This document shows, one piece after another, positions 1-64,000 of a DNA stretch of 64,000 nt. The position numbers and the translations under genes were made by a program. The DNA is from Clostridia bacterium (lineage in GTDB: Bacteria > Bacillota > Clostridia > Oscillospirales > CAG-272). Location: NCBI GenBank assembly GCA_017540175.1, contig JAFYBN010000008.1, positions 10,030 to 74,029 of the forward strand. The letters run 5' to 3'. The notes below the pieces were generated by a model. That model saw only the letters and a list, made by a program, of their open reading frames with translations, had not been told where the DNA came from and made no database searches. The first letter of the stretch is position 1. Each line of letters starts with the position of its first letter.

Positions 1-830
1 TACCCGGAGCCCATGACGCCTCCGGTTTTCGCGAGATGATCCGCCATGGTCCTCCGGAGTCCCGTATCGCGCGGGAGGGATGCGGGATCGTAGGAATCCC
101 GGTGTCCGAAGACCCGCCACAGATCATGGCTGTTCTTCACGTCCTCGCTGAAGATGATGTCGAAGCGGTCCATGAACGCGCGGATGCGGGAGGTCTGGGG
201 CAGGAAATCATAGTTTCCCCGCCAGAGAAGCCACGAGTCGCAGACGAAGACCGCGGAGCCGGATCTTCCGAAATACCGGTATGCCCTTCGCAGCGCGTCC
301 GTCACGGCGTCCGGGTCGAGCGGGCCGTCCTCGGGGATGTGGATGTTGATGACCTTATCCCCGCCCTTCACCGTCACGCCCGCCTTGGTCCAGATCGCGC
401 CGCGGCGGAAGGGGACCTCGTGGAATTCGAGCCGCCCGAGCCGCACGATGGAGGCGTCGAGGAAGTTGATGAACCAGTTCCATTCGTAAAAGCCGACGTG
501 TCCGCGCTCGCGCATGCAGGTCTTCGACCAGACCGTCAGCTCCCGCATGGAGGCGTAATACACCTCGTCGTCCATGCCGCGGTCCCGGTAAAGCGCATGG
601 GCGCGGAGCCCGAGCAAGAGCCCGACGGCGAGCATCGTGAGATCGCGCTCTGCGCCGAGCTCGTCAGCGAGCGCATGGATCGGCTCGGTCCGGTGAAAGT
701 CCTCTGCGATCTCTTGAAGCCGCTCGGGACAGCTCTGTGCGATCCGACAGGCGACGGGCGCCGCCGCGGCGAGATACTCCGCCGGGAGTCCGATCCGTGC
801 GGCAAGGTCCGCGAGGGATTCGCCGGTCAC
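1..830 (-). CDS. acyltransferase-domain protein (NAT_N/GNAT_C-like), 3' end outside window
   Basis: Not in the ORF track because it has no stop inside the window. My own minus-strand translation is open from 860 down to position 3: ...TDPVTGESLADLAARIGLPAEYL...GFYEWNWFINFLDASIVRLGRLEFHEV...INIHIPEDGPLDPDAV...VFVCDSWLLWRGNYDFLPQTSRIRAFMDRFDII.... Codons are GC3-rich. The start is uncertain (GTG at 828-830 or an internal ATG). The listed + ORF 36..950 is its antisense shadow. Confidence 0.5.
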   Translation of the reverse strand, partial: MTGESLADLAARIGLPAEYLAAAAPVACRIAQSCPERLQEIAEDFHRTEPIHALADELGAERDLTMLAVGLLLGLRAHALYRDRGMDDEVYYASMRELTVWSKTCMRERGHVGFYEWNWFINFLDASIVRLGRLEFHEVPFRRGAIWTKAGVTVKGGDKVINIHIPEDGPLDPDAVTDALRRAYRYFGRSGSAVFVCDSWLLWRGNYDFLPQTSRIRAFMDRFDIIFSEDVKNSHDLWRVFGHRDSYDPASLPRDTGLRRTMADHLAKTGGVMGSG

Positions 831-880
831 GGGATCGGTTTCGGGAAAAACGGGTTTCTTCACACGAGCCGCCCTCCGCG

Positions 881-1954
881 TTATCTCTTTACACGCGCGT
901 TGCCGTTCCAGACCGACCAGACCTGCTCCTCGTCCGCGGGCTGCGCATAGTCGGTGAGGAAGGTGGTCGCGAGCGCGCCGGTCGCCCAGCCGAACTGGAC
1001 CCATTTCTCCGCCTCCCAGCCCTTCAGCATGGCGTAGAGCAATCCGCCCACAAATCCGTCACCGCCGCCGATGCGGTCGAGCACATGGATCGGACGGGGC
1101 TCGGCGATGTGCCATTCGCTGCCGCAGAGCGTGATCGCGCCCCAGATGTGTTCGTTCGCGTTCACGACCTGTCGCAGGGTCGTTGCAAAGACCTCTGCGT
1201 TCGGGAATCTCTCCTTCACGCAGCCGATCATGCCCTTGAAGCTCTCGATCTTGGACGAAAGGTCCTTGCCGCCCGCCTCGGGGCCTTCGATGCCGAGGGC
1301 GAGCTGGAAGTCCTCCTCATTCCCCACGAGGATGTCCGCCGCCTCGGCGATTTCGGTGAACGCGGCGCGGAGCTCTGCCTCGCGGTTCTTCCAGAAGGAG
1401 GCGCGGTAATTGAGGTCGAAAGAGACGACCGTCCCGTATTTCTTCGCGGCTCTGGCGAGCGAGAGGCAGAATTCGGAGGTTTCGGGGGACAGCGCGCCGA
1501 TGAGCCCGGAAAGGTGCAAAATCTGCACGCCCTCTTCGCCGAAGATGCGGTCGACGTCGAAGTCCTTCACGTTCAGCGTCCGTCCGACTTCGCCCGCCCG
1601 GTCGTTCGCCACACGGGGACCGCGGGAGCCGTAACCGGAGTCGCCGATGTTGAACTGGTGGCGATAGCCCCACGGGCCGCCCTGCTCGACCTCGGCGCCC
1701 TCGTAATCGATGCCGCGGGAGCGGAGGTTGCGCTTGATAAAGTCCGCGATCGGGCTGTCCTTGACGAAGGTGGTGAGCACTTTTGTCTTCATGCCGAGGA
1801 AGGCGGCGATGGAGACCACGTTGGACTCCGCGCTCGTCGCGTGCATGAAGAAGGTGTCGGACGCCTGCACCGGCTGTCCGTTCATGGGGCAGATGCGCAC
1901 GCCCATGGAGGTGGGGACGACGATGGCGTATTTGCAGTTTTCTCTGAATTTCAT
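881..1954 (-). CDS. PfkB-family sugar kinase (2-dehydro-3-deoxygluconokinase-like)
   Basis: 357-aa ORF with ATG behind AAGGAGAG. PfkB C-terminal motif VLDRIGGGDGFVGGLLY. Lies 20 nt downstream of gnd on the same strand. Confidence 0.85.
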   Translation of the reverse strand: MKFRENCKYAIVVPTSMGVRICPMNGQPVQASDTFFMHATSAESNVVSIAAFLGMKTKVLTTFVKDSPIADFIKRNLRSRGIDYEGAEVEQGGPWGYRHQFNIGDSGYGSRGPRVANDRAGEVGRTLNVKDFDVDRIFGEEGVQILHLSGLIGALSPETSEFCLSLARAAKKYGTVVSFDLNYRASFWKNREAELRAAFTEIAEAADILVGNEEDFQLALGIEGPEAGGKDLSSKIESFKGMIGCVKERFPNAEVFATTLRQVVNANEHIWGAITLCGSEWHIAEPRPIHVLDRIGGGDGFVGGLLYAMLKGWEAEKWVQFGWATGALATTFLTDYAQPADEEQVWSVWNGNARVKR

Positions 1955-1973
1955 AAGACTCTCCTTTTTGTTC

Positions 1974-3428
<1,455 letters not shown>

Positions 3429-3445
3429 ACGCTTTTCTCCTCGGT

Positions 3446-4309
3446 TCATAGATTCTGTTGTGATGCTTGTTTCGGATCCCGCGCCTTCATGCGCCGGAGC
3501 GTTTCATAGGGGATCTCAAGATTTCCGAGCCCGACGCCGATTTCGATGTGGGGCTTGAACGAGCCGTGAAAATCCGTGCCGCCGGAGAGCTTCAGTGCGT
3601 GTTTTTGAGCCAGCTCCCGGACTTCTTTTTCCATGTCGGGGGTGTAATCGGTATAAAAGCCTTCGAGTCCCGCGAGTCCCTCCGACGCGAGCCGCGCGAC
3701 GAAGGCGTCGAGCTCCTCGGGGGGCTTTTTTGTCAGGTGCAGATGCGCGAGATATGCGTCCCCGCCCGCGTCCCGGATGAGGGAGACCGCCTCGGTGTCG
3801 GTCAGCGCCTGCGATTCGGAATAGGCGGGACAGCCGACGTTGAGCCACGCTGCGAAAGCGTCCTTCGGGCTTTTCGCGTACCCTTTTTCCGTCATGATCC
3901 GCGCGACGTGCGCGCGGCAGAGGATGCCGCCGCCCGCGACGGCTTTCACTTCGTCAAGGCTCACGTCCATGCCGAGCGCTTTCAGCATGCCGCAGGTCTC
4001 GCCGATGCGCTCGGTCCGCACGGCGCGGATGTACCCGACCGCCTCGCGGAGCACGGGGGAATCCGGGTCGATGAAATAGCCGAGGATGTGGGTCTCGGTG
4101 TCCGATTTTGCCGAAAGCTCGATCGCCGGGATCACCTCGAGCCCGATCAGCCTCCCCTCGTCCAGCGCGTCCTTCACGCCGTCCGCGGTATCGTGGTCCG
4201 AGAGCGCGACGGCGGAAAGACCCTTCGCTTTCGCGTAGCGGACGAGCTCGCGCGGGGTCATCGAGCCGTCGGAGCAGGTCGAATGAGTGTGCAGGTCGAT
4301 GCGTTCCAT
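3446..4309 (-). CDS. PHP-domain metal-dependent phosphoesterase (TrpH/YciV-like)
   Basis: MERIDLHTHSTCSDGSMTPRELVRYAKAKGLSAVALSDHDT is the typical PHP N-terminus. Start trimmed to ATG 4309, 1 nt after the upstream gene's stop (4311-4313). Confidence 0.8.
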   Translation of the reverse strand: MERIDLHTHSTCSDGSMTPRELVRYAKAKGLSAVALSDHDTADGVKDALDEGRLIGLEVIPAIELSAKSDTETHILGYFIDPDSPVLREAVGYIRAVRTERIGETCGMLKALGMDVSLDEVKAVAGGGILCRAHVARIMTEKGYAKSPKDAFAAWLNVGCPAYSESQALTDTEAVSLIRDAGGDAYLAHLHLTKKPPEELDAFVARLASEGLAGLEGFYTDYTPDMEKEVRELAQKHALKLSGGTDFHGSFKPHIEIGVGLGNLEIPYETLRRMKARDPKQASQQNL

Positions 4310-4310
4310 C

Positions 4311-5558
4311 TCACACGCTCCAGAGTCCGAGCGCGGGATTTGAGATATAGTAGAACCTCTCCCCGTCCGCCTCATTCCAGCCGTCTCTCAGAACGGCGGG
4401 ATCGTACTTCGCCGCTTCCTCCTTGTACGGACGCCAGCCGAATGCGACGCCCTCGACCTCTTCCCCGGAAAGAAGCTCGGTGCAGTAGGTAACGGAGAAG
4501 CGGCCGTCGGACGAGCCGTGGATGAGATGCGCCGCGACGGAGAGATTGGCCTTCAGGTCGGCATTTGCGGGATCGTTCACGAGCTCGAGCACGCGCTCGC
4601 GCCCCACATAGCCGTATTTGCGGATGAGGCGGTCGTTTTCCGCGTCCTCGCCGAATTTCACGACGCCGGGCGCGAGCACGATCAGTTCCCCGCCGTCCGC
4701 CATCGCGAGCCGGGTGCGGTAGACCGCCTTGTTGCCGAGCCAGGTGCTCTTGAATTCGCGGGGGTCCAGATAGACCACGCATTTTTCGATCGGTTCACCG
4801 ACGCGGATGAGATTGAGCTCTTGGCTGTGCTCCACCGCCTGCTCGAAGACCGAGCGCTCCCTGCCGACATAGAGTCCGTGGATCAGGGTTTTGTCTCCCT
4901 CGTTTGTCGTGCAGGTAAGCAGGTAGAGGATCGGGATATCTTTGAGGAAGTGTTCTTCCGCGTAGTCGAACACGCGGCGCACGGGGGAGAAGTCCCGTCC
5001 CATGATGCGCTCGAGCCCGTAGAACGCGCCGAGCATGTGGGAGGAGTTGATCATGGACGAGCCGCCGCAGCCGACGAAGATGTTCTTCGAGTAGTTCGCC
5101 ATGCCCACGACCTCGTGGGGGACGACCTGTCCAATGGAGAGGATGCGGTCGTAGCCGCCGTCGATCAGGATGTGGTTGACCTCGGCGTCGATCTTCTCGT
5201 TCACGAGCCCTTCCGACACCTCGGCAACGAACTGTGCGGGGACCTCGCCGATCTTCACGACGTCCTGCCGCCAGTTGTGGACGATGAGCTTTTCGTAGTC
5301 CACCCTGCCCTCGAAAAAGGCGTCGCACTCCTCCTTCGTCATGGGGGCGTGGGTGCCGAGCGCGGGCATCACGTCGATCTCGCAGGAATCGCCGAGCAAA
5401 TCGAAAATCATCGCGGTGAGCTTGCCCGCGCCGGAATACAGTCTAGTATAGTCGGGGGGCAGGATCAGGATTTTTGAGCCGCGAAGGGAGCCGAGCTGTT
5501 CCTCGAGCGCCTGTCTGAGGCTCTCGTCGCTGAGTCCGTTTTTGCTTCTGTAAAACAT
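4311..5558 (-). CDS. LarA-family (DUF2088) nickel-pincer-dependent 2-hydroxyacid racemase/epimerase homologue
   Basis: Aligns from memory to L. plantarum LarA. GTHAP matches the His108 region. PHEVVGMANYSK matches His174..Lys184 with identical 10-residue spacing. SSHML matches the His200 region. Start trimmed to ATG 5558 (MFYRSKNG...) behind GAAAGGAAG. Confidence 0.7.
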   Translation of the reverse strand: MFYRSKNGLSDESLRQALEEQLGSLRGSKILILPPDYTRLYSGAGKLTAMIFDLLGDSCEIDVMPALGTHAPMTKEECDAFFEGRVDYEKLIVHNWRQDVVKIGEVPAQFVAEVSEGLVNEKIDAEVNHILIDGGYDRILSIGQVVPHEVVGMANYSKNIFVGCGGSSMINSSHMLGAFYGLERIMGRDFSPVRRVFDYAEEHFLKDIPILYLLTCTTNEGDKTLIHGLYVGRERSVFEQAVEHSQELNLIRVGEPIEKCVVYLDPREFKSTWLGNKAVYRTRLAMADGGELIVLAPGVVKFGEDAENDRLIRKYGYVGRERVLELVNDPANADLKANLSVAAHLIHGSSDGRFSVTYCTELLSGEEVEGVAFGWRPYKEEAAKYDPAVLRDGWNEADGERFYYISNPALGLWSV

Positions 5559-5745
5559 GAGCGCTTCCTTTCGGATGTTATGCCGTATTATCTCATTGTA
5601 TATTGTATCATCCGGACGGCCGCTTGTCAAGAACATGAAGAACTTTTTGCTCTCCGGCGCAGAATTGACGGGTACGGCGGGCGGATTGTGCATTGTGCAA
5701 GGGAACGCCTCATAAGAGAGGGATGAAATTTTACCTCTCTGCGCC

Positions 5746-5774
5746 TTGACGAAACGGCGCGAATCCGGTATAAT
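5746..5774 (+). promoter_or_regulatory. sigma-A type promoter of the pur operon
   Basis: TTGACG (5746-5751), 17-nt spacer, TATAAT (5769-5774), directly upstream of the riboswitch. Confidence 0.6.
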
Positions 5775-5785
5775 AGAAGGCAGAA

Positions 5786-5873
5786 AAGCTTTCTGTGACT
5801 GACGGATGATGCGGAATAGACCGCGTGAAGCAGAAAGCGTTTGCTCCTATGAGCAGCCGACCGTCTGGGCATG
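5786..5873 (+). promoter_or_regulatory. ZTP (pfl motif) riboswitch aptamer
   Basis: P1 GCUUUCUG (5788-5795) pairs with CAGAAAGC (5831-5838). Conserved UGACUGACGG is present. P2 is GCGG...CCGC and P3 is GCUC-cuau-GAGC. The 3' element GCCGACCGUCUGGGC is near-identical to the Fusobacterium ulcerans ZTP sequence I recall. Pseudoknot GACGG (5801-5805) pairs with CCGUC (5861-5865). Located upstream of purine biosynthesis genes as expected. Confidence 0.85.
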
Positions 5874-5905
5874 TAATTCCGCGGGTGAATTATGTGCTTT
5901 TTTTG
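5869..5905 (+). terminator. intrinsic terminator (riboswitch expression platform)
   Basis: GCAUGUAAUU (5869-5878) pairs with AAUUAUGUGC (5888-5897), a 10-bp stem including two G-U pairs, followed by UUUUUUU. The 5' arm abuts or overlaps the conserved CUGGGC of the aptamer. Confidence 0.65.
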
Positions 5906-5973
5906 TTTCGATCCCGCGCCGCGGAGCCGGACGAGCCGCCGTCCTCCCGCGTCGTCCATGCGGCGGAGAAAGG

Positions 5974-6471
5974 ATGAGACCTATGAAAAAAGCTGCAGTC
6001 ATCATGGGCAGCGACAGCGATCTGCCCGTCGTCGAAAAAGCGTTCGCCGTGCTGCGCGATCTCGGCATTCCCTTTGAGGCGCGCGTCATGAGCGCGCACC
6101 GGACCCCGGAGGACGTCGCGTCCTTTGTGGGCGGCGCGAAGGATAACGGCTTCGGCGTCATCATCGCCTGCGCGGGCATGGCTGCGCATCTCGCGGGCGT
6201 GTGCGCGGCGGCGACCACCCTGCCCGTCATCGGCGTTCCGATCAAGGGCGGCATGCTCGACGGACTCGACGCGCTTCTTTCGACCGTTCAGATGCCGACG
6301 GGCATTCCCGTGGCGACGGTCGCCATGAACGGAGCCGCAAACGCCGCCATCCTCGCCGCAGAGATCCTCGCGCTCTCGGACGACGGCCTCGCCGAAGCGC
6401 TTTTCGAAATGCGCAAAGCGGGCGCGGACAAGGTGCGCGCGAAGGACAAGACGCTCGCCCAGTCCCTGTAA
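5974..6471 (+). CDS. purE: 5-(carboxyamino)imidazole ribonucleotide mutase (PurE)
   Basis: MKKAAVIMGSDSDLPVV...SAHRTPE...ACAGMAAHLAG...VIGVP are PurE hallmarks. The track ORF (from 5806) is over-extended. Plausible starts are ATG 5974 or ATG 5983, behind GGAGAAAGG. Confidence 0.9.
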   Translation: MRPMKKAAVIMGSDSDLPVVEKAFAVLRDLGIPFEARVMSAHRTPEDVASFVGGAKDNGFGVIIACAGMAAHLAGVCAAATTLPVIGVPIKGGMLDGLDALLSTVQMPTGIPVATVAMNGAANAAILAAEILALSDDGLAEALFEMRKAGADKVRAKDKTLAQSL

Positions 6472-6480
6472 CCGACGGGG

Positions 6481-6512
6481 CTCCCGAAACAAAGCCCGGC
6501 AAAGAACCTTTC
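6481..6512 (+). repeat. weak third copy of the short intergenic hairpin-GGCAAAGAAC element
   Basis: GGGGCTCCCGAAACAAAGCCCGGCAAAGAACCTTT lies just 3' of the purE stop. It shares the hairpin plus AAAGCC(T/C)GGCAAAGAAC(T/C)TT core with the copies at 36325 and 45814. Confidence 0.35.
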
Positions 6513-6569
6513 CGAAGCGTTTTCAGCGCTTGATCAGGATCAATCCAACTCACAGGAGACAGATCGGAT

Positions 6570-7619
6570 ATGAAAAGTTACAGCGAAGCTTATAAGAACG
6601 CCGGGGTCGACATCACCGCCGGTTACGCCGCCGTGGAACTCATGAAATCCCATATCGCACGCACCGTCGTACCGGGCGTGTGCGACAAGATCGGAGGGTT
6701 CGGCGGTATTTTTGATCTCGGACTCGTTATGGAAAAATACGGGGTGACAAATCCCCTGCTCGTCTCGGGCACGGACGGCGTGGGCACGAAGCTCCGCATC
6801 GCGTTCCTCATGGACAAGCACGACACCGTGGGGATCGACTGCGTGGCGATGTGCGTCAACGACATCATCTGCTGCGGCGCGCGTCCCCTCGTCTTCCTCG
6901 ACTACATCGCCTGCGGCAAGAACGTCCCCGAAAAGATCGCCGCGATCGTCTCCGGCGTCGCGGACGGCTGCGTTCAGGGCGGCTGCGCCCTTGTGGGCGG
7001 CGAGACCGCGGAAATGCCCGGCTTCTATCCCGAGGACGAATACGACCTCGCTGGGTACGCCTGCGGCATTGTCGACCGCGGCCGCGTGATCGACAAGGAA
7101 AACGTGAAGCCCGGCGACGTCATCCTCGCCTTGCCCTCCTCCGGCGTGCACTCCAACGGCTTCTCCCTCGTGCGCAAGGTGTTCGACATCGAAAATCGCG
7201 ATATCAAAGCACCCGTCGCCGAGCTCGGCGGCAGATCCCTCGGCGAGGTCCTGCTTACCCCGACGAAGATTTATGTCAAGCCCATGCTCGCGCTGATGGA
7301 CGAGGTCGGCGTGAAGGGTGTGTCCCACATCACGGGCGGCGGGTTCTACGAGAATATTCCGCGCTCCCTGCCGGCGGGCTGTTCCGCGAAGATCGAAAGA
7401 GCCGCGGTGAAGACCCTGCCGATCTTCTCCCTCATCGCGAAGGTGGGCGGCATCTCCGAGCGGGATATGTTCAACACCTTCAACATGGGCGTGGGCATGA
7501 CCGTCATCGTCGCGCGGGAAGACGCGGACCGCGCGCTCGGCATCCTCCGCGACAACGGTGAGGACGCTTATCTGCTCGGCGAGGTCGTCTCCTCCGACGA
7601 GGGCGTCATCCTCGCGTAA
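6570..7619 (+). CDS. purM: phosphoribosylformylglycinamidine cyclo-ligase (AIR synthetase)
   Basis: 349 aa with full-length PurM similarity (…VSGTDGVGTKL…, …GGETAEMPG…). Confidence 0.95.
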   Translation: MKSYSEAYKNAGVDITAGYAAVELMKSHIARTVVPGVCDKIGGFGGIFDLGLVMEKYGVTNPLLVSGTDGVGTKLRIAFLMDKHDTVGIDCVAMCVNDIICCGARPLVFLDYIACGKNVPEKIAAIVSGVADGCVQGGCALVGGETAEMPGFYPEDEYDLAGYACGIVDRGRVIDKENVKPGDVILALPSSGVHSNGFSLVRKVFDIENRDIKAPVAELGGRSLGEVLLTPTKIYVKPMLALMDEVGVKGVSHITGGGFYENIPRSLPAGCSAKIERAAVKTLPIFSLIAKVGGISERDMFNTFNMGVGMTVIVAREDADRALGILRDNGEDAYLLGEVVSSDEGVILA

Positions 7620-7630
7620 AGGAGCGGTAT

Positions 7631-8233
7631 ATGGAAAAAATCAAAATCGCCGTCTTCGTATCCGGGGGCGGCACGAACCTCGAGGCCATTCTGAAGGCGT
7701 CCGAGGCGGGCAAGATCCCGCACGGGGAAATCGCCCTTGTGCTCGCGTCGAAGCCCGGCGTTTACGCGCTGGAGCGGGCGAAGAACCACGGGATCGAATC
7801 GGTCGTCGTTTCGCGGCGGGATGATCCCGAGAGCTTCGAGGACCGCATCGAAAAGGAGCTCTCAGCCCGCGGCATCGGCATGATCGTGCTCGCCGGGTTC
7901 CTCTCCATTCTGAACGCGGACTTCACCGACCGCTGGGACGGCAAGATCATCAACGTCCACCCCGCCCTCATCCCCTCGTTCTGCGGCAAGGGCTTTTACG
8001 GACTCCGCGTCCACGAGGCGGCGCTGGACTACGGCGTCAAGGTCACGGGCGCGACGGTGCACTACGTCAACTCCGTTCCCGACGGCGGAAAGATCATCCT
8101 TCAGAAGGCGGTCTATGTCGAGGACGGCGACACGCCGGAGATTCTGCAGCGACGCGTCATGGAGCAGGCGGAATGGGAAATTCTGCCGAAAGCCGTGGAG
8201 ATCGTTGCCGAAAAGCTCGCGGGCGCAGAGTAA
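7631..8233 (+). CDS. purN: phosphoribosylglycinamide formyltransferase
   Basis: 200 aa. KIAVFVSGGGTNLEAIL and …INVHPALIPSFCG… formyltransferase motifs. RBS AAAGGAG. Confidence 0.95.
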   Translation: MEKIKIAVFVSGGGTNLEAILKASEAGKIPHGEIALVLASKPGVYALERAKNHGIESVVVSRRDDPESFEDRIEKELSARGIGMIVLAGFLSILNADFTDRWDGKIINVHPALIPSFCGKGFYGLRVHEAALDYGVKVTGATVHYVNSVPDGGKIILQKAVYVEDGDTPEILQRRVMEQAEWEILPKAVEIVAEKLAGAE

Positions 8234-8297
8234 CGCCCGTTTTCCCCCGCGCCTCATTCCCGGTCAATAATCCTTCATCAAATATAAGGAGAATCTC

Positions 8298-9017
8298 ATG
8301 GACATCTACAAAACCTCTCCCATCGCATCCCTGCTCTCCGGCAACCCCTACCCGGGCCGCGGCATCATGATCGGCATGACGCCCGACGGAAAGAAAGCCG
8401 CGTTCGCCTATTTCATCATGGGCCGCAGCGAGAACAGCCGCAACCGCGTATTCGTCAAGGAAGGTCTTGATCTGAGAACCGCTCCTTACGACGCGTCGAA
8501 GGTGAAGGATCCCTCTCTCATCATCTACTACCCCGTCCGCGACCTCGGGAAGACCGTCGTCGTCACCAACGGCGACCAGACCGACACGATCCGCGACTTT
8601 CTGCTGAGCGGCTCGACCTTTGAAGCCGCGCTGGACACCCGGACCTTCGAGCCGGACGGCCCGAACTGGACGCCCCGCATTTCGGGCATCCTGTACCACG
8701 GCGCGGGCACGCTGCGCTACAAGCTGAACATTCTGAAATCCCTTGACGCGGAGGGTTCCGACTGCGTCCGCGAGACCTTCTCCTACACGGCTAAGCCGGG
8801 GCTCGGGCACTTTCTTCATACCTATGTGACGGACGGCAATCCCATTCCGACCTTCCAGGGCGAGCCGGAACGGATCGAGATCCCCGCCTGCGTCAACTGC
8901 CTGACGGAAGAGATCTGGTCGAACCTCGACGAAAACAACAAGATCTCCCTCTACGTCCGCACGACCGATCTCGAAACGGGCGAGATCAAGGAACGTCTCA
9001 TCAACAGATACGAATAA
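8298..9017 (+). CDS. purO: IMP cyclohydrolase, archaeal PurO type
   Basis: 239 aa. NPYPGRGIMIGMTPDGKKAAFAYFIMGRSENSRNR... matches my recollection of the PurO family. RBS AAGGAGA. Sits between purN and the AICARFT gene. Confidence 0.8.
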   Translation: MDIYKTSPIASLLSGNPYPGRGIMIGMTPDGKKAAFAYFIMGRSENSRNRVFVKEGLDLRTAPYDASKVKDPSLIIYYPVRDLGKTVVVTNGDQTDTIRDFLLSGSTFEAALDTRTFEPDGPNWTPRISGILYHGAGTLRYKLNILKSLDAEGSDCVRETFSYTAKPGLGHFLHTYVTDGNPIPTFQGEPERIEIPACVNCLTEEIWSNLDENNKISLYVRTTDLETGEIKERLINRYE

Positions 9018-9030
9018 ATCGGAGGATGAC

Positions 9031-10215
9031 ATGAAAGAATTCGAACTGAAATACGGCTGCAACCCCAACCAGAAGCCCGCGAAGATCTATATGCGGGACG
9101 GGAGCGAGCTCCCCATCGAAATCCTGAACGGCAGACCCGGTTATATCAACTTCCTCGACGCATTCAACTCCTGGCAGCTTGTGATGGAGCTGAAGGAGGC
9201 GACGGGCATCGTGTGCGCGACCTCCTTCAAGCACGTCTCCCCCACCTCCGCCGCGCTCGGCTTCCCGCTCTCCGACGATCTCAAAAAAGCCTGCTTTGTC
9301 GACGACATCGAAGGGCTTGACGAATCCCCGCTCGCCTGCGCGTACGCGAGAGCCCGCGGCACCGACCGCATGTCCTCCTTCGGCGACTGGATCGCCCTTT
9401 CCGATCCCTGCGACGTCACGACCGCGAAGCTCATCAAGCGCGAGGTCTCGGACGGCATCATCGCCCCCGGCTACGATCCCGAGGCGCTCGAAATCCTCAA
9501 ATCGAAGAAGAAGGGCGCGTACAACATCGTAAAGATCGACCCGAACTACCGCCCCGCGGAAATCGAAACGAAGGAAGTCTTCGGCGTCACCTTCGAGCAG
9601 GGGCACAACAACTACAAAATCTCCGCCGACGTGCTCTCGAACGTCGTCACGGCGAACAAGGAGATCCCCAAGGACGCGAAGCTGAACCTCATCGTCGCGC
9701 TCATCACCCTGAAATACACCCAGTCGAACAGCGTGTGCTATGCCGTCGACGGGCAGGCCATCGGCGTGGGCGCGGGTCAGCAGTCGAGAATCCACTGCAC
9801 GCGGCTTGCCGGCAACAAGGCGGACATCTGGCATCTGCACCGCCATCCGAAGGTCCTCGGTCTTCCCTTCCTTCCTACGCTCGGCAGACCCGACCGTGAC
9901 AATGTGATCGACGTGTATATCTCCGACCAGAGCGAGGACGTGCTCGGCGACGACGTGTGGGCGAATTACTTCACGACCCGTCCCGAACCGCTCACCAAGG
10001 AGGAGAAGAGAGCGTATCTCGATTCGCTCACCGGCGTCGCCCTCGCCTCCGACGCTTTCTTCCCGTTCGGCGACAACATCGAGCGCGCCCGCCGCTCCGG
10101 CGTCTCCTACATCGCGGAACCCGGCGGCTCCATCCGCGACGACCAGGTCATCGAGACCTGCGACAAATACGGCATCGCCATGGCGTTCACGGGCATGCGC
10201 CTCTTCCATCATTAA
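9031..10215 (+). CDS. purH: AICAR formyltransferase (PurH C-terminal domain only, no MGS-like IMPCH domain)
   Basis: 394 aa starting MKEFELKYGCNPNQ. …GVGAGQQSRIHCTRLA… and …ASDAFFPF…EPGGSIRD… are AICARFT motifs. The N-terminal IMP cyclohydrolase domain of bifunctional PurH is absent. Confidence 0.88.
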   Translation: MKEFELKYGCNPNQKPAKIYMRDGSELPIEILNGRPGYINFLDAFNSWQLVMELKEATGIVCATSFKHVSPTSAALGFPLSDDLKKACFVDDIEGLDESPLACAYARARGTDRMSSFGDWIALSDPCDVTTAKLIKREVSDGIIAPGYDPEALEILKSKKKGAYNIVKIDPNYRPAEIETKEVFGVTFEQGHNNYKISADVLSNVVTANKEIPKDAKLNLIVALITLKYTQSNSVCYAVDGQAIGVGAGQQSRIHCTRLAGNKADIWHLHRHPKVLGLPFLPTLGRPDRDNVIDVYISDQSEDVLGDDVWANYFTTRPEPLTKEEKRAYLDSLTGVALASDAFFPFGDNIERARRSGVSYIAEPGGSIRDDQVIETCDKYGIAMAFTGMRLFHH

Positions 10216-10241
10216 GACCGATTGAGTCGGGAGACTGATTT

Positions 10242-11513
10242 ATGAACATCATCGTCATCGGTTCCGGCGGACGCGAGCACGCCATCATCAAAAAGCTCGC
10301 GGAAAATCCCGAAATCACGAAGATCTACGCCCTCCCCGGCAACGGCGGCATGAAGGAAGCCGAGTGCGTTCCCGTCAGCGCGAAGGACCTCGACGGCATC
10401 GTCGAATTTGCGAAAACGCACGACATCGGCTTCGCCGTCGTCGCGCCGGACGATCCCCTCGTGCTCGGCTGCGTCGACCGGCTGGAGGAAGCAGACATCC
10501 CCTGCTTCGGTCCGCGCGCGAACGCCGCGATCATCGAGGGCTCGAAGGTTTTCTCGAAAAACCTCATGAAGAAATACGGCATCCCCACGGCGGCATACGA
10601 GGTCTTCGACGACCCCGCCGCCGCGCGGGCGTATCTCGACACCGCCTCCTTCCCCATCGTGATCAAGGCGGACGGGCTCGCGCTCGGCAAGGGCGTGCTC
10701 ATCTGCGCCGACCGCTCCGAGGCGGACGCCGCCCTCAGTGAGATCATGGAGACAAAAATCTTCGGCGAAAGCGGCAATCACGTCGTGATCGAAGAATTCC
10801 TCACGGGTCCCGAGGTTTCCGTGCTCGCGTTCACGGACGGCGAGACCGTCGTTCCGATGATCTCCTCCATGGACCACAAGAGAGCGGGGGACGGGGACAC
10901 CGGGCTCAACACCGGCGGCATGGGCACTGTCGCGCCGAATCCGTACTATACGGAAGAGGTCGCCGAGCGGTGCATGAACGAAATCTTTCTGCCCACGATC
11001 CGCGCGATGAACGCGGAGGGGCGCACCTTCAAGGGCTGCCTCTACTTCGGGCTCATGATCACGAAGGACGGCCCGAAGGTGATCGAATACAACTGCCGCT
11101 TCGGAGACCCGGAGACGCAGGTGGTGCTTCCCCTGCTCGAAACCGACCTCTTCACGATCATGAAGGCGACCCGCGCGGGAACGCTTTCCTCGCTCGACAT
11201 CCGCTGGAAGAAGGGCGCGGCGTGCTGCGTGATCCTCGCCTCCGCGGGCTATCCGAAGAAATACGAATCCGGCTTCCCGCTCATTCTGCCCGAGCAGCCG
11301 AAGCACGGCGCACAGATTTTCGTCGCCGGCGCGAAGCTCAAGGACGGCGTCCTCGTGACGGGCGGCGGACGGGTTGTCGGCGTGACGGCGGTCGCCCCCA
11401 CTCTTGCCGAGGCTGTGAAGAACGCGTATGAAGCCGCCGAGGACGTGAAATTCGAAAACCGCACGATGAGACACGACATCGGCGCCCGGGCTCTGGCCTG
11501 CAAAGGAGAATAA
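10242..11513 (+). CDS. purD: phosphoribosylamine--glycine ligase
   Basis: 423 aa. MNIIVIGSGGREHAI... and an ATP-grasp PurD sequence throughout. Confidence 0.95.
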   Translation: MNIIVIGSGGREHAIIKKLAENPEITKIYALPGNGGMKEAECVPVSAKDLDGIVEFAKTHDIGFAVVAPDDPLVLGCVDRLEEADIPCFGPRANAAIIEGSKVFSKNLMKKYGIPTAAYEVFDDPAAARAYLDTASFPIVIKADGLALGKGVLICADRSEADAALSEIMETKIFGESGNHVVIEEFLTGPEVSVLAFTDGETVVPMISSMDHKRAGDGDTGLNTGGMGTVAPNPYYTEEVAERCMNEIFLPTIRAMNAEGRTFKGCLYFGLMITKDGPKVIEYNCRFGDPETQVVLPLLETDLFTIMKATRAGTLSSLDIRWKKGAACCVILASAGYPKKYESGFPLILPEQPKHGAQIFVAGAKLKDGVLVTGGGRVVGVTAVAPTLAEAVKNAYEAAEDVKFENRTMRHDIGARALACKGE

Positions 11514-14500
11514 ATGGTATACAGATGTTATGTGGAAAAACGCCCCGGACTGACCGTCGAAGCGGACGCGCTGAAGGATGAAATCAATTCCACCCTCGGC
11601 ATAATTTCTCTGACCGGTCTGCGCGTCGTGAACCGCTATGACGCGGAAGGCCTTGACGCGGAGCTGTTCGACTACGCGAAGCACACCGTTTTCTCGGAAC
11701 CTCAGGTCGATCTCGTGAGCGATACCCTCTCCGTGCCGGAAGGCGCGCGGGTTTTCGCCGTCGAATATCTGCCCGGTCAGTACGACCAACGGGCGGATTC
11801 CGCGGCGCAGTGCATCCAGATCATTTCCCGCGGAACGCGACCCGCCGTGCTTTCGGCAAAGGTCTATCTGCTCGAGGGAGACCTCACGCCGGATGAGCTC
11901 GACGCGATCAAGAAATACGTCATCAACCCGGTTGAAGCGCGGGAAGCGGATCTCGCGGAAAGAACCACGCTCGAGCGGCAATACGACGTTCCAGCGGATG
12001 TGGCGGTCCTCGACGGGTTCCGGGCGTTGAAGGACGAAGATCTCGCTCCCTTTATCGCAAAATGGGGCCTTGCGATGGACGAAGGCGATCTCGCGTTCAC
12101 ACGATCCTATTTCAGCGGGGAGATGAGGGATCCCACCCTCACGGAAATCCGCATGATCGACACCTATTGGTCCGATCACTGCCGCCACACGACCTTCCTC
12201 ACGACCATCGACAGCGCGCGCTTTGAGGATCCGCTGCTCGAGAGCTCCTATCAGCGTTATTTAAGCCTCCGGGGGAGGCTCGGCAGGGACAAAAAGCCGG
12301 TGACGCTCATGGACCTCGCTACCGTCGCGTGCCGCGCGCTCAAAGCGGACGGAAAGCTCCCGAAGCTCGATGAGAGCGAGGAGATCAACGCCTGCACGGT
12401 GAAGATCGACGTGGAGTTCGGCAAGAAAACCGAGAAATGGCTCCTGCTCTTCAAAAACGAAACGCACAACCACCCGACCGAGATCGAGCCCTTCGGCGGC
12501 GCGGCGACCTGCATCGGCGGCGCGATCCGCGACCCGCTCTCCGGGCGGAGCTATGTTTACGCCGCGATGCGCGTGACCGGCGCGGGCGACCCGACCGTTC
12601 CCATTTCGGACACCCTGCCGGGCAAGCTGCCGCAGAAGAAGCTCGTCACCACGGCGGCGGCGGGATATTCCTCCTACGGCAACCAGATCGGGCTTGCCAC
12701 CGGGCAGGTGAGCGAGCTCTACCATCCCGGCTACGTCGCCAAGCGCATGGAGATCGGCGCGGTGATCGCCGCCGCTCCCGAAAGCGCGATGCGGCGCGAA
12801 AGACCGTGCCCCGGCGATCTTGTGATCCTGCTCGGCGGGCGCACGGGACGGGACGGCTGCGGCGGCGCGACCGGCTCCTCGAAATCCCACACCCTCCACT
12901 CGCTCGAGACCTGCGGCGCGGAGGTCCAAAAGGGCAACGCGCCCGAGGAGAGAAAGCTCCAGCGGCTGTTCCGGAATCCTGCGGCTTCCCTGCTCATCAA
13001 GCGGTGCAACGACTTCGGCGCGGGCGGCGTGTCCGTCGCCATCGGCGAGCTTGCGGACGGACTGCTCATCGACCTCGACAAGGTCCCGAAGAAATACGAC
13101 GGGCTCGACGGCACGGAGCTTGCGATCTCCGAATCGCAGGAGCGCATGGCGGTCGTCGTGGCAAAGGAAGACGCAGAGCGCTTCTGCGCCCTTGCCGCGG
13201 CGGAAAACCTCGAGGCGACCGTCGTCGCGTCAGTGACCGATACGGACCGGCTCGTGATGACGTGGCGCGGAAAGACGATCGTCGATCTCTCCCGCGAATT
13301 CCTCGGCTCAAACGGCGCGGAGAAGCACATCGACGTCTCTCCCGAAGCGCCGAAGCCCTATGACAAGCCCACCCCGGACGATTTCACGGACGGCATGCTC
13401 TCGCTCGTCGGCGACCTCAACGTCGCGTCCCAGCGCGGGCTTGTCGAACGGTTTGACTCCACCATCGGCGCGGGCACGGTGCTCATGCCCTTCGGCGGCG
13501 AATACCAGCTCACCCCTGTTCAGGCGATGGCGCACCGCGTTTCCTCCGAGGACCGCGTCTCCTCCACCGTCTCGCTCATGGCGTGGGGCTACAACCCCAT
13601 GATCGCGGAAAAGAGCCCCTACCACGCCTCCTATCTCGCGGTCGTGGAATCGGTCTCGAAGCTCGTCGCGTCCGGCGCATCCTTCGAGGACGTGTACCTG
13701 ACCTTCCAGGAATACTTCGAGAAGCCCATGCGCGACGGAAAGCGCTGGGGCAAGCCGCTCGCCGCCCTGCTCGGCGCGCTCGACGCGCAGATGAGCCTCG
13801 GCGTCGCGTCCATCGGCGGCAAGGATTCCATGAGCGGGTCCTTCGAGAAGCTCGACGTGCCCCCGACTCTCGTTTCCTTCGCGGTCACGACGGATCGGAT
13901 CGAGCACGTGATCTCCCCCGAATTCAAGCAGGCGGGACACCGCGTCACCCTGCTCCTCCCCGAATACGACGAAAACGGTCTCCCGACGGCGGATTCCCTC
14001 ATCAAGAACTTCTCCCTCGTTCATGAGGGCATTGTCTCCGGCAACATCGAAGCCGCCTGGACCTGCGGGTACGGCGGCGCTGCGGAGGGCGTCTTCAAAA
14101 TGGCGCTGGGCAACCGGATCGGCTTTGCCGCCGCGGACAACGTGAAGCTCTCCGATCTCTTCGGCTACCGGTACGGCGCGTTCGTTCTCGAGTGCGCGGG
14201 CCGCGCGGTCGGCACGATGATCGGCGAGACGATCCCGGTGGAGTCCTTCGTGCTGAGAGGCGATTCCGTCTCTCTCGCACAGCTTGAGAAGGTCTATGAC
14301 GGCGTGCTCGAGGGCGTCTACCCCGTGAACGCGAAGAATCAGAACAACGAGGAAAAGCCCGAAACCGTGACGGCGAAGCCCGCTGTGCGCATCCACTCTC
14401 CCGAACGCTTCGCAAAGCCGCGCATCCTCATTCCGGTCTTCCCGGGCACGAACTGCGAGGTCGACACCGCGAAGGCGCTCTGCAACGCGGGCTTCGACGC

Positions 14501-15212
14501 GAAGATCATGATCCTGCGCAACCTCACGCCCGCGGACGTCGCGGATTCCGTGGACGCCTTCGCGCGGGAGCTGAAGCAGGCACAGGCGATCTTTGTTCCC
14601 GGCGGCTTCTCCGGCGGCGACGAGCCGGACGGGAGCGGCAAGTTCATCACGGCGTTCTTCCGCTCCGGCGCGGTCAAGGACGGCACGAACGAGCTGCTCA
14701 AAATCCGCGGCGGCCTGATGTGCGGCGTGTGCAACGGCTTCCAGGCGCTCGTCAAGCTCGGGCTCGTCCCCTTCGGCGAGATCCTCGACACGGACGAGAA
14801 CTGCCCGACCCTGACCTACAACCTCATCGGACGCCACCAGTCCCGCATCGTGCGCACGAGGATCGCTTCGAACAAATCCCCGTGGCTGATGAACACGCAG
14901 ATCGGCGACATTTACAGCGTGCCGATCTCCCACGGCGAAGGCCGCTTCATCGCAAGCGAATCCGTTCTCGCCTCCCTGAAGGAGAACGGTCAGATCGCGA
15001 CGCAGTACGTTGACATGGACGGCGAGGCGACGATGGACATCGACTTCAACCCGAACGGATCCGTGCTCGCGATCGAAGGCATCACCTCACCCGACGGCCG
15101 CGTGCTCGGCAAGATGGGACACACGGAACGGTACAACCGCGGTCTCTACGTCAACGTCCCCGGCAATTACGACATGGGCATGTTCGACTCCGCGGCGGCG
15201 TATTTCAGATAA
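11514..15212 (+). CDS. purL: phosphoribosylformylglycinamidine synthase, single-chain (clostridial-type large PurL)
   Basis: 1232 aa. The FGAM synthetase domain is followed by a C-terminal glutaminase domain (…GVCNGFQAL…, …SHGEGRF…). ATG lies immediately after the purD stop, behind AAAGGAGAA. Confidence 0.95.
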   Translation: MVYRCYVEKRPGLTVEADALKDEINSTLGIISLTGLRVVNRYDAEGLDAELFDYAKHTVFSEPQVDLVSDTLSVPEGARVFAVEYLPGQYDQRADSAAQCIQIISRGTRPAVLSAKVYLLEGDLTPDELDAIKKYVINPVEAREADLAERTTLERQYDVPADVAVLDGFRALKDEDLAPFIAKWGLAMDEGDLAFTRSYFSGEMRDPTLTEIRMIDTYWSDHCRHTTFLTTIDSARFEDPLLESSYQRYLSLRGRLGRDKKPVTLMDLATVACRALKADGKLPKLDESEEINACTVKIDVEFGKKTEKWLLLFKNETHNHPTEIEPFGGAATCIGGAIRDPLSGRSYVYAAMRVTGAGDPTVPISDTLPGKLPQKKLVTTAAAGYSSYGNQIGLATGQVSELYHPGYVAKRMEIGAVIAAAPESAMRRERPCPGDLVILLGGRTGRDGCGGATGSSKSHTLHSLETCGAEVQKGNAPEERKLQRLFRNPAASLLIKRCNDFGAGGVSVAIGELADGLLIDLDKVPKKYDGLDGTELAISESQERMAVVVAKEDAERFCALAAAENLEATVVASVTDTDRLVMTWRGKTIVDLSREFLGSNGAEKHIDVSPEAPKPYDKPTPDDFTDGMLSLVGDLNVASQRGLVERFDSTIGAGTVLMPFGGEYQLTPVQAMAHRVSSEDRVSSTVSLMAWGYNPMIAEKSPYHASYLAVVESVSKLVASGASFEDVYLTFQEYFEKPMRDGKRWGKPLAALLGALDAQMSLGVASIGGKDSMSGSFEKLDVPPTLVSFAVTTDRIEHVISPEFKQAGHRVTLLLPEYDENGLPTADSLIKNFSLVHEGIVSGNIEAAWTCGYGGAAEGVFKMALGNRIGFAAADNVKLSDLFGYRYGAFVLECAGRAVGTMIGETIPVESFVLRGDSVSLAQLEKVYDGVLEGVYPVNAKNQNNEEKPETVTAKPAVRIHSPERFAKPRILIPVFPGTNCEVDTAKALCNAGFDAKIMILRNLTPADVADSVDAFARELKQAQAIFVPGGFSGGDEPDGSGKFITAFFRSGAVKDGTNELLKIRGGLMCGVCNGFQALVKLGLVPFGEILDTDENCPTLTYNLIGRHQSRIVRTRIASNKSPWLMNTQIGDIYSVPISHGEGRFIASESVLASLKENGQIATQYVDMDGEATMDIDFNPNGSVLAIEGITSPDGRVLGKMGHTERYNRGLYVNVPGNYDMGMFDSAAAYFR

Positions 15213-15223
15213 GCACGGAAAAA

Positions 15224-15271
15224 CGCGGATCACCTCCGACTGCGACTGGAGCGTGGTCCGCGCCTTTTTTC
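15224..15271 (+). terminator. intrinsic terminator of the pur operon
   Basis: GCGGAUCAC...GUGGUCCGC stem with inner CUCC...GGAG pairing, followed by CCUUUUUUC. Confidence 0.7.
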
Positions 15272-15386
15272 TCACAAATTACTGCGCCGCATTGACCCCG
15301 AGCGCGTCGGCGATTTGGAACATCACGTCCGGCGCACCCGACGCCGCCGTTTTTGTTGCTTCTGTGCACAAATCGCCGTTTCATAC

Positions 15387-15415
15387 TTGCGCTACGGCGA
15401 AAAAAGTGGTATAAT
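15387..15415 (+). promoter_or_regulatory. sigma-A type promoter (extended -10)
   Basis: TTGCGC, 17-nt spacer, TGgTATAAT. Lies 84 nt upstream of the DUF4430 gene. Confidence 0.5.
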
Positions 15416-15498
15416 GTTCGCACAGAGGGTCCCCCCTCCGCGCGGTGCGGGAACGCTTCCCCGCCGCATTATTTTGATCGATTCAAAGGAGAACTATC

Positions 15499-15894
15499 AT
15501 GAAAAGACTTTTGCCGCTTCTGCTCGCGCTGCTTCTGATCGCGTCGGCGGTCTGCCTCCCTTCCTGCGGAAAGAAGGATGAAGAAAAGAAAGAGGCCGCC
15601 GGGGAAATCACCATTACGGTCGAGGTGATCAACAAGGCGGGCGAGCACAAGGAGCACACCGTGAAGACCGCGAAGACCAATCTCGGCGACGCCCTGCTGG
15701 AAGCGAAAATCGCCGAGGGCGACGTCGGAGAATTCGGTCTCTATATCAAAGCCGTTGACGGCGAGGTCGCCGACTGGGATGCCGATCAGGCATACTGGGC
15801 GCTCTCGAAGAACGGCGAATACCTGATGACCGGCGCGTCCGACACCCCGATCGCGGACGGAGAACACTATGAACTGACCTATACGAAGGGTTAA
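15499..15894 (+). CDS. DUF4430 (transcobalamin-like) lipoprotein
   Basis: Signal peptide with lipobox LPSC-G. The remainder resembles the DUF4430 domain usually paired with ECF S-components. RBS AAAGGAGAA. Confidence 0.75.
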   Translation: MKRLLPLLLALLLIASAVCLPSCGKKDEEKKEAAGEITITVEVINKAGEHKEHTVKTAKTNLGDALLEAKIAEGDVGEFGLYIKAVDGEVADWDADQAYWALSKNGEYLMTGASDTPIADGEHYELTYTKG

Positions 15895-15899
15895 GCCCG

Positions 15900-16424
15900 A
15901 TGGTATCGCACCGGCAGCTCAGGGACATGCTCGTGCTGGCGATGCTCGGCGCGCTGATGTTCGCCGGGAAGCAGGTGTTCGAGGCATTTCCCAACATTCA
16001 CCCGATCGCGATGCTGCTCATGACCTATACCGTCGTCTATCGGGTCCGCGCCCTGATCCCGCTCTATATCTTCGTCCTTCTGGAAGGCGTGTGGGCGGGA
16101 TTCAACATCTGGTGGTTCCCCTACCTGTACATCTGGACGATCCTGTGGGGCATTACGATGCTTCTTCCGAAAAAGATGAAGCCCGGGGTCGCCATGATCG
16201 TTTATCCCGTCGTCTGCGCGCTGTTCGGGCTTTGCTACGGAACGCTTTATTCCCCCGCTCAGGCGGTCATGTTCCACCTGAGCTTCGAATCGACCCTCAA
16301 ATGGATCGTGATGGGGCTGCCGTGGGACGGACTGCACGCACTCGGAAACCTCGGCATGGGTCTTTTGATCTACCCCCTGTCGCGCGTGCTCGCGAAACTC
16401 GACGCGTCCGGACAAACGGTTTAA
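15900..16424 (+). CDS. ECF-transporter S-component-like membrane protein
   Basis: 174 aa with about 5-6 hydrophobic helices rich in W/Y/F. Lies 5 nt after the DUF4430 gene. No ECF A/T genes are in the window. Confidence 0.6.
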   Translation: MVSHRQLRDMLVLAMLGALMFAGKQVFEAFPNIHPIAMLLMTYTVVYRVRALIPLYIFVLLEGVWAGFNIWWFPYLYIWTILWGITMLLPKKMKPGVAMIVYPVVCALFGLCYGTLYSPAQAVMFHLSFESTLKWIVMGLPWDGLHALGNLGMGLLIYPLSRVLAKLDASGQTV

Positions 16425-16443
16425 CAAACCGAAAACCGAATAG

Positions 16444-16500
16444 AAAAAACGGGCTGACGCATTCCCCGGTTTCCCGGAGACTTGCGTCAGCCCTGTTTTG
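16444..16500. terminator. bidirectional intrinsic terminator
   Basis: AAAAAAC-GGGCUGACGCA...UGCGUCAGCCC-UGUUUUG between convergent genes. Confidence 0.7.
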
Positions 16501-16555
16501 GTTCCGCGAACCGCCGATCAGCGGCAAGCGGTAAAGGCTGCAAGCGGCGGATGAC

Positions 16556-18037
16556 TCAGTTTATGATCTTTTCGAAGTTCGCGAGCATCTTGTCGAGCAG
16601 CTTCACCGCGCTGCGCTGCTGCTTCTCGTAATATGAGCCCACGCCCGTACCGGAGGCCCCGAGATCGCCGAGGATGTTCTTGAACGGCAGATCGTAGGCA
16701 TAGGCAAACGAGGTCATGCGGGTATCGGCGATGATCTGGAGCATTTCGGCGTCGTCCGGGGAGTCCGCCATGCGCCGCTTCATCGAAACGTCGAAATAAA
16801 CGGGCAGGACGTGCTGATAGTTGTAGCAGGAAAGCGCTTCGCAGATCGTTCCGACGATGTCGGTCTGCTCGCCCGAGACGGTCGTGGGAATGCCCCACGG
16901 TCCGTCCGTACAGCAGTTCACATAGTCCTTCTGCGTCTCGTCGAGCTTCGGGCAGGGGAGGAAACCGTAGGTGAAATCAAAACTGCTGTAAATATCGTAC
17001 GCGTCGCCGATCTCGCCGAGGTTGACAAGGCTGTTTCCGGTCTGGAAGACGGCGCTGCCGAAGAAATCGCCCGCGTCGAGATAATCCTGCGTGCCCATGA
17101 GCTCGCGCATTTTGGCGACGTAGCGATCGGTGCGGTCGAGGTCAAGGCTGAGTTCGATCCGCCCCTCGGCGTTTCTGGAATAGGGGGTGACCCCGACGGA
17201 CTCCTGGAAGCAGTAATAGGTCTGGCTGCCCGTGACGAATCCGATCCGGTCGCTCGCGTCGATCTTTCCGTTGCCGTCAAGATCGCTCGCCACGTCCCGG
17301 ACGTAGGCAAGCATCGCGTCCAGCGTCCAGGTCCCCTCGCGCACGGCGTCGTAGGGAACGCCGATCATGAGTTCGCCCGCGATATCCTTATTCACCATGA
17401 GCGCCCGCGTCCAATGGATGCCGAGATAGGAAAGGTAGCTCGACATGGCGTAGAGCGAATCGTTGATCGTGAGGGTATCGAGCATAATGGGCGGCCACCA
17501 CGGCTTCGAAAAATCAAACTGGCCGACGGACTTCATGTCGAGCAGATACCCCTTCGGCGCAAACGCGTAGGTGATATAGTCCGGCGCGACCATGACGTCG
17601 AAGGCGTCGTCCGCGGTCTTGATGGATTTCATGAAGGTATTCGAGTCGTTGCCGTAGAGATCGTAGGACAGCTTCACGTTGAAGCGCTGCTCGATGTAGA
17701 GCGTCGAATCGCGCAGGGCGTCCTTCACGGGCGTGCCGGTGTAGTCGTCCATGGAGATGACGTATTCCGCCATCGGGACGCCGTTGCCCTGACCGCAGGC
17801 GATGCGGAAGCCGTATCCCCCGAAATCGGTGTCGGGCAGGCCGTCCGTAAGAAGGGTCTCTTCCGGTTCGGTCTCTTCTTCCTCAGGCGTCGGGGACGCG
17901 CTCGAAACAGGCTCGGCGGCCGGTTCGGCTTCGGCGGACGGGGCGTCCTTGTTTGTCTCGCTCTCGCCGCAGGAAACAAGGAGCGGCAGCATGAGAAGAG
18001 CGGCGAGGAGGAAACAAAGGATTTTCTTCGTTTTCAT
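16556..18037 (-). CDS. extracellular solute-binding lipoprotein (ABC sugar-binding family-like), orphan
   Basis: 493 aa. Signal peptide plus lipobox LVSC-G, an acidic linker, then SBP-like sequence. No permease or ATPase genes are adjacent. Confidence 0.7.
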   Translation of the reverse strand: MKTKKILCFLLAALLMLPLLVSCGESETNKDAPSAEAEPAAEPVSSASPTPEEEETEPEETLLTDGLPDTDFGGYGFRIACGQGNGVPMAEYVISMDDYTGTPVKDALRDSTLYIEQRFNVKLSYDLYGNDSNTFMKSIKTADDAFDVMVAPDYITYAFAPKGYLLDMKSVGQFDFSKPWWPPIMLDTLTINDSLYAMSSYLSYLGIHWTRALMVNKDIAGELMIGVPYDAVREGTWTLDAMLAYVRDVASDLDGNGKIDASDRIGFVTGSQTYYCFQESVGVTPYSRNAEGRIELSLDLDRTDRYVAKMRELMGTQDYLDAGDFFGSAVFQTGNSLVNLGEIGDAYDIYSSFDFTYGFLPCPKLDETQKDYVNCCTDGPWGIPTTVSGEQTDIVGTICEALSCYNYQHVLPVYFDVSMKRRMADSPDDAEMLQIIADTRMTSFAYAYDLPFKNILGDLGASGTGVGSYYEKQQRSAVKLLDKMLANFEKIIN

Positions 18038-18072
18038 GTTCTTGACTCCGTTTCGTGTGAATCGTTTAGTGA

Positions 18073-18101
18073 ATTATACCATGATCCGGAGAACATGTCA
18101 A
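18073..18101 (-). promoter_or_regulatory. consensus sigma-A promoter for the SBP gene
   Basis: On the minus strand: TTGACA, 17-nt spacer, TGgTATAAT. Confidence 0.65.
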
Positions 18102-18202
18102 TCTTCAGCGGAGGAATCACGAAAAAACACGGCGCGGATATTACAAAAAAACGCAGCCCGGCGCGTAGGAATAAACGCGGGATCGGCACGGCGGCGGGAC
18201 CC

Positions 18203-18255
18203 GAAAAGAAAACCGCCGCCCGATCCGGTGTGAAAACCAAACGGCGCGGCGGTTC
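18203..18255 (-). terminator. putative intrinsic terminator after the 71-aa gene / frd operon
   Basis: On the minus strand: AACCGCCGC...GCGGCGGUU (9 bp, large loop) followed by UUCUUUUC. Confidence 0.45.
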
Positions 18256-18279
18256 TGAAAGACGAAGCGTTATTCCCGC

Positions 18280-18495
18280 TCATTTTCTGCGCCTCTTGTT
18301 GATGGCGCCGATCATGCCGAGCAGAACGAGCACGACCGCGGAGGCGGCGACAACGATGAGAATGGTCGGAAGCGTGTCTCCCGTGAAGGGCGCGAGCGCC
18401 TGACCGGCGTTCGGATAAGGGAGCTTCTCCGGCAAAGCGAGCCCGGAAATCGCCAGCATCAGCCGGCTGAGGAGGACGGTCATCATGTATTTCAC
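18280..18495 (-). CDS. 71-aa secreted peptide with C-terminal sorting-signal-like tail
   Basis: GTG start behind GGAGAA (9-nt spacing). N-terminal signal peptide MKYMMTVLLSRLMLAISGLA. C-terminus reads APFTG-DT, then a 21-aa hydrophobic stretch, then KRRRK. Codons are GC3-rich. Confidence 0.5.
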   Translation of the reverse strand: MKYMMTVLLSRLMLAISGLALPEKLPYPNAGQALAPFTGDTLPTILIVVAASAVVLVLLGMIGAINKRRRK

Positions 18496-18577
18496 AGTTT
18501 ATGTTCTCCGTATTTCATTTTTGTGAATACATTATAACACATTCTACATCGTTTTGCAATACTGTATTTAAGATTTC

Positions 18578-20200
18578 TTAAAAATATTTTTTCTGAAACA
18601 GCGGATTTCCGTGGGAATACACCGGCAGGAGCTTGGGCGAGGGCGTTTCGTTCTCGATCCCCGCTGCCGTGCGCTCTTTTTCCCATTCCTCGAGGCGGCA
18701 CAGGGAAAGACTTTCGGCTTTCGTGACCGATTTCGCTTTTTCGGAAGCGTGCTTCCCCGCGCTGCGGCCGAAGACGATGACGTCGAGCAGGGAGTTTCCC
18801 ATCAGGCGGTTGCGGCCGTGGATGCCGCCGACGACCTCGCCCGCCGCGTACAGGTTTTCCACCGCCGTCATGCCGTCGGGGGTGATGTCCAGTCCGCCGT
18901 TCTGGTAGTGGAGCGTCGGATAGACGAGGATCGGCTCCTTTCGGATGTCGATGCCGTATTTCTCGAACATGCGGTGCATCGCGGGGATGCGGGCAAGGAT
19001 CGTTCCCTCCCCGCCGAGCATTTCGATCATCGGAGTGTCGAGCCAGACGCCGCAGCCGCTCGCGGTCTTCACGCCCTTTTGCCGGTCGGAGCATTCGCGG
19101 ATGATCGCCGCCGCGGCGACGTCGCGGGTCTCAAGCGGGTGCATGAAGACTTCGCCTTCCGCGTTCACGAGTTTCGCGCCGAGGGAGCGGACTTTTTCCG
19201 TGACGAGCGCGCCGAAGATCTGTTCGGGATACGCCGCGCCGGTCGGATGGTACTGCAGGGTATCCGCGTAGAGCAGCTTCGCGCCGACGCGGTAGCCGAG
19301 CGCAAGCCCATCGGCGGTCGCGCCGTAATGGTTCGAGGTCGGGAAGCCCTGATAGTGCATCCGTCCCGCGCCGCCCGTGGCGAGGATCACCGTTTTCGCG
19401 CGCGCGACGGTCAGCTCTCCGGTCTCCATGTTCATGAGCACGGCGCCCGCGCACTTCCCTTCTGTGTCCGTCAGAAGCTCGACCGCCGCGGTGAAATCGA
19501 CGATCGCGATGTTCCGGTTCAGGGCTTCGTCCCGGAGGGTGCGCATGATCTCCGCGCCGGTATAGTCCCGCGCAGCGTGCATCCTCTTGCGCGAGGTGCC
19601 GCCGCCGTGGGTCGTGATCATCGTGCCGTCCGGCGCCTTGTCAAATTCCACGCCAAGCTTGTTCAGCCAGAGAATGGCGTCCGGAGCCTCGGAGACGAGC
19701 TTGACGAGCAGCTCGGGCTTCGCGGCGAAGTGTCCGCCGCCGAACGCGTCGAGATAGTGGATCGCCGGGCTGTCGTTCGGCTTGTCCGCCGCCTGAATGC
19801 CGCCCTCCGCCATCATGGTGTTGGCGTCGCCGACGCGCAGCTTGGTGACGACGAGCACGCGCTCGCCGTTTTGCTCCGCTTCGAGCGCCGCCGAGATCCC
19901 CGCGCCGCCGCCCCCGATGATGAGGACGTCGCAGTCGTGATCGATCCGGGTGAGGTCGACGTCCGCCGGCGTGATCCGCGGACGGCCCTCGAGGACCGCC
20001 GCGAGCTCGTGCGGAACGGGATCGCCCCGGTTCGCGCCGATTTTCAGCGCTTCAAATTCTTCTTTTTTATAGTCCGGGTGGTACGCGACGAGGAGGGCGT
20101 CCTTTTCCTCCGCCGTCATTCTCTTCGGCTCGAAAAGGAGATTGGCCTCGCGCGCCGCCTCCACCTTTTTTACGGACTCAAGCATATCAAACTGTGCCAT
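18578..20200 (-). CDS. soluble fumarate reductase/succinate dehydrogenase-type FAD flavoprotein (FrdA-like) with ~100-aa N-terminal extension
   Basis: VLIIGGGGAGISAAL dinucleotide fold, LQYHPTG, TEKVR, TLHYQNGG and HGRNRLMGNSLLD match the SdhA/FrdA active-site blocks. AEGG is preceded by DANTMM rather than the SHT His, so no covalent-FAD histidine. Start trimmed to ATG 20200 (MAQFDML) behind GGGAGAG. Confidence 0.8.
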   Translation of the reverse strand: MAQFDMLESVKKVEAAREANLLFEPKRMTAEEKDALLVAYHPDYKKEEFEALKIGANRGDPVPHELAAVLEGRPRITPADVDLTRIDHDCDVLIIGGGGAGISAALEAEQNGERVLVVTKLRVGDANTMMAEGGIQAADKPNDSPAIHYLDAFGGGHFAAKPELLVKLVSEAPDAILWLNKLGVEFDKAPDGTMITTHGGGTSRKRMHAARDYTGAEIMRTLRDEALNRNIAIVDFTAAVELLTDTEGKCAGAVLMNMETGELTVARAKTVILATGGAGRMHYQGFPTSNHYGATADGLALGYRVGAKLLYADTLQYHPTGAAYPEQIFGALVTEKVRSLGAKLVNAEGEVFMHPLETRDVAAAAIIRECSDRQKGVKTASGCGVWLDTPMIEMLGGEGTILARIPAMHRMFEKYGIDIRKEPILVYPTLHYQNGGLDITPDGMTAVENLYAAGEVVGGIHGRNRLMGNSLLDVIVFGRSAGKHASEKAKSVTKAESLSLCRLEEWEKERTAAGIENETPSPKLLPVYSHGNPLFQKKYF

Positions 20201-20214
20201 ACCGCTCTCCCTTC

Positions 20215-20901
20215 TCACGCCTCGATCTCACGGTTGTTGTAAAGCTCTTTCAGTTCGTCGAGCGGCTTTTCGGTCAGAGCCTCAAGCAGCTCGGAGAACG
20301 TGCCGTTTTCGATTTCGCGCACCCGGTCTTCCAGATGTGCCGACGCGGGCGCGAGGTATTTGCCGTTGATGCGGCGCGCGAGCTGGGCGACCTGCGGGTG
20401 GGAGATCCCCGCCGGGCACCGGGACGAGCAGACCCCGCACATCACGCAGTCGAAGGACTCCTCCGCGCAGCGCGCGAAATCCCCTCTCTGGGCGTAGGCG
20501 ATGTACTGCATCACCTTCAGCCCCTGCGTGCAGGATTTCGTGCAGGCGTTGCATCCGATGCAGGCGTAGATTTCGGGATAGAGCTGCATCATCACCGCCT
20601 CGCCGGGGGTGATTTTTTCGATGTCGTAAACCTGCTTGACGAGCGGGAAGAACGGCAGGGTCGCGATGTACATGTCGTTCTCAACTTTCGTCTGGCAGGC
20701 GAGGCAGACCTTCAGCTCCCTGTCCCCCTTGATGCGGTAGATGGTCGCGCACGCGCCGCAGAAGCCGTTGCGGCAGCCGCATCCGCGGACGAGCTGATAG
20801 CCCGCGTATTCCATCGCGCCCATGATCGTGAGGCTTTCGGGCACGGCGTAGCGTTTCCCGAACAAATAGATATTGACTGTGTTTTCCATGTCGCTTTTCA
20901 T
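20215..20901 (-). CDS. FrdB/SdhB-like iron-sulfur subunit ([2Fe-2S] plus two Cx2Cx2Cx3C clusters)
   Basis: The C-x4-C-x2-C-x14-C motif (GCRNGFCGACAT...VCLAC), CIGCNACTKSC and CVMCGVCSSRCP are present. Start is ATG 20901 or 20889; the track start 20979 is over-extended. Confidence 0.78.
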   Translation of the reverse strand: MKSDMENTVNIYLFGKRYAVPESLTIMGAMEYAGYQLVRGCGCRNGFCGACATIYRIKGDRELKVCLACQTKVENDMYIATLPFFPLVKQVYDIEKITPGEAVMMQLYPEIYACIGCNACTKSCTQGLKVMQYIAYAQRGDFARCAEESFDCVMCGVCSSRCPAGISHPQVAQLARRINGKYLAPASAHLEDRVREIENGTFSELLEALTEKPLDELKELYNNREIEA

Positions 20902-20905
20902 CCTC

Positions 20906-21727
20906 TCAATACTCGTCCGGAAGCTCGCCGAGCTCGTCGAAGCGGAAGACCGGGCCGTCCTTGCAGACGTATTTCGCACCGATGTTGCACCGCCCGCATT
21001 TGCCGACGCCGCATTTCATTCTGAGCTCCATCGTCGTGTAGATCTGTTCCGGGCGGAAGCCAAGCTCCGTCAGACCCTGAACCGTGAACTTGATCATGAT
21101 CGGCGGTCCGCAGACCAGCGCGACGCTGTCGAGCGAGGGAGAGAGTTCCTTGACGTAGTTCGGCACGAAACCGACGTGCCCGTCCCAGGCGTCCTCAGCG
21201 CGGTCGATGGTGAGGTGCACGTTCATGTCGCGCGTCCACTCGGTCGTGATCTCGTCGTAATCCACGAGATCCGCCTTCGAGCGCGCGCCATAGATGATTT
21301 CCACGTTTCCGTAATTCTCACGTTTCGCGCGGACATAGCGGATGACCGAGCGCAGGGGCGCGAGCCCAATGCCGCCCGCGATGAAGAGCAGGTTTTTGTG
21401 AAGCAGCTCATCGTCGACGGGGAACGGACGCCCGTACGGTCCGCGCACGGTGACCTCCATGCCGGGCTCGAGCATGTGAAGCCATTCGGTGAGGTGTCCG
21501 CATTTCTTGATGGAGAATTCAAGCCATTCGAGGTCCGTGGGGGAGCTCGTCACGGAAAACATCGCCTCGCCGATCCCCGGCAGGGACACCATGGCGCACT
21601 GGCCCGGGAGGTGCTCGAAGGGCTTCTTTCCGTCCCGCGATACGACGCGGAAGGTTTTGACGTCCGGGGTGTCCGTGCGGATCTCCGTGACCGTACAGAT
21701 TGCCGGGAGCATGGTTTCAGGATTCAT
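20906..21727 (-). CDS. FAD/NAD(P)-binding oxidoreductase with C-terminal [2Fe-2S] (FlxA / AsrB / HydG-gamma-like)
   Basis: 273 aa with a ferredoxin-reductase fold (…LLFIAGGIGLAPLRS…) and C-terminal CGVGKCGRCNIG. RBS GGAGGA. Overlaps the upstream gene by 11 nt. Confidence 0.85.
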   Translation of the reverse strand: MNPETMLPAICTVTEIRTDTPDVKTFRVVSRDGKKPFEHLPGQCAMVSLPGIGEAMFSVTSSPTDLEWLEFSIKKCGHLTEWLHMLEPGMEVTVRGPYGRPFPVDDELLHKNLLFIAGGIGLAPLRSVIRYVRAKRENYGNVEIIYGARSKADLVDYDEITTEWTRDMNVHLTIDRAEDAWDGHVGFVPNYVKELSPSLDSVALVCGPPIMIKFTVQGLTELGFRPEQIYTTMELRMKCGVGKCGRCNIGAKYVCKDGPVFRFDELGELPDEY

Positions 21728-22748
21728 TTCCGTCCTCCGCTAAAGTCTTCAGCACCTTGACGATGTTCATGCCGATGGGGCAGGCGCGCAGACAGCGTCC
21801 GCATCCCACACAGCCGAACTCGCCGCCGTTGTTTTCGGGGAAATACACGAGCTTGTGCATGAACCGCTGGCGGAAGCGCTCCTTCTGCGTCAGGCGCGGA
21901 TTGCCGCCCGCCATTTTGGTGAAATCGGAATACATGCAGCTGTCCCAGCACCGGAACCGCCTGACCTCGCGCCCCGTGTCAAAATCGCGGATGTCGTAAC
22001 ACTGGCAGGTCGGGCAGACGAAGGTGCAGGTGCCGCAGCCGATGCAGCTCTCCGAGAGGGAGCTCCATTCGGGACGGTCGAAGAGATCCTTGGTTTTGCC
22101 CCCGCCGAATTTCTCGAGCGGGAGGGTGCCGAGGGGAAGACGGTCCGCGATCCGCTTCGTCTGTGCGCGGGCCTCTTTCTCGCCCGCCTCATCCGCTTCG
22201 TCAAAGACGCCGGAGAGGGACTCGAGGAACGCCTCGCCCTTTTCGGAGTTCGCGCGGACGTAATACCCTTCACCGTCGTCCGTGAAGGTCACGTCTCCCT
22301 CGGGAGCGGACGGGTCGATGCCGAACGCCGTGCAGAAGCAGGTTTCGGCTGGCCGGCGGCAGGAGACCGATAAAACCAGTCCGTGCGCGCGGCGGTTTGC
22401 GTAATAGGTATCGGCAGGGTCGGAGAGGAAGACCTTGTCGAGGATCGAAAAGCTGCGCGCGTCGCAGGCGCGGACGCCGAATACGGCGAAGTCCTCGGTT
22501 TCGCGGCGCGGGTCGACGATCTCGAGCTTCTTCTCCGTTCTGCGGAAGCCGACGAGATTTTCCGTCTGCGGGAAGAAGAAATCCTTCGCCGAACGGGTTG
22601 TATTCAGCGCCTTCGATACGACGGTCCCGGGCATCCAGAGGCGGTACGCGGCGCGGTTTTGTTCCCCGTCGACGGGCACATAGATTTTTCTCAGCTTTGC
22701 CGCATCTTCAAGGAAGCGGTCGAGCCGGGCGGTGGGCAGATATTTCAT
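21717..22748 (-). CDS. 4Fe-4S polyferredoxin-type subunit (FlxB / AsrA / HydB-beta-like)
   Basis: 343 aa. CIGCGTCTFVCPTCQC and CVGCGRCLRACP clusters, AsrA-like N-terminal region. TAATG junction with the upstream gene. Confidence 0.8.
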   Translation of the reverse strand: MKYLPTARLDRFLEDAAKLRKIYVPVDGEQNRAAYRLWMPGTVVSKALNTTRSAKDFFFPQTENLVGFRRTEKKLEIVDPRRETEDFAVFGVRACDARSFSILDKVFLSDPADTYYANRRAHGLVLSVSCRRPAETCFCTAFGIDPSAPEGDVTFTDDGEGYYVRANSEKGEAFLESLSGVFDEADEAGEKEARAQTKRIADRLPLGTLPLEKFGGGKTKDLFDRPEWSSLSESCIGCGTCTFVCPTCQCYDIRDFDTGREVRRFRCWDSCMYSDFTKMAGGNPRLTQKERFRQRFMHKLVYFPENNGGEFGCVGCGRCLRACPIGMNIVKVLKTLAEDGNES

Positions 22749-23728
22749 TATGCGCGCCCCCTTTCGTTCACGACCGACGGTTCGACGTCGCCCTCGGTGT
22801 AGGAGACGAGCGGATTCTTTCCGTCCTCGCTCTCTCCCGCCCGGTACGCGCCGTAGAGCTCGTCGATATCCTTGATGAATTTACGGTTCAGAAGATGCAG
22901 CGGGATGTGCTCGGGGCAGACGCGGGAGCACTCGCCGCAGTCGGTACAGCGTCCCGCGACGTGGAACGCGCGGATGATGTGGTACATGTTTTCCTCAAAC
23001 GGGTCCGCCGCCGCCTTCTGGGAGATGCCCGAGGCGGGATTGTCGAACACGCAGTTCTCGCAGGAGCACGCGGGACATACGTTCCGGCACGCGTTGCACC
23101 GGACGCACCGCGACAGCTCGCCGCGCCAGAACTCGAAGCGTTCCTCCGGCGTCATAGCCTCGAGCCGCGCCACTTCGGTAAAACGCACGTCGTCCGGGAC
23201 GTCCTCGCCCTCCTCGCCGATCAGCTCGTCACAGGAAGCGTGCCGCTTCGATTTGCACGAGAGACACCGCTCGGCGAGCGCTTCCTTCACGGAAACCCTC
23301 TCGTCTCCGTAAAGGGTATGGACGAGGAAGTCCTCTCCCTCGTGCTCGATGCCGAGAATGCCGTCGATGCCGCGCGCACGGATCCTGTCGGCGTCCGCCA
23401 TGCCCTCGCAGGGGATGCCGACGGCGTACACGTTTTCCTTCGCGATCCGGTGCTCTTTGAGCAGTTCGCCATACGAATAGGAGTCGCAGGGCTTGAGGAA
23501 GACGAGGATCTTCCCTTTCCCGGGCTTTGACGCTTCCTGAATCAGATATTTCGAAAGGTTCGCCCCGCAGAAACCGTCGAACACGAAATCGCGCTCGAGC
23601 TCTTCGGCGGATTCAAATACCGCGGGGGTGATATCGTAGGAGAATTCGCCCTTTTTCCAGCCGAGCACGCGGGTGACAACTCCGTCCCCGAGCAGCTCGC
23701 GGGCGCGGGCTTTCAGTCTTTCCTGCAT
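22748..23728 (-). CDS. 4Fe-4S dicluster protein (FlxC-like; FrhB/AsrA-related)
   Basis: CVRCNACRNVCPACSC and CTDCGECSRVCP motifs. Start trimmed to ATG 23728 (MQERLKAR) behind GGAGGA. Overlaps the mvhD stop. Confidence 0.72.
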   Translation of the reverse strand: MQERLKARARELLGDGVVTRVLGWKKGEFSYDITPAVFESAEELERDFVFDGFCGANLSKYLIQEASKPGKGKILVFLKPCDSYSYGELLKEHRIAKENVYAVGIPCEGMADADRIRARGIDGILGIEHEGEDFLVHTLYGDERVSVKEALAERCLSCKSKRHASCDELIGEEGEDVPDDVRFTEVARLEAMTPEERFEFWRGELSRCVRCNACRNVCPACSCENCVFDNPASGISQKAAADPFEENMYHIIRAFHVAGRCTDCGECSRVCPEHIPLHLLNRKFIKDIDELYGAYRAGESEDGKNPLVSYTEGDVEPSVVNERGRA

Positions 23729-24153
23729 CTTAAATCCTCCAGTCTCCGGTTCGGACCGAGCGCTGTGACATCCTTCACGAAGGAGCGCATGGTCTCGGCG
23801 AATTTCTGGCCTTCCGCCGCGGAAACCCATTCCACGCGCGTGCGCGCTCTCTCAATGCCGAGATAATCGAGCATCGAGAAGAGGAGCGTCATGCGGCGGC
23901 GGGTGTAGTAGTTTCCTGTCGTGTAATGGCAGTCCCCCGGATGGCAGCCGCAGATGATCACGCCGTCCGCGCCGCGCTGGAACGCGCGGAGGATGAAGGT
24001 CGGGTTGACCCTGCAGGAGCACGGCACGCGGATGATCTTCACGTTCGCGGGATAGGGCAGCCGGTTGGTGCCGGACAGATCGGCGCCCGCGTAGGAGCAC
24101 CAGTTGCAGCAGAACGCAACGATCGTCGGCACAAATTCTTCGTTTACCTGCAT
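23713..24153 (-). CDS. mvhD: MvhD/FlxD-like [2Fe-2S] electron-transfer protein
   Basis: IVAFCCNWCSYAGADLSG...IIRVPCSCRVNP...GADGVIICGCHPGDCHY is the MvhD (methyl-viologen-reducing hydrogenase delta) signature. Start trimmed to ATG 24153 behind GGAGGTG. Overlaps the hdrA stop by 10 nt. Confidence 0.88.
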   Translation of the reverse strand: MQVNEEFVPTIVAFCCNWCSYAGADLSGTNRLPYPANVKIIRVPCSCRVNPTFILRAFQRGADGVIICGCHPGDCHYTTGNYYTRRRMTLLFSMLDYLGIERARTRVEWVSAAEGQKFAETMRSFVKDVTALGPNRRLEDLRCRKD

Positions 24154-26135
24154 ATCGCGTCCACCTCCGCCATGATCTGGGAATTCGAGAAGCCGGAGAG
24201 GTCCATCGCGCCGGACGGGCACGCGACCGTGCACGCGCCGCAGCCCTGACAGACCGCGGGATTGACCGACGCCACGCGCCGCACCTTCGTCGTGCGGTCG
24301 GGCATGCGGAACTCTTTGTCAAGATAGGTGATCGCCCCGTAGGGACACACGTTCGCGCAGGAGGAGCATCCGTTGCACATCAGCTCGTCGGAATGCGCCA
24401 CGCAGGGATTTCCGGTCAGCTTGTTCTTCGAGAGCAGTCCGATGACCTTCGCCGCGCAGGCTCCCGCCTGGGAGACCGTTTCGGGAATGTCCTTCGGTCC
24501 CTGGCACACGCCGGAGAGGAAGATCCCTGCGGTCGGAGACTCTACGGGGCGGAGCTTCGGATGCGCCTCCGTGAAGAAGTCGTTCGTGTCCATCGACGCC
24601 GTGAGCATCGTGGCGAGCTTGCGCGCGGTCTTCGACGGCTCGATCGCAGCGGCGAGCACGACGAGATCGGCGGAGATGCGGAGCTGCTCGTCCATGATGA
24701 GGTCCGCCGCCTGCACGTCGAGCGTTCCGTCCGCGCGGGGGACGATCTTGCCGACCGCGCCCTTGATGTAGTGGACGCCAAATTCCTCGGCGGCGCGGCG
24801 GTAGAACTCGTCGAAGTTCTTGCCGGGCGTTCTCACGTCGATGTAGAAGACGTAGACCTCGGTGTCGGGGTATTTCTCGCGGGTGAGCATCGCGTGCTTC
24901 GCCGTGTACATGCAGCAGATCTTCGAGCAGTAGGGCTTGCCTTTCTCCAGCACGCACCGCGAGCCGACACACTGGATGAAGACGATGGTATGCGGGTGTT
25001 TGCCGTCGGAGGGACGCAGCAGGACCCCGCCGGTCGGTCCCGCGGCGTTCGTCAGCCGCTCGAACTCGAGGGAGGTGATCACGTCCTTCGATTCCGTATA
25101 AGCGTACTCGCCGTACCGGGTCACGTCCGAAATCTCGTAGCCCGTCGCGGCGACGATCGCGCCGTAATGCTCTTCGACGATCTCGTCCGTCTGCTTGTAG
25201 TTGATCGCTCCCGCCTCGCAGACGCGGGAGCAGAGCCCGCATTTGCCGTTTTTCAGCATATTGCACCGGTCGGGGTCGATGACGGCGATCTTCGGGATCG
25301 CCTGCGCGAAGGGGATGTAGACCGCGCGCCGGTTGTCGAAGCCTAAATTGAATTCGTTCGGCACGTTTTTCACCGGGCATTTCTCGGTGCAGAGCCCGCA
25401 GCCCGTGCATTTGACCTCGTCGACATACCGCGCCTTTTTGCGGATCTTCACGGTAAAGCTGCCGACGAAGCCGGAGACGGATTCGACCTCGCTGTAGGAG
25501 AAGATGCGGATATTCTCGTTCTGTGCGCATTCCACCATCTTCGGGGTGAGGATGCACGCGGAGCAGTCGAGCGTCGGGAAGGTCTTGTCGATCTGCGCCA
25601 TCTTGCCGCCGATGGTGGGCTTCTGTTCGACGATGTCCACGGGGAAGCCCGCCTCCGCAATGTCCAGCGCGGTCTGAATGCCCGCGATGCCGCCGCCGAT
25701 GACGAGCGCGCGCTTGGTCACGGGGCTTTCCCCCGCGATGAGCGGCGCGTTGAGCAGCGCCTTCGCGATGGCGGCGCGTCCGAGGATGATCGCTTTTTCC
25801 GTCGCCTCCGCCTTGTCCTTGTGGATCCACGAGCACTGCTCGCGGATGTTCGCGACCTCAACTAGATAGGGATTCAGCCCCGCGGACGCCGCCGCGCGGC
25901 GGAAGGTGACCTCGTGCATGCGCGGCGAGCAGGAGCAGATCACGACTCCGGTCAGCTCATGCTCGCGGATCGCGTCCTTGATGAGGTTCTGCCCGGATTC
26001 CGAGCACATATAGGGGTAGTCCGCCGCAAAGACCACGGAGGGTTCCTTCGCGAGCGCGTCCACGACTGCCTTCACATCCACGGTCGCCGCGATGTTCGTG
26101 CCGCAGTGGCAGACAAATACGCCGATTTTCTGCAT
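24144..26135 (-). CDS. hdrA: heterodisulfide reductase subunit A-like bifurcating flavoprotein
   Basis: 663 aa. N-terminal Cys-rich domain (VFVCHCGTNIA), FAD fold ALVIGGGIAGIQTALD, inserted ferredoxin CTGCGLCTEKCP and C-terminal CNGCSSCANVCP/CQGCGACTVACP. Confidence 0.9.
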   Translation of the reverse strand: MQKIGVFVCHCGTNIAATVDVKAVVDALAKEPSVVFAADYPYMCSESGQNLIKDAIREHELTGVVICSCSPRMHEVTFRRAAASAGLNPYLVEVANIREQCSWIHKDKAEATEKAIILGRAAIAKALLNAPLIAGESPVTKRALVIGGGIAGIQTALDIAEAGFPVDIVEQKPTIGGKMAQIDKTFPTLDCSACILTPKMVECAQNENIRIFSYSEVESVSGFVGSFTVKIRKKARYVDEVKCTGCGLCTEKCPVKNVPNEFNLGFDNRRAVYIPFAQAIPKIAVIDPDRCNMLKNGKCGLCSRVCEAGAINYKQTDEIVEEHYGAIVAATGYEISDVTRYGEYAYTESKDVITSLEFERLTNAAGPTGGVLLRPSDGKHPHTIVFIQCVGSRCVLEKGKPYCSKICCMYTAKHAMLTREKYPDTEVYVFYIDVRTPGKNFDEFYRRAAEEFGVHYIKGAVGKIVPRADGTLDVQAADLIMDEQLRISADLVVLAAAIEPSKTARKLATMLTASMDTNDFFTEAHPKLRPVESPTAGIFLSGVCQGPKDIPETVSQAGACAAKVIGLLSKNKLTGNPCVAHSDELMCNGCSSCANVCPYGAITYLDKEFRMPDRTTKVRRVASVNPAVCQGCGACTVACPSGAMDLSGFSNSQIMAEVDAICR

Positions 26136-26151
26136 TCGCTTCTTCCCCCTC

Positions 26152-26538
26152 TCACTTTGTGTATTTCCGCATGGCGGTCACGATCGCCTGCTGCGGAAGG
26201 TCTTTGTCCCAGAGCCCGGGAATGTCGTCGGGCTTCAGGCGGTTCATGCCCTGCTCGCGGATGACAATGAGGCGCACCGCCTCCACGACCTTCGCCGGTT
26301 CGACCCCGCGTGGACAGCGCTCCACGCAGGCGAAGCAGGTCAGGCATTTATAGATGGACTCCGACGCCATGAGCTTTTCGATATCTCCCTTTTCCACGAG
26401 ATAGACGAACTCATGGGGGTGGTACTCCATGTCCTCATACGAGGGGCAGCTCGCCGAGCATTTGCCGCAGCGCATGCATTTCTCGACGGCGGACCCGCTC
26501 ATGCGGACGATTTCTTCTTTCAGATCCTGTTTGTTCAA
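26152..26538 (-). CDS. hdrC: heterodisulfide reductase subunit C-like (2x[4Fe-4S])
   Basis: CMRCGKCSASCP and CLTCFACVERCP motifs. TTG start overlaps the hdrB stop (TTGA) and follows GGGGGAG. Confidence 0.85.
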   Translation of the reverse strand: MNKQDLKEEIVRMSGSAVEKCMRCGKCSASCPSYEDMEYHPHEFVYLVEKGDIEKLMASESIYKCLTCFACVERCPRGVEPAKVVEAVRLIVIREQGMNRLKPDDIPGLWDKDLPQQAIVTAMRKYTK

Positions 26539-27352
26539 GCGTTTTCTCCCCCTTCCTTCAAGCCGAGGGCTTCGGCGAGCACGTCCGTGAAATACCGGAT
26601 CTCAAGCGGACCCGCCGCGTTTTTCGTCAGATTATAGAGGCAGAGCGGACAGGCGGTGATCATGCAGTCCGCGCCCATCTCGACCGCCGAGCTGAGCACG
26701 GCGGCGCTTCTCTTCTTCGCCGCGTCCCGGTCCTCGAGCGTGAGGTACCCGCCGCAGCATTCGTTCCGCATGGCGTAGCGGACGGGCTCGGCTCCGAGCG
26801 CGCGGATGAAGTCCTCCATCACGGTGGGGTTCTCCGGCGAATCGAAGGCGAGCGTCTCTGACGGTCGGAGCAGCAGGCAGCCGTAATACGGGGCGATCTT
26901 TCGACCTTTGAGCGGCTTTTTGACCGCCGCGCGAAGCTTGTCGAAGCCGATCTCGTCCCTGAGCAGCTCGAACCAGTGCACGACCTCTGCTTCCCCGCGG
27001 TACGGCGGATCGGTCTTTTCATACCGGGAAACCTTCGCGGCAAACTCCGAATCGGTGCGGAATGCCGCGTTCGTCTGCTTCAATACGTTATAGCACGCGG
27101 AGCAGACCGTCACGACCCGGCCGCCGTGATCCCTTGCCCACGTCAGGGCGCGGGCGGCGGCGAGCTTGGTCGCGATCTCGTCGCGCGATGTGGTGAACGC
27201 CCCGCCGCAGCACTGCCATTCGTCGATCTCCTCGAATTCATAGCCGAGGAGGCGGGCGGCGGCCCTTGCCTCTTCGTCGAGGGCGCGCGCCTTGTTTTTC
27301 AGCGTACAGCCGGGGTAATAAGCAATTTTCGTCATAATCGGTTCCTTTTCGG

Positions 27353-27356
<4 letters not shown>
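26535..27356 (-). CDS. hdrB: heterodisulfide reductase subunit B-like (two CCG domains)
   Basis: YYPGCTL...CCGG and a second ...YYGC...CCGG repeat. Start is ATG 27356 (ATGA overlap with the fumC stop) or ATG 27335 (MTKIAYYPGC behind AAGGAA). Confidence 0.85.
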
Positions 27357-28729
<1,373 letters not shown>

Positions 28730-28750
28730 AACCTTGTCTTCCCTTCTCTC

Positions 28751-29695
28751 TCAAATTGTGAGTCCGCTGATAACTTCCCTGAGGCTGTCCGCGCTTTTTC
28801 TGAGAAGCGCGTTTTCCTCGTCGGTGAGCGCGGGGAGCAGCTTGCCGCGCAGCCCGTCGCGCCCGATGATGTTGAGGGTCGAAAGACAGACGTCCTGCAC
28901 GCCGTACTCCCCGTGCATGAGGGAGGAGACGGTCAGCGTGGTATCCATGCCCTCCACAAGGCATTTGCAGATGTGACAGGTGGACAGGGCGATCGCGTAA
29001 TAGGTCGCGCCCTTGCGCTGGATGACCCGCCCGCCGGATTTTTTGATGTAGGTCTCGATTTCCTCGTGGTTGATCGGGGGATAGATGTTGTCCTGACTGG
29101 ACACGGCGAGGTGGTACTGATCCACCTGGACGTTTGAGATGTTGGCGATGGACCACGGCACGAACGAGGTGTCCCCGTGCTCGCCGAAGACGTAGGCGTG
29201 CACGTTCTGCTGGTTGATGCTGTAATACTCCGAAATGCGGGCGCGGAGGCGGGAGGTATCGAGGATCGTGCCCGTTCCGATGATCTTGCTCTCCGGCAGA
29301 TCGGAGGTCTTGAGGAAGACGTAGGTGAGGATGTCGACCGGGTTCGAGACGATGATGTAGGTCGCGTCCGGCGCGTAGGTCGTGATCTGCGGGACGATGG
29401 ATTTCACGATGTCCACGTTCGTCTGCGCGAGATCGAGGCGGGACTGACCGGGCTTGCGGGCGATGCCGGACGTGAGGATCACGATGTCGGAGTCGCACGC
29501 GTCGCGGTAGGTCCCGGCGTAGATCGAAAGCGGGGCGCAGAACGGCGTCCCCTGCCGGATGTCGAGCGCTTCTCCGAGCGCTTTCTCCCCGTTGATGTCG
29601 ATCATGACTATTTCGGAAGCGATTCCCTGAACCGCAAGGGTGTAGGCGATGGTGGAGCCGACCGATCCTGCTCCGATGATGGTGATTTTTGTCAT
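28751..29695 (-). CDS. mdh: LDH-family 2-hydroxyacid dehydrogenase, predicted malate dehydrogenase
   Basis: KITIIGAGSVGST Rossmann fold. Substrate loop SGIARKPGQSRLDL carries Arg where L-LDHs carry Gln (position 102), as in LDH-like MDHs. RBS GGAGGT. Confidence 0.8.
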   Translation of the reverse strand: MTKITIIGAGSVGSTIAYTLAVQGIASEIVMIDINGEKALGEALDIRQGTPFCAPLSIYAGTYRDACDSDIVILTSGIARKPGQSRLDLAQTNVDIVKSIVPQITTYAPDATYIIVSNPVDILTYVFLKTSDLPESKIIGTGTILDTSRLRARISEYYSINQQNVHAYVFGEHGDTSFVPWSIANISNVQVDQYHLAVSSQDNIYPPINHEEIETYIKKSGGRVIQRKGATYYAIALSTCHICKCLVEGMDTTLTVSSLMHGEYGVQDVCLSTLNIIGRDGLRGKLLPALTDEENALLRKSADSLREVISGLTI

Positions 29696-29767
29696 GCAAT
29701 ACCTCCGATTGGGTCCGCCGCGCAGCGCTTTTCGGACGGCGTGCGCCGGATTCGTACATATATTTTT

Positions 29768-29796
29768 ATTATAGCAAAAGAAATGCGCTTTTTCAA
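29768..29796 (-). promoter_or_regulatory. sigma-A promoter of the mdh-fumC-hdr-flx-frd operon
   Basis: On the minus strand: TTGAAA, 17-nt spacer, TATAAT, about 70 nt upstream of the mdh ATG. Confidence 0.6.
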
Positions 29797-29893
29797 GAGG
29801 AAAAACAGATTTCCTGTTTTGCGGACGGCGCCGGTCAAAAAATGTCCGCCCGTTCCCCCGGGATCGGGAAAACGCGGCGGTGCGCGGTGAGAT

Positions 29894-30997
29894 TCACAGG
29901 GTCGACACGAGAATATCGGCGATCCGCTTCGAGGCGAAACCGTCGCCGTAGGGGTTTGATGCATGGCTCATTTTCGCGTATTCCGCGGGATCCTCGAGCA
30001 GCTGCTTGAACGCGCGGTAAATCACCTCTTCGTCCGTACCGACGAGCTTCAGGGTGCCCGCCGCGATGCCCTCGGGCCGCTCCGTCGTGTCGCGCATGAC
30101 AAGCACGGGCTTTCCGAGCGAGGGGGCTTCCTCCTGAATGCCCCCGCTGTCGGTGAGGATCAGCTCGCTGTGCGCGAGGAAATTGTGGAAATCGAGCACC
30201 TCGAGCGGTTCGATGATGTGGATGCGGGAACATCCGCCGAGCTCCTCGGCGGCAGCCTCCCGCACGACGGGATTCATATGGATGGGATAGATCGCCGCGA
30301 CGTCCGGGTGCTCGTCGATGATCCGGCGGATGGCGCGGAACATATGGTGCATCGGCTCGCCGAGGTTTTCCCTTCTGTGCGCGGTGAGAACGATGAGCCG
30401 CCGGTTCCCCGCCCATTCAAGCTCCGGATGGGTATAATCCGCGCGGACCGTGGTTTTCAGGGCGTCGATAGCGGTGTTGCCCGTGACGAAGATGGTTTCG
30501 AGCTTTTTGCCTTCCTTCAGGAGATTGTTTTTCGCAAGCTCCGTCGGCGCGAAATTGTAGCGGGATATGATGGAGACCGCCTGACGGTTGAACTCCTCGG
30601 GATAGGGGGAGTCGATGTCATAGGTACGCAGTCCCGCTTCGACGTGCCCGACGGGGATATGCAGGTAGAAGCACGCGAGGGCTGAGGCGAAGGTCGTTGA
30701 GGTATCACCGTGCACGAGCACAACGTCCGGGGCGGCTTCCTCGAGCACCGGACGGATGCGGGTGAGAATGGCCTCTGTCACGTCGAACAGCGTCTGCTTT
30801 TCCTTCATGATCGCGAGATCGCAGTCCGGCGTCACGCCGAACGCCGCGAGCACCTGATCGAGCATCTGCCGGTGCTGTCCCGTTACGCAGACCGTCACGT
30901 CGAGCTCTTCCCTTTTTTTCAGCTCCAGCACGAGCGGGCACATTTTGATCGCCTCGGGCCTCGTGCCGAAGACCAGCATGACTTTCTTTTTCTTCAT
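29894..30997 (-). CDS. wecB: UDP-N-acetylglucosamine 2-epimerase (non-hydrolysing)
   Basis: 367 aa. VMLVFGTRPEAIKMCPL...VTGQHRQML...TDSGGIQEEAPSLGKPVLV signature blocks. Confidence 0.9.
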   Translation of the reverse strand: MKKKKVMLVFGTRPEAIKMCPLVLELKKREELDVTVCVTGQHRQMLDQVLAAFGVTPDCDLAIMKEKQTLFDVTEAILTRIRPVLEEAAPDVVLVHGDTSTTFASALACFYLHIPVGHVEAGLRTYDIDSPYPEEFNRQAVSIISRYNFAPTELAKNNLLKEGKKLETIFVTGNTAIDALKTTVRADYTHPELEWAGNRRLIVLTAHRRENLGEPMHHMFRAIRRIIDEHPDVAAIYPIHMNPVVREAAAEELGGCSRIHIIEPLEVLDFHNFLAHSELILTDSGGIQEEAPSLGKPVLVMRDTTERPEGIAAGTLKLVGTDEEVIYRAFKQLLEDPAEYAKMSHASNPYGDGFASKRIADILVSTL

Positions 30998-31033
30998 GGT
31001 CGATATCTCTCCCGTCAGCGGTTTTCACGGGAT

Positions 31034-31062
31034 ATTATAAGCGATCACGCAGAAAATGTCAA
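31034..31062 (-). promoter_or_regulatory. consensus sigma-A promoter for wecB
   Basis: On the minus strand: TTGACA, 17-nt spacer, TATAAT. Confidence 0.6.
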
Positions 31063-31242
31063 GCCGCGTCCCGAAAAATCGCCCTGCCGCGCTTCGCCCG
31101 GGGAGCCAGCGGGATTTTTCACACTTTTTTCCGCTTCGCGGAACTTTTTTCCGCCCGGCGGCGTCTAAACTTCGGATTCTTTCGTGATCTGCCTTTTCCC
31201 GGTATTTCTGCGGCAAGTTTACAAAATACCGCAAATTTCCTC

Positions 31243-31270
31243 TTGATTTATCCGTGGATTATGGTATAAT
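31243..31270 (+). promoter_or_regulatory. sigma-A promoter (extended -10) for the SLH protein gene
   Basis: TTGATT, 16-nt spacer, TGgTATAAT. Confidence 0.5.
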
Positions 31271-31309
31271 GGAAGATGGTTTTTTATCGACATATCTATG
31301 GAGGTACTT

Positions 31310-34300
31310 ATGAAGAAAATCAGACTGCTCGTCCTGCTTCTGCTCGCCCTGCTTCTGTCGGCGGGCATCGCCTCAACCGTCGCCGCCGCGACCTCTTTCA
31401 CGGATGTCGCCGACGATTTCTGGGCTTGGAAAAGCGGGTATATTCCGTATCTCGTTCAGAAAAACGTGCTCAACGGCTACAAGATGGACGACGGCACGTA
31501 CACGTTTAAACCGGACGCCAAGGTCACCCGCGCCGAGTTCATCAAAATGCTCGACGAAACCTTCGGGCTTGTCAATCTGAAGAACGTGAGCTTCTCAGAC
31601 GTCACCCCGTCCGACTGGTTCTATCCTTATTTCCAGAAGGCCGCGGCGCAGGGCTACCTGCTGAACTACGGCTCGAAGGCCAACCCGAACGGCGAGATCA
31701 GCCGTGAGGAAGCGGTCAGCCTGCTCGTCCGCTACCTCAACCTGCCCCCCGAGGACAAGTCTCCCGCCTCGACCTTCACGGACTTCTCCTCGATCAACGA
31801 CATCTTCAAGGACTATGTGCTCCAGGCGATCTACGCGAACCTGATCAACGGCTACAAGGACGACGCGACGAACACCTACTCCTTCAAGCCGCAGGGACTG
31901 CTGACCCGTGCCGAGGCTCTGACGATCCTCTACCGCGCGGCCGGCGCGATCTACAACACCACGGTCAGCGGACGCGACGCGGGCGCGGCGGCGTCGAACA
32001 ACGTCATCACGCGCGGTGACATCATCGTCAGCGATGCCGCACTGACCGGGCGCAACATCGTTTCGGAAGGCGCGGTGTCCGGCACGCTCACCTTGAAGAA
32101 CTGCACGATCAGCGGCACGATCGCGATCCGCGGCGCGGCAAACGTCACCTTCGACAACTGCACGGTCGATCACATCACCGTGTTCGGCGGCGGCACCGTT
32201 TCGCTCATCAACCGCACGAAGGCCCAGCGCATCACGGTGTACGACGGATCGAACATCTACCTCTATTCGAACACCTCGCTCGACACTCTCATGGTCAGCT
32301 CGGGCGCGAACGAAATCAAGGTCAGCGGTCTTGACAGCACCATCGAAAACATTGTCGTCAACGCGGACGGTTTCGAATCCACGATCATGCCCGGATATTT
32401 CGAGATCGCCTCTCCCCATACCGCCATCTTCGCGGGCAGCCGGTACAGCGGCAGCAGCAGCGACCAGAAATCGTTTGACGCGAGCCCCTTCGTCACCTCT
32501 GACGGCACCGACTACTATCTTGTCGTGAAGCCCATCGTCTCCGGCAAGCTTTACGCTTACCTGGCAAACGCCAACGAAACGCCTGCCGCCGGCAGATTCG
32601 CCGCCGCTTATGAAAGCAGCGCGAAAAAGGTCTCCCTCAACATCGAGCGCGGCAAGTACACGGCGGTGAAGCTCGGCTCGAAGACCGACCTTTCCGGCTT
32701 CAATTACGTCGTGTTCCAGCTCGCCGAGAGCAACCGTCTGTACGCCCCGCAGAGAGTGACGAACGAACCCATCGTCGGAACAGGCTTCAGCTCCGATCCT
32801 TCCCTTTACAGCCCCACGACGATCACCTTCACTCCGAAGCTCACCGGCAAGGTCATCTGGTATTATACCGATTCCCCCGCCGCCCTCGGCGCAGCCGAAT
32901 TCCTGAACGGCTATGAAGCGAAGGAATCCGCGCTCAAGGGTTCGCGCAACGTCGCCGCGAACACTTCCTATTCCTGCAATCTCACCGAAGCGTATCTGGC
33001 TGATTACAGCTACGTCGCGTTCATGATCCGCAATACGGACGGCGCGTGCGGCATCCCCGTCGTGGTGTCCGTGGGCGACAACGGCTTCAAGGTCCTGCCC
33101 TCCCTCAAGACCGCGGGCATCGTCTCCTTCACGTCGAACGTCACGGCAGACCTCTACTTCTATTACAGCGATTCTCCCTCCGTTCCGACCGCCGACCGCT
33201 TCTCGACCGAATACAACCGTGCTCGTTATACGGGTTCGGTTCCGGTGAAAGCGAACACCGCGAGCGAGCTCAAATACGAAACCGCGTACAGTTCGGTTTA
33301 CCCCTACCTCGTCCTCGCGCTCAACAGCAATCTGAACGGCTGGTACCAGCCCGTCTCCGTCTCCATTGACGTGAAGACCGGGTTCGTCGAAGAGCCGATC
33401 GTGATCTCCTCCTCCGAGGTGCGCTTCAAGCCCGCGAACAGCGGCACCGTTCAGTATTATCTGACGGATTCCGATTCCGCGCCCTCCGAGTCCGAATTCA
33501 CGGCAAACTACCGCAGAGCTCCCGCGAAATACTGCGGCGAAGCCGACGTGTACGCGAACTACTACAAGAGCATCGCCTACACCTCCTCCGACGCGGCGCT
33601 CTACCCCTACATGGCGATCATGCTGAGCGACGATCTCGGCAACGTGTTCGCGCCGGTGCTGGTCAAGCTCTCCGGAGCACTCACGAACGGCTTCACCGCG
33701 GGTCCCTATGTGGAAGACGGCAAGATCTACTTCCGCACCTCCGAGGACGGCGAAGTCTTCGTCTTCTACTCCTCCAGCAAGGACGCCGTCGCCGCCGAGG
33801 AATATTATGAAGAATGGCTCGGCACGAGAAGCTCATGGACCGAAGCAGTCGAAATCAGAAGGAACACGCTGACCTCCGTCGCGATCAATAAGGAAGCGCA
33901 GAGAGCGGTCGATTACGCCGTCATCGCCTTCCGTCCCGCCGGCTACACGTCCCGCCGGGACTTCCTCTACCCCGTCGTGCTCGATATCACAGAGAAGCAG
34001 ACCTCCACGATCTCCGGTCCCGGCATCACCGCGAGCGTCTCGAAGGCTGAAAAGCTCGTGACCGTCCGTGCGGGATATGAAGGACAGCTCTACCACTATC
34101 TGACCGACGACGAAGCCCTGATGAACGTGTCCTCGTCAAACTTCGATCTCCGTTGGATCAACGCGGAAAGCGCCTACGGTCCCACCTCGCTCAAAGCAAA
34201 CGGGACCTATGACATCAGCACCTCGAACAAGAGATACGTTGTCATCTGCCTCAAGGTCGACGGCGAATACCTCGAACCCGTCAAAATCGACATGAAGAGC

Positions 34301-34624
34301 GGAAGCTCTTACAGCGGCTTGGATGATGAATCCAACAAGGACGGTACCGGTTTCCTGACCGTCAGCCAGATCGATCTGAACTTCAACATCGAGTTCGAGA
34401 CCAAAGTGAACGGTGTCGTGACGCTCTATCTCTACCAAAACAGCAGTCTGACCGAGATCGCGCACACGAATGCCACGAAGGGCGTCAAGACAAATCTCCA
34501 GCTGCCCTTCGCCAACAACGAATTTGTCACCTCGCTGCTTGCGGGAAGCACCTGCTATCTGCAGCTGGTTGACGGCAGCGACAAATATGAGTTCTACGAA
34601 ATCGTTATTCCGATAAACAACTAA
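31310..34624 (+). CDS. large SLH-domain cell-surface protein with beta-helix-like region and seven ~100-aa repeats
   Basis: Signal peptide MKKIRLLVLLLLALLLSAGIASTVAA. Three SLH repeats (FTDV..DFWAWKSGYIP.., FSDVTPSDWFYPYF.., FTDFSSINDIFKDYV..). Start trimmed to ATG 31310 behind GGAGGT. Confidence 0.85.
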   Translation: MKKIRLLVLLLLALLLSAGIASTVAAATSFTDVADDFWAWKSGYIPYLVQKNVLNGYKMDDGTYTFKPDAKVTRAEFIKMLDETFGLVNLKNVSFSDVTPSDWFYPYFQKAAAQGYLLNYGSKANPNGEISREEAVSLLVRYLNLPPEDKSPASTFTDFSSINDIFKDYVLQAIYANLINGYKDDATNTYSFKPQGLLTRAEALTILYRAAGAIYNTTVSGRDAGAAASNNVITRGDIIVSDAALTGRNIVSEGAVSGTLTLKNCTISGTIAIRGAANVTFDNCTVDHITVFGGGTVSLINRTKAQRITVYDGSNIYLYSNTSLDTLMVSSGANEIKVSGLDSTIENIVVNADGFESTIMPGYFEIASPHTAIFAGSRYSGSSSDQKSFDASPFVTSDGTDYYLVVKPIVSGKLYAYLANANETPAAGRFAAAYESSAKKVSLNIERGKYTAVKLGSKTDLSGFNYVVFQLAESNRLYAPQRVTNEPIVGTGFSSDPSLYSPTTITFTPKLTGKVIWYYTDSPAALGAAEFLNGYEAKESALKGSRNVAANTSYSCNLTEAYLADYSYVAFMIRNTDGACGIPVVVSVGDNGFKVLPSLKTAGIVSFTSNVTADLYFYYSDSPSVPTADRFSTEYNRARYTGSVPVKANTASELKYETAYSSVYPYLVLALNSNLNGWYQPVSVSIDVKTGFVEEPIVISSSEVRFKPANSGTVQYYLTDSDSAPSESEFTANYRRAPAKYCGEADVYANYYKSIAYTSSDAALYPYMAIMLSDDLGNVFAPVLVKLSGALTNGFTAGPYVEDGKIYFRTSEDGEVFVFYSSSKDAVAAEEYYEEWLGTRSSWTEAVEIRRNTLTSVAINKEAQRAVDYAVIAFRPAGYTSRRDFLYPVVLDITEKQTSTISGPGITASVSKAEKLVTVRAGYEGQLYHYLTDDEALMNVSSSNFDLRWINAESAYGPTSLKANGTYDISTSNKRYVVICLKVDGEYLEPVKIDMKSGSSYSGLDDESNKDGTGFLTVSQIDLNFNIEFETKVNGVVTLYLYQNSSLTEIAHTNATKGVKTNLQLPFANNEFVTSLLAGSTCYLQLVDGSDKYEFYEIVIPINN

Positions 34625-34636
34625 ACAGGCTTTCCG

Positions 34637-34669
34637 AAAAGGGGGCGGACGCTCGTCCCCCCCTTTTTT
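34637..34669 (+). terminator. intrinsic terminator
   Basis: GGGGGCGGAC-gcuc-GUCCCCCCC followed by UUUUUU. Confidence 0.7.
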
Positions 34670-34731
34670 CCGTCAAAACAACGGCGGCCGATCCCTTCGG
34701 GCTGCCCATTCGAAACAGCAAGGAGTCAGAT

Positions 34732-36324
34732 ATGAAACTGAGAATTCCCGATTACGCCGTGATTTCCACGGAAGAGAAAAAGATCCGCGTCCCCTTCTCC
34801 GGCGTGTACGACGGCGGCGACTTTGTTCTCTCCGCCTCGCTGACGGACGGCGCGCTGAAGCTCTCCGTCCGCGCGGAGGAGATGCCCCTCAAATCCGTCC
34901 GCCTGCGCTGGAATTTCCGTGAGGACGAGCTGCGCGGCGAAGCGGTCAAGGTGCTCGGCGACCACTGGGAGCGCGGCTACGGCGACCTCGCGTGGCGGGG
35001 GATCGAGCCGGAGCGCGTCATGCCGTGGTACATGCTCGTCTCAAACGGCAGCGACGCGGACGGCGATTTCACAAACCGCTTCACGGAAGGCTTCGGTGTA
35101 CGCGTTCAGCCCGGCGCGATGATCTTCTGGCAGTACGACGAGGGCGGCGTCACGATGAAAGCGGATATCCGCTGCGGCGGCGAAGGCGTGATCCTCGGCG
35201 GCAGGACGCTTGAAATCTGCGAGATCGTTTTCGGCGAGTACCGGGGCGTCTCCGCGTTTGAGGCGGCGCGCCGCTTCTGCGCCGAAATGTGCCCTTCCCC
35301 GCGTCTTCCGAAGCATCCGGTCTACGGCTCGAACAACTGGTACTACGCCTACGGAAACAGCTCCCACGACGAGATCATCGGGGACACGAAGATCGTCGCC
35401 GAACAGTGCGCGGGGCTCGACAACATCCCCTACATGGTGATCGACGACGGCTGGCAGAAGAACAGCTGCAACGCGCCGTGGACGGAGACGAACGAACGCT
35501 TCCCGGACATGAAGGCGCTCGCCGCCGAAATGCGCGCGCTGGGCGTGCGCCCGGGACTCTGGGTCCGCTATCTCGCGAACAGCGGGAGCACGGTCGCCGA
35601 GGCGAAGGAGGACTGGCTCCTTGCGCGCGACCGCACTTATCTCGATCCCTCCCACCCCGAGGTGCTCGATTACGTGCGCCGTCTGACCTTAATGTTCGTG
35701 AACGACTGGGGCTACGAGCTGATCAAGCACGATTACAGCACCTTTGACCTCTTCGGTCTCTGGGCGCCTCAGATGGGCGACTCCGTGACGCGGGGCAAGT
35801 GGCATTTTTACGACCGCTCGAAGACGTCCGCGGAAATCGCGAAGAACTTCTGCCGCGCGATCCGTGACGCGGCGGGCGAGGACTGCGTCATCATCGGCTG
35901 CAACACCCTCTCCCACATCGTCGCGGGCATGTACGAGCTGAACCGCACGGGCGACGACACCTCCGGCTTCGAATGGAGCCGCACGAGAAAAATGGGGGTG
36001 AACACCCTCGCCTTCCGTCTCCCGCAGAACGGCACGTTCTACATGGCGGACGCGGACTGCGTGGGCATCACCGGCGCGATCCCGTGGCTTCTCAATCGGC
36101 AGTGGCTCGAGGTCCTTTCGAAGAGCGGCTCCCCCCTCTTCGTCTCCTGCAAGCCGGGCGTGCTGAGCGAAGAAGAGGTGCGCGAGCTTCGCGGCGCATG
36201 GCGCGTGAACTCCGTGCAGAAGAACAAGGCCCGCCCCGTGGACTGGATGGAAAATCAAGTCCCCTCCCTCTGGGAGATCGACGGCGAGCGCGTTCGGTTC
36301 AACTGGTTCGCGGACGAGCTGTAA
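34732..36324 (+). CDS. alpha-galactosidase-like glycoside hydrolase (clan GH-D / melibiase fold)
   Basis: 530 aa. …YMVIDDGWQ…RFPDMKALAAEMRALGVRPGLW… and LIKHDY (KxD nucleophile-type motif) resemble GH36/GH27 enzymes. Confidence 0.65.
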   Translation: MKLRIPDYAVISTEEKKIRVPFSGVYDGGDFVLSASLTDGALKLSVRAEEMPLKSVRLRWNFREDELRGEAVKVLGDHWERGYGDLAWRGIEPERVMPWYMLVSNGSDADGDFTNRFTEGFGVRVQPGAMIFWQYDEGGVTMKADIRCGGEGVILGGRTLEICEIVFGEYRGVSAFEAARRFCAEMCPSPRLPKHPVYGSNNWYYAYGNSSHDEIIGDTKIVAEQCAGLDNIPYMVIDDGWQKNSCNAPWTETNERFPDMKALAAEMRALGVRPGLWVRYLANSGSTVAEAKEDWLLARDRTYLDPSHPEVLDYVRRLTLMFVNDWGYELIKHDYSTFDLFGLWAPQMGDSVTRGKWHFYDRSKTSAEIAKNFCRAIRDAAGEDCVIIGCNTLSHIVAGMYELNRTGDDTSGFEWSRTRKMGVNTLAFRLPQNGTFYMADADCVGITGAIPWLLNRQWLEVLSKSGSPLFVSCKPGVLSEEEVRELRGAWRVNSVQKNKARPVDWMENQVPSLWEIDGERVRFNWFADEL

Positions 36325-36380
36325 GGGGGGTACGCGGCTTTCTTAAAAGAAAGCCTGGCAAAGAACTTTACAAAAAAACA
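36325..36380 (+). repeat. short intergenic repeat, copy A (hairpin GGCTTTC-loop-GAAAGCC plus TGGCAAAGAACTT)
   Basis: GGGGTACGCGGCTTTC (16/16) and GAAAGCCTGGCAAAGAACTT (20/20) are identical to the copy at 45814-45868. Only the hairpin loop differs. Confidence 0.7.
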
Positions 36381-36407
36381 GGCTGAAGCACGAAATCAGC
36401 CTGTTTT
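36373..36407. terminator. bidirectional intrinsic terminator
   Basis: AAAAAAA-CAGGCUGA...UCAGCCUG-UUUUU between convergent genes. Confidence 0.7.
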
Positions 36408-36423
36408 TCTATGGAACGGGGGA

Positions 36424-37338
36424 TTACGGCAGGGTCTTACCGGACGCGCGGTAGAGCTCGTACCACTCGTCGTGCGTGATCGTGACGTCCGCGGCCTTGG
36501 CGATCTGCGCGATGCGGTCGAGGTTCGTTGTGCCGACGATGGGCTGCATGACGGCGGGGTGTCTGAGGATCCACGCGATGGCGAGCCCCGTGGGGGTGAT
36601 GTCATAGCGCCCGCCGATCTCATCGAGCTTTTCGTTGAGCTTCGGGAATTTCGCGTTCCCGATGAAGGGACCGGCGAAGAATCCGTACTGGAAGGGCGAC
36701 CAAGGTTGAATGGTGATCCCGTGCAGGCGGCAGTAATCGAGCACCGAGTCGTCCCGGTTCACGGCCGCGCCGTTTTCCATGTTGACGTTGATGCCGGAAT
36801 CAATCATGGTGGTGTTCGTGAGGCTGAACTGGAGCTGGTTCGCGACGATTCGGTTCTCGCCGAGGGAGCGGCCGAGAAGCTCCATCTGCATGGGATTGTG
36901 GTTCGACACGCCGAAATGGAGCACCTTGCCCTCTCGGTGCAGCTTGTCGAAGGCTTCGGCGACCTCGTCCGGCTCTACGAGTGTGTCCGGGCGGTGGAGC
37001 AGGAGAAAATCGAGGTGATCCGTTCCAAGGCGGCTGAGGCTCTGCTCCGCCTCGTGCAGGATGTGATCCTTTGAGAAATCATAGGAGCCGGGCTTGATGC
37101 CGCATTTCGACTGGATGAGCATTTTGTCCCGCATAGCAGGATTCGAGCGGAGAAAATCGCCGAATTTCGTTTCGCACGAGCCGCCGCCGTAGATATCCGC
37201 GTGATCGAAGAAATTGATGCCGAGATCGAGATCGGTGCGGATGAGACGGTCGATCGCGTCCGCCGTCATGCCCCCGATCCTCATGCAGCCCTGCGCCACG
37301 CGGGACGCCGTCATGCCTGCGAAGGGAAAGGTTTTCAT
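36424..37338 (-). CDS. aldo/keto reductase
   Basis: 304 aa. …GINFFDHADIYGGG… plus AKR-typical blocks. RBS GGAGGC. Confidence 0.9.
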   Translation of the reverse strand: MKTFPFAGMTASRVAQGCMRIGGMTADAIDRLIRTDLDLGINFFDHADIYGGGSCETKFGDFLRSNPAMRDKMLIQSKCGIKPGSYDFSKDHILHEAEQSLSRLGTDHLDFLLLHRPDTLVEPDEVAEAFDKLHREGKVLHFGVSNHNPMQMELLGRSLGENRIVANQLQFSLTNTTMIDSGINVNMENGAAVNRDDSVLDYCRLHGITIQPWSPFQYGFFAGPFIGNAKFPKLNEKLDEIGGRYDITPTGLAIAWILRHPAVMQPIVGTTNLDRIAQIAKAADVTITHDEWYELYRASGKTLP

Positions 37339-37403
37339 GTCTGCCTCCGTGAATTTCTAAATTTGCACGGTCATTATAACATAATGGGCGGGCTTTGTCA
37401 AGC

Positions 37404-37449
37404 AAAAAAGCCGCCGCGTTTCTCTCCGGATGGGATCGAAACGCGGCGG
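37404..37449 (-). terminator. intrinsic terminator after the SPFH gene
   Basis: 12-bp stem CCGCCGCGUUUC/GAAACGCGGCGG followed on the minus strand by CUUUUUUG. Confidence 0.7.
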
Positions 37450-37479
37450 AGCCTATTGGGTTTTCTTGATGTGCCGGGT

Positions 37480-38514
37480 TCAGTTCTTTCCGCCGCCGAG
37501 CTTTGCGTCGGTCGCCGCTTTCAGCGCGTCGTAGTTGTTCCCCTGATAGTCGCCGGCTTCCTTGGTTTTGTCGAAGCAGTCGTATCCGGGGTCGACGTCA
37601 TCGTGCATGATCGGTTCGGTGACCGCCGCGCCGAGAGCGGAGGTCTCGGAGAAGGTGACGCTTTGCTTGACCATCTCCACCATGTCGGTCGGAATGATGA
37701 TCTTCGCGGCGCGTCCGTCGGCGATCCTCTGCATCGCCTCGAACTGCTTCAGACGGAGCACCGCTTCGTCAACGCCGGCATTTTTGAGTTCTCTGAGGCC
37801 GTCCGCTTCCGCTTTCTTTGCGAGATACACAGCGCGGGCTTCGCCTTCCGCGCGGGCGATCCGCGCGTCTCTTTCACCTTCCGCCTCGAGGACGACGGCG
37901 AGCTTGTGGCCTTCCGCCTCCTTGATGTCCGCTTCCTTGTGGGCTTCCGCGAGCAGAAGGGTCTCGCGCTTTTCGCGTTCCGCCTTCATCTGCTTTTCCA
38001 TGGACTCCTGAATGCCCTTGGGCGGAATGATGTTTTTCAGTTCCACGCGGATGACCTTGATGCCCCACGGGTCGGTCGCATCGTCGAGGATGTATGCCAT
38101 TTTCGAGTTGATCGCGTCGCGGGAGGTGAGCGTTTCGTCCAGTTCGAGCTCGCCCACGACGTTACGGAGGGTCGTCGCGGTCAGATTGTCCAGCGCGTTC
38201 ACCGGGTTGATCGCGCCGTAGGTAAAGAGCATCGGATTGAACACGCGGAAGTAGACTACCGCGTCGATCTGCATGGTGACGTTGTCCTTTGTGATCACGG
38301 GCTGGGGCGGCGCGTCGAGGACCTGTTCCTTTAAGGTCACCTTTTTCGCGATCCTTTCGAGGAACGGGATCTTGAGGTGGATGCCCGCTTCCCAGGTTCC
38401 TTTGTATTTTCCGAGAAATTCGAGCACGTAAGCCTCGCTCTGCGGGACGATGCGGATATTTGCGGCAAGCAGCCAAATGATGATAACGCCGATAATGATG
38501 AGGGGCCAGGGCAT
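37480..38514 (-). CDS. SPFH/band-7 (stomatin-prohibitin) family membrane protein
   Basis: N-terminal TM helix, then IRIVPQSEAYVLEFLGKY...PVITKDNVTMQIDAVVYFRV (SPFH domain) and a coiled-coil tail. Confidence 0.9.
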   Translation of the reverse strand: MPWPLIIIGVIIIWLLAANIRIVPQSEAYVLEFLGKYKGTWEAGIHLKIPFLERIAKKVTLKEQVLDAPPQPVITKDNVTMQIDAVVYFRVFNPMLFTYGAINPVNALDNLTATTLRNVVGELELDETLTSRDAINSKMAYILDDATDPWGIKVIRVELKNIIPPKGIQESMEKQMKAEREKRETLLLAEAHKEADIKEAEGHKLAVVLEAEGERDARIARAEGEARAVYLAKKAEADGLRELKNAGVDEAVLRLKQFEAMQRIADGRAAKIIIPTDMVEMVKQSVTFSETSALGAAVTEPIMHDDVDPGYDCFDKTKEAGDYQGNNYDALKAATDAKLGGGKN

Positions 38515-38833
38515 GAGAATTCTCCTTTCCTGTCGGAATTTGACTTCGTACGTTTTGTTTTTTTGCGTACGGTGATATTATACCACGGTTTCGCGCGCTT
38601 CACAAGAGGGACGGGCGATTTTTCATGAAAGCTTTAACCCGGCTTAATCCGTTTAATCGGTTTCCTCCGGAGAGTGGCGGGAAATGCCGGATCCGGCGCA
38701 TTTTTCGGCACGATCGGGACGAATAGGTTAAAATTGTGCACATTCCAGCCCGTCGGGCGAGGCAAATGTGAAAATCACCAAAAAGGCGGAGAGGGGCGTG
38801 ACAAAATTCGTGATCGCGGAGATCGGCGGTATC

Positions 38834-38862
38834 TTGATATTTGAGGCGCAACATGATATAAT
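38834..38862 (+). promoter_or_regulatory. sigma-A promoter for the DMT transporter gene
   Basis: TTGATA, 17-nt spacer, TATAAT. Confidence 0.55.
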
Positions 38863-38911
38863 AAGATGGAAGACGAAAGTCTGATTTTTCTTTTTGAACG
38901 GGAGGCTCAAC

Positions 38912-39859
38912 ATGCTGAAAAAGAATCCTCAGCTCAAAGGCGCGTTGCTTCTCCTGCTCGCCGCGCTGTTTTGGGGTACCACCTTCGTCGCACAGAGCGC
39001 AGGCATGGAGAGCGTTCAGGCGTTCACATTCACCGGCATCCGATCCCTGATCGGCGCCGCGGCTCTGCTTCTGCTGATCGTCATACGTGACGCGGTCAAA
39101 GGCCGACGAGGAGAAACCACGCCGCTCGCCGAACGCAGACAGGCAAACCGCAAGGTCGCCCGCGCGGGGTTCTTCATCGGGCTCGCGCTCTGCGCGGCAA
39201 GCAATCTCCAGCAGTTTGCGTTCAATTATACTTCCGCGGGAAAGATCGCGTTCATCACCGCGCTCTATATGTTTTTCGTGCCCGTTTTCGGGCTCCTCCT
39301 CGGCAAGCGGATCCCGGGCGCGATGTGGATCTGCGTTCTGTTCGGCTTTGTCGGGCTGTATTTCTTGTCCGTCGACCCTGCCGCGCCGCTCTCGCTCAAT
39401 TTCGGCGACCTGCTCGCGTTCGCGTGCGCCGTGATGTACGCGGTGCATATCCTGATGATCGAGCGGTTCGCGCCGGACGTGGACGTGATCAAGCTCTCGT
39501 TCGTACAGTTTCTGACCTGCGGGACGATTTCCTGCATTCTGATGATGATCTTTGAGGCCCCGACCGTGACGGCGATCTTCTCCGCCGTTCCCCACATGCT
39601 CTACGCGGGCGTGATGAGCTGCGCCGTCGCGTTCACCCTTCAGATCATCGGTCAGAAATACGCCGAGGCGACGGTCGCGTCCCTCATCATGTGCACGGAA
39701 TCCGTGATCGGTGCGGTCTCAGCGGCGATCATCCTCGGAGAGCGGCTTCTGCCCCGCGAGGCGTTCGGCTGCGCGCTCATGTTCGCAGCGATCGTGCTGT
39801 CGCAGTTCGCGGACGCGCTTTCAACGCACCTCAAAATGAAGCGGAAAAAGCGGGCGTGA
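38912..39859 (+). CDS. DMT-superfamily (EamA) transporter
   Basis: About 10 TM helices. LAALFWGTTFVAQ is an EamA-type motif. Start trimmed to ATG 38912 behind GGGAGG. Confidence 0.85.
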   Translation: MLKKNPQLKGALLLLLAALFWGTTFVAQSAGMESVQAFTFTGIRSLIGAAALLLLIVIRDAVKGRRGETTPLAERRQANRKVARAGFFIGLALCAASNLQQFAFNYTSAGKIAFITALYMFFVPVFGLLLGKRIPGAMWICVLFGFVGLYFLSVDPAAPLSLNFGDLLAFACAVMYAVHILMIERFAPDVDVIKLSFVQFLTCGTISCILMMIFEAPTVTAIFSAVPHMLYAGVMSCAVAFTLQIIGQKYAEATVASLIMCTESVIGAVSAAIILGERLLPREAFGCALMFAAIVLSQFADALSTHLKMKRKKRA

Positions 39860-39873
39860 ATTTACAGAAACAG

Positions 39874-39913
39874 AAAAGACTGATGCTCGGAATCACGAAC
39901 GTCAGTCTTTTTG
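39874..39913 (+). terminator. intrinsic terminator
   Basis: AGACUGA...UCAGUCU stem followed by UUUUU. Confidence 0.6.
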
Positions 39914-40095
39914 CTTCAGCGCGCGGGAGAAAATCACAGGGAAAGAGCGTCCATCCGTCCCCGGTACGCGTCAAATATGCGTTTGAAAAGTGCGGCGCAG
40001 ATCCGCTGAAATCAAAGCACTCCGCCCGCCCGTTCCGCCAGAGTGTCTTCTTCGGCGGAGCGGCTTCGTCTCTCTGTGACGCTCGGGGGCGGCGG

Positions 40096-40127
40096 AAAAG
40101 AAAAATCCATCCGAAAGGATGGATTTT
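40096..40127 (-). terminator. intrinsic terminator after tRNA-Arg
   Basis: On the minus strand: AAAAUCCAUCC-uuuc-GGAUGGAUUUU followed by UCUUUU. Confidence 0.75.
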
Positions 40128-40130
40128 CAC

Positions 40131-40203
40131 CGCGCCCTATAGGATTCGAACCTACGACCTACCGGTTCGTAGCCGGGCACTCTATCCGCTGAGCTAAGGG
40201 CGC
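40131..40203 (-). tRNA. tRNA-Arg (anticodon ACG)
   Basis: Reverse complement is GCGCCCTTAGCTCAGCGGATAGAGTGCCCGGCTACGAACCGGTAGGTCGTAGGTTCGAATCCTATAGGGCGCG. It folds as a cloverleaf with a 7-bp acceptor stem, anticodon loop CU-ACG-AA, a GTTCGAATC T-loop and discriminator G. CCA is not encoded. Confidence 0.9.
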
Positions 40204-40242
40204 GTACAGCGGAGAACCGGGGTTCTCTTTGCGTGCTCGTAT

Positions 40243-40271
40243 ATTATACTGCACGGGGGCGGATTTGTCAA
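40243..40271 (-). promoter_or_regulatory. perfect-consensus sigma-A promoter for tRNA-Arg
   Basis: On the minus strand: TTGACA, 17-nt spacer, TATAAT, about 35 nt upstream of the tRNA 5' end. Confidence 0.7.
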
Positions 40272-40445
40272 GGGCTTTTTGAAAAAAACTTGCGGGTTTT
40301 CCGACGCCTTTTGACCCCTTGCCGCGTTTTTTCGAAATCATCGTCCCCCAGCGCGAAAATTTTACCCGAAGTTATTTATTTCCTCTCTTCTTTGTGTTAT
40401 AATGCATAGGTAAACTTTTGACTATTCCACCTGAAAGGGTTTCAT

Positions 40446-42287
40446 ATGTGCGGTTTTATCGGATTCACGGGCATCATTGACGCGCGGGAAGCGGTCATCC
40501 GGAAAATGGCGGAGCGCATCGCGCACCGCGGACCGGATTCTGACGGCTTTTATTTCGACGGGACGGACGACAAAAACTCCGTCACGCTCGGGTTCCGCCG
40601 TCTTTCCATCATCGACCTCGAAAACGGCTCCCAGCCCATGGTGAGCGACGACGGCATGACGGCGATCGTCTACAACGGCGAGGTTTATAATTTCATGGAG
40701 CTCAGGGACGAGCTCATCGCCAAGGGCTATGTGTTCCACACCCGCTGCGACACCGAAGCCATCCTCCACGGCTACGAGGAATGGGGCGAGGAGATCGCTG
40801 AGAAGCTGCGCGGTATGTTCGCCTTCGTGATCTGGGACAAGAGGAAGGAGATGCTCTACGGCGCGCGCGACCCCTTCGGGATCAAGCCCTTCTATTACAC
40901 CGTGACGCCGCGCGGGAACCTGCTGTTCGGCTCGGAGATCAAGGGGTTTCTCGATCACCCGGAATTCGAGCTGCGGGTCAACGAAAACGCCCTCAGACCC
41001 TATCTGACCTTCCAGTATTCCGCGACGGAAGAGACCTTCTTCAAGGGCGTTTACAAGCTCCCCGCCGCGCACCGCTTCGTCTGGAAGAACGGGAAGCTGA
41101 CCGCAGCGCGGTACTGGGACGTGGATTTCTCAAAGAAGACGAGCCTGTCCTACGACGAGGCGGCGGACATGATCGACGCGCGCGTGCACGAATCCGTGAA
41201 CGCGCACCGCATCAGCGACGTCAAGGTCGGTTCCTTCCTCTCGGGCGGCGTGGACTCCTCCTACATCACGGCGACCCTCATGCCGAACGACACCTTCTCC
41301 GTCGGCTTCAATTTCGAGAATTTCGACGAGACGAGCGAGGCGAAGGAGCTGTCCGAAAAGCTCGGCGTGCAGAACTTCATCAAGCACATCACCGCCGACG
41401 AGTGCTTCGACGCGTTCCCGACGATTCAGTACCACATGGACGAGCCGCAATCGAATCCCTCCTCCGTGCCGCTCTACTTCCTCGCGCAGCTCGCGCGGGA
41501 GCACGTGACGGTAGTCCTTTCGGGCGAGGGCGCGGACGAGATCTACGCGGGCTACGAATGGTACGACGAGGCGGGGGCAATGCGGAAATACAAGAAGCTA
41601 CCCGGCGGTCTGCGGCGTGGGATCGCGGGCCTCGCCGCGAAGCTGCCGTATTTCAAGGGGCATGACTTCCTCATCAAGGGAAGCGGCGTGCCGGAAAACT
41701 ATTTCATCGGTCAGGCGCTGGTCTTCCCGGAAAAGGAGGCTCTTGACGTTCTGAACGAGAAATATCGCAAGGGACCCTCCGTGCGGGACATCACCGATCC
41801 GATCTACGGGCGCGCGAAGGGGCTTTCGGAGCTTGAAAAGAAACAGTATCTCGATCTGAATCTGTGGCTGCCCGGCGACATTCTGCTCAAGGCGGACAAG
41901 ATGAGCATGGCGCATTCTCTCGAGCTCCGTGTCCCCTACCTCGACAAGGTCGTGATGGCGGAAGCGCAGACCTTGCCCGCGGCCTACAAGATCGACGGGC
42001 ACGACACCAAGGCCGTGCTGAGAACGGCGGCGAACAAGACCCTGCCGGACGCGTGGGCGCACCGTCCGAAGAAGGGCTTCCCCGTGCCGATCCGCCAATG
42101 GTTCATGGAAGACAAGTACTATAACCTCGCGAAAACCGCCTTCGCTTCGGACGCGGCGGCGGAATACTTCGACGTGCCGAAGCTGATGAAGCTGCTCGAG
42201 GATCACAAAGCGGGCGCGGCGCGGAACCAGCGCAAAATCTGGACGGCATATACCTTTTTGACCTGGCACAAACAGTTCATGGAATAA
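40446..42287 (+). CDS. asnB: asparagine synthase (glutamine-hydrolysing) family amidotransferase (AsnB/AsnH-like)
   Basis: 613 aa. N-terminal nucleophile MCGFIGF, …RGPDSDGFY… and the SGGVDSS PP-loop. Confidence 0.9.
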   Translation: MCGFIGFTGIIDAREAVIRKMAERIAHRGPDSDGFYFDGTDDKNSVTLGFRRLSIIDLENGSQPMVSDDGMTAIVYNGEVYNFMELRDELIAKGYVFHTRCDTEAILHGYEEWGEEIAEKLRGMFAFVIWDKRKEMLYGARDPFGIKPFYYTVTPRGNLLFGSEIKGFLDHPEFELRVNENALRPYLTFQYSATEETFFKGVYKLPAAHRFVWKNGKLTAARYWDVDFSKKTSLSYDEAADMIDARVHESVNAHRISDVKVGSFLSGGVDSSYITATLMPNDTFSVGFNFENFDETSEAKELSEKLGVQNFIKHITADECFDAFPTIQYHMDEPQSNPSSVPLYFLAQLAREHVTVVLSGEGADEIYAGYEWYDEAGAMRKYKKLPGGLRRGIAGLAAKLPYFKGHDFLIKGSGVPENYFIGQALVFPEKEALDVLNEKYRKGPSVRDITDPIYGRAKGLSELEKKQYLDLNLWLPGDILLKADKMSMAHSLELRVPYLDKVVMAEAQTLPAAYKIDGHDTKAVLRTAANKTLPDAWAHRPKKGFPVPIRQWFMEDKYYNLAKTAFASDAAAEYFDVPKLMKLLEDHKAGAARNQRKIWTAYTFLTWHKQFME

Positions 42288-42299
42288 CCGGAGGACAGC

Positions 42300-43532
42300 A
42301 TGGAAAAAACGATCACACCCGTCATCGTCGGCGCGGATCTCAACTGCTACAATGTCGCGCGCGCCTTTCACGAGGCGTACGGCGTAAAGTCCCACGCGTT
42401 CGGACGCTACGCCGTGTCCGCCACCAAGTATTCGAAAATCGTTGATTTCAAAACCGTCGCCGACATGAACGACGACGCCGTCATGCTCGATCAGCTCCAT
42501 CGGTTCGCGGACGCGCATCTCGGCGACAAGATGCCCCTCTTCGCCTGCACGGACGATTACGCCGCCATGATCATACGAAACCGCGAGGAGCTTTCCGATT
42601 TCATCATCCCCTACCCTCCCGCTTCCATGCTCGCTTCGGTCTCAAAAAAAGCGGAGTTCTACGAGGCGTGCGACCGCTTCGGCATTCCGCACCCGAAAAC
42701 CGTCGTCCTGACGGAGAAAACGACCGAGGGAGACGTTGAGGCGGACAAGCTCGGCTTCGGCTATCCCATCATCGTCAAGCCCTCCTCTTCGGCGGATTAC
42801 TGGAAGCACGAATTCGAGGGGATGAAAAAGGTCTATATCGCAAAGACGCCGGACGAAGCCGTGAAGATCGTGAACGAGATCTACTCTTCCGGCTATCCCG
42901 AGAAAATGATCCTTCAGGAGTTCATCGCGGGCGGGGATTCTCAGATGCGGGTTCTCACCTGCTTCTCGGACGCGAAAGGCAAGGTCCGCGCGATGTGCCT
43001 CGGTCACACGATGCTCGAGGAGCACACGCCGAAGGGGCTGGGCAATCATGCCGCCATCGTGACGGAGCCCGTTTCCTCCCTGCCGCTTGCCGAAAAGATC
43101 AAGGACATGCTCGAGGCGATCGGATACACCGGTTTCTCGAATTTCGACATCAAGCTCCGCGAGGGCACGACGGACGATTACCGCGTCTTCGAGGTGAACC
43201 TCAGACAGGGGCGTTCCAATTTCTATCTCACCGCCGCCGGGCTGAATGTCGGGCGGCTCGCCGCGGAGGTTTATGAATCGGACGGCGACGACTGCGTCCG
43301 GATCGAAAACTCCATTTTCTGGCACCACATTCCGAAGAGCACCGCCTATACCTACACGGAGGACAAGGAGCTCGTCGCCCGCGCGAAGGCGCTCGCGAAG
43401 GAGGGAAAGGAATCCTCCTCCGTCTGGTACCGCCCGGATATGGCATGGAATCCGCTGAGAACGATCTGCGTGCTCGAACAGCTGCGCAGGCAGAAACAGA
43501 AATTCAAGATCTATTACCCGAAAAAACCGTAA
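42300..43532 (+). CDS. asl: ATP-grasp carboxylate-amine ligase, D-aspartate ligase (Asl) family
   Basis: 410 aa. VIVGADLNCYNVARAFHEAYG, TKYSKIV, MRVLTCF...VRAMCLGHTMLEEHTPKGLGNH and YTGFSNFDIK...YRVFEVNLRQGRSNFYLTAAGLN match blocks I recall from Enterococcus faecium Aslfm. Confidence 0.7.
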   Translation: MEKTITPVIVGADLNCYNVARAFHEAYGVKSHAFGRYAVSATKYSKIVDFKTVADMNDDAVMLDQLHRFADAHLGDKMPLFACTDDYAAMIIRNREELSDFIIPYPPASMLASVSKKAEFYEACDRFGIPHPKTVVLTEKTTEGDVEADKLGFGYPIIVKPSSSADYWKHEFEGMKKVYIAKTPDEAVKIVNEIYSSGYPEKMILQEFIAGGDSQMRVLTCFSDAKGKVRAMCLGHTMLEEHTPKGLGNHAAIVTEPVSSLPLAEKIKDMLEAIGYTGFSNFDIKLREGTTDDYRVFEVNLRQGRSNFYLTAAGLNVGRLAAEVYESDGDDCVRIENSIFWHHIPKSTAYTYTEDKELVARAKALAKEGKESSSVWYRPDMAWNPLRTICVLEQLRRQKQKFKIYYPKKP

Positions 43533-43548
43533 ACGGGAGCGCCCGATC

Positions 43549-44274
43549 ATGGAAGACAAACGAAAACTGCTCGGCATCATCGGCGGGCTCGGACCCGCGT
43601 CGAGCGCGTATTTCTACGAGCTGATCACCGAGCACACCAGGGTGACGCGGGATCAGGATCACATCGACATCATTCTCTCGAGCCGCGCGAGCACCCCGGA
43701 CCGCACGGATTACATACTCGGGCGCTCGGACGAAAGTCCCCTGCCCGCCATGATCGCGGACGCCCGCTCGCTCGAAGTCTACGGCGCGTCCGCCATCGTG
43801 ATCCCCTGCAACACGGCGCATTATTTCATCGACGAGGTGCGCCGCTCCGTCTCCGTGCCCGTTCCGTCGATCATCGCGGAAACCGTGCGGCACATCGAAA
43901 AATGCGGCTTTAAGAAAGCCGCCGTCCTCGCGACGGAGGGCACGATCGTCTCCGGCTCCTATCAGCGAGAATTCGACGCGCGCGGACTCGGCTGCGCGAT
44001 CCCCGACGCCGAGGGCACGCGGCGTCTCATGGAGATTATCTACGGCAAGGTGAAGCGGGGCGTGATCCCGCCGCCGTCCGAGCTCTACGAGGTCACGGGT
44101 CCGATGTTCGACGCGGGCTGCGACTGCGCGATCCTCGGCTGCACCGAGCTTTCCCTGATCGGAAAGCGGATGACCGACGATCCCCGCATCGTGGACTCCC
44201 TGACCGTGCTCGCCGACTGCGCCATCCGTTTGATGGGGCACGAGACCGTCGGGTTCCCCCCAGCGTTTGACTGA
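43549..44274 (+). CDS. racD: aspartate racemase (Asp/Glu/hydantoin racemase family)
   Basis: 241 aa. LLGIIGGLGPASS, VIPCNTAHYF and ILGCTELSL give the two catalytic Cys blocks. Confidence 0.8.
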   Translation: MEDKRKLLGIIGGLGPASSAYFYELITEHTRVTRDQDHIDIILSSRASTPDRTDYILGRSDESPLPAMIADARSLEVYGASAIVIPCNTAHYFIDEVRRSVSVPVPSIIAETVRHIEKCGFKKAAVLATEGTIVSGSYQREFDARGLGCAIPDAEGTRRLMEIIYGKVKRGVIPPPSELYEVTGPMFDAGCDCAILGCTELSLIGKRMTDDPRIVDSLTVLADCAIRLMGHETVGFPPAFD

Positions 44275-44327
44275 CAAAGCCTTCCCCGAACCTCACGGCG
44301 CTTGTGCGCCCGGGAAACGAGTACATT

Positions 44328-45803
44328 ATGGATATCAACAAACTGTTTGAGAACTATCCCTGCGGCCGGATCGGGACGGCGGACGGATACGACGTCACCG
44401 CGCTCGAATACGATTCGCGCAAGGTCCGGCCCGGCTGTCTCTTTTTCTGTCTGCCGGGCGCGCGCATGGACGGCCATGATTTCGCGCCGCAGGCGTACGA
44501 ATTCGGCTGTCGGGCGTTCGTTGCCGAGCGCACGCTTTCCCTTCCCGCCGACGCGGTGCAGTTCCTTGTCCCGGACGCGCGGGAAGCGCTTGCCCGCTTA
44601 TCCGCCCGGTTTTACGGCAATCCCGCGGATGAGCTGACGATCATAGCGGTGACGGGGACGAAGGGCAAGACCACGACCGCGATCCTGACCTCGGAGATCC
44701 TGAATGCCTGCGGCATCCGGTGCGCCTACATCGGCACCAACGGCGTCATGATCGGCGACGACCGCTTCGAGACCGTGAACTCCACGCCGGAGAGCCGCGA
44801 GCTGCACCGCTTCTTTGCCATGATGCGGGAGCGGGGCTTCACGCACGTCGCGATGGAGGTCTCGTCCCAGGCGCTCGATCATCACCGGGTCGACGGCATC
44901 CGCTTCGACACAGCGATTTTCACGAATCTCTCCCCCGACCACATCGGCGAGGGCGAGCACGCGTCCTTTGAGGAATACCGGGACGCGAAAAGAAAGCTCT
45001 TCCACACACCCGGGCTCGGGCACATCGTCGCGAACGCCGACGACCCGTACTCCGCCGCCATGACGGAGGGAGCGGAGGCGGAAATCCTCACCTACGGCAT
45101 CGAAAACCCTGCGGACTACTGTGCGGACGAGATCGCGGGATACAGGGACGAGACCTCGCTCGGCATCGAATTCACCCTGCATGAAGGCGGGCGTCGGACC
45201 CGCGTCCGGCTTCGTCAGCCCGGCGAATTCAGCGTTTACAACGGGCTTGCCGCCATTGCCGCCGCGTCCCTGTGCGGGATCGCTCCGGAGCGGGCCGCCC
45301 TTGCCCTGCGCACCATTTCGGTCCGCGGGCGCATGGAGATCGTCGATGCCCTGCCCGGCATCACCTTCGTGATCGATTACGCGCACAACGGCGTGAGCCT
45401 CACCCACGCGCTCACCGTTCTGCGGGCGTATCAGCCGAAGCGTCTGATCTGTCTGTTCGGCTGCATCGGGGGCAGGACCTTCCTGCGCCGCCGGGAGCTC
45501 GCGGAAGCGGCCGGAAAGCTCGCGGATTTCACCATCATCACCTCGGACAACCCGGACATCGAAGAGCCGGAAGTCATCATCGAGGACGTGCTCAACTACT
45601 TCGACCGCTCGAAGCTCTATACGACGATCCCCGACCGGGAGGAAGCGGTGCGCTTTGCCGTCCGGATCGCGCGGGAGGGCGACATCGTCCTCTTCGCAGG
45701 AAAGGGGCACGAGACCTACCAGATCGTGTGGGGAGAGAAGGTGCCGTTCTGCGAGAAGGCTATCCTGCTTGACGAGGCGGAGAAAGTGCTCACGCCGGTG
45801 TAA
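44328..45803 (+). CDS. murE: UDP-N-acetylmuramoyl-L-alanyl-D-glutamate--diamino acid ligase (MurE), non-DAP-type motif
   Basis: AVTGTKGKTTT P-loop and Mur ligase domains. TSDNPD occupies the position of the DAP-specific DNPR motif. Start trimmed to ATG 44328 (MDINKLF); the GTG at 44304 is an alternative. Confidence 0.9.
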   Translation: MDINKLFENYPCGRIGTADGYDVTALEYDSRKVRPGCLFFCLPGARMDGHDFAPQAYEFGCRAFVAERTLSLPADAVQFLVPDAREALARLSARFYGNPADELTIIAVTGTKGKTTTAILTSEILNACGIRCAYIGTNGVMIGDDRFETVNSTPESRELHRFFAMMRERGFTHVAMEVSSQALDHHRVDGIRFDTAIFTNLSPDHIGEGEHASFEEYRDAKRKLFHTPGLGHIVANADDPYSAAMTEGAEAEILTYGIENPADYCADEIAGYRDETSLGIEFTLHEGGRRTRVRLRQPGEFSVYNGLAAIAAASLCGIAPERAALALRTISVRGRMEIVDALPGITFVIDYAHNGVSLTHALTVLRAYQPKRLICLFGCIGGRTFLRRRELAEAAGKLADFTIITSDNPDIEEPEVIIEDVLNYFDRSKLYTTIPDREEAVRFAVRIAREGDIVLFAGKGHETYQIVWGEKVPFCEKAILLDEAEKVLTPV

Positions 45804-45813
45804 AGGGGGACGA

Positions 45814-45868
45814 GGGGTACGCGGCTTTCCCCCAAAGAAAGCCTGGCAAAGAACTTCATAAAAAAACA
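45814..45868 (+). repeat. short intergenic repeat, copy B
   Basis: GGGGTACGCGGCTTTC-ccccaaa-GAAAGCCTGGCAAAGAACTTCATAAAAAAACA. See copy A at 36325. Confidence 0.7.
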
Positions 45869-45870
45869 CA

Positions 45871-45907
45871 ACGGCTGGGATTCTAAAAATAGAATTCAGC
45901 CGTTTTT
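45871..45907. terminator. bidirectional intrinsic terminator
   Basis: ACGGCUG-GGAUUCU...AGAAUUC-AGCCGU followed by UUUUUU, with an A-run upstream. Confidence 0.7.
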
Positions 45908-45919
45908 TGTAGTCGATGT

Positions 45920-46549
45920 TTACTGTTCTTCGCGGAGGGTGGTGATGAGTTCTTTCGCGTAGGGGAGGTTTTCGATCCATGCGCAGTACGCGTGCCATTC
46001 GGGCAGCTTATGGTTGCGCCTTGCGTAATAGATGTTGATGAGCGTCTCGTAGTTCAAGGTCGTCGTGCGCATCTGGTTGTAGGAGGTCGGCAGGAGCTGG
46101 ATCATGTCGTGCCAGTACGCGGTGTCCTTCGTTTCGATGAATTTCAGGCGGCGGTCCTCGAGCACTTCAATGACGTGATCGAGGCAGGCGAGCGCGGTCT
46201 CGGACATGCGGTCGCAGCTGAAATCCTCGCGGGAAAAGGTCTTCGAATGGATCTTGTGCATGGTGGAGGTCGAATTCGCCACCGTCCCGACCTTATAGGT
46301 GTCGTACTCCTTCCACCAGTACAGCGGCGCGGTGACGTCGACGGAAACGAAAATCATTCTGAGATATTTGCGGTGGTCGCTCCCCGCCCGCGCGAGGCGC
46401 TCGGCGAGTCCCAAATCGGATTCCCCGAGCCGATAGATACCATCCTCGTCAAAATAACTGTCAGATTTGTTCCAGCTGTTCATCGGATTGCGCATGCCGC
46501 GCACGGCGTTTTCAAGGTTCATGACCGCGGTGCGTTCGAGTTTGATCAC
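45920..46549 (-). CDS. ThyX-fold-like protein lacking the RHRxxS motif (function unknown)
   Basis: 209 aa. GTG start lies 3 nt after the hslO stop, behind AAGGAGGAG. RMIFVSVDVTAPLYWWKEYDTYKVGTVANSTSTMH and LPTSYNQMRTTTLNYETLINIYYARRNHKLPEW align with the T. maritima ThyX blocks ([55 protein letters not shown]). Confidence 0.55.
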   Translation of the reverse strand: MIKLERTAVMNLENAVRGMRNPMNSWNKSDSYFDEDGIYRLGESDLGLAERLARAGSDHRKYLRMIFVSVDVTAPLYWWKEYDTYKVGTVANSTSTMHKIHSKTFSREDFSCDRMSETALACLDHVIEVLEDRRLKFIETKDTAYWHDMIQLLPTSYNQMRTTTLNYETLINIYYARRNHKLPEWHAYCAWIENLPYAKELITTLREEQ

Positions 46550-46552
46550 GTC

Positions 46553-47509
46553 TCACTCCTCCTTTTCATCTCTGTTTTCGGATGCTTCTTCGTCCCCTTC
46601 TCCGTCCGGCGTTTCGGTCTTTGCTTTTTTTGCCGCCTCGCGCGCCTTCCTCAGCTCGTCCGTGCCGAAGGTATAGGTCTTGCCGCAGAACCGGCACTTT
46701 GTCTCAACGTCTTCCCCGGCTTCGAGGAGTTCGTTCATGTCCGCTTCGTTCAGGCTCACGAGCGCGCGGAGATATCTGTCCCGGTCGCAGGGGCATAGAT
46801 ATTCGATATCGAACTCGTCGAACATCTCGTATTCGATGCCGTCGAAAATGCGGGCGATGACCGCGTCGCCGTCCTCCCCGTCCGCGATGCGCTTTGACAC
46901 CGAACCGACGGAGGCGACGTTGTCCTCGAGCTTTTCGATCACGCCCTCGTCATATCCCGGCATGAGCTGAACGAGGAAGCCGCCCGCGGCAAAGCACACG
47001 CGGTCCGTATCGACCCGCACGCCGAGAGCGCACACGGTCGGGGTCTGCTCGCTCGACGCGAAGTACTCCGTGATATCCTCGGCGATCTCGCCGCTGACGA
47101 GGGGGGAGACGCCGACATAGGGCTCGTTCATGCCGAGGTCCTTGATCACATAGAGCGATCCCCTGCCGACCGCGCCGCCGACGTTGAGCTTCCCGGCGGC
47201 GTTGGGGGGCAGTTCCACCTCCGGGTTGTCCGCGCAGCCGCGCACGTTGCCTTTGTAATCGCCGACACATACGACCGAGCCTGCCGGGCCGTTTCCGCGG
47301 ATCTCGAGGGTGAGGGTGTTGTCCTTATCCTTGAGGAGGCAGGACATGAGGGCGGTCGCGGTAAGAGCCCGTCCGAGCACGGCGGTCATGGTTTTGGAAG
47401 GATGGTGGATCTCGGATGCGCGGCGAACGATTGCGGTGCTGTCGCAGAACAGGACGCGCACGCCCCCGTCCGATGAGATCGCGCGTTTGATGACGCTTGT
47501 TGTCTGCAT
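46553..47509 (-). CDS. hslO: redox-regulated chaperone Hsp33
   Basis: Hsp33 domain plus a C-terminal zinc centre, CPCDR...CRFCGKTY. Acidic tail. Start trimmed to ATG 47509 (MQTTSVIKRA) behind AAGGAA. Confidence 0.9.
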   Translation of the reverse strand: MQTTSVIKRAISSDGGVRVLFCDSTAIVRRASEIHHPSKTMTAVLGRALTATALMSCLLKDKDNTLTLEIRGNGPAGSVVCVGDYKGNVRGCADNPEVELPPNAAGKLNVGGAVGRGSLYVIKDLGMNEPYVGVSPLVSGEIAEDITEYFASSEQTPTVCALGVRVDTDRVCFAAGGFLVQLMPGYDEGVIEKLEDNVASVGSVSKRIADGEDGDAVIARIFDGIEYEMFDEFDIEYLCPCDRDRYLRALVSLNEADMNELLEAGEDVETKCRFCGKTYTFGTDELRKAREAAKKAKTETPDGEGDEEASENRDEKEE

Positions 47510-47684
47510 GGTATTCCTTTCGTAAGGACTATGAGTCATGTTTTTTCTATTATAGCACATCCCGGTGCCGTTTTGCAAGAAGATTATGCAAACATGGATG
47601 CTCTTTCGTCAAAACCACCAGTTTTCCGCGAAGAGGACGGAAATCTTTGTATTATGCACAACGCGTTGTTTCGCGGTTTTCCCG

Positions 47685-47713
47685 TTGACAAAATCTCCTT
47701 CCTATGATATAAT
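47685..47713 (+). promoter_or_regulatory. perfect-consensus sigma-A promoter upstream of rpmG-secE-nusG
   Basis: TTGACA (47685-47690), 17-nt spacer, TATAAT (47708-47713). Confidence 0.7.
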
Positions 47714-47908
47714 ATTAGCACCTCTGTCGGAGGGTTCTTTTTTCGTGCGCGTCCATGGTCATGACGGCGCGCCGCCCCCGGTTCGGCAGAGGGAGGTACA
47801 ACATCGGGCAGCGCCGTTTTCCGCTCGTTTCCCGTGTTCCGCCGATATCGGCGGAAACAGAGGCGGCCGTGCGAGCGCATGCCTAAATCTTGAAGGAGGT
47901 GCCGATCC

Positions 47909-48058
47909 ATGAGAGTAAAAATCACTCTCGCCTGCAGCGAATGCAAACAGCGCAACTACGACACAAAGAAGAACAAGAAAAACGATCCTGACAGAATCGA
48001 GCTGAAGAAATACTGCCGCTTCTGCCGCAAGCACACCGTACACAGAGAAACCAAATAA
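47909..48058 (+). CDS. rpmG: 50S ribosomal protein L33
   Basis: Below the ORF-track size cutoff; found by reading the sequence. [49 protein letters not shown] (49 aa, CxxC...CxxC) behind GAAGGAGGTG. Confidence 0.9.
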
Positions 48059-48075
48059 CGGGCAAGGAGTTAAAC

Positions 48076-48348
48076 ATGGCAGATAATGAAAAGAACACCG
48101 CTCCCGTCAAGGACGACGACAAGGAGTCAAAAAAGGTAAAGGTCAAGAAGCCCTCGATCTTCAAGAGACTCGGCGCCTGGCTGAAAACCGTTTGGGCGGA
48201 GCGCAAGAAAATCACCTGGGCAAGCTGGGAATCTGTCAAATCCAACAGCTTCGTGGTGATTGTCATCACCGTCATCACCGCCGCCGTTCTCGGTCTTCTC
48301 GACTACCTCTTCTCAAACGCGATCATCGGTCTGAGCCGCATCATCTGA
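48076..48348 (+). CDS. secE: preprotein translocase subunit SecE
   Basis: 90 aa. Lys-rich N-terminus, …ERKKITWASWES… and a single C-terminal TM helix. Canonical position between rpmG and nusG. Confidence 0.85.
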   Translation: MADNEKNTAPVKDDDKESKKVKVKKPSIFKRLGAWLKTVWAERKKITWASWESVKSNSFVVIVITVITAAVLGLLDYLFSNAIIGLSRII

Positions 48349-48404
48349 CGCTGCGGGATCGCATGATCTTCAGCACATCGGCATGACGGAGGTTTCAGAG
48401 TTTC

Positions 48405-48953
48405 ATGAGCGATATCAATGAGATGAACGAAGGCTTGAAATGGTATGTCGCGCATACCTATTCGGGCTACGAAAACAAAGTCAAAACCAATCTGGAAAAG
48501 ATTATCGAGAACAGAGGGCTCGGTAATGTGATCACCGACATCCGCATTCCCACCGAAGTCGTCGTGGAATCCGACGGCGGGCATGAAAAGGAAGTCGAGT
48601 CGAAGATTTTCCCCTCGTATGTCCTCGTCAAAATGGTCATGACCGACGAGACATGGCATGTCGTCCGCAACATCCGCGGCGTCACCGGGTTCGTGGGACC
48701 GGGATCGAAGCCCGTTCCGCTGACCGAGGAAGAAGCCGCCGCCATCATCCGGGACGAGCCCGAGAAGGTCACGGCGTCCGCCTTCGAGGTGGGCGATACC
48801 GTGGACATCGTCGACGGCGTGTTCCGCGGCTACAGCGGCAAGCTCACGAAGCTTGACGAGGCGACCGGAGAGGTCACCGTCGTCATCTCCACCGTGGGAC
48901 GCGACATGAACGTCAATCTCGACAAAAAGTATATCAAAAAGGCACAGGACTGA
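48405..48953 (+). CDS. nusG: transcription termination/antitermination factor NusG
   Basis: 182 aa. WYVAHTYSGYENKVK (NGN domain) and a C-terminal KOW domain (GDTVDIVDGVFRGYSGKL). Confidence 0.95.
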   Translation: MSDINEMNEGLKWYVAHTYSGYENKVKTNLEKIIENRGLGNVITDIRIPTEVVVESDGGHEKEVESKIFPSYVLVKMVMTDETWHVVRNIRGVTGFVGPGSKPVPLTEEEAAAIIRDEPEKVTASAFEVGDTVDIVDGVFRGYSGKLTKLDEATGEVTVVISTVGRDMNVNLDKKYIKKAQD

Positions 48954-49102
48954 TCCGGAACGATCCGTTCTGCGGTCCCCGGACGCCGCCTGAGCGCGTC
49001 AGGAGCGGGGCGCAGCTCCCAAAACCAGCGCCGATCAAGTGGGAGGGATGTTAATTTTTCAAGGGACATCCCGTTTGACACCACTATGGAGGATTATAGA
49101 GA

Positions 49103-49528
49103 ATGGCAAAGAAAGTTATTGGCTATATCAAGCTGCAGCTTCCCGCCGGCAAAGCGACTCCTCAGCCGCCGGTCGGTCCTGCTCTCGGCGCGTACGGCGT
49201 CGCGATCCCGAACTTCACGAAGGAATTCAACGAAAGAACCAAGAATGACATCGGTCTCATCATTCCGGTCGTCATCACCGTTTACGCCGACCGTTCCTTC
49301 ACCTTTATCACGAAGACCCCGCCGGCTCCCGTGCTGATCAAGAAGGCCTGCGGCATCGAAACCGCTTCTCCCACCCCGAACAAGACGAAGGTCGCCACCA
49401 TCACCAAGGAGCAGGTGCGTCAGATCGCCGAAACCAAGATGAAGGACCTCAACGCCGGTTCCATTGAAGCCGCGATGAGCATGATCGCCGGGACTGCCCG
49501 TTCCATGGGCGTCACCGTCGCAGACTGA
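49103..49528 (+). CDS. rplK: 50S ribosomal protein L11
   Basis: [29 protein letters not shown]... Confidence 0.97.
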
Positions 49529-49542
49529 GGGGGTACGGAAAG

Positions 49543-50235
49543 ATGTTCAAGAGCAAGAAATACGTTGACAGCCAGAAGCTGATCGAGAAGTCCAAGCTGT
49601 ACGATACGAACGATGCCATGGATCTGGTCATCAAGACCTCCAAGGCGAAATTCGACGAGACCATCGAAGTGCACGTCCGTCTGGGCGTCGACTCCCGTCA
49701 CGCTGACCAGCAGGTCCGCGGCGCGATCGTTCTCCCGCACGGTACCGGTAAATCCGTCCGCGTCCTCGTCTTCGCGAAGGGTGAACGCGCGGATCAGGCG
49801 AAAGCCGCGGGCGCCGAATTCGTCGGCGACACCGATCTCGTGGAAAAGATCCAGAAGGAAAACTGGTTTGACTTCGACGTCGTCATCGCTACCCCGGATA
49901 TGATGGGTACCATCGGTCGTCTCGGCCGCGTGCTCGGTCCGAAGGGTCTCATGCCGAACCCGAAGGCCGGTACCGTCACCATGGACGTCGCGAGAGCGGT
50001 CCAGGAAGCGAAAGCCGGTAAGATCGAATACCGTCTGGACAAGACCAACATCATCCACTGCCCCATCGGCAAGGCGTCCTTCGGGATCGACAAGCTCGCC
50101 GAAAACTTCAACACCCTGCTCGGCGCGATCATCAAGGCCAAGCCCGCCGCCGCGAAGGGTCAGTATATCAAGAGCTGCGTCGTCGCCTCTACCATGGGCC
50201 CCGGCATCAAGGTCAATCCGGCGAGGATCGGCTGA
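49543..50235 (+). CDS. rplA: 50S ribosomal protein L1
   Basis: 230 aa with L1 signature blocks (…[15 protein letters not shown]…, …[16 protein letters not shown]…). Confidence 0.97.
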
Positions 50236-50251
50236 GTTCCGGAATTTCTCA

Positions 50252-50306
50252 TAAAAAACAAGCTGTCGTTTTCCCGCAAGGGATCACGGCAGCTTTTCTC
50301 TTTTCT
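50252..50306. terminator. bidirectional intrinsic terminator (rplA / glxK)
   Basis: AAGCUGUCG...CGGCAGCUU with an inner CCC-gcaa-GGG, flanked by an A-run and a U-rich tract. Confidence 0.7.
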
Positions 50307-50322
50307 CTTTCTGTCAGGAGTT

Positions 50323-51456
50323 TCAGCCTTTTGTGCCGACGAAGAAGCGCATGAGGTTTGTGACCGTGCGCACGAGGTTTTCCTCCGCATGCTCCATGGC
50401 GTCCTCGAGGCTGATCGGTCCGGGGCAGATCGGGAACACGCCCGTCACGCCCTCGCCGCAAATGGCCTCCGCGCCTTCGCCGACCGCGCCGACGACGGCT
50501 ATCGCCACAACGCCCCGCCTCCGCGCGCGCCTTGCCACGCCCACGACGACCTTGCCGCCGAGGGTCTGGGAATCGAGCTTCCCTTCCCCGGTAATGACGA
50601 GATCGGCGTCCCGAAGCAGGTCGTCGAAGCGCACCGTATCGAGCACGGTTTCGATCCCGGAACAAAGCTCAGCCCCGAGGAACGCGACGGCGCCCCAACC
50701 CATGCCGCCCGCGGCTCCGGCTCCCGGCAGATCGAGGATGTCCTTACCGAGCTCTTCCCCGACGATCCCGGCAAAATGCCCGAGTCCGCGGTCGAGCAGA
50801 TCGACCTCTTCTTCCGTCGCGCCCTTCTGGGGGGCGAAGACCCGCGCCGCGCCCCTCTGTCCGCACAGGGGATTGTTCACGTCGCACATCGCCTCGATCG
50901 GCACCTTGCCGAGCAGCGGATGCGCGCCGGACGCGTCGATCCGTTTTATGGCGGAAAGCGTCCTGCCGACCGGTACGAACGCGTTGCCGTCCGCGTCGTA
51001 AAAGCGGAAGCCGAGCGCCGACGTCATGCCGGCGCCCCCGTCGTTCGTGGCGGAGCCGCCGAGACATAAGATCAGTTTTCGGCATCCGTGATCGAGCGCG
51101 TGCCCGATCAGCTCGCCGACGCCGAAGGTCGTGGTGTCCGCGGCAGATTTTCTCTCACCCGCGAGCGTCAGTCCGGCGCAGACCGCCGTTTCCACGACGG
51201 CCGTGCCGTCCGGGAGACGCGCGTAATACGCATTCACGGGCTCGGAAAACGGTCCGCTGACGGTGAGCGGGATTTTCTCCCCGCCGCACGCCGCGAGAAA
51301 GCATTCCGCGCTCCCTTCCCCGCCGTCCGCGACGGGTACGCCTATGACCTCGGCGTCCGGCAGGACGGAAAGGATCGCGCCCCGGGCTGCGGCGCAGAAG
51401 TCCGCGGAGGAAAGAGAGCCCTTGAAGCTGTCCGGTATGACAATGATCTTTCGCAT
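50323..51456 (-). CDS. glxK: glycerate kinase
   Basis: 377 aa. MRKIIVIPDSFKGSLSS...PVADGGEG...GGSATNDGGAGM signature. Confidence 0.9.
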   Translation of the reverse strand: MRKIIVIPDSFKGSLSSADFCAAARGAILSVLPDAEVIGVPVADGGEGSAECFLAACGGEKIPLTVSGPFSEPVNAYYARLPDGTAVVETAVCAGLTLAGERKSAADTTTFGVGELIGHALDHGCRKLILCLGGSATNDGGAGMTSALGFRFYDADGNAFVPVGRTLSAIKRIDASGAHPLLGKVPIEAMCDVNNPLCGQRGAARVFAPQKGATEEEVDLLDRGLGHFAGIVGEELGKDILDLPGAGAAGGMGWGAVAFLGAELCSGIETVLDTVRFDDLLRDADLVITGEGKLDSQTLGGKVVVGVARRARRRGVVAIAVVGAVGEGAEAICGEGVTGVFPICPGPISLEDAMEHAEENLVRTVTNLMRFFVGTKG

Positions 51457-51466
51457 AGAAGATTCC

Positions 51467-52744
51467 TTACTGTTTCACGAGATTCGCGAGCGCGTCCCCG
51501 AGCTCCCCGTCCTTCATGCGGTGAACGGCGGAAATCGTTCTCACGGACATATCGTGCGCCCGTTCTTCGAGCGTGTTGGCGGCGCCCGGTCCGGCAAATC
51601 CCTTGCTTTCCGGGTCGAGGAAGACCGTCGACAGCAGCACGCGCCGCGAAAGCGTTCCGCCGAATTTGCCCGCCACGGTGTCGACCTTATAGAGCTCGTC
51701 CACGTCGATATCCCCGTTCTTGCAGGAGATGAACACCGGCACGACGCCGCGCACAAGCACGACGTCGACCTCGTTTTTGGTCCCGTTCGGGTTTCCGTCC
51801 CAGTCGAGCACCACCCCGATGGCGGCGGAGTCGTAAACGGACATGCCGCCGCGCCTGAGATCGAGCGCGGTACAGTAGGTGTGGTATTCGAGGATCGAGC
51901 CCGCCTTGGTGAGGCATTCGCGGACGATCTTATTCTTATAGGTAAAGAGGATCATATCCCCGTTCTGCTCCGTGACGCGGATCAAACCCGCGTCGGCGAG
52001 CTCGTCGAAGAAGGCGCGGTTCAGCCTGTTCTTGCCGGACCCGAAGGAGGAATGGGGGATCGCCCACACGCCTTCCTCCCCGACGGATCGGCTGACCTCC
52101 GCGGACATCCTGCCGATCAGGGTATTCCAGTCGGCGCACGCCCGCTTCGAGATCCGCCACAGGGCTTCGATGTCCTCTTCCTCCTCTGCGCCGGGCGAAA
52201 TCGTCTGGCTCCGGGATACGATGATTCCGCCGTGGAGGCGGACCATTTCGTCGACCGTGAGGTAGAGCGGGGATTCGCCTTTTTCGGTGTAGTCGATCTG
52301 CTCCTTTGTAATCGAAAGATGCCCCTCGGACGTTCTGTCCATCCGGAATATGGTCGCCTGTCTTGTGATCGGTCCGCACCGGAACGCGTACAGGTTCCGC
52401 TTTTCCCCCGCGCGGCTGCCGAGAATGGCGCCCACGGCGAGCAGAGCGGTCTCGTCCCCGCCGGAGATATCCACGGCACAGACCTCGTCCGGCTCGTCGG
52501 ATCGGTCATCGAGAAGCGCGTCGAGCACGGCGACGGTCGATTCGAGATCGCTTCTCGCCGCGCTGCGCACGAGCAGTTCCGTCTTGATGCCGCGTCCGCG
52601 CAAAATCGCCTCGTATGCCGGGAGCGCGCGCTGCATTCTTCGCACGTCCGTGCCGACGAAAACGGTGACGTCCGGCTTCAAGGCAAGGGAGCCGATGATG
52701 TTTTCGATCGGGGATCGGTCAAACAATTCGACGAGCGTCGTCAT
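51467..52744 (-). CDS. CARF-like Rossmann domain fused to DUF1887 PD-(D/E)xK nuclease-like domain (Card1/Can2-like), not CRISPR-linked
   Basis: 425 aa. The N-terminus MTTLVELFDRSPIENII...VCAVDISGGDETALLAVG resembles the Card1/DUF1887 CARF start. C-terminal GSILEYHTYCTAL...NEVDVVLVRGVVPVFISCKNG...LYKVDTVAGKFGG matches the GxxLE / NExDV / xCK nuclease blocks. Start ATG overlaps the deoD stop (ATGA). Confidence 0.65.
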   Translation of the reverse strand: MTTLVELFDRSPIENIIGSLALKPDVTVFVGTDVRRMQRALPAYEAILRGRGIKTELLVRSAARSDLESTVAVLDALLDDRSDEPDEVCAVDISGGDETALLAVGAILGSRAGEKRNLYAFRCGPITRQATIFRMDRTSEGHLSITKEQIDYTEKGESPLYLTVDEMVRLHGGIIVSRSQTISPGAEEEEDIEALWRISKRACADWNTLIGRMSAEVSRSVGEEGVWAIPHSSFGSGKNRLNRAFFDELADAGLIRVTEQNGDMILFTYKNKIVRECLTKAGSILEYHTYCTALDLRRGGMSVYDSAAIGVVLDWDGNPNGTKNEVDVVLVRGVVPVFISCKNGDIDVDELYKVDTVAGKFGGTLSRRVLLSTVFLDPESKGFAGPGAANTLEERAHDMSVRTISAVHRMKDGELGDALANLVKQ

Positions 52745-53457
52745 GACATCTCCACCGCCGTATTCAGCGCGACCTCCATCATCGTGGTGAAGGTCTTTTC
52801 TCTTTCCTCAGCCGAGCATGATTCATGGGTCAGGAGGTGGTCGGAGATCGTGCAGATCGCGAGCGCGCGCTTCCCCGCTCTTGCAGCCGTCATATAGAGC
52901 GCTGCCGCTTCCATTTCGACCGCGTACACGCCCATTTTGCGCCAGCCCGCGTTCGCCTCTTCTGCGTCCTCGTTGTAGAAAAGGTCCGAGGACAGGAGAT
53001 TTCCGACGTGATAACGCGCGCCGAGCTTGTCCGCCTGAGCAACCGCCGCGGCAAGGAGCTCATAGGACGCGATGGGCGCGTAGGTTCCGTGGAGTCCGAA
53101 ATGCGCGGCGAAATTCGAGTTGGTGCACGTGCCCATTCCAAAGACGAGGTCGCGCAGGCGCACATCCTCTCGCATTCCTCCCGCGGAGCCGATGCGGATG
53201 ATGTTCTCCACGCCGTAAAACTCATAGAGCTCATATGCGTGGATCCCGATGGACGGCATGCCCATTCCGCTCGACATGACGGATACCGGGCAGCCCTTAT
53301 AGAGTCCGGTATAACCGTTCGCGGCGCGGACGGGATTCACGAGACGCGCGTCCGTGAGATAGTTCTCCGCGACGAATTTCGCGCGCAGGGGATCGCCGGG
53401 CATGAGGACGGTTTTCGCGAAGTCTCCTCGTTCGGCTCTGTTGTGCGGTGTTGACAT
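52741..53457 (-). CDS. deoD: purine nucleoside phosphorylase, DeoD type
   Basis: 238 aa, colinear with E. coli DeoD (…GDFAKTVLMPGDPLRAKFVAE…, …VEMEAAALY…, …ISDHLLTHE…). Confidence 0.95.
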   Translation of the reverse strand: MSTPHNRAERGDFAKTVLMPGDPLRAKFVAENYLTDARLVNPVRAANGYTGLYKGCPVSVMSSGMGMPSIGIHAYELYEFYGVENIIRIGSAGGMREDVRLRDLVFGMGTCTNSNFAAHFGLHGTYAPIASYELLAAAVAQADKLGARYHVGNLLSSDLFYNEDAEEANAGWRKMGVYAVEMEAAALYMTAARAGKRALAICTISDHLLTHESCSAEEREKTFTTMMEVALNTAVEMS

Positions 53458-53472
53458 GGTATGCCTCCCTTC

Positions 53473-54153
53473 TTAAAGCAGTCCGCCCGTTTTGACGATG
53501 CGGACGACGCGGCTGGTGCCGAGACGGTCCGCGCCGAGGGCGAGAAATTTCTCCGCGTCCTCGAGCGAGGAAATCCCGCCCGCCGCTTTTATTTTCAGTC
53601 CCGGCTTCACGTGCGCGGCAAAGAGCGCGACGTCGTCGAAGGTCGCGCCGCCCTTCGAAAAGCCGGTCGACGTCTTGATGTAATCCGCGCCGGACTCGCC
53701 GACGATCTCACACATTTTGATTTTTTCCTCGTCCGTGAGCAGGCAGGTTTCGATGATGACCTTCAGAATCTTTCCCGGCGCAACAGCGTCCATGGCCTCG
53801 CGCACGCCCCGGATGTCCCGGAGCACGTCGTCGTAGCGGCCGTCTTTCAGCCATCCGATGTTGATCACGGTATCGATCTCATCCGCGCCGTTCTGCAGCG
53901 CGTCCGCCGCTTCGAACGCCTTGGACGCGGGGGTGGAATACCCGTTCGGGAAGCCGACCACCGTGCAGACGGCGACGCGGCCCGCGGCGTAGTCCGCCGC
54001 CTCTTTGACCCAACACGCCGGGATGCACACCGACGCGGTATGATAGCGGATGCCGTCGTCAATCACGGCGCGGATGTCCTCCCATTTCGCGTCGACCGCA
54101 AGCAGGGTGTGGTCGACGTGGGAGAGGATTTCTTTGATTTTGTTCTGTTCCAT
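53473..54153 (-). CDS. deoC: deoxyribose-phosphate aldolase
   Basis: …IDHTLL…, [10 protein letters not shown] and …YIKTSTGF… (Schiff-base Lys) blocks. Start trimmed to ATG 54153 (MEQNKIKE) behind AGAGGG; the track ORF is over-extended. Confidence 0.9.
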
Positions 54154-54170
54154 TTTTCCCTCTTTCCGCC

Positions 54171-55409
54171 TCAGCCCGGTTCCCCGGCGATCCAGCGGCG
54201 TTCCACCTCTTTGAAAACCTCGTCCGGGATGTCGATCTGTTCGTGGATCTGATTCGAGACGTACATCTGCCCCGCGCTCTCGGGGAAGGTGCAGAAGGTG
54301 TCGTTGCGCCAGGCGTCCCGCTCTTCTTTGTTGCGCAGATTCGGCAGGCGGATGGGCTGGTTGCCCATGACGATGGAGCGGTAGCCGAGCGTGCCGGGGA
54401 TGCACATATCAACCGCGTCATACACGTTGATGGCGCGTTCCCGCGCGACCTCGTCGCCGAGGATGGTGCGGATGAAATAATAGGTGGTGAAGAAGTCCCC
54501 ACCGCCGTGTCCGCTGTTTTCCGTCCCCGCCACAATGGGCGTGGGGGTATAGACCTTGTGCTCGCCGCGGCAGTTCTGACCCGGCTTCTCGGTGTAAACG
54601 GCGATTTGCCCGTTGCCGAGGTCCTGCACGCCGCCGAGGTCGCCGTTCAGCTGATAATTCGAGTGCCGTGTGGACTTGATGTTGAAGTGCAGGGATTTGA
54701 GCATCGCGCCGTTCTCGAGCGTCACGATCTCCATGCCGAGCGAGCCGGACGCCGTGCCGAGATTGCGCATGAAGGGCATGTTCGGCGTCTCGAACGCGGA
54801 CACCTGAACCGGTCTCAGTCCCGTCATATAGAGGATCGGGCCGATGGAGTGGGTGCAGTAGAAGGTGGATGGCATGATGTTGCGCCAGTGGTTCCGCTCG
54901 CCGTAGGTGATCTGCGGCCAGATGGACGAGCAGTCGTGGAGGTATTCCCCTTCGGCATACATGAGCTCGCCGAGCGCGCCCGAGCGGTAGATGTTCCGCA
55001 TTTCCCAGCGGACGGGGGTATAGCAGTAGTTTTCCGCGTAGGTATAGACCTTGCCCGTTTCCTCCACCGCTTCGATCAGCTCGACCGCCTCCGCCATATT
55101 CGCGACGGTCAGGCATTCGGTCATGATATGCCGACCGGAGCGCAGGAGCTTGATGCCGAATTTCGCGTGCTCGTGCGCGTAGTTCGCGCAGACGACCGCG
55201 TCCATGTCGTGCTCGAAGAAATCGTCAAAGCGTTCGTAGTAGGTGATGTCGTACAGGCCGCACGCCTCCGCCTCCCTGCGGCACGCGTCAAGCAGGGGCT
55301 TGTATTTGTCGCAGACCGCGACGAGCTCCGCTTCCGTGCTGTGCAGGATCTGACGGATCATCGTCATGCCCCGCCCAGCGCCGAATACGCCGATTTTGAT
55401 TTTCGCCAT
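54171..55409 (-). CDS. Gfo/Idh/MocA-family NAD(P)-dependent oxidoreductase
   Basis: 412 aa. N-terminal [13 protein letters not shown] Rossmann fold plus the typical alpha/beta C-terminal domain. Confidence 0.85.
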
Positions 55410-55448
55410 GTTTCGTCCTCCTTGTTGATGTCGTTTCAGAAAGCTCTA

Positions 55449-56498
55449 TTATGCGGGCAACTCAAATTTTCCGTCCTTCAGCCGCCAGAGCCGCACTTCG
55501 GTGTACTGCCCGTCCGGTCCCGCGCCCTCGTGAGAGATATAGAAATAACCGTCCCCCAGCGCGGCGATCCCGGTGGACCCGTGGGGGAAATCCACGCCGT
55601 CCGTTCCGTGCGCGTCAAGGCTGAGAAGCTCTCCCTCCGTCGGCGGAACGACGCCCCTCAAAAGCCCCTTGTGCGGTTTTGCCGCCGCGTCCGCCAGAAA
55701 CAGCGGCGGGTTTTTGAAGCCCGGCTTCTTTCCGGGATAGACGCAGAGGAAGAATTTGCGGGTGGCGGGGTCGTACTCGAGGTTCTGCACGCCGTAGGTC
55801 GTATTGCCCGTATAAACGAAATACCGGGAATCCGGCGCGTCCGGTCCCGTGGTGTGCGGGCACGCCTGATCGAGCGGCTCGGAAACCTCCCAAAGCCGTT
55901 CGGGATCGTATTTGAGTATGATCTGATGGTCGTTGTCGTCCCGCGAAATGTCGGAATAGATGCCGTAGGCGACAAAAATCCAATTCTTCGATTCGGCCGG
56001 CTCACCGAAATCCGGCGCGGCCGCGCAGCCGTCGATCCCGGAGCAGCCGAAGCGGTGCTTCACGACTCTGCCGTCCCCGAGCCGCACGTCGGCGAGATAA
56101 TCCTCGGTGACGGCGCGCAGAAACGAAGCGCGCATGATCCCGCCCGCCTCCATGTCCGGCTCCGTGATCCGATCGACGTCAAACATGGCGACGTAGAAGC
56201 GGTCCGACACGGGCTGATCCGTGCCGAGCATCCGGGCGATGCCGCGTCCGATCACGTCGTTCTTATATTCAAGCGATCCGTACACCCGCCCGCTTTCGGG
56301 ATGAAACGCGATGCACCCGAGATGCCCGGTGAGTCCCTTCACCGAGCCGACAAAGCGCCCCGCAAGGTCGGTCTTGACAAGCATCGTCGTGAAGGAGTAA
56401 TAGATATAACCCTTTGCGAGATCGACGGCGATCCCCTGGCAGTGCGGCGTGCGGTACGCGCCGGAATAAATGCGCCGCGGGAGGTTATCGGTATTCAC
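55449..56498 (-). CDS. hypothetical protein (no family recognised; possibly beta-propeller-like)
   Basis: 349-aa ORF with GC3-rich codons. Start overlaps the upstream PHP gene's stop by 4 nt, which argues for a real, co-translated gene. Confidence 0.6.
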   Translation of the reverse strand: MNTDNLPRRIYSGAYRTPHCQGIAVDLAKGYIYYSFTTMLVKTDLAGRFVGSVKGLTGHLGCIAFHPESGRVYGSLEYKNDVIGRGIARMLGTDQPVSDRFYVAMFDVDRITEPDMEAGGIMRASFLRAVTEDYLADVRLGDGRVVKHRFGCSGIDGCAAAPDFGEPAESKNWIFVAYGIYSDISRDDNDHQIILKYDPERLWEVSEPLDQACPHTTGPDAPDSRYFVYTGNTTYGVQNLEYDPATRKFFLCVYPGKKPGFKNPPLFLADAAAKPHKGLLRGVVPPTEGELLSLDAHGTDGVDFPHGSTGIAALGDGYFYISHEGAGPDGQYTEVRLWRLKDGKFELPA

Positions 56499-57310
56499 TC
56501 GGCCCTCCAGATCGTGACGCCCGTGATCTTTTCGTTCAGGCGCTCGTTGTCGTGCCGGACGAAGCCGAGGCCGCGCAGAAAATCCTCCGCCTCGTCGAAC
56601 CAGCAGGTGAGCTTTTCCTTGTAGTGACAGTCGGAATTGACGATGACCGATCCGCCCGCCGCCTTGATCTCGGAGAGCAGGAACGCCGACGGATACGGCA
56701 CGTCTCTGAGTCCGCGGGCGATCGCTCCGGTATTCAGCTCGAACAGAGGGCAGTGCTTGACGATCTCGCGGATCGCCTCGACCGCGGCGTCCCGGCAGAT
56801 CGGGTCGTCCTCAGGGAAGATGCCGTACTTCGTCGGCAGATCGAAATGCCCGACGATGTCGGCTTTATTCCGCATCACATGCTCGGTCAGGCGCTCGTAG
56901 TACGCCTTGCCGAAGTCCGTCCAGCTTCCGTGAAAGAGTCGCTCCACCAAATCACGCTGACCCGCTTCGCCGCCGTCGATGGAGCCCCACTGTGCGTGGC
57001 GCACCATCTCGTGCACGGACGCGATGATAAAATCCCAGTCCCCATATTCCATGGGCGTTTCCGAGTCCAGCTCGATGCCCGCCCATATCGCGATCTCTCC
57101 CCGGTACGCCGCTGCGAGGGAGCGAAGCTCGGTGAGGCAGTGCTGCACGACTCCGGCGCTCACGGCGTAAATCGACGCGAGGGGGGAGGGAGAATGCTCG
57201 GAAAAGCCGAGGGAGTGAAAGCCCAGCGCAAGGGCAGCTTCGATCATTTCCCGCGGGGTGTCGTGACCGTCGGAAAACCTGGTGTGAGTGTGAAAATTCT
57301 GTCTCTGCAT
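56495..57310 (-). CDS. PHP-family phosphatase (histidinol-phosphatase HisJ-like)
   Basis: MQRQNFHTHTRFSDGHDTPREMI...GFSEHSP.... Start trimmed to ATG 57310. Confidence 0.8.
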   Translation of the reverse strand: MQRQNFHTHTRFSDGHDTPREMIEAALALGFHSLGFSEHSPSPLASIYAVSAGVVQHCLTELRSLAAAYRGEIAIWAGIELDSETPMEYGDWDFIIASVHEMVRHAQWGSIDGGEAGQRDLVERLFHGSWTDFGKAYYERLTEHVMRNKADIVGHFDLPTKYGIFPEDDPICRDAAVEAIREIVKHCPLFELNTGAIARGLRDVPYPSAFLLSEIKAAGGSVIVNSDCHYKEKLTCWFDEAEDFLRGLGFVRHDNERLNEKITGVTIWRAE

Positions 57311-57315
57311 ATCGT

Positions 57316-57981
57316 TCAGTCCTGTTCCAAAATTTGCGGCAGGTCGGCAAAACGTGAAACGGCGTATTCGTAGTCGTCGGTTTTCCCGCGTCCCCACGTC
57401 TCGCCGAAGCCGTAGAGGCAGTAGACGAAGGGAATGCCCGCGCCGTGCGCGCCCTCGGCGTCGCTGACCGTGTCGCCGACGTAGACGCCGCGCTCGACGC
57501 CCCGGCGGTTCATGACGTCGCGGATGTTCTCCGCTTTGTTCTTACCGCTTCTGCCCGAGGATTCGCGGTCCTCGAACACGTCCCAGAGGCGGTGTGCCGT
57601 GAGAAAGGACTCAATGTAGCCGTCCTGCGCGTTCGACACGACGAAGAGGCGGTATCCCGCTTCCTTCAGGAGCGCGAGCGTTTCGGGCACCCCGGGATAG
57701 AGGATGCCGCCGCGCTCGGGGAGCCAGAGGTTCTCGAGCGCGCAGCTTTCCTCCATGAGCGAAAACGCCTCCTGAAAGCTCAGCGCGGGGAAGAAAATGC
57801 CCGCAAGCTCCTCGTTTGTCAGTCCCATGTAGCGGCAGACGCTCTCCCGGTTCAGCTCCACGGTGGCCTTCACGTCCAGGTGGCGCGCGAGAACCTCGAC
57901 CCAAGTCTGTGCCGTGACGCTCGAAGCGTCCCACAGCGTGCCGTCCAGATCGAACAGCACGCCGTCAAATTTCTTCTTCAA
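57316..57981 (-). CDS. HAD-IA family hydrolase (phosphoglycolate/sugar phosphatase-like)
   Basis: TTG start behind GGAGAA. Motif I VLFDLDGTLWD, VVSNAQ and GDTVSDAEGAHGAG. Confidence 0.85.
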   Translation of the reverse strand: MKKKFDGVLFDLDGTLWDASSVTAQTWVEVLARHLDVKATVELNRESVCRYMGLTNEELAGIFFPALSFQEAFSLMEESCALENLWLPERGGILYPGVPETLALLKEAGYRLFVVSNAQDGYIESFLTAHRLWDVFEDRESSGRSGKNKAENIRDVMNRRGVERGVYVGDTVSDAEGAHGAGIPFVYCLYGFGETWGRGKTDDYEYAVSRFADLPQILEQD

Positions 57982-58050
57982 TGATCCGTTCTCCGTATCT
58001 CGGCAAAAAAGCGCTCCCCGGAAGAAGCGCTTTTGCGTAGTCCAATTGAA

Positions 58051-60120
58051 TTATTCGTCTTCTTCGACGTGGGATTCGGCGATGATCTTCTGCGCGACGT
58101 TGGCGGGAACTTCTTCGTAGCGGTCAACCGCGAATTCGAAGGAGCCGCGGCCCTGGGACATGGCGCGGAGGGAGATCACGTAATCCATCATTTCGGCCTT
58201 CGGAACGGAGGCTTCGACGACGGTATAGCCGCTCTTTCTTTCGTGCGGGTTCATGCCGAGCACGCTGCCGCGTCTCTTGTTGAGGTCGCCCATGACGTCG
58301 CCCACGAGGGATTCCGGCACGCAGACCTTCAGCGTTCCGACGGGCTCGAGCAGGATCGGCTTCGCCTGCGGGAGACCGGCCTTATAAGCCAGACGCGCCG
58401 CGAGCTTGAAGGAGATTTCGTTCGAGTCGACCGGGTGGTAGGAACCGTCGTACAGGTCGGCCTTGAGGTTCACGACCGGGTAGCCGGCGAGAACGCCCTT
58501 CTGCATCGCTTCCTGCAGACCCTTTTCAACGGCGGGATAGAAGTTCTTCGGAACCGTGCCGCCGACGACGGACGTGACGAAGGTGAGGCCTTCTTCATCG
58601 CCGTGGGAGAAGCGGATCTTGACGTCGCCGAACTGACCGGAACCGCCGGACTGCTTCTTGTGACGGCCCTGCACGTCGGAGGTACCCTTGATGGTTTCGC
58701 GGTAGGGGATCCTCGGGTTCTCGAGCACGACGGAGGTCTTGTAGCGGTCCTTCATGCGGGAGACGACGACGGCAAGCTGCATGTCGCCCATGCCGGAGAT
58801 CGTCATCTGCTTCGTTTCGGGGTTGTTCTCGTACACAAGGGTCGGATCTTCCTCAAGCAGTCTGGCGAGGCCGGTGGAAATCTTGTCCTCGTCGCCCTTC
58901 GCGGCGGGGAGGATCGCCATGGTCATATAAGGATGCGGGAAGTTGATCTTCTTGTATTCGATATCGGAAGACACTGTGAGGGTGTCGTTCGTGTTGGTGT
59001 TGACGAGCTTGGTGATCATGCCGAGGTCGCCGCAGCAGAGGGAGGTCACTTCGGTCTGCTTGCTGCCGCGCATCGTGTAGATGTGGCCGAACTTTTCGCT
59101 CGCGCCCGTGCCCCGGTTGACGAGGGTCAGATCGTTGGTCAGCGTGCCGTTCATGACCTTGAAGAGGGTCTGCTTGCCGAAGGAGTCGGAAATGGACTTG
59201 TAGACGAAGATTCTGCATTCGCCGTCCGGATCGACCTTTTCTTCGCGGAAGCCGTCGCCGTCGACAACCTTCTCGATGCCCTTCGAAAGAGGAGTCGGGA
59301 AGGAGGTGCAGATCGTGTCGAGCAGGTAGGTCACGCCCCAGAGGTTGACCGCGCTGCCGGAGAAGACGGGAACGATCGAGCCGTCGACGATGCCGTGATG
59401 GAGCGCTTCCACCGCGTCTTCGTGGCTGATGTCGCCTTCCTCGAAATACTTTTCCATGAGCTCTTCACTCGTGGCAGCGAGCGCTTCGTTGAGCGCTTCC
59501 TTATACTGATCGGCGACACCCTGTTCTTCGGCGGAGAGTTCGCTCTCCGAACGCACGCCCTTCGCGTCGAAGGAATAGGACTTCATTTCGATCAGGTTGA
59601 TGAACGTGGTCTTGCCGCCGGCCTTGTGGGGAACGAGGATCGGGCAGACTTCCGTGCCGAACTGCTCCTGGAGGGAGGTGAACACGCGGTCGAAGTTCGC
59701 TTCGGGATCGTCGCACTTGTTGATGAAGAACACTCTCGGAATATCCGCTTCGGAGGCTCTGTCCCAGGCGAGCTCGGTGCCGACTTCGACGCCGGCCTTG
59801 CCGTCGAGGGTGATGATCGCGGAATCCGCCACGCGGATGCCGGAGAACACGTCGCCTTGGAAATCAAGGAAGCCGGGGGTGTCGATGAAGTTGATCTTGC
59901 AGTCCTTCCACATCACGGGAGCGAGGGAAAGGTTCAGCGAGAAGCCGCGCTTCTTTTCTTCGGGATCGTAGTCGCACACGGTGTTGCCGTCCGTGATCTT
60001 GCCCATTCTGTCCGTAGCCTTGGAGAGAAAGAGCGCTGTCTCCGCCAGGGAGGTTTTGCCCGAGCCGCCATGCCCGAGAAGGACGATGTTGCGAATGTTT
60101 TTGCTGGTGATATCCGCCAT
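58051..60120 (-). CDS. elongation factor G paralogue (translational GTPase)
   Basis: 689 aa. NIVLLGHGGSGKTSL (G1), DTPGFLDF (G3), NKCD (G4) and EF-G domains II-V. Not in an rpsL-rpsG-fusA-tuf context. RBS AAGGAG. Confidence 0.88.
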   Translation of the reverse strand: MADITSKNIRNIVLLGHGGSGKTSLAETALFLSKATDRMGKITDGNTVCDYDPEEKKRGFSLNLSLAPVMWKDCKINFIDTPGFLDFQGDVFSGIRVADSAIITLDGKAGVEVGTELAWDRASEADIPRVFFINKCDDPEANFDRVFTSLQEQFGTEVCPILVPHKAGGKTTFINLIEMKSYSFDAKGVRSESELSAEEQGVADQYKEALNEALAATSEELMEKYFEEGDISHEDAVEALHHGIVDGSIVPVFSGSAVNLWGVTYLLDTICTSFPTPLSKGIEKVVDGDGFREEKVDPDGECRIFVYKSISDSFGKQTLFKVMNGTLTNDLTLVNRGTGASEKFGHIYTMRGSKQTEVTSLCCGDLGMITKLVNTNTNDTLTVSSDIEYKKINFPHPYMTMAILPAAKGDEDKISTGLARLLEEDPTLVYENNPETKQMTISGMGDMQLAVVVSRMKDRYKTSVVLENPRIPYRETIKGTSDVQGRHKKQSGGSGQFGDVKIRFSHGDEEGLTFVTSVVGGTVPKNFYPAVEKGLQEAMQKGVLAGYPVVNLKADLYDGSYHPVDSNEISFKLAARLAYKAGLPQAKPILLEPVGTLKVCVPESLVGDVMGDLNKRRGSVLGMNPHERKSGYTVVEASVPKAEMMDYVISLRAMSQGRGSFEFAVDRYEEVPANVAQKIIAESHVEEDE

Positions 60121-60303
60121 TTTGAACTCCTTTATGTCGTAATGATAATCCTGTTTGAAGGGGAGCGCCCGGGGCGCAGTCCCACTTATTTATTATACAC
60201 GAAACGCGGTATAAATGCAATAGAAAACGTCAAATTCACGACGGGAAACAGCAGAAATTTTCTCGTCCGCGCTTTGTGCATTTCGCCGATAGAAGGAACG
60301 GGA

Positions 60304-60843
60304 TCAGTCCCGCGCGAGAACTTCTTCGATGCCGCAGACGTAAACGGTGTGGAAATCCCCTTGCGGATACATGCCGAGCGCGCCCGCGTCGAGGAATTTC
60401 CCCTGTTCGAGCGGCGCGGCGTAGAGCTTTTTCGTCTTGAGCACGAGCTTTGCCTCGTCGAACCAGACGGCGCGTCCGTCCCCGTTCTCATCCGAGATCG
60501 GCGTCAGGGCGCACTCCTTCGCCTTGTCGTAGTCCCGCCCGCTCTTCGAGCCGCAGAACTGGAGCGCGCTGCGATACTTTTCGTCAAAGAAGGAAAGCGT
60601 CAGGCGCGCGTTTGCTTCCGTAAAGCCGAAGGTATGCCGCTGGGGGCGGATGAAGACGAACGCGACCGGCCTGCCCCAGAGGATGCCGACGCCGCCCCAG
60701 GACGCGGTCATGGTGTTGTAATCGACACCGCCTTCAAGCCCCTCGCCGAGGTTCGCCGCGGTGACGAGCATCCAGTCCTGCCCGATCAGGCGGAAGGGGT
60801 TTTCCGAGATCTCCTCCGGGCTGATTCTTTTGAATTCGTTCAT
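60304..60843 (-). CDS. flavin reductase-like (FMN-binding split-barrel) protein
   Basis: …NPFRLIGQDWMLVTA…YNTMTASWGG…RPQRHT…CGSKSGRDYDK… Start trimmed to ATG 60843 behind GGAAAGGAAG. Confidence 0.72.
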   Translation of the reverse strand: MNEFKRISPEEISENPFRLIGQDWMLVTAANLGEGLEGGVDYNTMTASWGGVGILWGRPVAFVFIRPQRHTFGFTEANARLTLSFFDEKYRSALQFCGSKSGRDYDKAKECALTPISDENGDGRAVWFDEAKLVLKTKKLYAAPLEQGKFLDAGALGMYPQGDFHTVYVCGIEEVLARD

Positions 60844-60863
60844 TGCTCTCTTCCTTTCCCTTC

Positions 60864-61208
60864 TCAGAAATTCGAGCCGTTCCAGCCCCACTTGTCGTAT
60901 TCGGTGTATTTCACATAGATCCGCGCGGCGGGGATCGCGCATTCCTTCGCGACAAGTTCCGTGACGGCGGCGGTCATTTTGTCGTAGTTCTTTTTGAGCT
61001 GGGAGCCGAAAATCGAGACGTCGATCATGCAGCAGGGTTCGTCCGAACCGGCGAAATACATGGTCTCTTCCCCGCGGAAGAAGATCATGAGCCAGTTTTC
61101 CGTCTTGCCCGGGAAGGACGCGGCGAGGGCTTCGGCAACGGAGGACTTCAGCGCTTCCGCCTTTTCGGGAAGCAGGGTGACGTTCGTGCGGATGTCGATG
61201 TAGGGCAT
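60864..61208 (-). CDS. MIF/tautomerase-superfamily protein (N-terminal Pro1)
   Basis: 114 aa beginning MPYIDIRTNV..., with the length and pattern of phenylpyruvate tautomerase/MIF-like proteins. Confidence 0.7.
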   Translation of the reverse strand: MPYIDIRTNVTLLPEKAEALKSSVAEALAASFPGKTENWLMIFFRGEETMYFAGSDEPCCMIDVSIFGSQLKKNYDKMTAAVTELVAKECAIPAARIYVKYTEYDKWGWNGSNF

Positions 61209-61263
61209 GGTTTATTTCCTTTCTGACATTTTTGCGTTGATTCGCTGTGTGCGGGAATCCGCG

Positions 61264-62400
61264 TCAGACGCACGCATAGAGTATATTCCGGAGCCGGGGC
61301 GAGATATACGGCTCCTGATTGTTCAGCATGTGCTGGGTGTAGACGAGCGCGAGGCGGTTCTGCGGATCGAGGATGACCCACGCGCCAGCCGCGCCGCCCC
61401 AGCCGAATTCTCCGACGGGGGAGAGCGAGCCGCATTCCGTCGGTGCGATCATCGTCCGCACGCCGTATCCGTAGCCGTAGCCCGAAAGCTGCGGCCAGTT
61501 GAACGACGCTCTCTGACGCTCGCCGAGGGTGTTCGTGCGCCAGAGCGCGATCGACGCGGGGGAGAGATAGCGGTAGCCGTCGCGCGATAACCCGTTGTTT
61601 GCGACGGTATCGGCGAATTTCATGTAATCCTCGCAGGTGGAGACCACGCCCGCTCCGCCGGAATCGTAATCCGGGCCGAGGATGTGGCCGCAGGTGTTGT
61701 TCGTGCGGACACATTTGTTTTCGGCGTCGCGGTATTCGTACTGCACCGCCATGCGCGCCATTTTCTCCGGGTCGGGGAGATTGTAGGTCGTGTCCGTCAT
61801 CCCGAGCGGATCGAAGAGGACCTCTTTCGCGAAGTCGCGGAGCTTTTTGCCCGCGACGACCTCGATGAACGCGCCGAGCACGTCGTGGCAGAGGCTGTAC
61901 TGCCAATGCTCGCCCGGCTCGAAGCACAGTGGGGATTTCGCGAGAGCGCGGGCGATCTCGCGGGTCGGGCATCTGCCGCCCGTCGCTTTGCGGACCTCGT
62001 CGACCGCGTGCGTGCCGAAATTGTAGTCAAAGCCCGCCGTCATGTTGAAAAGCTGTCCGACGTGGATGGGATTCTTCGCGGGGGTGATCTCCTCTTTTCC
62101 GTCGACCCATGTCCGCACCGTCATGTCGCGGAATTCGGGCATGTATTCGGAGAGGGGATCGTTCATCGTGAAGAGCCCGCTTTCGTGGAGCCTCAGCCCG
62201 AGAGAAGTTGTGATGACCTTCGACGCGGACCAGAAATAGTAGAGCTCGTCGCCCTGCATGGCACGCCCCGCCTCGCTGTCCGCCCAGCCGGACATATAGC
62301 GGTAAACGGGCTCGTGATCCTTTGTCACCATGCAGTCGTTGCCAGGGATGCGCCACTCGGTCAGCCGGTCCTGAAACGCGCGCAGTCTGTCAAAATTCAT
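61264..62400 (-). CDS. beta-lactamase-family serine hydrolase (class C/esterase-like)
   Basis: 378 aa. SxxK motif in FWSASKVITT, with Tyr-containing and C-terminal GWGGAAG blocks. Confidence 0.85.
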   Translation of the reverse strand: MNFDRLRAFQDRLTEWRIPGNDCMVTKDHEPVYRYMSGWADSEAGRAMQGDELYYFWSASKVITTSLGLRLHESGLFTMNDPLSEYMPEFRDMTVRTWVDGKEEITPAKNPIHVGQLFNMTAGFDYNFGTHAVDEVRKATGGRCPTREIARALAKSPLCFEPGEHWQYSLCHDVLGAFIEVVAGKKLRDFAKEVLFDPLGMTDTTYNLPDPEKMARMAVQYEYRDAENKCVRTNNTCGHILGPDYDSGGAGVVSTCEDYMKFADTVANNGLSRDGYRYLSPASIALWRTNTLGERQRASFNWPQLSGYGYGYGVRTMIAPTECGSLSPVGEFGWGGAAGAWVILDPQNRLALVYTQHMLNNQEPYISPRLRNILYACV

Positions 62401-62427
62401 AAGGCAGTCCTTTCTCTCGTCCCGACG

Positions 62428-64000
62428 TCAGTCGAGGAAATAGATCACCATGTCGTGCACATAGCCTTCGCTGCTGATGAGGGAGTAATAGGGATTACTC
62501 GGGCTCACCCAGATATCGACCTGCCACTCGTAGAGTTTCGGTCCCCCGTCCGCCGCCGTGCGTACGCCGAAGTCATACCGGTCGTTGCGGATGTACATTC
62601 TCGTGTAATACGGGATGTGGTTCGTATCGACGGCGACGATGGTCTCGTCCGCCTCCTTGCCGATATAGGTCGGTCCGGGGAGATTGTAGTAGGTGGCGGG
62701 ACAGACGCGTTTCCAGGAATAGCTGTATGTGACCCCGTCCGCGCCGACGAGGGTGCCGCCCACGCCGACCTGCACGCGCTCCGTGACGGCGGGCACGATG
62801 ACTTCCTCGGAGTCGAGGCGGCGTTCGAATTCCACGCCGTTTTTATAGGTGACCGTATAGTGCATCACGGATTTTCCGTCCGCGCCCGCCTGCAGGGAAA
62901 CGACGTCCCCGCGCGGGATGGTGTCGATCTCGATCCGTTCGGTCTCGTGCTGCGTGGTCCGCGTGATGTTTTCGGTAATGGTTTCGTACTTGTCCACCTT
63001 GATCGTCACGCTCTCGGTGATGAGCGCGTTCAGATCGACGGAATCGATGCGCTCGCCGGGCAGCAGCGAGGTGTTGTTCTCGGCGAGGATCGCCGCAACC
63101 GTGGTGGGCTCGGTGAAGACCGTGATGTTCTGGCGGTCATAGAAATCGAGCATGATCCAGATCTTTTCGGCTTCCGCCACAGGCGGCTCGATTTGCTGCC
63201 AGCCGTCGCCGGCTTCCGTTTCGCCTCCGGTCGGGGGCTCCTCGGTCTGTCCGGTCACACTTCCCGGCTGCTGTGCTTCCGTGCCGCCCGGATTTTCGGG
63301 CTCGCCCGCTTCGCCGCTTGTGTCGGGTTCGCCGACCTCGCCCGCTCCGTCTTCACCCGTTCCGCCTTCTTCACCGGTCTGAGCGTCGACGGGGGAGACG
63401 GGATCGTTCTCTTCCCCGCCCTCTCCGGCATTTCCTTCGGCCGGCAGTGTATCGTCCGGTCTGCCGGGTTCGCCGGTCTCCGACACGGTCTTGCCGGGCT
63501 CTTCGGGCTGTTCTCCGGCTCTCTTCGATTTGACGATCGCCGAGATGATCAGCCCGGCGATGAGCGTCAGAATCACGGCGGCGGCTACGCCGAACAGGAT
63601 CGCCTTCTTTCGGCGCTTTGCGGCCTGCTCCTCCGCCTTCTTCCGCTCTTCGATTTCCCGCTCCTCCGGGTCACCCCCGAAGTCCGGGTAATCCGCCGCA
63701 CTCTGCCAGGGCGCGGCAGTCTGCGGAGTCGGGCTGCTCGGTGCAGGCTGAACCGGTCCGTCGCTCTGCCGCTGCTGGAACACGGCTGTGTGACCGGACG
63801 GCAGGTGGGTATTGTTCTCCGTTCTCACGCGGATGGGAGCCGCGGTGGATACCCGCGCGTGACGGGCTCCGAGGATCCGCTCCGCGATTTCCGCGAGGTT
63901 TTCGGGCTCTTCTTCAGGCTCTTCGGACTCGTCGGACTCGTCGTATTCTTCGTATCCCTCGTATTCTTCCTCGTAACCTTCGTATTCTTCGTATTCTCCG
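62428..64000 (-). CDS. YabE/RpfB-like DUF348-G5-3D cell-wall protein with acidic low-complexity regions; 5' end may lie beyond the window
   Basis: The G5 block reads …IEIDTIPRGDVVSLQAGADGKSVMHYTVTYKNGVE…. The C-terminal 3D/MltA-like block reads …VAVDTNHIPYYTRMYIRN…QVDIW…. One TM helix (ILFGVAAAVILTLIAGLIISAIV). The reading frame stays open upstream of the track's GTG (63828) to position 64000, encoding ...EYEEYEGYEEEYEGYEEYDESDESEEPEEEPENLAEIAERILG.... Confidence 0.75.
   Translation of the reverse strand, partial: GEYEEYEGYEEEYEGYEEYDESDESEEPEEEPENLAEIAERILGARHARVSTAAPIRVRTENNTHLPSGHTAVFQQRQSDGPVQPAPSSPTPQTAAPWQSAADYPDFGGDPEEREIEERKKAEEQAAKRRKKAILFGVAAAVILTLIAGLIISAIVKSKRAGEQPEEPGKTVSETGEPGRPDDTLPAEGNAGEGGEENDPVSPVDAQTGEEGGTGEDGAGEVGEPDTSGEAGEPENPGGTEAQQPGSVTGQTEEPPTGGETEAGDGWQQIEPPVAEAEKIWIMLDFYDRQNITVFTEPTTVAAILAENNTSLLPGERIDSVDLNALITESVTIKVDKYETITENITRTTQHETERIEIDTIPRGDVVSLQAGADGKSVMHYTVTYKNGVEFERRLDSEEVIVPAVTERVQVGVGGTLVGADGVTYSYSWKRVCPATYYNLPGPTYIGKEADETIVAVDTNHIPYYTRMYIRNDRYDFGVRTAADGGPKLYEWQVDIWVSPSNPYYSLISSEGYVHDMVIYFLD

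Follow-up and report, generated by a model that had tools for sequence, protein, structure and literature searches.

A tightly packed operon of eleven genes joins a predicted malate dehydrogenase and a class II fumarase to an Hdr/Flx module and a soluble fumarate-reductase-like pair, and this operon is conserved in many gut Clostridia. It would encode the reductive C4 branch, oxaloacetate to malate to fumarate to succinate, and we lean modestly towards a function in which NADH-dependent, ferredoxin-reducing (flavin-based bifurcating) fumarate reduction closes this branch. Both the gene arrangement and the idea, still a hypothesis, have already been published for other bacteria.

Operon organization

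Within the window, the whole 64,000-nucleotide stretch analyzed here, the eleven genes occupy the minus strand from 18578 to 29695 behind one sigma-70-like site. The tight overlaps and gaps of the original prediction are borne out by ORF coordinates and by the gene calls deposited for contigs of identical sequence; adjacent genes overlap or are separated by at most 21 nt. As also predicted, the operon contains no membrane-anchor gene. In order of transcription, the features are:

29768..29796 (-), sigma-70-like promoter, TTGAAA-17-TATAAT with an upstream TG extension; 11/12 matches, a consensus match only
28751..29695 (-), LDH-family 2-hydroxyacid dehydrogenase, 314 aa; Pfam Ldh_1_N/Ldh_1_C
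27353..28729 (-), class II fumarate hydratase FumC, 458 aa; TIGR00979
26535..27356 (-), HdrB-like subunit, 273 aa; Pfam CCG, two stretches
26152..26538 (-), HdrC-like subunit, 128 aa, TTG start; two CxxCxxCxxxC motifs
24144..26135 (-), HdrA, full length, 663 aa; NCBIfam HdrA2, 795 bits over residues 3-661
23713..24153 (-), MvhD/FlxD [2Fe-2S] subunit, 146 aa; Pfam FlpD, 1.8e-54
22748..23728 (-), FlxC-like Fe-S protein with two 4Fe-4S motifs, 326 aa; generic dicluster Pfam models only
21717..22748 (-), FlxB-like Fe-S protein (AsrA/sulfhydrogenase-beta-like), 343 aa; Pfam Fer4_22, 1.4e-31
20906..21727 (-), FlxA-like NAD(P)H-binding flavoprotein with a [2Fe-2S] domain (AsrB/HydG-like), 273 aa; Pfam
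20215..20901 (-), FrdB-like Fe-S partner of the flavoprotein, 224-228 aa; Pfam Fer2_4, Fer2 and dicluster models
18578..20200 (-), FrdA/TfrA-like flavoprotein, 540 aa; FAD_binding_2 and capping domains

The promoter lies ~70 nt upstream of the first ATG, which is preceded by GGAGG. Overall, the promoter scan returned 4 sites against 2.3 ± 1.5 in shuffled sequence, which is statistically not strong, and the site at 29768-29796 is credible because of its position rather than the site count. A 21-nt gap separates the LDH-type gene from fumC, whose stop overlaps the hdrB ATG (27356) as ATGA. The hdrB and hdrC genes overlap as TTGA, with the hdrC TTG at 26538 (one public call starts hdrC at ATG 26502), and a 16-nt gap leads to hdrA. 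The hdrA/mvhD(flxD) and mvhD(flxD)/flxC junctions are overlaps of 10 and 16 nt, flxC and flxB share 1 nt in TAATG, and flxB overlaps flxA by 11 nt. Depending on whether the frdB-like gene starts at 20901 or 20889, it follows flxA by 4 or 16 nt; the latter start gives 224 aa, the length of most orthologues. A 14-nt gap then precedes the frdA-like gene.

Subunit identities

The LDH-type protein scores above the cut-off of the NCBIfam L-LDH model (342 bits) and below that of the MDH model (267 bits against 283). Its residue at the Gln102 specificity position is nonetheless the MDH-type Arg102, within the motif GIARKPGQSR, and this Arg is kept in 46/47 operon-linked orthologues. The product is predicted from its sequence to be an NAD-malate dehydrogenase, as originally proposed. 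FumC exceeds the curated TIGR00979 cut-off (686 against 665 bits), with aspartase models below theirs, in agreement with its assignment as a class II fumarase.

Pfam and NCBIfam searches likewise confirmed the proposed HdrB, HdrC, HdrA, MvhD/FlxD and FlxA-like subunits. HdrB carries two complete CCG motifs, C-x31-CC-x34-CxxC and C-x39-CC-x34-CxxC, and matches TIGR03288 (HdrB) and the MFR/type-E SdhE model equally (~150 bits each, both below cut-off). HdrA has an N-terminal CxCG cluster, an FAD domain, and inserted and C-terminal ferredoxin domains, and aligns end to end with the structurally characterised, bifurcating HdrA of PDB 5odc_A (693 bits). In the fused HdrA2 model, MvhD/FlxD corresponds to the MvhD portion at the C-terminus. 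FlxA contains FAD_binding_6, NAD_binding_1 and DHODB_Fe-S_bind domains (AsrB 6.6e-60) and is the predicted NADH entry point. The prediction of two AsrA/HydB-like proteins held for FlxB (Fer4_22; NCBIfam ShyB 1e-54, AsrA 1.6e-40) but only in part for FlxC, a distant paralogue of FlxB whose similarity to FlxB/AsrA is confined to the dicluster region (23% identity, E 4e-6).

The FrdA-like subunit lacks a Succ_DH_flav_C domain and has a conserved 90-aa N-terminal extension. It retains QYH318PTG, T-E335, R338, R359-D360, H431 and R465, which align to SdhA active-site motifs and do not vary even in relatives sharing only 40% identity; these include both carboxylate-binding His/Arg pairs and the proton-donor Arg. 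The covalent-FAD His is replaced by Asn127, also invariant in relatives, and loss of this His favours fumarate reduction over succinate oxidation. An AF2 model (pLDDT 87.8) finds E. coli FrdA as its best structural match (E 3.9e-33, TM 0.69). Among curated models TfrA scores best (350 bits), although no SdhA/FrdA, TfrA or NadB model reaches its cut-off, and some databases name homologues L-aspartate oxidase. The retention of fumarate-binding residues, on which the original prediction had staked the flavoprotein's role, holds for every dicarboxylate-binding and catalytic His/Arg residue.

Its partner contains [2Fe-2S]-type Cys residues (C37, C39, C44, C47, C62 and C65) followed by two CxxCxxCxxxC(P) motifs, with every Cys invariant in 22 orthologues. 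The architecture resembles SdhB or the TfrB N-terminus but is divergent; the proposed SdhB/FrdB-like identity stands for cluster architecture, and the similarity itself is weak (TfrB model positions 17-148, E 2e-8; SdhB, E 3.6e-4). Its structure model is unusable (pLDDT 50.6). Together, the FrdB-like protein (17-148), HdrC (124-219) and HdrB (368-466) tile the TfrB model, and HdrC, HdrB and the FrdB-like and FrdA-like proteins together correspond to the methanogen thiol:fumarate reductase TfrAB split into separate genes.

Conservation in relatives

Relatives are encoded in at least 594 species genomes. The original prediction had named conservation of the frdAB-flx-hdr-fumC-mdh neighbourhood as a check, and it is strong across species: among loci with at least 9.6 kb upstream from 55 species-level genomes, the nine genes from hdrB to frdA are colinear in 54, accompanied by fumC in 51, and all eleven genes are present in 45. 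[Clostridium] leptum carries the complete cluster. Directly after frdA lies an Asp-Al_Ex (AAEx) transporter in 49/78 loci and a small membrane protein in 17/78, consistent with dicarboxylate export, the AAEx protein being a putative exporter; the exporter gene of most relatives is absent from this window. More distant FrdAB-like pairs adjoin 2-oxoacid:ferredoxin oxidoreductase and HdrA-MvhD-HdrCB, or a CitMHS carboxylate transporter. Others have no nearby hdr/flx genes (L077 and P0133) or have a NuoF-like partner, so that Hdr is not a strict requirement for the pair.

Published parallels

The novelty implied by the original prediction finds no support in the literature (PMC7282089, PMC6315080, PMC11636981, PMC13147460). 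The succinate producer Pseudoclostridium thermosuccinogenes has the same operon type, a homologous "succinate operon" with genes for fumarate hydratase, seven Flx-Hdr subunits, two fumarate reductase subunits and a hypothetical protein, for which a bifurcating fumarate reductase was proposed in 2019/2020 with RNA-seq co-regulation (PMC7282089, which cites the preprint 10.20944/preprints201912.0288.v1). Hydrogen abolishes its succinate formation (PMC7282089), which fits ferredoxin coupling. In tubeworm symbionts (2019, 2024), a tfrAB-korABCD-flxABCD-hdrABC cluster was likewise interpreted as a bifurcating fumarate reductase, and the flx-hdr, kor and other rTCA genes of this cluster are co-expressed (PMC6315080, PMC11636981, PMC13147460). 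In the Endoriftia transcriptome, tfrAB is the exception to the common expression pattern of the cluster, and the authors also raise, in place of direct transfer, passage of electrons through Fd(red) and a DsrC-like protein (PMC11636981). As originally stated, no characterised complex of such composition was found, and literature searches turned up neither biochemistry nor structures that document a Frd-Hdr-Flx complex or fumarate-dependent ferredoxin reduction, which counts against the idea.

Proposed electron path and alternatives

Gene content and thermodynamics suggest a complex in which fumarate would pull flavin-based bifurcation from NADH to ferredoxin. A cytoplasmic fumarate reductase that needs no quinone and draws its electrons from FlxABCD-HdrABC would catalyze the last step of the branch. 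FlxA (FAD, [2Fe-2S]) would oxidise NADH, and FlxB, FlxC and FlxD (MvhD) would carry the electrons to the bifurcating FAD of HdrA. From there, one electron would be driven uphill to ferredoxin by way of the ferredoxin domains of HdrA. The other would run downhill via HdrC, and possibly the HdrB CCG clusters, to the FrdB-like [4Fe-4S] and [2Fe-2S] clusters and then to the non-covalent FAD of the FrdA-like subunit, where fumarate would be reduced. The overall reaction would be 2 NADH + Fd(ox) + fumarate → 2 NAD+ + Fd(red) + succinate, arithmetically worth ~-33 to -49 kJ/mol from E0' values of +33 mV (fumarate) and -320 mV (NAD) and a ferredoxin potential of ~-420 to -500 mV. Reduced ferredoxin could then drive Rnf or hydrogenase, amounting to fumarate respiration without quinones. 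Several observations count against this proposal: CCG clusters in characterised Hdr enzymes are the disulfide-reducing site, not a wire; FrdB-like similarity is weak; the dehydrogenase passes LDH but not MDH thresholds; FrdAB-like pairs occur without hdr/flx; Endoriftia tfrAB departs from its cluster in expression; and the exporter gene is missing here.

[quoted passage not shown] The two intact CCG motifs, the flavoprotein's closeness to TfrA, DsrC as the proposed acceptor of Desulfovibrio Flx-Hdr and the Endoriftia alternative (PMC11636981) all favour such a shuttle. However, the FrdB-like protein lacks a CCG domain, the thiol-oxidising site of TfrB, HdrB is the only CCG protein of the operon, and neither the operon nor the conserved neighbourhood contains a DsrC-like or thiol-carrier gene. 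Similarly doubtful is a non-bifurcating soluble NADH:fumarate reductase in which the Flx/Hdr subunits only relay electrons to FrdAB without reducing ferredoxin; its net result would be comparable with that of the five-subunit Hydrogenobacter NADH-FRD. Soluble multi-subunit NADH-dependent enzymes of this kind do exist (PMC13147460), the NuoF-like partner of a distant pair is a simple NADH module, and electron transfer from NADH to fumarate is strongly exergonic alone. Yet HdrA is complete, retains its two ferredoxin domains and closely resembles a bifurcating HdrA; seven extra Fe-S/flavin subunits kept in at least 54 species are hard to rationalise for downhill transfer, and the hydrogen effect in P. 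thermosuccinogenes (PMC7282089) fits ferredoxin coupling.

Two further readings concern the flavoprotein reaction itself. That it acts on L-aspartate (NadB-like) or another enoate, with fumC and mdh as metabolic neighbourhood only, is improbable: the sub-threshold curated models, the missing C-terminal domain, the novel N-terminal extension and the L-aspartate oxidase labels point that way, but the invariant carboxylate-binding and proton-donor residues do not, an Fe-S partner is always present, unlike in NadB, no nadA or nadC lies nearby, and the gene is co-operonic with fumarase and an MDH-type dehydrogenase and, in relatives, with dicarboxylate-type transporters. Least probable is operation in reverse, with succinate (plus malate) oxidation driven by confurcation with reduced ferredoxin to yield NADH. 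In principle, bifurcating enzymes of the Hdr and Etf types can run both ways; against this, the covalent-FAD His needed for efficient succinate oxidation is absent, and the donor potential, averaged over succinate (+33 mV) and ferredoxin (~-450 mV), lies above that of NAD (-320 mV), making the reaction endergonic by arithmetic. The one physiologically studied organism reported with this operon type, P. thermosuccinogenes, produces succinate (PMC7282089).

Sequences downstream of the operon

Two features follow frdA:

18280..18495 (-), 71-aa ORF downstream of frdA, ahead of the first terminator-like hairpin
18214..18246 (-), terminator-like hairpin then T-run, the first such downstream of frdA

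No terminator was found between frdA and the 71-aa ORF (18495-18280), and with the first hairpin only at 18246-18214 the transcript may therefore carry a twelfth small ORF. Relatives do not conserve this ORF; it comes with a promoter-like site of its own (18559-18531) and probably lies outside the system functionally.

Organization of the operon

An operon of eleven minus-strand genes had been predicted between positions 18578 and 29796, and eleven minus-strand open reading frames in that order were recovered from the ORF list and public gene calls. The same two sources supplied the gene starts, the public calls being those on contigs that carry identical proteins.

Genes of the operon
29695-28751, minus strand: LDH-type dehydrogenase gene (ldh-type), the first gene
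28729-27353, minus strand: fumC, after a 21-nt gap from the ldh-type gene
27356-26535, minus strand: hdrB, ATGA overlap with fumC
26538-26152, minus strand: hdrC, TTGA overlap with hdrB
26135-24144, minus strand: hdrA, after a 16-nt gap from hdrC
24153-23713, minus strand: mvhD/flxD, 10-nt overlap with hdrA
23728-22748, minus strand: flxC, 16-nt overlap with mvhD/flxD
22748-21717, minus strand: flxB, TAATG, 1-nt overlap with flxC
21727-20906, minus strand: flxA, 11-nt overlap with flxB
20901 (or 20889)-20215, minus strand: frdB-like gene, after a 4- or 16-nt gap from flxA
20200-18578, minus strand: frdA-like gene, after a 14-nt gap from the frdB-like gene

The claimed promoter, TTGAAA-17-TATAAT at 29796-29768, was found and is preceded by a TG, and a GGAGG lies ahead of the first ATG of the operon. 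Because a promoter scan returned 4 sites as compared to 2.3 ± 1.5 in shuffles, this promoter is persuasive through its position and quality, not through statistics. No hairpin was found between frdA and a 71-aa ORF (18495-18280), and the first terminator-like hairpin 3' of frdA (18246-18214) follows that ORF. Within frdA, a promoter-like TTGACA-16-GATGAT (19617-19644, minus strand) agrees at 10 of 12 positions and lacks the TG; it probably arose by chance.

The Hdr/Flx module

All seven FlxABCD-HdrABC subunit types are encoded contiguously, and Pfam and NCBIfam agree on the identities originally predicted for HdrB, HdrC, HdrA, MvhD/FlxD, FlxB, and FlxA. HdrB contains two complete CCG motifs (C-x31-CC-x34-CxxC and C-x39-CC-x34-CxxC) and scores 150.7 bits against SdhE of methylmenaquinol:fumarate reductase and 150.2 bits against methanogen HdrB, both below the cut-offs, and HdrC carries two 4Fe-4S motifs. 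HdrA is homologous end to end with a structurally solved bifurcating HdrA (5odc_A, 693 bits), and its matches to the HdrA subunits of methanogen complexes in the PDB (5odc, 7bkb, 8rvu) range from 603 to 693 bits. MvhD/FlxD is a member of the FlpD family (Pfam, 1.8e-54), and FlxA is AsrB/HydG-like, with FAD, NAD, and [2Fe-2S] domains. While FlxB is indeed AsrA/sulfhydrogenase-beta-like (Fer4_22), the other of the two Fe-S proteins expected to be AsrA/HydB-like, FlxC, resembles FlxB solely in the dicluster region. No dsrC gene was found in the operon or its conserved flanks.

The fumarate reductase-like pair

FAD_binding_2 was the sole Pfam domain matched by the 540-aa FrdA-like flavoprotein (1.5e-73), which has the GxGxxG dinucleotide-binding motif, the FAD_binding_2 fold with its capping domain, and about 90 extra residues at the N-terminus; the C-terminal helical domain Succ_DH_flav_C gave no Pfam match. 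The best curated model was TfrA (350 bits, cut-off 718), followed by SdhA/FrdA (TIGR01812; 291 bits, cut-off 567) and NadB (288 bits), and none of the curated TfrA, SdhA/FrdA, or NadB cut-offs was reached. All active-site elements expected of a fumarate-binding protein are nevertheless kept in the flavoprotein alignments. The motifs QYH318PTG, T-E335-x2-R338, R359-D360, H431-Y-x-x-G-G, and N-R465-L-x-G-N are invariant in relatives down to 40% identity and align with M. smegmatis SdhA; we take the E. coli FrdA counterparts of these substrate and catalytic residues to be H232, R287, H355, R390, and T244/E245.

The covalent-FAD histidine of SdhA/FrdA ('AHT' or 'SHT') aligns to an invariant Asn127 ('ANT'), so that the 8-alpha-FAD histidine is absent here, as it is in soluble fumarate reductases and NadB. 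Without this histidine, an FrdA/SdhA-type flavoprotein favours the reductive direction, and its loss is one argument that the flavoprotein works reductively. The AlphaFold2 model was confident (pLDDT 87.8, pTM 0.89), including the N-terminal extension, and the best PDB match in Foldseek was E. coli FrdA (1kf6_A, E 3.9e-33, TM 0.69), followed by SdhA, flavocytochrome c3, and NadB (E ∼1e-33 to 1e-28, TM 0.6-0.7). An identity as L-aspartate oxidase was rejected on scores and context. Judged by its sequence features, the flavoprotein is a candidate member of a distinct clade, whose defining features are added here: an asparagine in place of the covalent-FAD histidine, no C-terminal domain, and a conserved N-terminal extension.

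The partner protein (224-228 aa) was predicted to be SdhB/FrdB-like. Its cysteines form one [2Fe-2S]-type set and a pair of complete CxxCxxCxxxC(P) motifs, and every one of them is invariant in 22 orthologues. The paired motifs indicate two [4Fe-4S] clusters, with no 3Fe-type motif. The resulting pattern, [2Fe-2S] plus two [4Fe-4S], differs from the [2Fe-2S], [4Fe-4S], and [3Fe-4S] of SdhB/FrdB. Sequence similarity to SdhB and TfrB is weak: the SdhB model TIGR00384 (dhsB) scored 27.6 bits against a cut-off of 88, SdhB in the PDB was matched at E 3.6e-4, and positions 17-148 of the TfrB model were matched weakly at E 2e-8. An alignment-profile search against the PDB gave the RnfC dicluster domain as its best match and did not strengthen the SdhB link, and the AlphaFold2 model built from a 22-sequence alignment (pLDDT 50.6) was unusable. 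Three proteins of the operon tile the NCBIfam model of TfrB: the FrdB-like protein (17-148), HdrC (124-219), and HdrB (368-466). Viewed as a set, HdrB, HdrC, and FrdAB look like a gene-split thiol:fumarate reductase; a TfrB-type fusion of Fe-S and CCG domains is absent from the operon, its parts lying on three separate proteins.

The dehydrogenase and fumarase genes

The first gene, originally called an LDH-type malate dehydrogenase, encodes Ldh_1_N and Ldh_1_C domains (Pfam). Its product passes the curated L-lactate dehydrogenase models (PRK00066, 342.5 against a cut-off of 339; TIGR01771, 323.6 against 303.6) and fails the curated malate dehydrogenase models (PRK06223, 267.5 against 283; TIGR01763, 202 against 352). 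The substrate loop reads GIARKPGQSR, with Arg at specificity position 102, where lactate dehydrogenases have Gln102. A Gln102-to-Arg change is the classic switch that makes a malate dehydrogenase out of a lactate dehydrogenase, and the Q102R switch in lactate dehydrogenase was reportedly described by Wilks et al. in 1988. Because Arg102 is present in the window and in 46 of the 47 operon-linked orthologues, the protein is read as an LDH-clade malate dehydrogenase; its identification as L-lactate dehydrogenase, which the curated cut-offs alone would give, was rejected on Arg102. The single exception is L005, one of the loci carrying a flavoprotein relative, where the first slot of the operon (∼234-1200) holds a 40%-identical LDH-family gene with Gln at the specificity position. 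This is apparently a true LDH-type gene, encoding a different LDH-family protein that is not an orthologue of the MDH-type one.

The second gene encodes a class II fumarase, as predicted (TIGR00979, 686.4 against a cut-off of 664.75; Lyase_1 and FumaraseC_C domains). Aspartase models scored below their own cut-offs, and an aspartase identity was rejected on scores and context.

Conservation of the neighbourhood

Close homologues of the flavoprotein (75-82% identity) number in the thousands; they come from MAGs of Clostridia and from two isolates, [Clostridium] leptum and Solibaculum mannosilyticum. In a scan of one genome per species, at least 594 genomes carried a relative; among the best 80 of these (71-78% identity), nearly every record is labelled gut or rumen Clostridia, a few MAG records bearing other taxon labels, and the set includes Yeguia hominis as well as Ruminococcus flavefaciens-assigned MAGs. 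Synteny was counted by tblastn of the eleven proteins.

Colinearity in the 55 loci with 9.6 kb or more of upstream sequence
hdrB to frdA (nine genes): 54 of 55
hdrB to frdA plus fumC: 51 of 55
all eleven genes: 45 of 55

The expected conservation of the neighbourhood was thus borne out, and [C.] leptum has the complete eleven-gene cluster in the same order. The sole break among the 55 loci was L077, from a Congzhengia sp. MAG, where frdB and frdA stand between genes for a CitMHS-family transporter and a small membrane protein (8055-11943 in all) and no hdr or flx genes occur within 10 kb.

Gene directly 3' of frdA in the 78 loci whose downstream sequence was long enough
Asp-Al_Ex / AspT-YidE-YbjL (AAEx) transporter: 49 of 78 (PF06826, 1.3e-58 for locus L031)
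hydrophobic ∼100-aa protein of no family: 17 of 78
neither: 12 of 78

The AAEx gene, at 11634-12890 in L031, belongs to a family that includes the Corynebacterium succinate exporter SucE1, and this kinship makes it a likely exporter of succinate that rounds off the operon in relatives. The ∼100-aa protein (FGLSWPIS...RTAKGKSLFF) is encoded at L001:11657-11947, L077:11596-11943, and 15 other loci and fits no family in Pfam or NCBIfam; it could be the counterpart of the 'hypothetical protein, potentially a succinic acid transporter' of P. thermosuccinogenes. The window contains neither gene.

In more distant relatives both the FrdA N-terminal extension and the FrdB-like partner persist while the electron-input module differs, which argues that the extension tracks the FrdB-like partner and not Hdr. 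A 56%-identical relative (L083, Logan SRR24270839 contig, 811-9771) lies in a korDABC (korD-korA-korB-korG)-hdrA-mvhD-hdrC-hdrB-frdB-frdA cluster, in which the kor genes encode a 2-oxoacid:ferredoxin oxidoreductase; no flx genes are present on the contig, and the arrangement is reminiscent of the reverse TCA (rTCA) cluster of Endoriftia. With a 47%-identical relative (L084/L085, 9366-12891, GCA_018697835.1), frdB-frdA is followed by a NuoF-like gene (Complex1_51K, NADH_4Fe-4S), which may represent a simpler NADH-linked soluble fumarate reductase; the same genome also has cytochrome c and DsrE-like genes. A 45%-identical relative has frdA-frdB alone, and the contigs of P0130, P0157, and P0167, which are shorter or more distant relatives, are too short for informative context.

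Relation to known systems

Both the operon type and its bifurcating interpretation are already published, though never proven. The 'succinate operon' of P. thermosuccinogenes comprises fumarate hydratase, seven-gene Flx-Hdr, two-gene fumarate reductase, and a hypothetical protein, possibly a succinate transporter; it rises about four-fold as a unit under CO2 limitation, and the same function, NADH-dependent fumarate reduction coupled to ferredoxin reduction, was proposed for it (PMC7282089, BMC Microbiol 2020). An earlier source for this Pseudoclostridium (Clostridium) thermosuccinogenes operon is a 2019 preprint by Koendjbiharie and van Kranenburg. Compared by published description, the composition in the window (fumarase, seven Flx-Hdr, and two fumarate reductase genes) matches. 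The published operon opens with fumarase and closes with the hypothetical protein, whereas the window has an extra MDH-type gene in front and lacks the downstream membrane protein.

In tubeworm symbionts and Thioflavicoccus, rTCA clusters interleave tfrAB and korABCD with flxABCD-hdrABC, and a complex feeding fumarate reductase and OGOR was proposed (PMC6315080, mSphere 2019); co-expression data exist for the symbiont cluster, with tfrAB as the exception (PMC11636981, Nat Microbiol 2024), and a 2026 survey still terms the bifurcating proposal a suggestion (PMC13147460). As here, Ca. Endoriftia persephone and Thioflavicoccus mobilis combine an AB-type soluble fumarate reductase with Flx-Hdr, with proposed bifurcation from NADH to fumarate and ferredoxin. 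Those organisms are autotrophic rTCA Gammaproteobacteria with OGOR, whereas the window comes from a fermentative gut Clostridium with fumC and mdh as partners and no OGOR.

As cited in PMC7282089 and PMC6315080, Ramos et al. 2015 proposed DsrC as the acceptor of Desulfovibrio vulgaris FlxABCD-HdrABC, which shares with the window seven contiguous subunit types, a FlxA that binds NAD(P)H, and a FlxD resembling MvhD. By that account, the window differs in lacking dsrC, in its co-operonic FrdAB-like pair, and in its order (hdrBCA-flxDCBA as compared to flxABCD-hdrABC). Methanothermobacter TfrAB supplies the top curated model for the flavoprotein; TfrA has a C-terminal domain that the flavoprotein lacks (350 bits, far below 718), and TfrB fuses Fe-S and CCG domains and uses CoM-SH and CoB-SH as donor (Heim et al. 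1998, as cited in PMC6315080). Methanogen MvhAGD-HdrABC and Fdh-Hdr complexes (PDB 5odc, 7bkb, 8rvu) have HdrB, HdrC, and MvhD counterparts in the window, but their donor is hydrogenase or formate dehydrogenase and their acceptor CoM-S-S-CoB, as opposed to Flx (NADH) and, presumably, fumarate via FrdAB. Type-E SQR and methylmenaquinol:fumarate reductase SdhABE likewise pair a CCG-domain partner with an SdhAB/FrdAB-type enzyme, although these enzymes are membrane-associated and quinone-linked.

The original prediction knew of no characterised complex of this composition, and the literature searches likewise found no biochemical demonstration of such a Flx-Hdr-Frd enzyme; the PDB holds no bacterial Flx-Hdr-Frd structure. 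Added here are the strong conservation of the operon in at least 54 species-level gut and rumen Oscillospirales-type Clostridia genomes among the at least 594 with a flavoprotein relative, its usual MDH-type dehydrogenase with a natural Gln102-to-Arg change, and the putative dicarboxylate exporter of AAEx type that usually closes it. If proven, the system would be the first demonstrated bifurcating fumarate reductase and the first clear physiological acceptor for bacterial Flx-Hdr outside sulfate reducers. It would explain energy conservation from fumarate reduction in succinate-forming Clostridia that possibly lack a quinone-linked fumarate reductase and, with Rnf or hydrogenase, would amount to fumarate respiration for hundreds of quinone-free gut and rumen Clostridia species, among them MAGs assigned to the succinate producer Ruminococcus flavefaciens. 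Cultured carriers of the operon are [Clostridium] leptum, Solibaculum mannosilyticum, and Yeguia hominis.

Proposed mechanism and alternatives

The originally proposed mechanism is reasonable, survives every test run here, and is the best-supported reading. Malate dehydrogenase and fumarase would supply fumarate, FlxA would oxidise NADH, and FlxB, FlxC, and FlxD would carry the electrons to the HdrA flavin. There they would bifurcate, one branch going to ferredoxin and the other, by way of HdrC/HdrB and the clusters of the FrdB-like protein, to FrdA, whose non-covalent FAD would pass it to fumarate. The analysis establishes gene identities, cofactor motifs, active-site residues, and synteny; we infer that the proteins form a complex, that electrons travel through or past the CCG clusters, and that ferredoxin is reduced. 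In the functional analogues Bcd-EtfAB and CarCDE (caffeyl-CoA reductase), NADH-driven bifurcation is pulled by enoate-type C=C reduction (E0' ∼0 mV) to reduce ferredoxin; these belong to unrelated families (Etf, acyl-CoA dehydrogenase) and act on CoA esters. The stronger proposal is that the eleven proteins form or feed one soluble Flx-Hdr-Frd supercomplex, a new class of bifurcating enzyme with NADH as donor, fumarate as high-potential and ferredoxin as low-potential acceptor, in which the HdrB CCG clusters relay electrons to FrdAB rather than reducing a disulfide; in our judgement this is evenly poised.

A thiol/disulfide shuttle might instead link Hdr and Frd, but this rival loses ground, since a CCG domain is absent from the FrdB-like protein and no carrier gene is present. 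Another rival is a plain NADH:fumarate reductase without bifurcation. Such an activity has a precedent in the five-subunit enzyme of Hydrogenobacter thermophilus, which is soluble, quinone-independent, irreversible, and NADH-dependent and adds electron-input subunits to an A/B catalytic pair, and for which the summary of Miura et al. 2008 in PMC13147460 reports no bifurcation; the Aquifex annotation of its extra subunits is different (aq_116, nox, dmsB2), and its genes lie scattered. Set beside this is the end-to-end homology of HdrA with a bifurcating HdrA. That the flavoprotein acts on a substrate other than fumarate is a further rival, to be weighed with its sub-threshold scores on the one side and its intact active site on the other. 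The last rival, reverse operation of the system, meets the missing covalent-FAD histidine and the energetics. Ferredoxin potentials lie at -420 to -500 mV. With E0' values of +33 mV for fumarate and -320 mV for NAD (PMC5861303), our own arithmetic makes the reaction of 2 NADH, oxidised ferredoxin, and fumarate exergonic by roughly 33-49 kJ/mol; the reverse reaction, in the succinate oxidation direction, is not feasible.

Other features of the window

No other TCA, Rnf, or OGOR genes were found in the rest of the window, which holds only housekeeping genes (purine synthesis, cell wall, ribosomal proteins, asparagine synthase). The 71-aa ORF (18280-18495, minus strand) combines an N-terminus like that of a signal peptide with an APFTG motif, a hydrophobic stretch, and a KRRRK tail, a layout that by sequence is similar to a minimal sorting signal of the sortase type. 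It falls into no family in Pfam or NCBIfam, and a role as a conserved twelfth subunit was rejected, there being no significant tblastn match in 82 loci. The ORF has its own promoter-like site (TTGCAA-17-TATAAT, 18559-18531) and a terminator-like hairpin behind it. Farther along, a gene at 16556-18037 (minus strand) encodes a 493-aa protein that carries a lipoprotein-type signal (LLVSCGES) and matches nothing in Pfam or NCBIfam; ahead of it, at 18101-18073, stands a perfect TTGACA-17-TATAAT. One tRNA-Arg (ACG) gene lies at 40130-40204 (minus strand). A ZMP/ZTP riboswitch (RF01750, 5785-5877, plus strand), which at 57.5 bits exceeds the gathering score, precedes a series of plus-strand ORFs, and a purine-biosynthesis block (IMP cyclohydrolase, AICARFT, GARS, FGAM synthase) follows on the same strand a few kb farther downstream.

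What the first reader, a model, noticed from the sequence alone, without database searches (positions are those of the whole stretch)
51467..52744. Orphan CARF-DUF1887 (Card1/Can2-like) protein translationally coupled to deoD inside a nucleoside/sugar catabolic operon
The 425-aa protein has the Card1/Can2 architecture. Its N-terminal Rossmann/CARF-like domain starts MTTLVELFDRSPIENII. The C-terminal restriction-endonuclease-like DUF1887 domain carries GSILEYHTY..., NEVDVV..., FISCKNG. Card1/Can2 proteins are cyclic-oligoadenylate-activated effectors of type III CRISPR systems. Here there is no CRISPR array or cas gene anywhere in 64 kb. The gene's ATG overlaps the stop of housekeeping deoD (ATGA), and it is followed 10 nt later by glxK. 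Two motif positions look altered relative to what I recall for canonical members. The ligand-loop TGGTK-like motif reads SGGDE. The acidic residue of the ExK triad reads Ser (ISCK). This suggests a domesticated or re-purposed sensor, responding to a different nucleotide or nucleoside ligand with nuclease activity possibly lost or changed, rather than a classical defence effector.
Basis: partly seen in the sequence, partly recalled or inferred. Interest (0 to 1): 0.7.

Follow-up and report, generated by a model that had tools for sequence, protein, structure and literature searches.

The report
Stand-alone Can2-like nuclease, CorA-CRISPR family
This gene encodes a sensor-plus-nuclease protein of the kind that type III CRISPR systems use as an alarm-triggered weapon; here it sits alone in a nucleoside-catabolism operon, but its unusual sensor and catalytic motifs are shared with relatives that lie inside CRISPR loci next to the CorA effector, which suggests the family listens to the SAM-AMP alarm molecule, not the usual cyclic oligoadenylates.

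Summary
A 425-aa CARF + PD-(D/E)xK protein (window 51467-52744, minus strand) overlaps the deoD stop (ATGA) and ends 10 nt before the glycerate kinase gene. The AF2 model (pLDDT 92) matches VC1899, Can2, Card1 and Cdn1 (Foldseek E 1e-22 to 1e-15). Profile alignments confirm both motif changes: GGTK becomes GGDE, and ECK becomes SCK. No CRISPR array, Cas10, Cmr or CorA gene was found in the 64 kb.

The two changes do not mark a domesticated copy. They are the invariant signature of a large family (815 cluster representatives at E<=1e-30; at least 470 species genomes, mostly Oscillospirales). Five relatives in four lineages carry the same signature and lie inside complete type III-B loci with an HD-less Cas10, beside a CorA effector, the hallmark of SAM-AMP signalling. 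The other catalytic residues (E286, E325, D327, K342) are invariant. Active TbrCan2 also has Ser at this position, so nuclease loss is unlikely. The deoD linkage is synteny confined to one clade.

Best reading: a ligand-gated Can2-type nuclease tuned to a non-cOA signal, plausibly SAM-AMP. The window copy is encoded away from any signal generator. This is a new variant of a known kind, and the ligand is untested.

The parts
51467..52744 (-). Gene for the 425-aa CARF + PD-(D/E)xK (Can2/Card1-like) protein
   Evidence: ORF; PADLOC CARF4--CARF_PDDEXK 5.4e-21; AF2 pLDDT 92; Foldseek to VC1899/Can2/Card1/Cdn1
52220..52744 (-). CARF (Rossmann-like sensor) domain, about aa 1-175; family-invariant E6, N15, P24, D92, G95, G96, G172, G173
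   Evidence: Alignments A1 and A2. The CARF-only profile hits SthCan2, 8BAO, Card1 and Cdn1. Secondary structure is from the model.
52451..52468 (-). Ligand loop I93-S-G-G-D97-E98 after strand beta4. It corresponds to (V/I)(T/S)GGTK of the cA4 receptors, with Thr replaced by Asp and Lys by Glu.
   Evidence: Sequence; HMMER alignments to 7BDV, 8BAO, 6WXW, 8Z4I and 1XMX R96. SthCan2 K99 is a conserved cA4 contact (PMC7969007).
51920..52219 (-). Linker and helical/beta insertion of the nuclease domain, about aa 176-275, with invariant W206-N207
   Evidence: Model secondary structure; alignment A1. An equivalent insertion is described for Can2 and VC1899 (PMC7969007).
51470..51919 (-). PD-(D/E)xK nuclease core, about aa 276-425
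   Evidence: Pfam PF09002 match to residues 281-372; profile alignment to 8BAO and 1XMX
51887..51889 (-). Codon of E286 (GSILEYH), the helix Glu of the active site; equivalent to TbrCan2 Glu304 by motif order
   Evidence: Invariant in 185/185 sequences; motif E-ExD-...K described in PMC10783487
51764..51775 (-). N324-E325-V-D327: the ExD metal-binding motif (SthCan2 E276/D278, VC1899 E291/D293)
   Evidence: Alignment to KNEIDC (8BAO) and RNELDV (1XMX); invariant; PMC7969007
51719..51733 (-). F338-I-S340-C-K342: variant of the ECK motif, with Ser in place of Glu and Lys retained
   Evidence: Sequence; alignment to FVECK and IIECK; S-C-K in 185/185. D327 to S340 is 13 residues, the same spacing as SthCan2 D278 to E291.
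52741..52744 (-). ATGA start/stop overlap with deoD (translational coupling)
   Evidence: The same 4-nt overlap occurs in L002, and gaps of 10-36 nt occur in L008, L009, L013 and L017.
52741..53457 (-). deoD, DeoD-type purine nucleoside phosphorylase (upstream, same operon)
   Evidence: NF004489 5.6e-98, TIGR00107; Pfam PNP_UDP_1
53473..54150 (-). deoC, deoxyribose-phosphate aldolase
   Evidence: TIGR00126 2.5e-68
54171..57397 (-). Upstream operon genes: GFO/IDH/MocA oxidoreductase (54171-55409), conserved 349-aa unknown (55449-56498), HisJ-family PHP phosphatase (56495-57397)
   Evidence: synteny in L002-L008 and L013
50323..51456 (-). Glycerate kinase gene 10 nt downstream. The linkage is specific to this genome.
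   Evidence: TIGR00045 1e-130. It is not downstream in any related locus.

Best explanation
The gene encodes a ligand-gated nuclease of the Can2/Card1 type, presumably a dimer like its solved relatives. It belongs to a distinct, large and uncharacterised subfamily defined by an E...ExD...S-C-K nuclease motif and an acidic CARF ligand loop, GG-(D/E)-(D/E).

Shown:
- the fold;
- the intact metal-binding core;
- the family-wide motif states;
- that members occur inside type III-B CRISPR loci with an HD-less, cyclase-competent Cas10, directly beside the CorA membrane effector.

Inferred:
- The CARF domain does not bind cA4. It binds the signal made by those CorA-type systems, most plausibly SAM-AMP. 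The cationic methionine moiety of SAM-AMP would favour acidic residues where cA4 receptors have Thr-Lys.
- Ligand binding then switches on metal-dependent, non-specific cleavage of RNA and/or DNA.

The window copy is a stand-alone chromosomal member. It has been inherited with a PHP...deoC-deoD gene block in a clade of rumen Oscillospiraceae and is translationally coupled to deoD. No signal generator lies within 64 kb. It would therefore be activated in trans by a CorA-type III-B system elsewhere in the genome, or stay silent where none exists.
For: Fold and domains.

Catalytic core: E286, E325, D327 and K342 are invariant in 81 loci proteins and in 185 sequences not selected by pattern. Ser at the ECK-Glu position occurs in the active enzyme TbrCan2 (PMC10783487).

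Ligand loop: T-K is replaced by D-E against four cA4 receptors. The Lys-equivalent position is acidic in 94% of the family. SthCan2 K99 is a conserved cA4 contact.

CRISPR-embedded members with the identical signature:
- L046: Cas6, Cmr1, Cas10, Cmr3-6, CorA, family member, Cas6, 9-repeat array.
- L081.
- L087/L088, L089 and L090, found by the reverse test from Cas10 homologues.
- CorA is confirmed in all of them, at E 1e-65 to 1e-84.
- 3 of the 7 Cas10 loci sampled in the reverse test hold a family member.

Cas10 clade: GGDD and DxD are invariant, there is no HD region, and exactly two N-terminal acidic residues are invariant. This parallels D70/E151 of the SAM-AMP synthase (PMC10600005).

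Signal sharing: effectors for different signals almost never share a locus (PMC11229360).

Constraint and inheritance: the family has 815 cluster representatives at E<=1e-30 and occurs in at least 470 species genomes. It is absent from viral contigs. This argues for a functional, constrained protein.
Against: - No binding or activity data exist for any member.
- Only five CRISPR-linked loci in four lineages were found, against 1 of 41 well-flanked loci on the family side.
- CorA families may respond to different molecules (PMC11229360). The match of Cas10 D79/E146 to B. fragilis D70/E151 was not verified against a reference sequence.
- VC1899 also has an acidic pocket without any CorA link.
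- The rest of the window's genome could not be searched, so trans-activation is conjecture.
- Position 97 is Lys or Arg in about 5% of members, including the CRISPR-linked L089 and L090 (GGKE), so the loop is not uniformly acidic.
Confidence: 0.45

Rival explanations
1. Signal-degrading enzyme, not an effector. The protein binds SAM-AMP or a related signal and hydrolyses it, as an off-switch or as the degradation step needed for immunity. It would stand in for the NrN, DEDD or SAM-AMP-lyase genes that usually sit next to corA.
For: In L046, L089 and L090 the family gene occupies the position directly after corA, and no NrN, DEDD or lyase gene is recognisable in the locus. CorA immunity requires SAM-AMP degradation, and the degraders are normally adjacent to corA (PMC10600005 and PMC12255297; PMC13294483). 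CARF domains of other families have ring-nuclease activity (PMC12255297 introduction).
Against: L081 and L087 carry both the family gene and a neighbouring 202-aa DEDDh-like gene. The complete two-metal PD-(D/E)xK site and the Can2-like architecture are typical of nucleic-acid cleavage. Several CorA loci have neither a family member nor a recognisable degrader (L091, L092), so the absence of a degrader is not diagnostic.
Confidence: 0.15
2. Canonical cyclic-oligoadenylate effector with an unusual pocket. The protein is still activated by cA4, cA6 or cA3, and the CorA neighbours in these Clostridia loci also respond to a cOA.
For: All biochemically tested relatives with this fold respond to cA4 or cA6. 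The CARF motif [DN]x[ST]xGG is kept as D92, S/T94, G95 and G96. A basic residue (K or R) at position 10 is common, in 58 of 81 sequences. Hoikkala et al. warn that some CorA families may use other signals, such as cA6 with Csm6-2.
Against: The loop Thr-Lys present in all four cA4 receptors is replaced by acidic residues across the family. The Ser19-equivalent is Asp in 86%, by ungapped extrapolation. The same kind of pocket in VC1899 correlates with no cA4 response. The Cas10 clade lacks HD and resembles the CorA-1 type.
Confidence: 0.13
3. One reading: a domesticated metabolic sensor. In the deo-linked clade the CARF domain senses a nucleoside or (deoxy)ribose-phosphate metabolite, and the protein regulates or complements nucleoside catabolism.
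For: The ATGA coupling to deoD, and a conserved PHP...deoC-deoD-gene order in at least 11 related loci. An AAA_28 (NadR-kinase-like) gene recurs nearby in 8 loci. There is no cas gene in 64 kb.
Against: The linkage is confined to one clade and is absent from about 60 other loci, whose contexts are unrelated: AspRS, a membrane transporter, PrsW, an AAA-M41 protease. No residue distinguishes the deo-linked clade from CRISPR-embedded members at any invariant position. The motif changes cited as evidence predate the deo linkage.
Confidence: 0.12
4. Decaying remnant ('cast adrift' like VC1899): a former CRISPR ancillary nuclease that lost its partner system and has no regulated function in this genome.
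For: VC1899, the top structural match, is interpreted this way and is not activated by cA4 (PMC7969007). In L046 the cas cassette lies between two genes (c11 and the nuclease) that are adjacent in cas-less relatives. This is compatible with loss of the cassette elsewhere.
Against: The ORF is full length with every family-invariant residue intact. The gene is retained at a fixed operon position across a clade in which it has diverged to 38-58% identity without disruption. The family is very large and mostly cas-less locally. That pattern is hard to reconcile with neutral decay.
Confidence: 0.1

Closest known systems
Can2 / Card1 / Cdn1 (CARF4 or Crf4 PD-(D/E)xK effectors of type III CRISPR; Pfam PF09002, DUF1887)
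   Same: Two-domain architecture and fold (Foldseek E 1e-19 to 1e-15). Helix Glu, ExD motif and catalytic Lys are conserved. The CARF D-x-(S/T)-G-G motif is kept. Some family members lie in type III-B loci.
   Different: ECK becomes SCK and GGTK becomes GG(D/E)(D/E), family-wide. The CRISPR-linked members sit beside CorA, which was not reported for Can2 in the papers read. Most members, including the window copy, are not near cas genes. The Pfam score is below the gathering threshold.
VC1899 of Vibrio cholerae (PDB 1XMX), the founding DUF1887 protein
   Same: Best structural match (E 3e-22, TM 0.68/0.75). It is an orphan CARF nuclease with an acidic/hydrophobic pocket and is not activated by cA4. 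Asp is probably shared at the Ser19-equivalent position.
   Different: VC1899 keeps the ECK Glu and a basic residue (R96) at the Lys99 position, whereas this family has Ser and Glu/Asp. VC1899 is viewed as degenerate. This family is large, strongly constrained and has CRISPR-embedded members.
TbrCan2 (clade 1 Can2, Thermoanaerobacter brockii; PDB 8Q3Y-8Q44)
   Same: Ser at the position of Card1 Glu308 in an active enzyme, and an E-ExD core (PMC10783487).
   Different: TbrCan2 has SxTTS with the catalytic Lys relocated (Lys369), and it binds cA4. This family keeps Lys two residues after the Ser (S-C-K) and lacks the cA4 loop Lys.
SAM-AMP signalling module of CorA-type III-B systems (B. fragilis, C. 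botulinum): Cas10 SAM-AMP synthase, CorA effector, NrN/DEDD/SAM-AMP lyase
   Same: Relatives lie in loci with an HD-less GGDD Cas10, Cmr1-6, and CorA (PADLOC E down to 1e-84). Two loci also have a DEDDh-like gene. Acidic-for-basic substitution in a nucleotide pocket parallels Cas10 D70/E151.
   Different: No CARF protein is a known component of this pathway. The signal made by these particular Clostridia systems is untested. The window has none of these genes.

Membership tests
Can2/Card1 (CARF4, DUF1887) | [quoted passage not shown] | tested here: met
   PADLOC CARF4--CARF_PDDEXK, residues 1-405, 5.4e-21; AF2 pLDDT 92; Foldseek hits to 1XMX, 7BDV, 8BAO, 9U49, 6XL1 and 8Q3Z at E 1e-22 to 1e-14
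Can2/Card1 (CARF4, DUF1887) | Passes the Pfam PF09002 (Card1_endonuc) gathering threshold | tested here: not met
   23.5 bits against a cut-off of 26.4, E=4.3e-5. Several relatives carry PF09002 in precomputed annotation.
Can2/Card1 (CARF4, DUF1887) | Active-site helix Glu plus the ExD motif (SthCan2 E276/D278) | tested here: met
   E286, E325 and D327 align to KNEIDC/RNELDV and are invariant (PMC7969007)
Can2/Card1 (CARF4, DUF1887) | E-C-K motif: the Glu (Card1 E308, SthCan2 E291, Cdn1 E323) and the Lys | tested here: not met
   The Glu is Ser340 and the Lys is kept as K342. S-C-K occurs in 185/185 sequences. Clade 1 Can2 (TbrCan2) is an active exception with Ser356.
Can2/Card1 (CARF4, DUF1887) | cA4-contacting CARF residues (SthCan2 S19, T42, K99, Y118; loop GGTK) | tested here: not met
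   K99 corresponds to E98 and the loop Thr to D97. S19 corresponds to D9 by ungapped extrapolation. T42 corresponds to T32 here but is not conserved in the family. Y118 was not mapped.
Can2/Card1 (CARF4, DUF1887) | Encoded in or next to a type III CRISPR-Cas locus | tested here: not met
   For the window copy there are no arrays and no Cas10, Cmr or CorA in 64 kb. The feature is met for relatives L046, L081, L087/88, L089 and L090.
Can2/Card1 (CARF4, DUF1887) | cOA-dependent, metal-dependent nuclease activity | not testable with these tools
   Needs biochemistry
VC1899-like orphan CARF nucleases | Can2 fold, no CRISPR linkage, a pocket unsuited to cA4 | tested here: met
   Top Foldseek hit; orphan in the window; acidic substitutions. 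It differs from VC1899 in the ECK Glu and the R96 equivalent.
SAM-AMP pathway component (CorA-type III-B) | Co-located with corA and an HD-less Cas10 of the CorA-associated type | tested here: not met
   Not met for the window. Met for five relatives. 3 of 7 Cas10 loci sampled in the reverse test contain a family member.
SAM-AMP pathway component (CorA-type III-B) | The associated Cas10 carries the SAM-specific acidic residues (B. fragilis D70, E151) | tested here: inconclusive
   There are two invariant N-terminal acidic residues (D79, E146 in L046 numbering) in 126 clade members. No reference sequence was available to prove they are equivalent.
SAM-AMP pathway component (CorA-type III-B) | Binds or turns over SAM-AMP | not testable with these tools
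   Needs ITC/DSF, HPLC and nuclease assays

The most novel reading that the evidence does not exclude
This family is the first CARF-domain receptor, or degrader, of the SAM-AMP class of type III CRISPR signals. That would make it a second, nuclease-type output of a pathway in which CorA is the only known effector. Hundreds of gut and rumen Clostridia would keep stand-alone copies, such as the one in this deo operon, that listen in trans to a type III-B system encoded elsewhere.
Probability: 0.33. Interest if true: 0.8.

Novelty: new variant of a known kind. Interest (0 to 1): 0.6.

Why it matters
SAM-AMP signalling was discovered in 2023. In the papers read (up to mid-2026) its only effector is CorA, and the 2025 CRISPR classification says the pathway's components are not thoroughly characterised.

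A Can2-like nuclease recurs beside CorA. Its ligand loop has swapped the phosphate-binding Thr-Lys for acidic residues. This gives a concrete, cheaply testable candidate for a second SAM-AMP-responsive protein. It would also show how a CARF pocket can be retuned from an anionic cyclic oligoadenylate to a partly cationic conjugate.

The family is abundant in human-gut and rumen Oscillospirales and is mostly encoded away from cas genes. It therefore also bears on how far type III signalling acts in trans, and on how 'orphan' CARF proteins should be annotated.

For the window gene itself the practical message is narrower. It is an intact member of this family, not a degenerate or specially domesticated copy.

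Tried and rejected
- Sequence-only searches were uninformative. phmmer against PDB gave only spurious TALE-repeat hits, and NCBIfam gave nothing.
- Viral origin was rejected. A viral-contig scan found no relative.
- No universal functional partner exists. Unbiased clustering of neighbours within 6 genes across 73 loci found none, and the top cluster was present in 14 loci.
- The recurrent AAA-M41 protease / TM700 / RyR module is not a known defence system. PADLOC gave only generic AAA+ similarity and a negligible 'Cyclase' hit of 16.8 bits.
- The glxK linkage is unique to the window.
- The L008 'array' is a 94-nt tandem duplication, not CRISPR.
- The DEDD identity of the 202-aa neighbour is only weakly supported. 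L087 gives PADLOC DEDDh at 9e-5. L081 has no PADLOC, Pfam or PDB hit.
- The promoter/terminator scan of the operon gave nothing convincing.
- The Makarova 2020 CARF classification could not be read.
- The metagenome scan with the L046 protein returned only one locus.
- I could not obtain B. fragilis or C. botulinum Cas10 sequences to number D70/E151.
Full report
**1. The observation**

The window holds a 425-aa ORF on the minus strand at 51467-52744, starting MTTLVELFDRSPIENII. Its ATG overlaps the TGA of the upstream gene: the + strand reads tcat at 52741-52744. A GGTGGAG Shine-Dalgarno sequence precedes the start. The next gene begins 10 nt after its stop.

The upstream gene is a DeoD-type purine nucleoside phosphorylase (NF004489, 5.6e-98). 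It is preceded by deoC (TIGR00126), a GFO/IDH/MocA oxidoreductase, a conserved 349-aa protein with no family match, and a HisJ-family PHP phosphatase. The downstream gene is a glycerate kinase.

Profile and structure methods recover the claimed architecture:
- PADLOC CARF4--CARF_PDDEXK matches full length at 5.4e-21.
- Pfam Card1_endonuc matches residues 281-372 at E=4.3e-5, but scores 23.5 bits against a cut-off of 26.4.
- An AlphaFold2 model built on 32 homologues has pLDDT 92 and pTM 0.90.
- Its best PDB matches are VC1899 (3e-22), SthCan2, Dysgonamonadaceae Can2, Cdn1, Card1, TbrCan2 and Can1.

I found no sign of CRISPR or cas in the 64 kb:
- There are no spaced direct repeats.
- The large ORFs are housekeeping, including PurL, AsnB, an Fe-S oxidoreductase and an SLH protein.
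- tblastn with Cas6, Cmr1-6, Cas10 and CorA proteins from related loci finds nothing.

**2. The two motif claims hold in proper alignments**

A profile of 32 family members aligns F-I-S-C-K to F-V-E-C-K of 8BAO and I-I-E-C-K of VC1899, with N-E-I-D shared. A CARF-only profile aligns I-S-G-G-D-E to (V/I)(T/S)-G-G-T-K of SthCan2, 8BAO, Card1 and Cdn1.

In SthCan2, K99 in this loop is one of four cA4 contacts conserved with Can1. VC1899 has Arg there (PMC7969007). The window protein has Glu98. By ungapped extrapolation from the aligned Asn15/Asn25, the Ser19 position is Asp9, as in VC1899.

**3. What the motifs mean**

They are not peculiarities of this copy. Three samples give the same picture:
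- 81 proteins from genome loci;
- 185 database sequences that were not selected by any motif pattern;
- five CRISPR-embedded relatives.

Across them, E286, N324, E325, D327, S340, C341 and K342 are invariant. The Lys99-equivalent position is acidic in 94%.

The nuclease is probably active. SthCan2's named catalytic residues E276/D278 correspond to E325/D327. In the active, cA4-dependent TbrCan2 the ECK motif is absent. There Ser356 occupies the place of Card1 Glu308 and gives water-mediated metal coordination (PMC10783487). This family is a hybrid, E...ExD...S-C-K, and keeps the Lys.

**4. Family size and distribution**

An exhaustive profile search finds 3032 representatives at E<=1e-3 and 815 at E<=1e-30. 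A scan of one genome per species finds at least 470 relatives. Among the best 80 loci, almost all are gut and rumen Oscillospiraceae, Acutalibacteraceae or 'Clostridia' MAGs. None is on a viral contig.

**5. Genomic context from the family side**

deoD lies directly upstream only in the window's own clade of about 40% identity or more (L001-L010, L013, L017, L020). glxK is downstream only in the window.

The other roughly 60 loci have unrelated, lineage-specific contexts:
- a membrane transporter upstream and AspRS downstream;
- PrsW;
- a module of an AAA-M41 protease, a TM protein of about 700 aa and a RyR-domain protein;
- a pair of 158-aa paralogues upstream.

No neighbour is universal. Of 41 loci with at least 5 kb on both sides, only one has cas genes.

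**6. The exception that changes the reading**

L046 is a complete type III-B locus. In order it carries Cas6, Cmr1, Cas10/Cmr2 (491 aa, no HD region), Cmr3, Cmr4, Cmr5, a Cmr6-like RAMP, CorA (PADLOC 6e-77), the family member, a second Cas6, and a CRISPR array of at least 9 repeats.

A metagenome scan found a second such locus, L081. It has two arrays, a divergent corA, and a 202-aa gene next to the family member.

I then ran the test in reverse. The L046 Cas10 has 1205 relatives at E<=1e-10. Of seven sampled on long contigs, all have a CorA homologue after Cmr6. Three of them (L087, L089, L090) have a family member directly after corA or after an IS insertion.

These members are 30-33% identical to the window protein and carry the full signature. 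The closest relatives of the CRISPR-embedded L046 protein are themselves cas-less: P0028 at 54% and L043 at 52%. Linkage has therefore been gained or lost repeatedly. In L046 the cassette sits between two genes that are adjacent in cas-less relatives.

**7. Mechanistic inference**

CorA is the signature effector of SAM-AMP signalling. SAM-AMP synthases lack the HD domain, and they have acidic residues (D70, E151) where cOA cyclases have basic ones, because the methionine moiety is cationic (PMC10600005).

The Cas10 clade found here has invariant DxD and GGDD motifs, and exactly two invariant N-terminal acidic residues. This is suggestive, but I could not map those residues to the reference sequence.

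Effectors for different signals almost never share a locus (PMC11229360). Together with the Thr-Lys to acidic swap, this makes SAM-AMP, or a close relative such as SAM-AMP2 (PMC13294483), the most plausible ligand.

No paper I could search reports a CARF receptor for SAM-AMP.

A serious rival is that the protein degrades the signal. It occupies the corA-adjacent slot normally held by NrN, DEDD or the lyase, and three of the five loci show no recognisable degrader.

**8. Verdict on the window gene**

It is an intact member of this family. It is inherited by synteny at the end of a PHP...deoC-deoD block and is translationally coupled to deoD. No signal generator lies within 64 kb.

- Shown: the fold, the intact catalytic core, the family signature, local orphan status, and CRISPR/CorA linkage of relatives.
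- Inferred: the ligand identity, ligand-gated nuclease action, and trans-activation.

'Domesticated', 'nucleoside ligand' and 'nuclease lost' are not.

The closest precedent for an orphan with this fold is VC1899, which does not respond to cA4. It differs in that VC1899 keeps ECK and a basic loop residue.

I classify this as a new variant of a known kind, of moderate-to-high interest because it gives a directly testable candidate for a second SAM-AMP-responsive protein.

Noticed in passing
window 63920-63997: Tandem repeat with a 9-nt period (TCGTATTCT-like, about 6 copies) at the window edge. It is probably a coding low-complexity repeat.
   Followed up: no
window 55449-56498 (-): A 349-aa protein with no Pfam, NCBIfam or PADLOC match. 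It is conserved at 59-65% identity in the same operon position, between the PHP phosphatase and the GFO oxidoreductase, in L002-L008.
   Followed up: partly
L024, L029, L054, L063, L069 (directly upstream of the nuclease) and L046:1108-1599: A protein family of about 158 aa, often as two tandem paralogues, precedes the CARF nuclease in cas-less loci. In L046 it lies upstream of the whole cas cassette. It has a weak PADLOC REase_II hit (6.7e-5).
   Followed up: partly
L040, L041, L047, L054, L055, L063, L069, L070, L080 (downstream of the nuclease): A recurrent same-strand module: a 1147-aa AAA_2 + AAA + Peptidase_M41 protein, a membrane protein of about 700 aa with no Pfam match, and a 96-aa RyR-domain protein. 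It is not recognisable as a known defence system.
   Followed up: partly
L085:16405-17121 and L086:9432-10148: In a CorA-type III-B locus without the CARF nuclease, corA is followed by a 238-aa Zn-dependent phospholipase C (PF00882) gene. This is a possible alternative accessory gene.
   Followed up: no
L093:1-6409 and 15390-17642: An RT-Cas1 fusion, Cas2 and a PP2C phosphatase + Ser/Thr kinase pair lie next to a type III-B cassette. Its CorA-like protein is 750 aa and divergent.
   Followed up: no
L081:9363-9971 and L087:19446-20054: A conserved 202-aa gene (63% identical between the two loci) sits beside the CARF nuclease in two CRISPR loci. DxE and Hx4D motifs are visible by eye. PADLOC DEDDh gives 9e-5 for L087 only, so it may be a SAM-AMP phosphodiesterase.
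   Followed up: partly
P0025 (1.3-kb ENA contig): A chimeric 274-aa gene call: a QueE-like radical-SAM N-terminus (CNLACSYCD) joined to the C-terminal half of a family member. It is probably an assembly or gene-call artefact.
   Followed up: partly
L008:15814-16001: A near-perfect 94-nt tandem duplication that a k-mer screen first flagged as CRISPR-like. It is not an array.
   Followed up: yes
L046:13139-17061: Downstream of the CRISPR array lie an IS66 transposase fragment, a bacterial EndoU nuclease gene and a phage-type integrase. This suggests the locus lies in or next to a mobile island.
   Followed up: no
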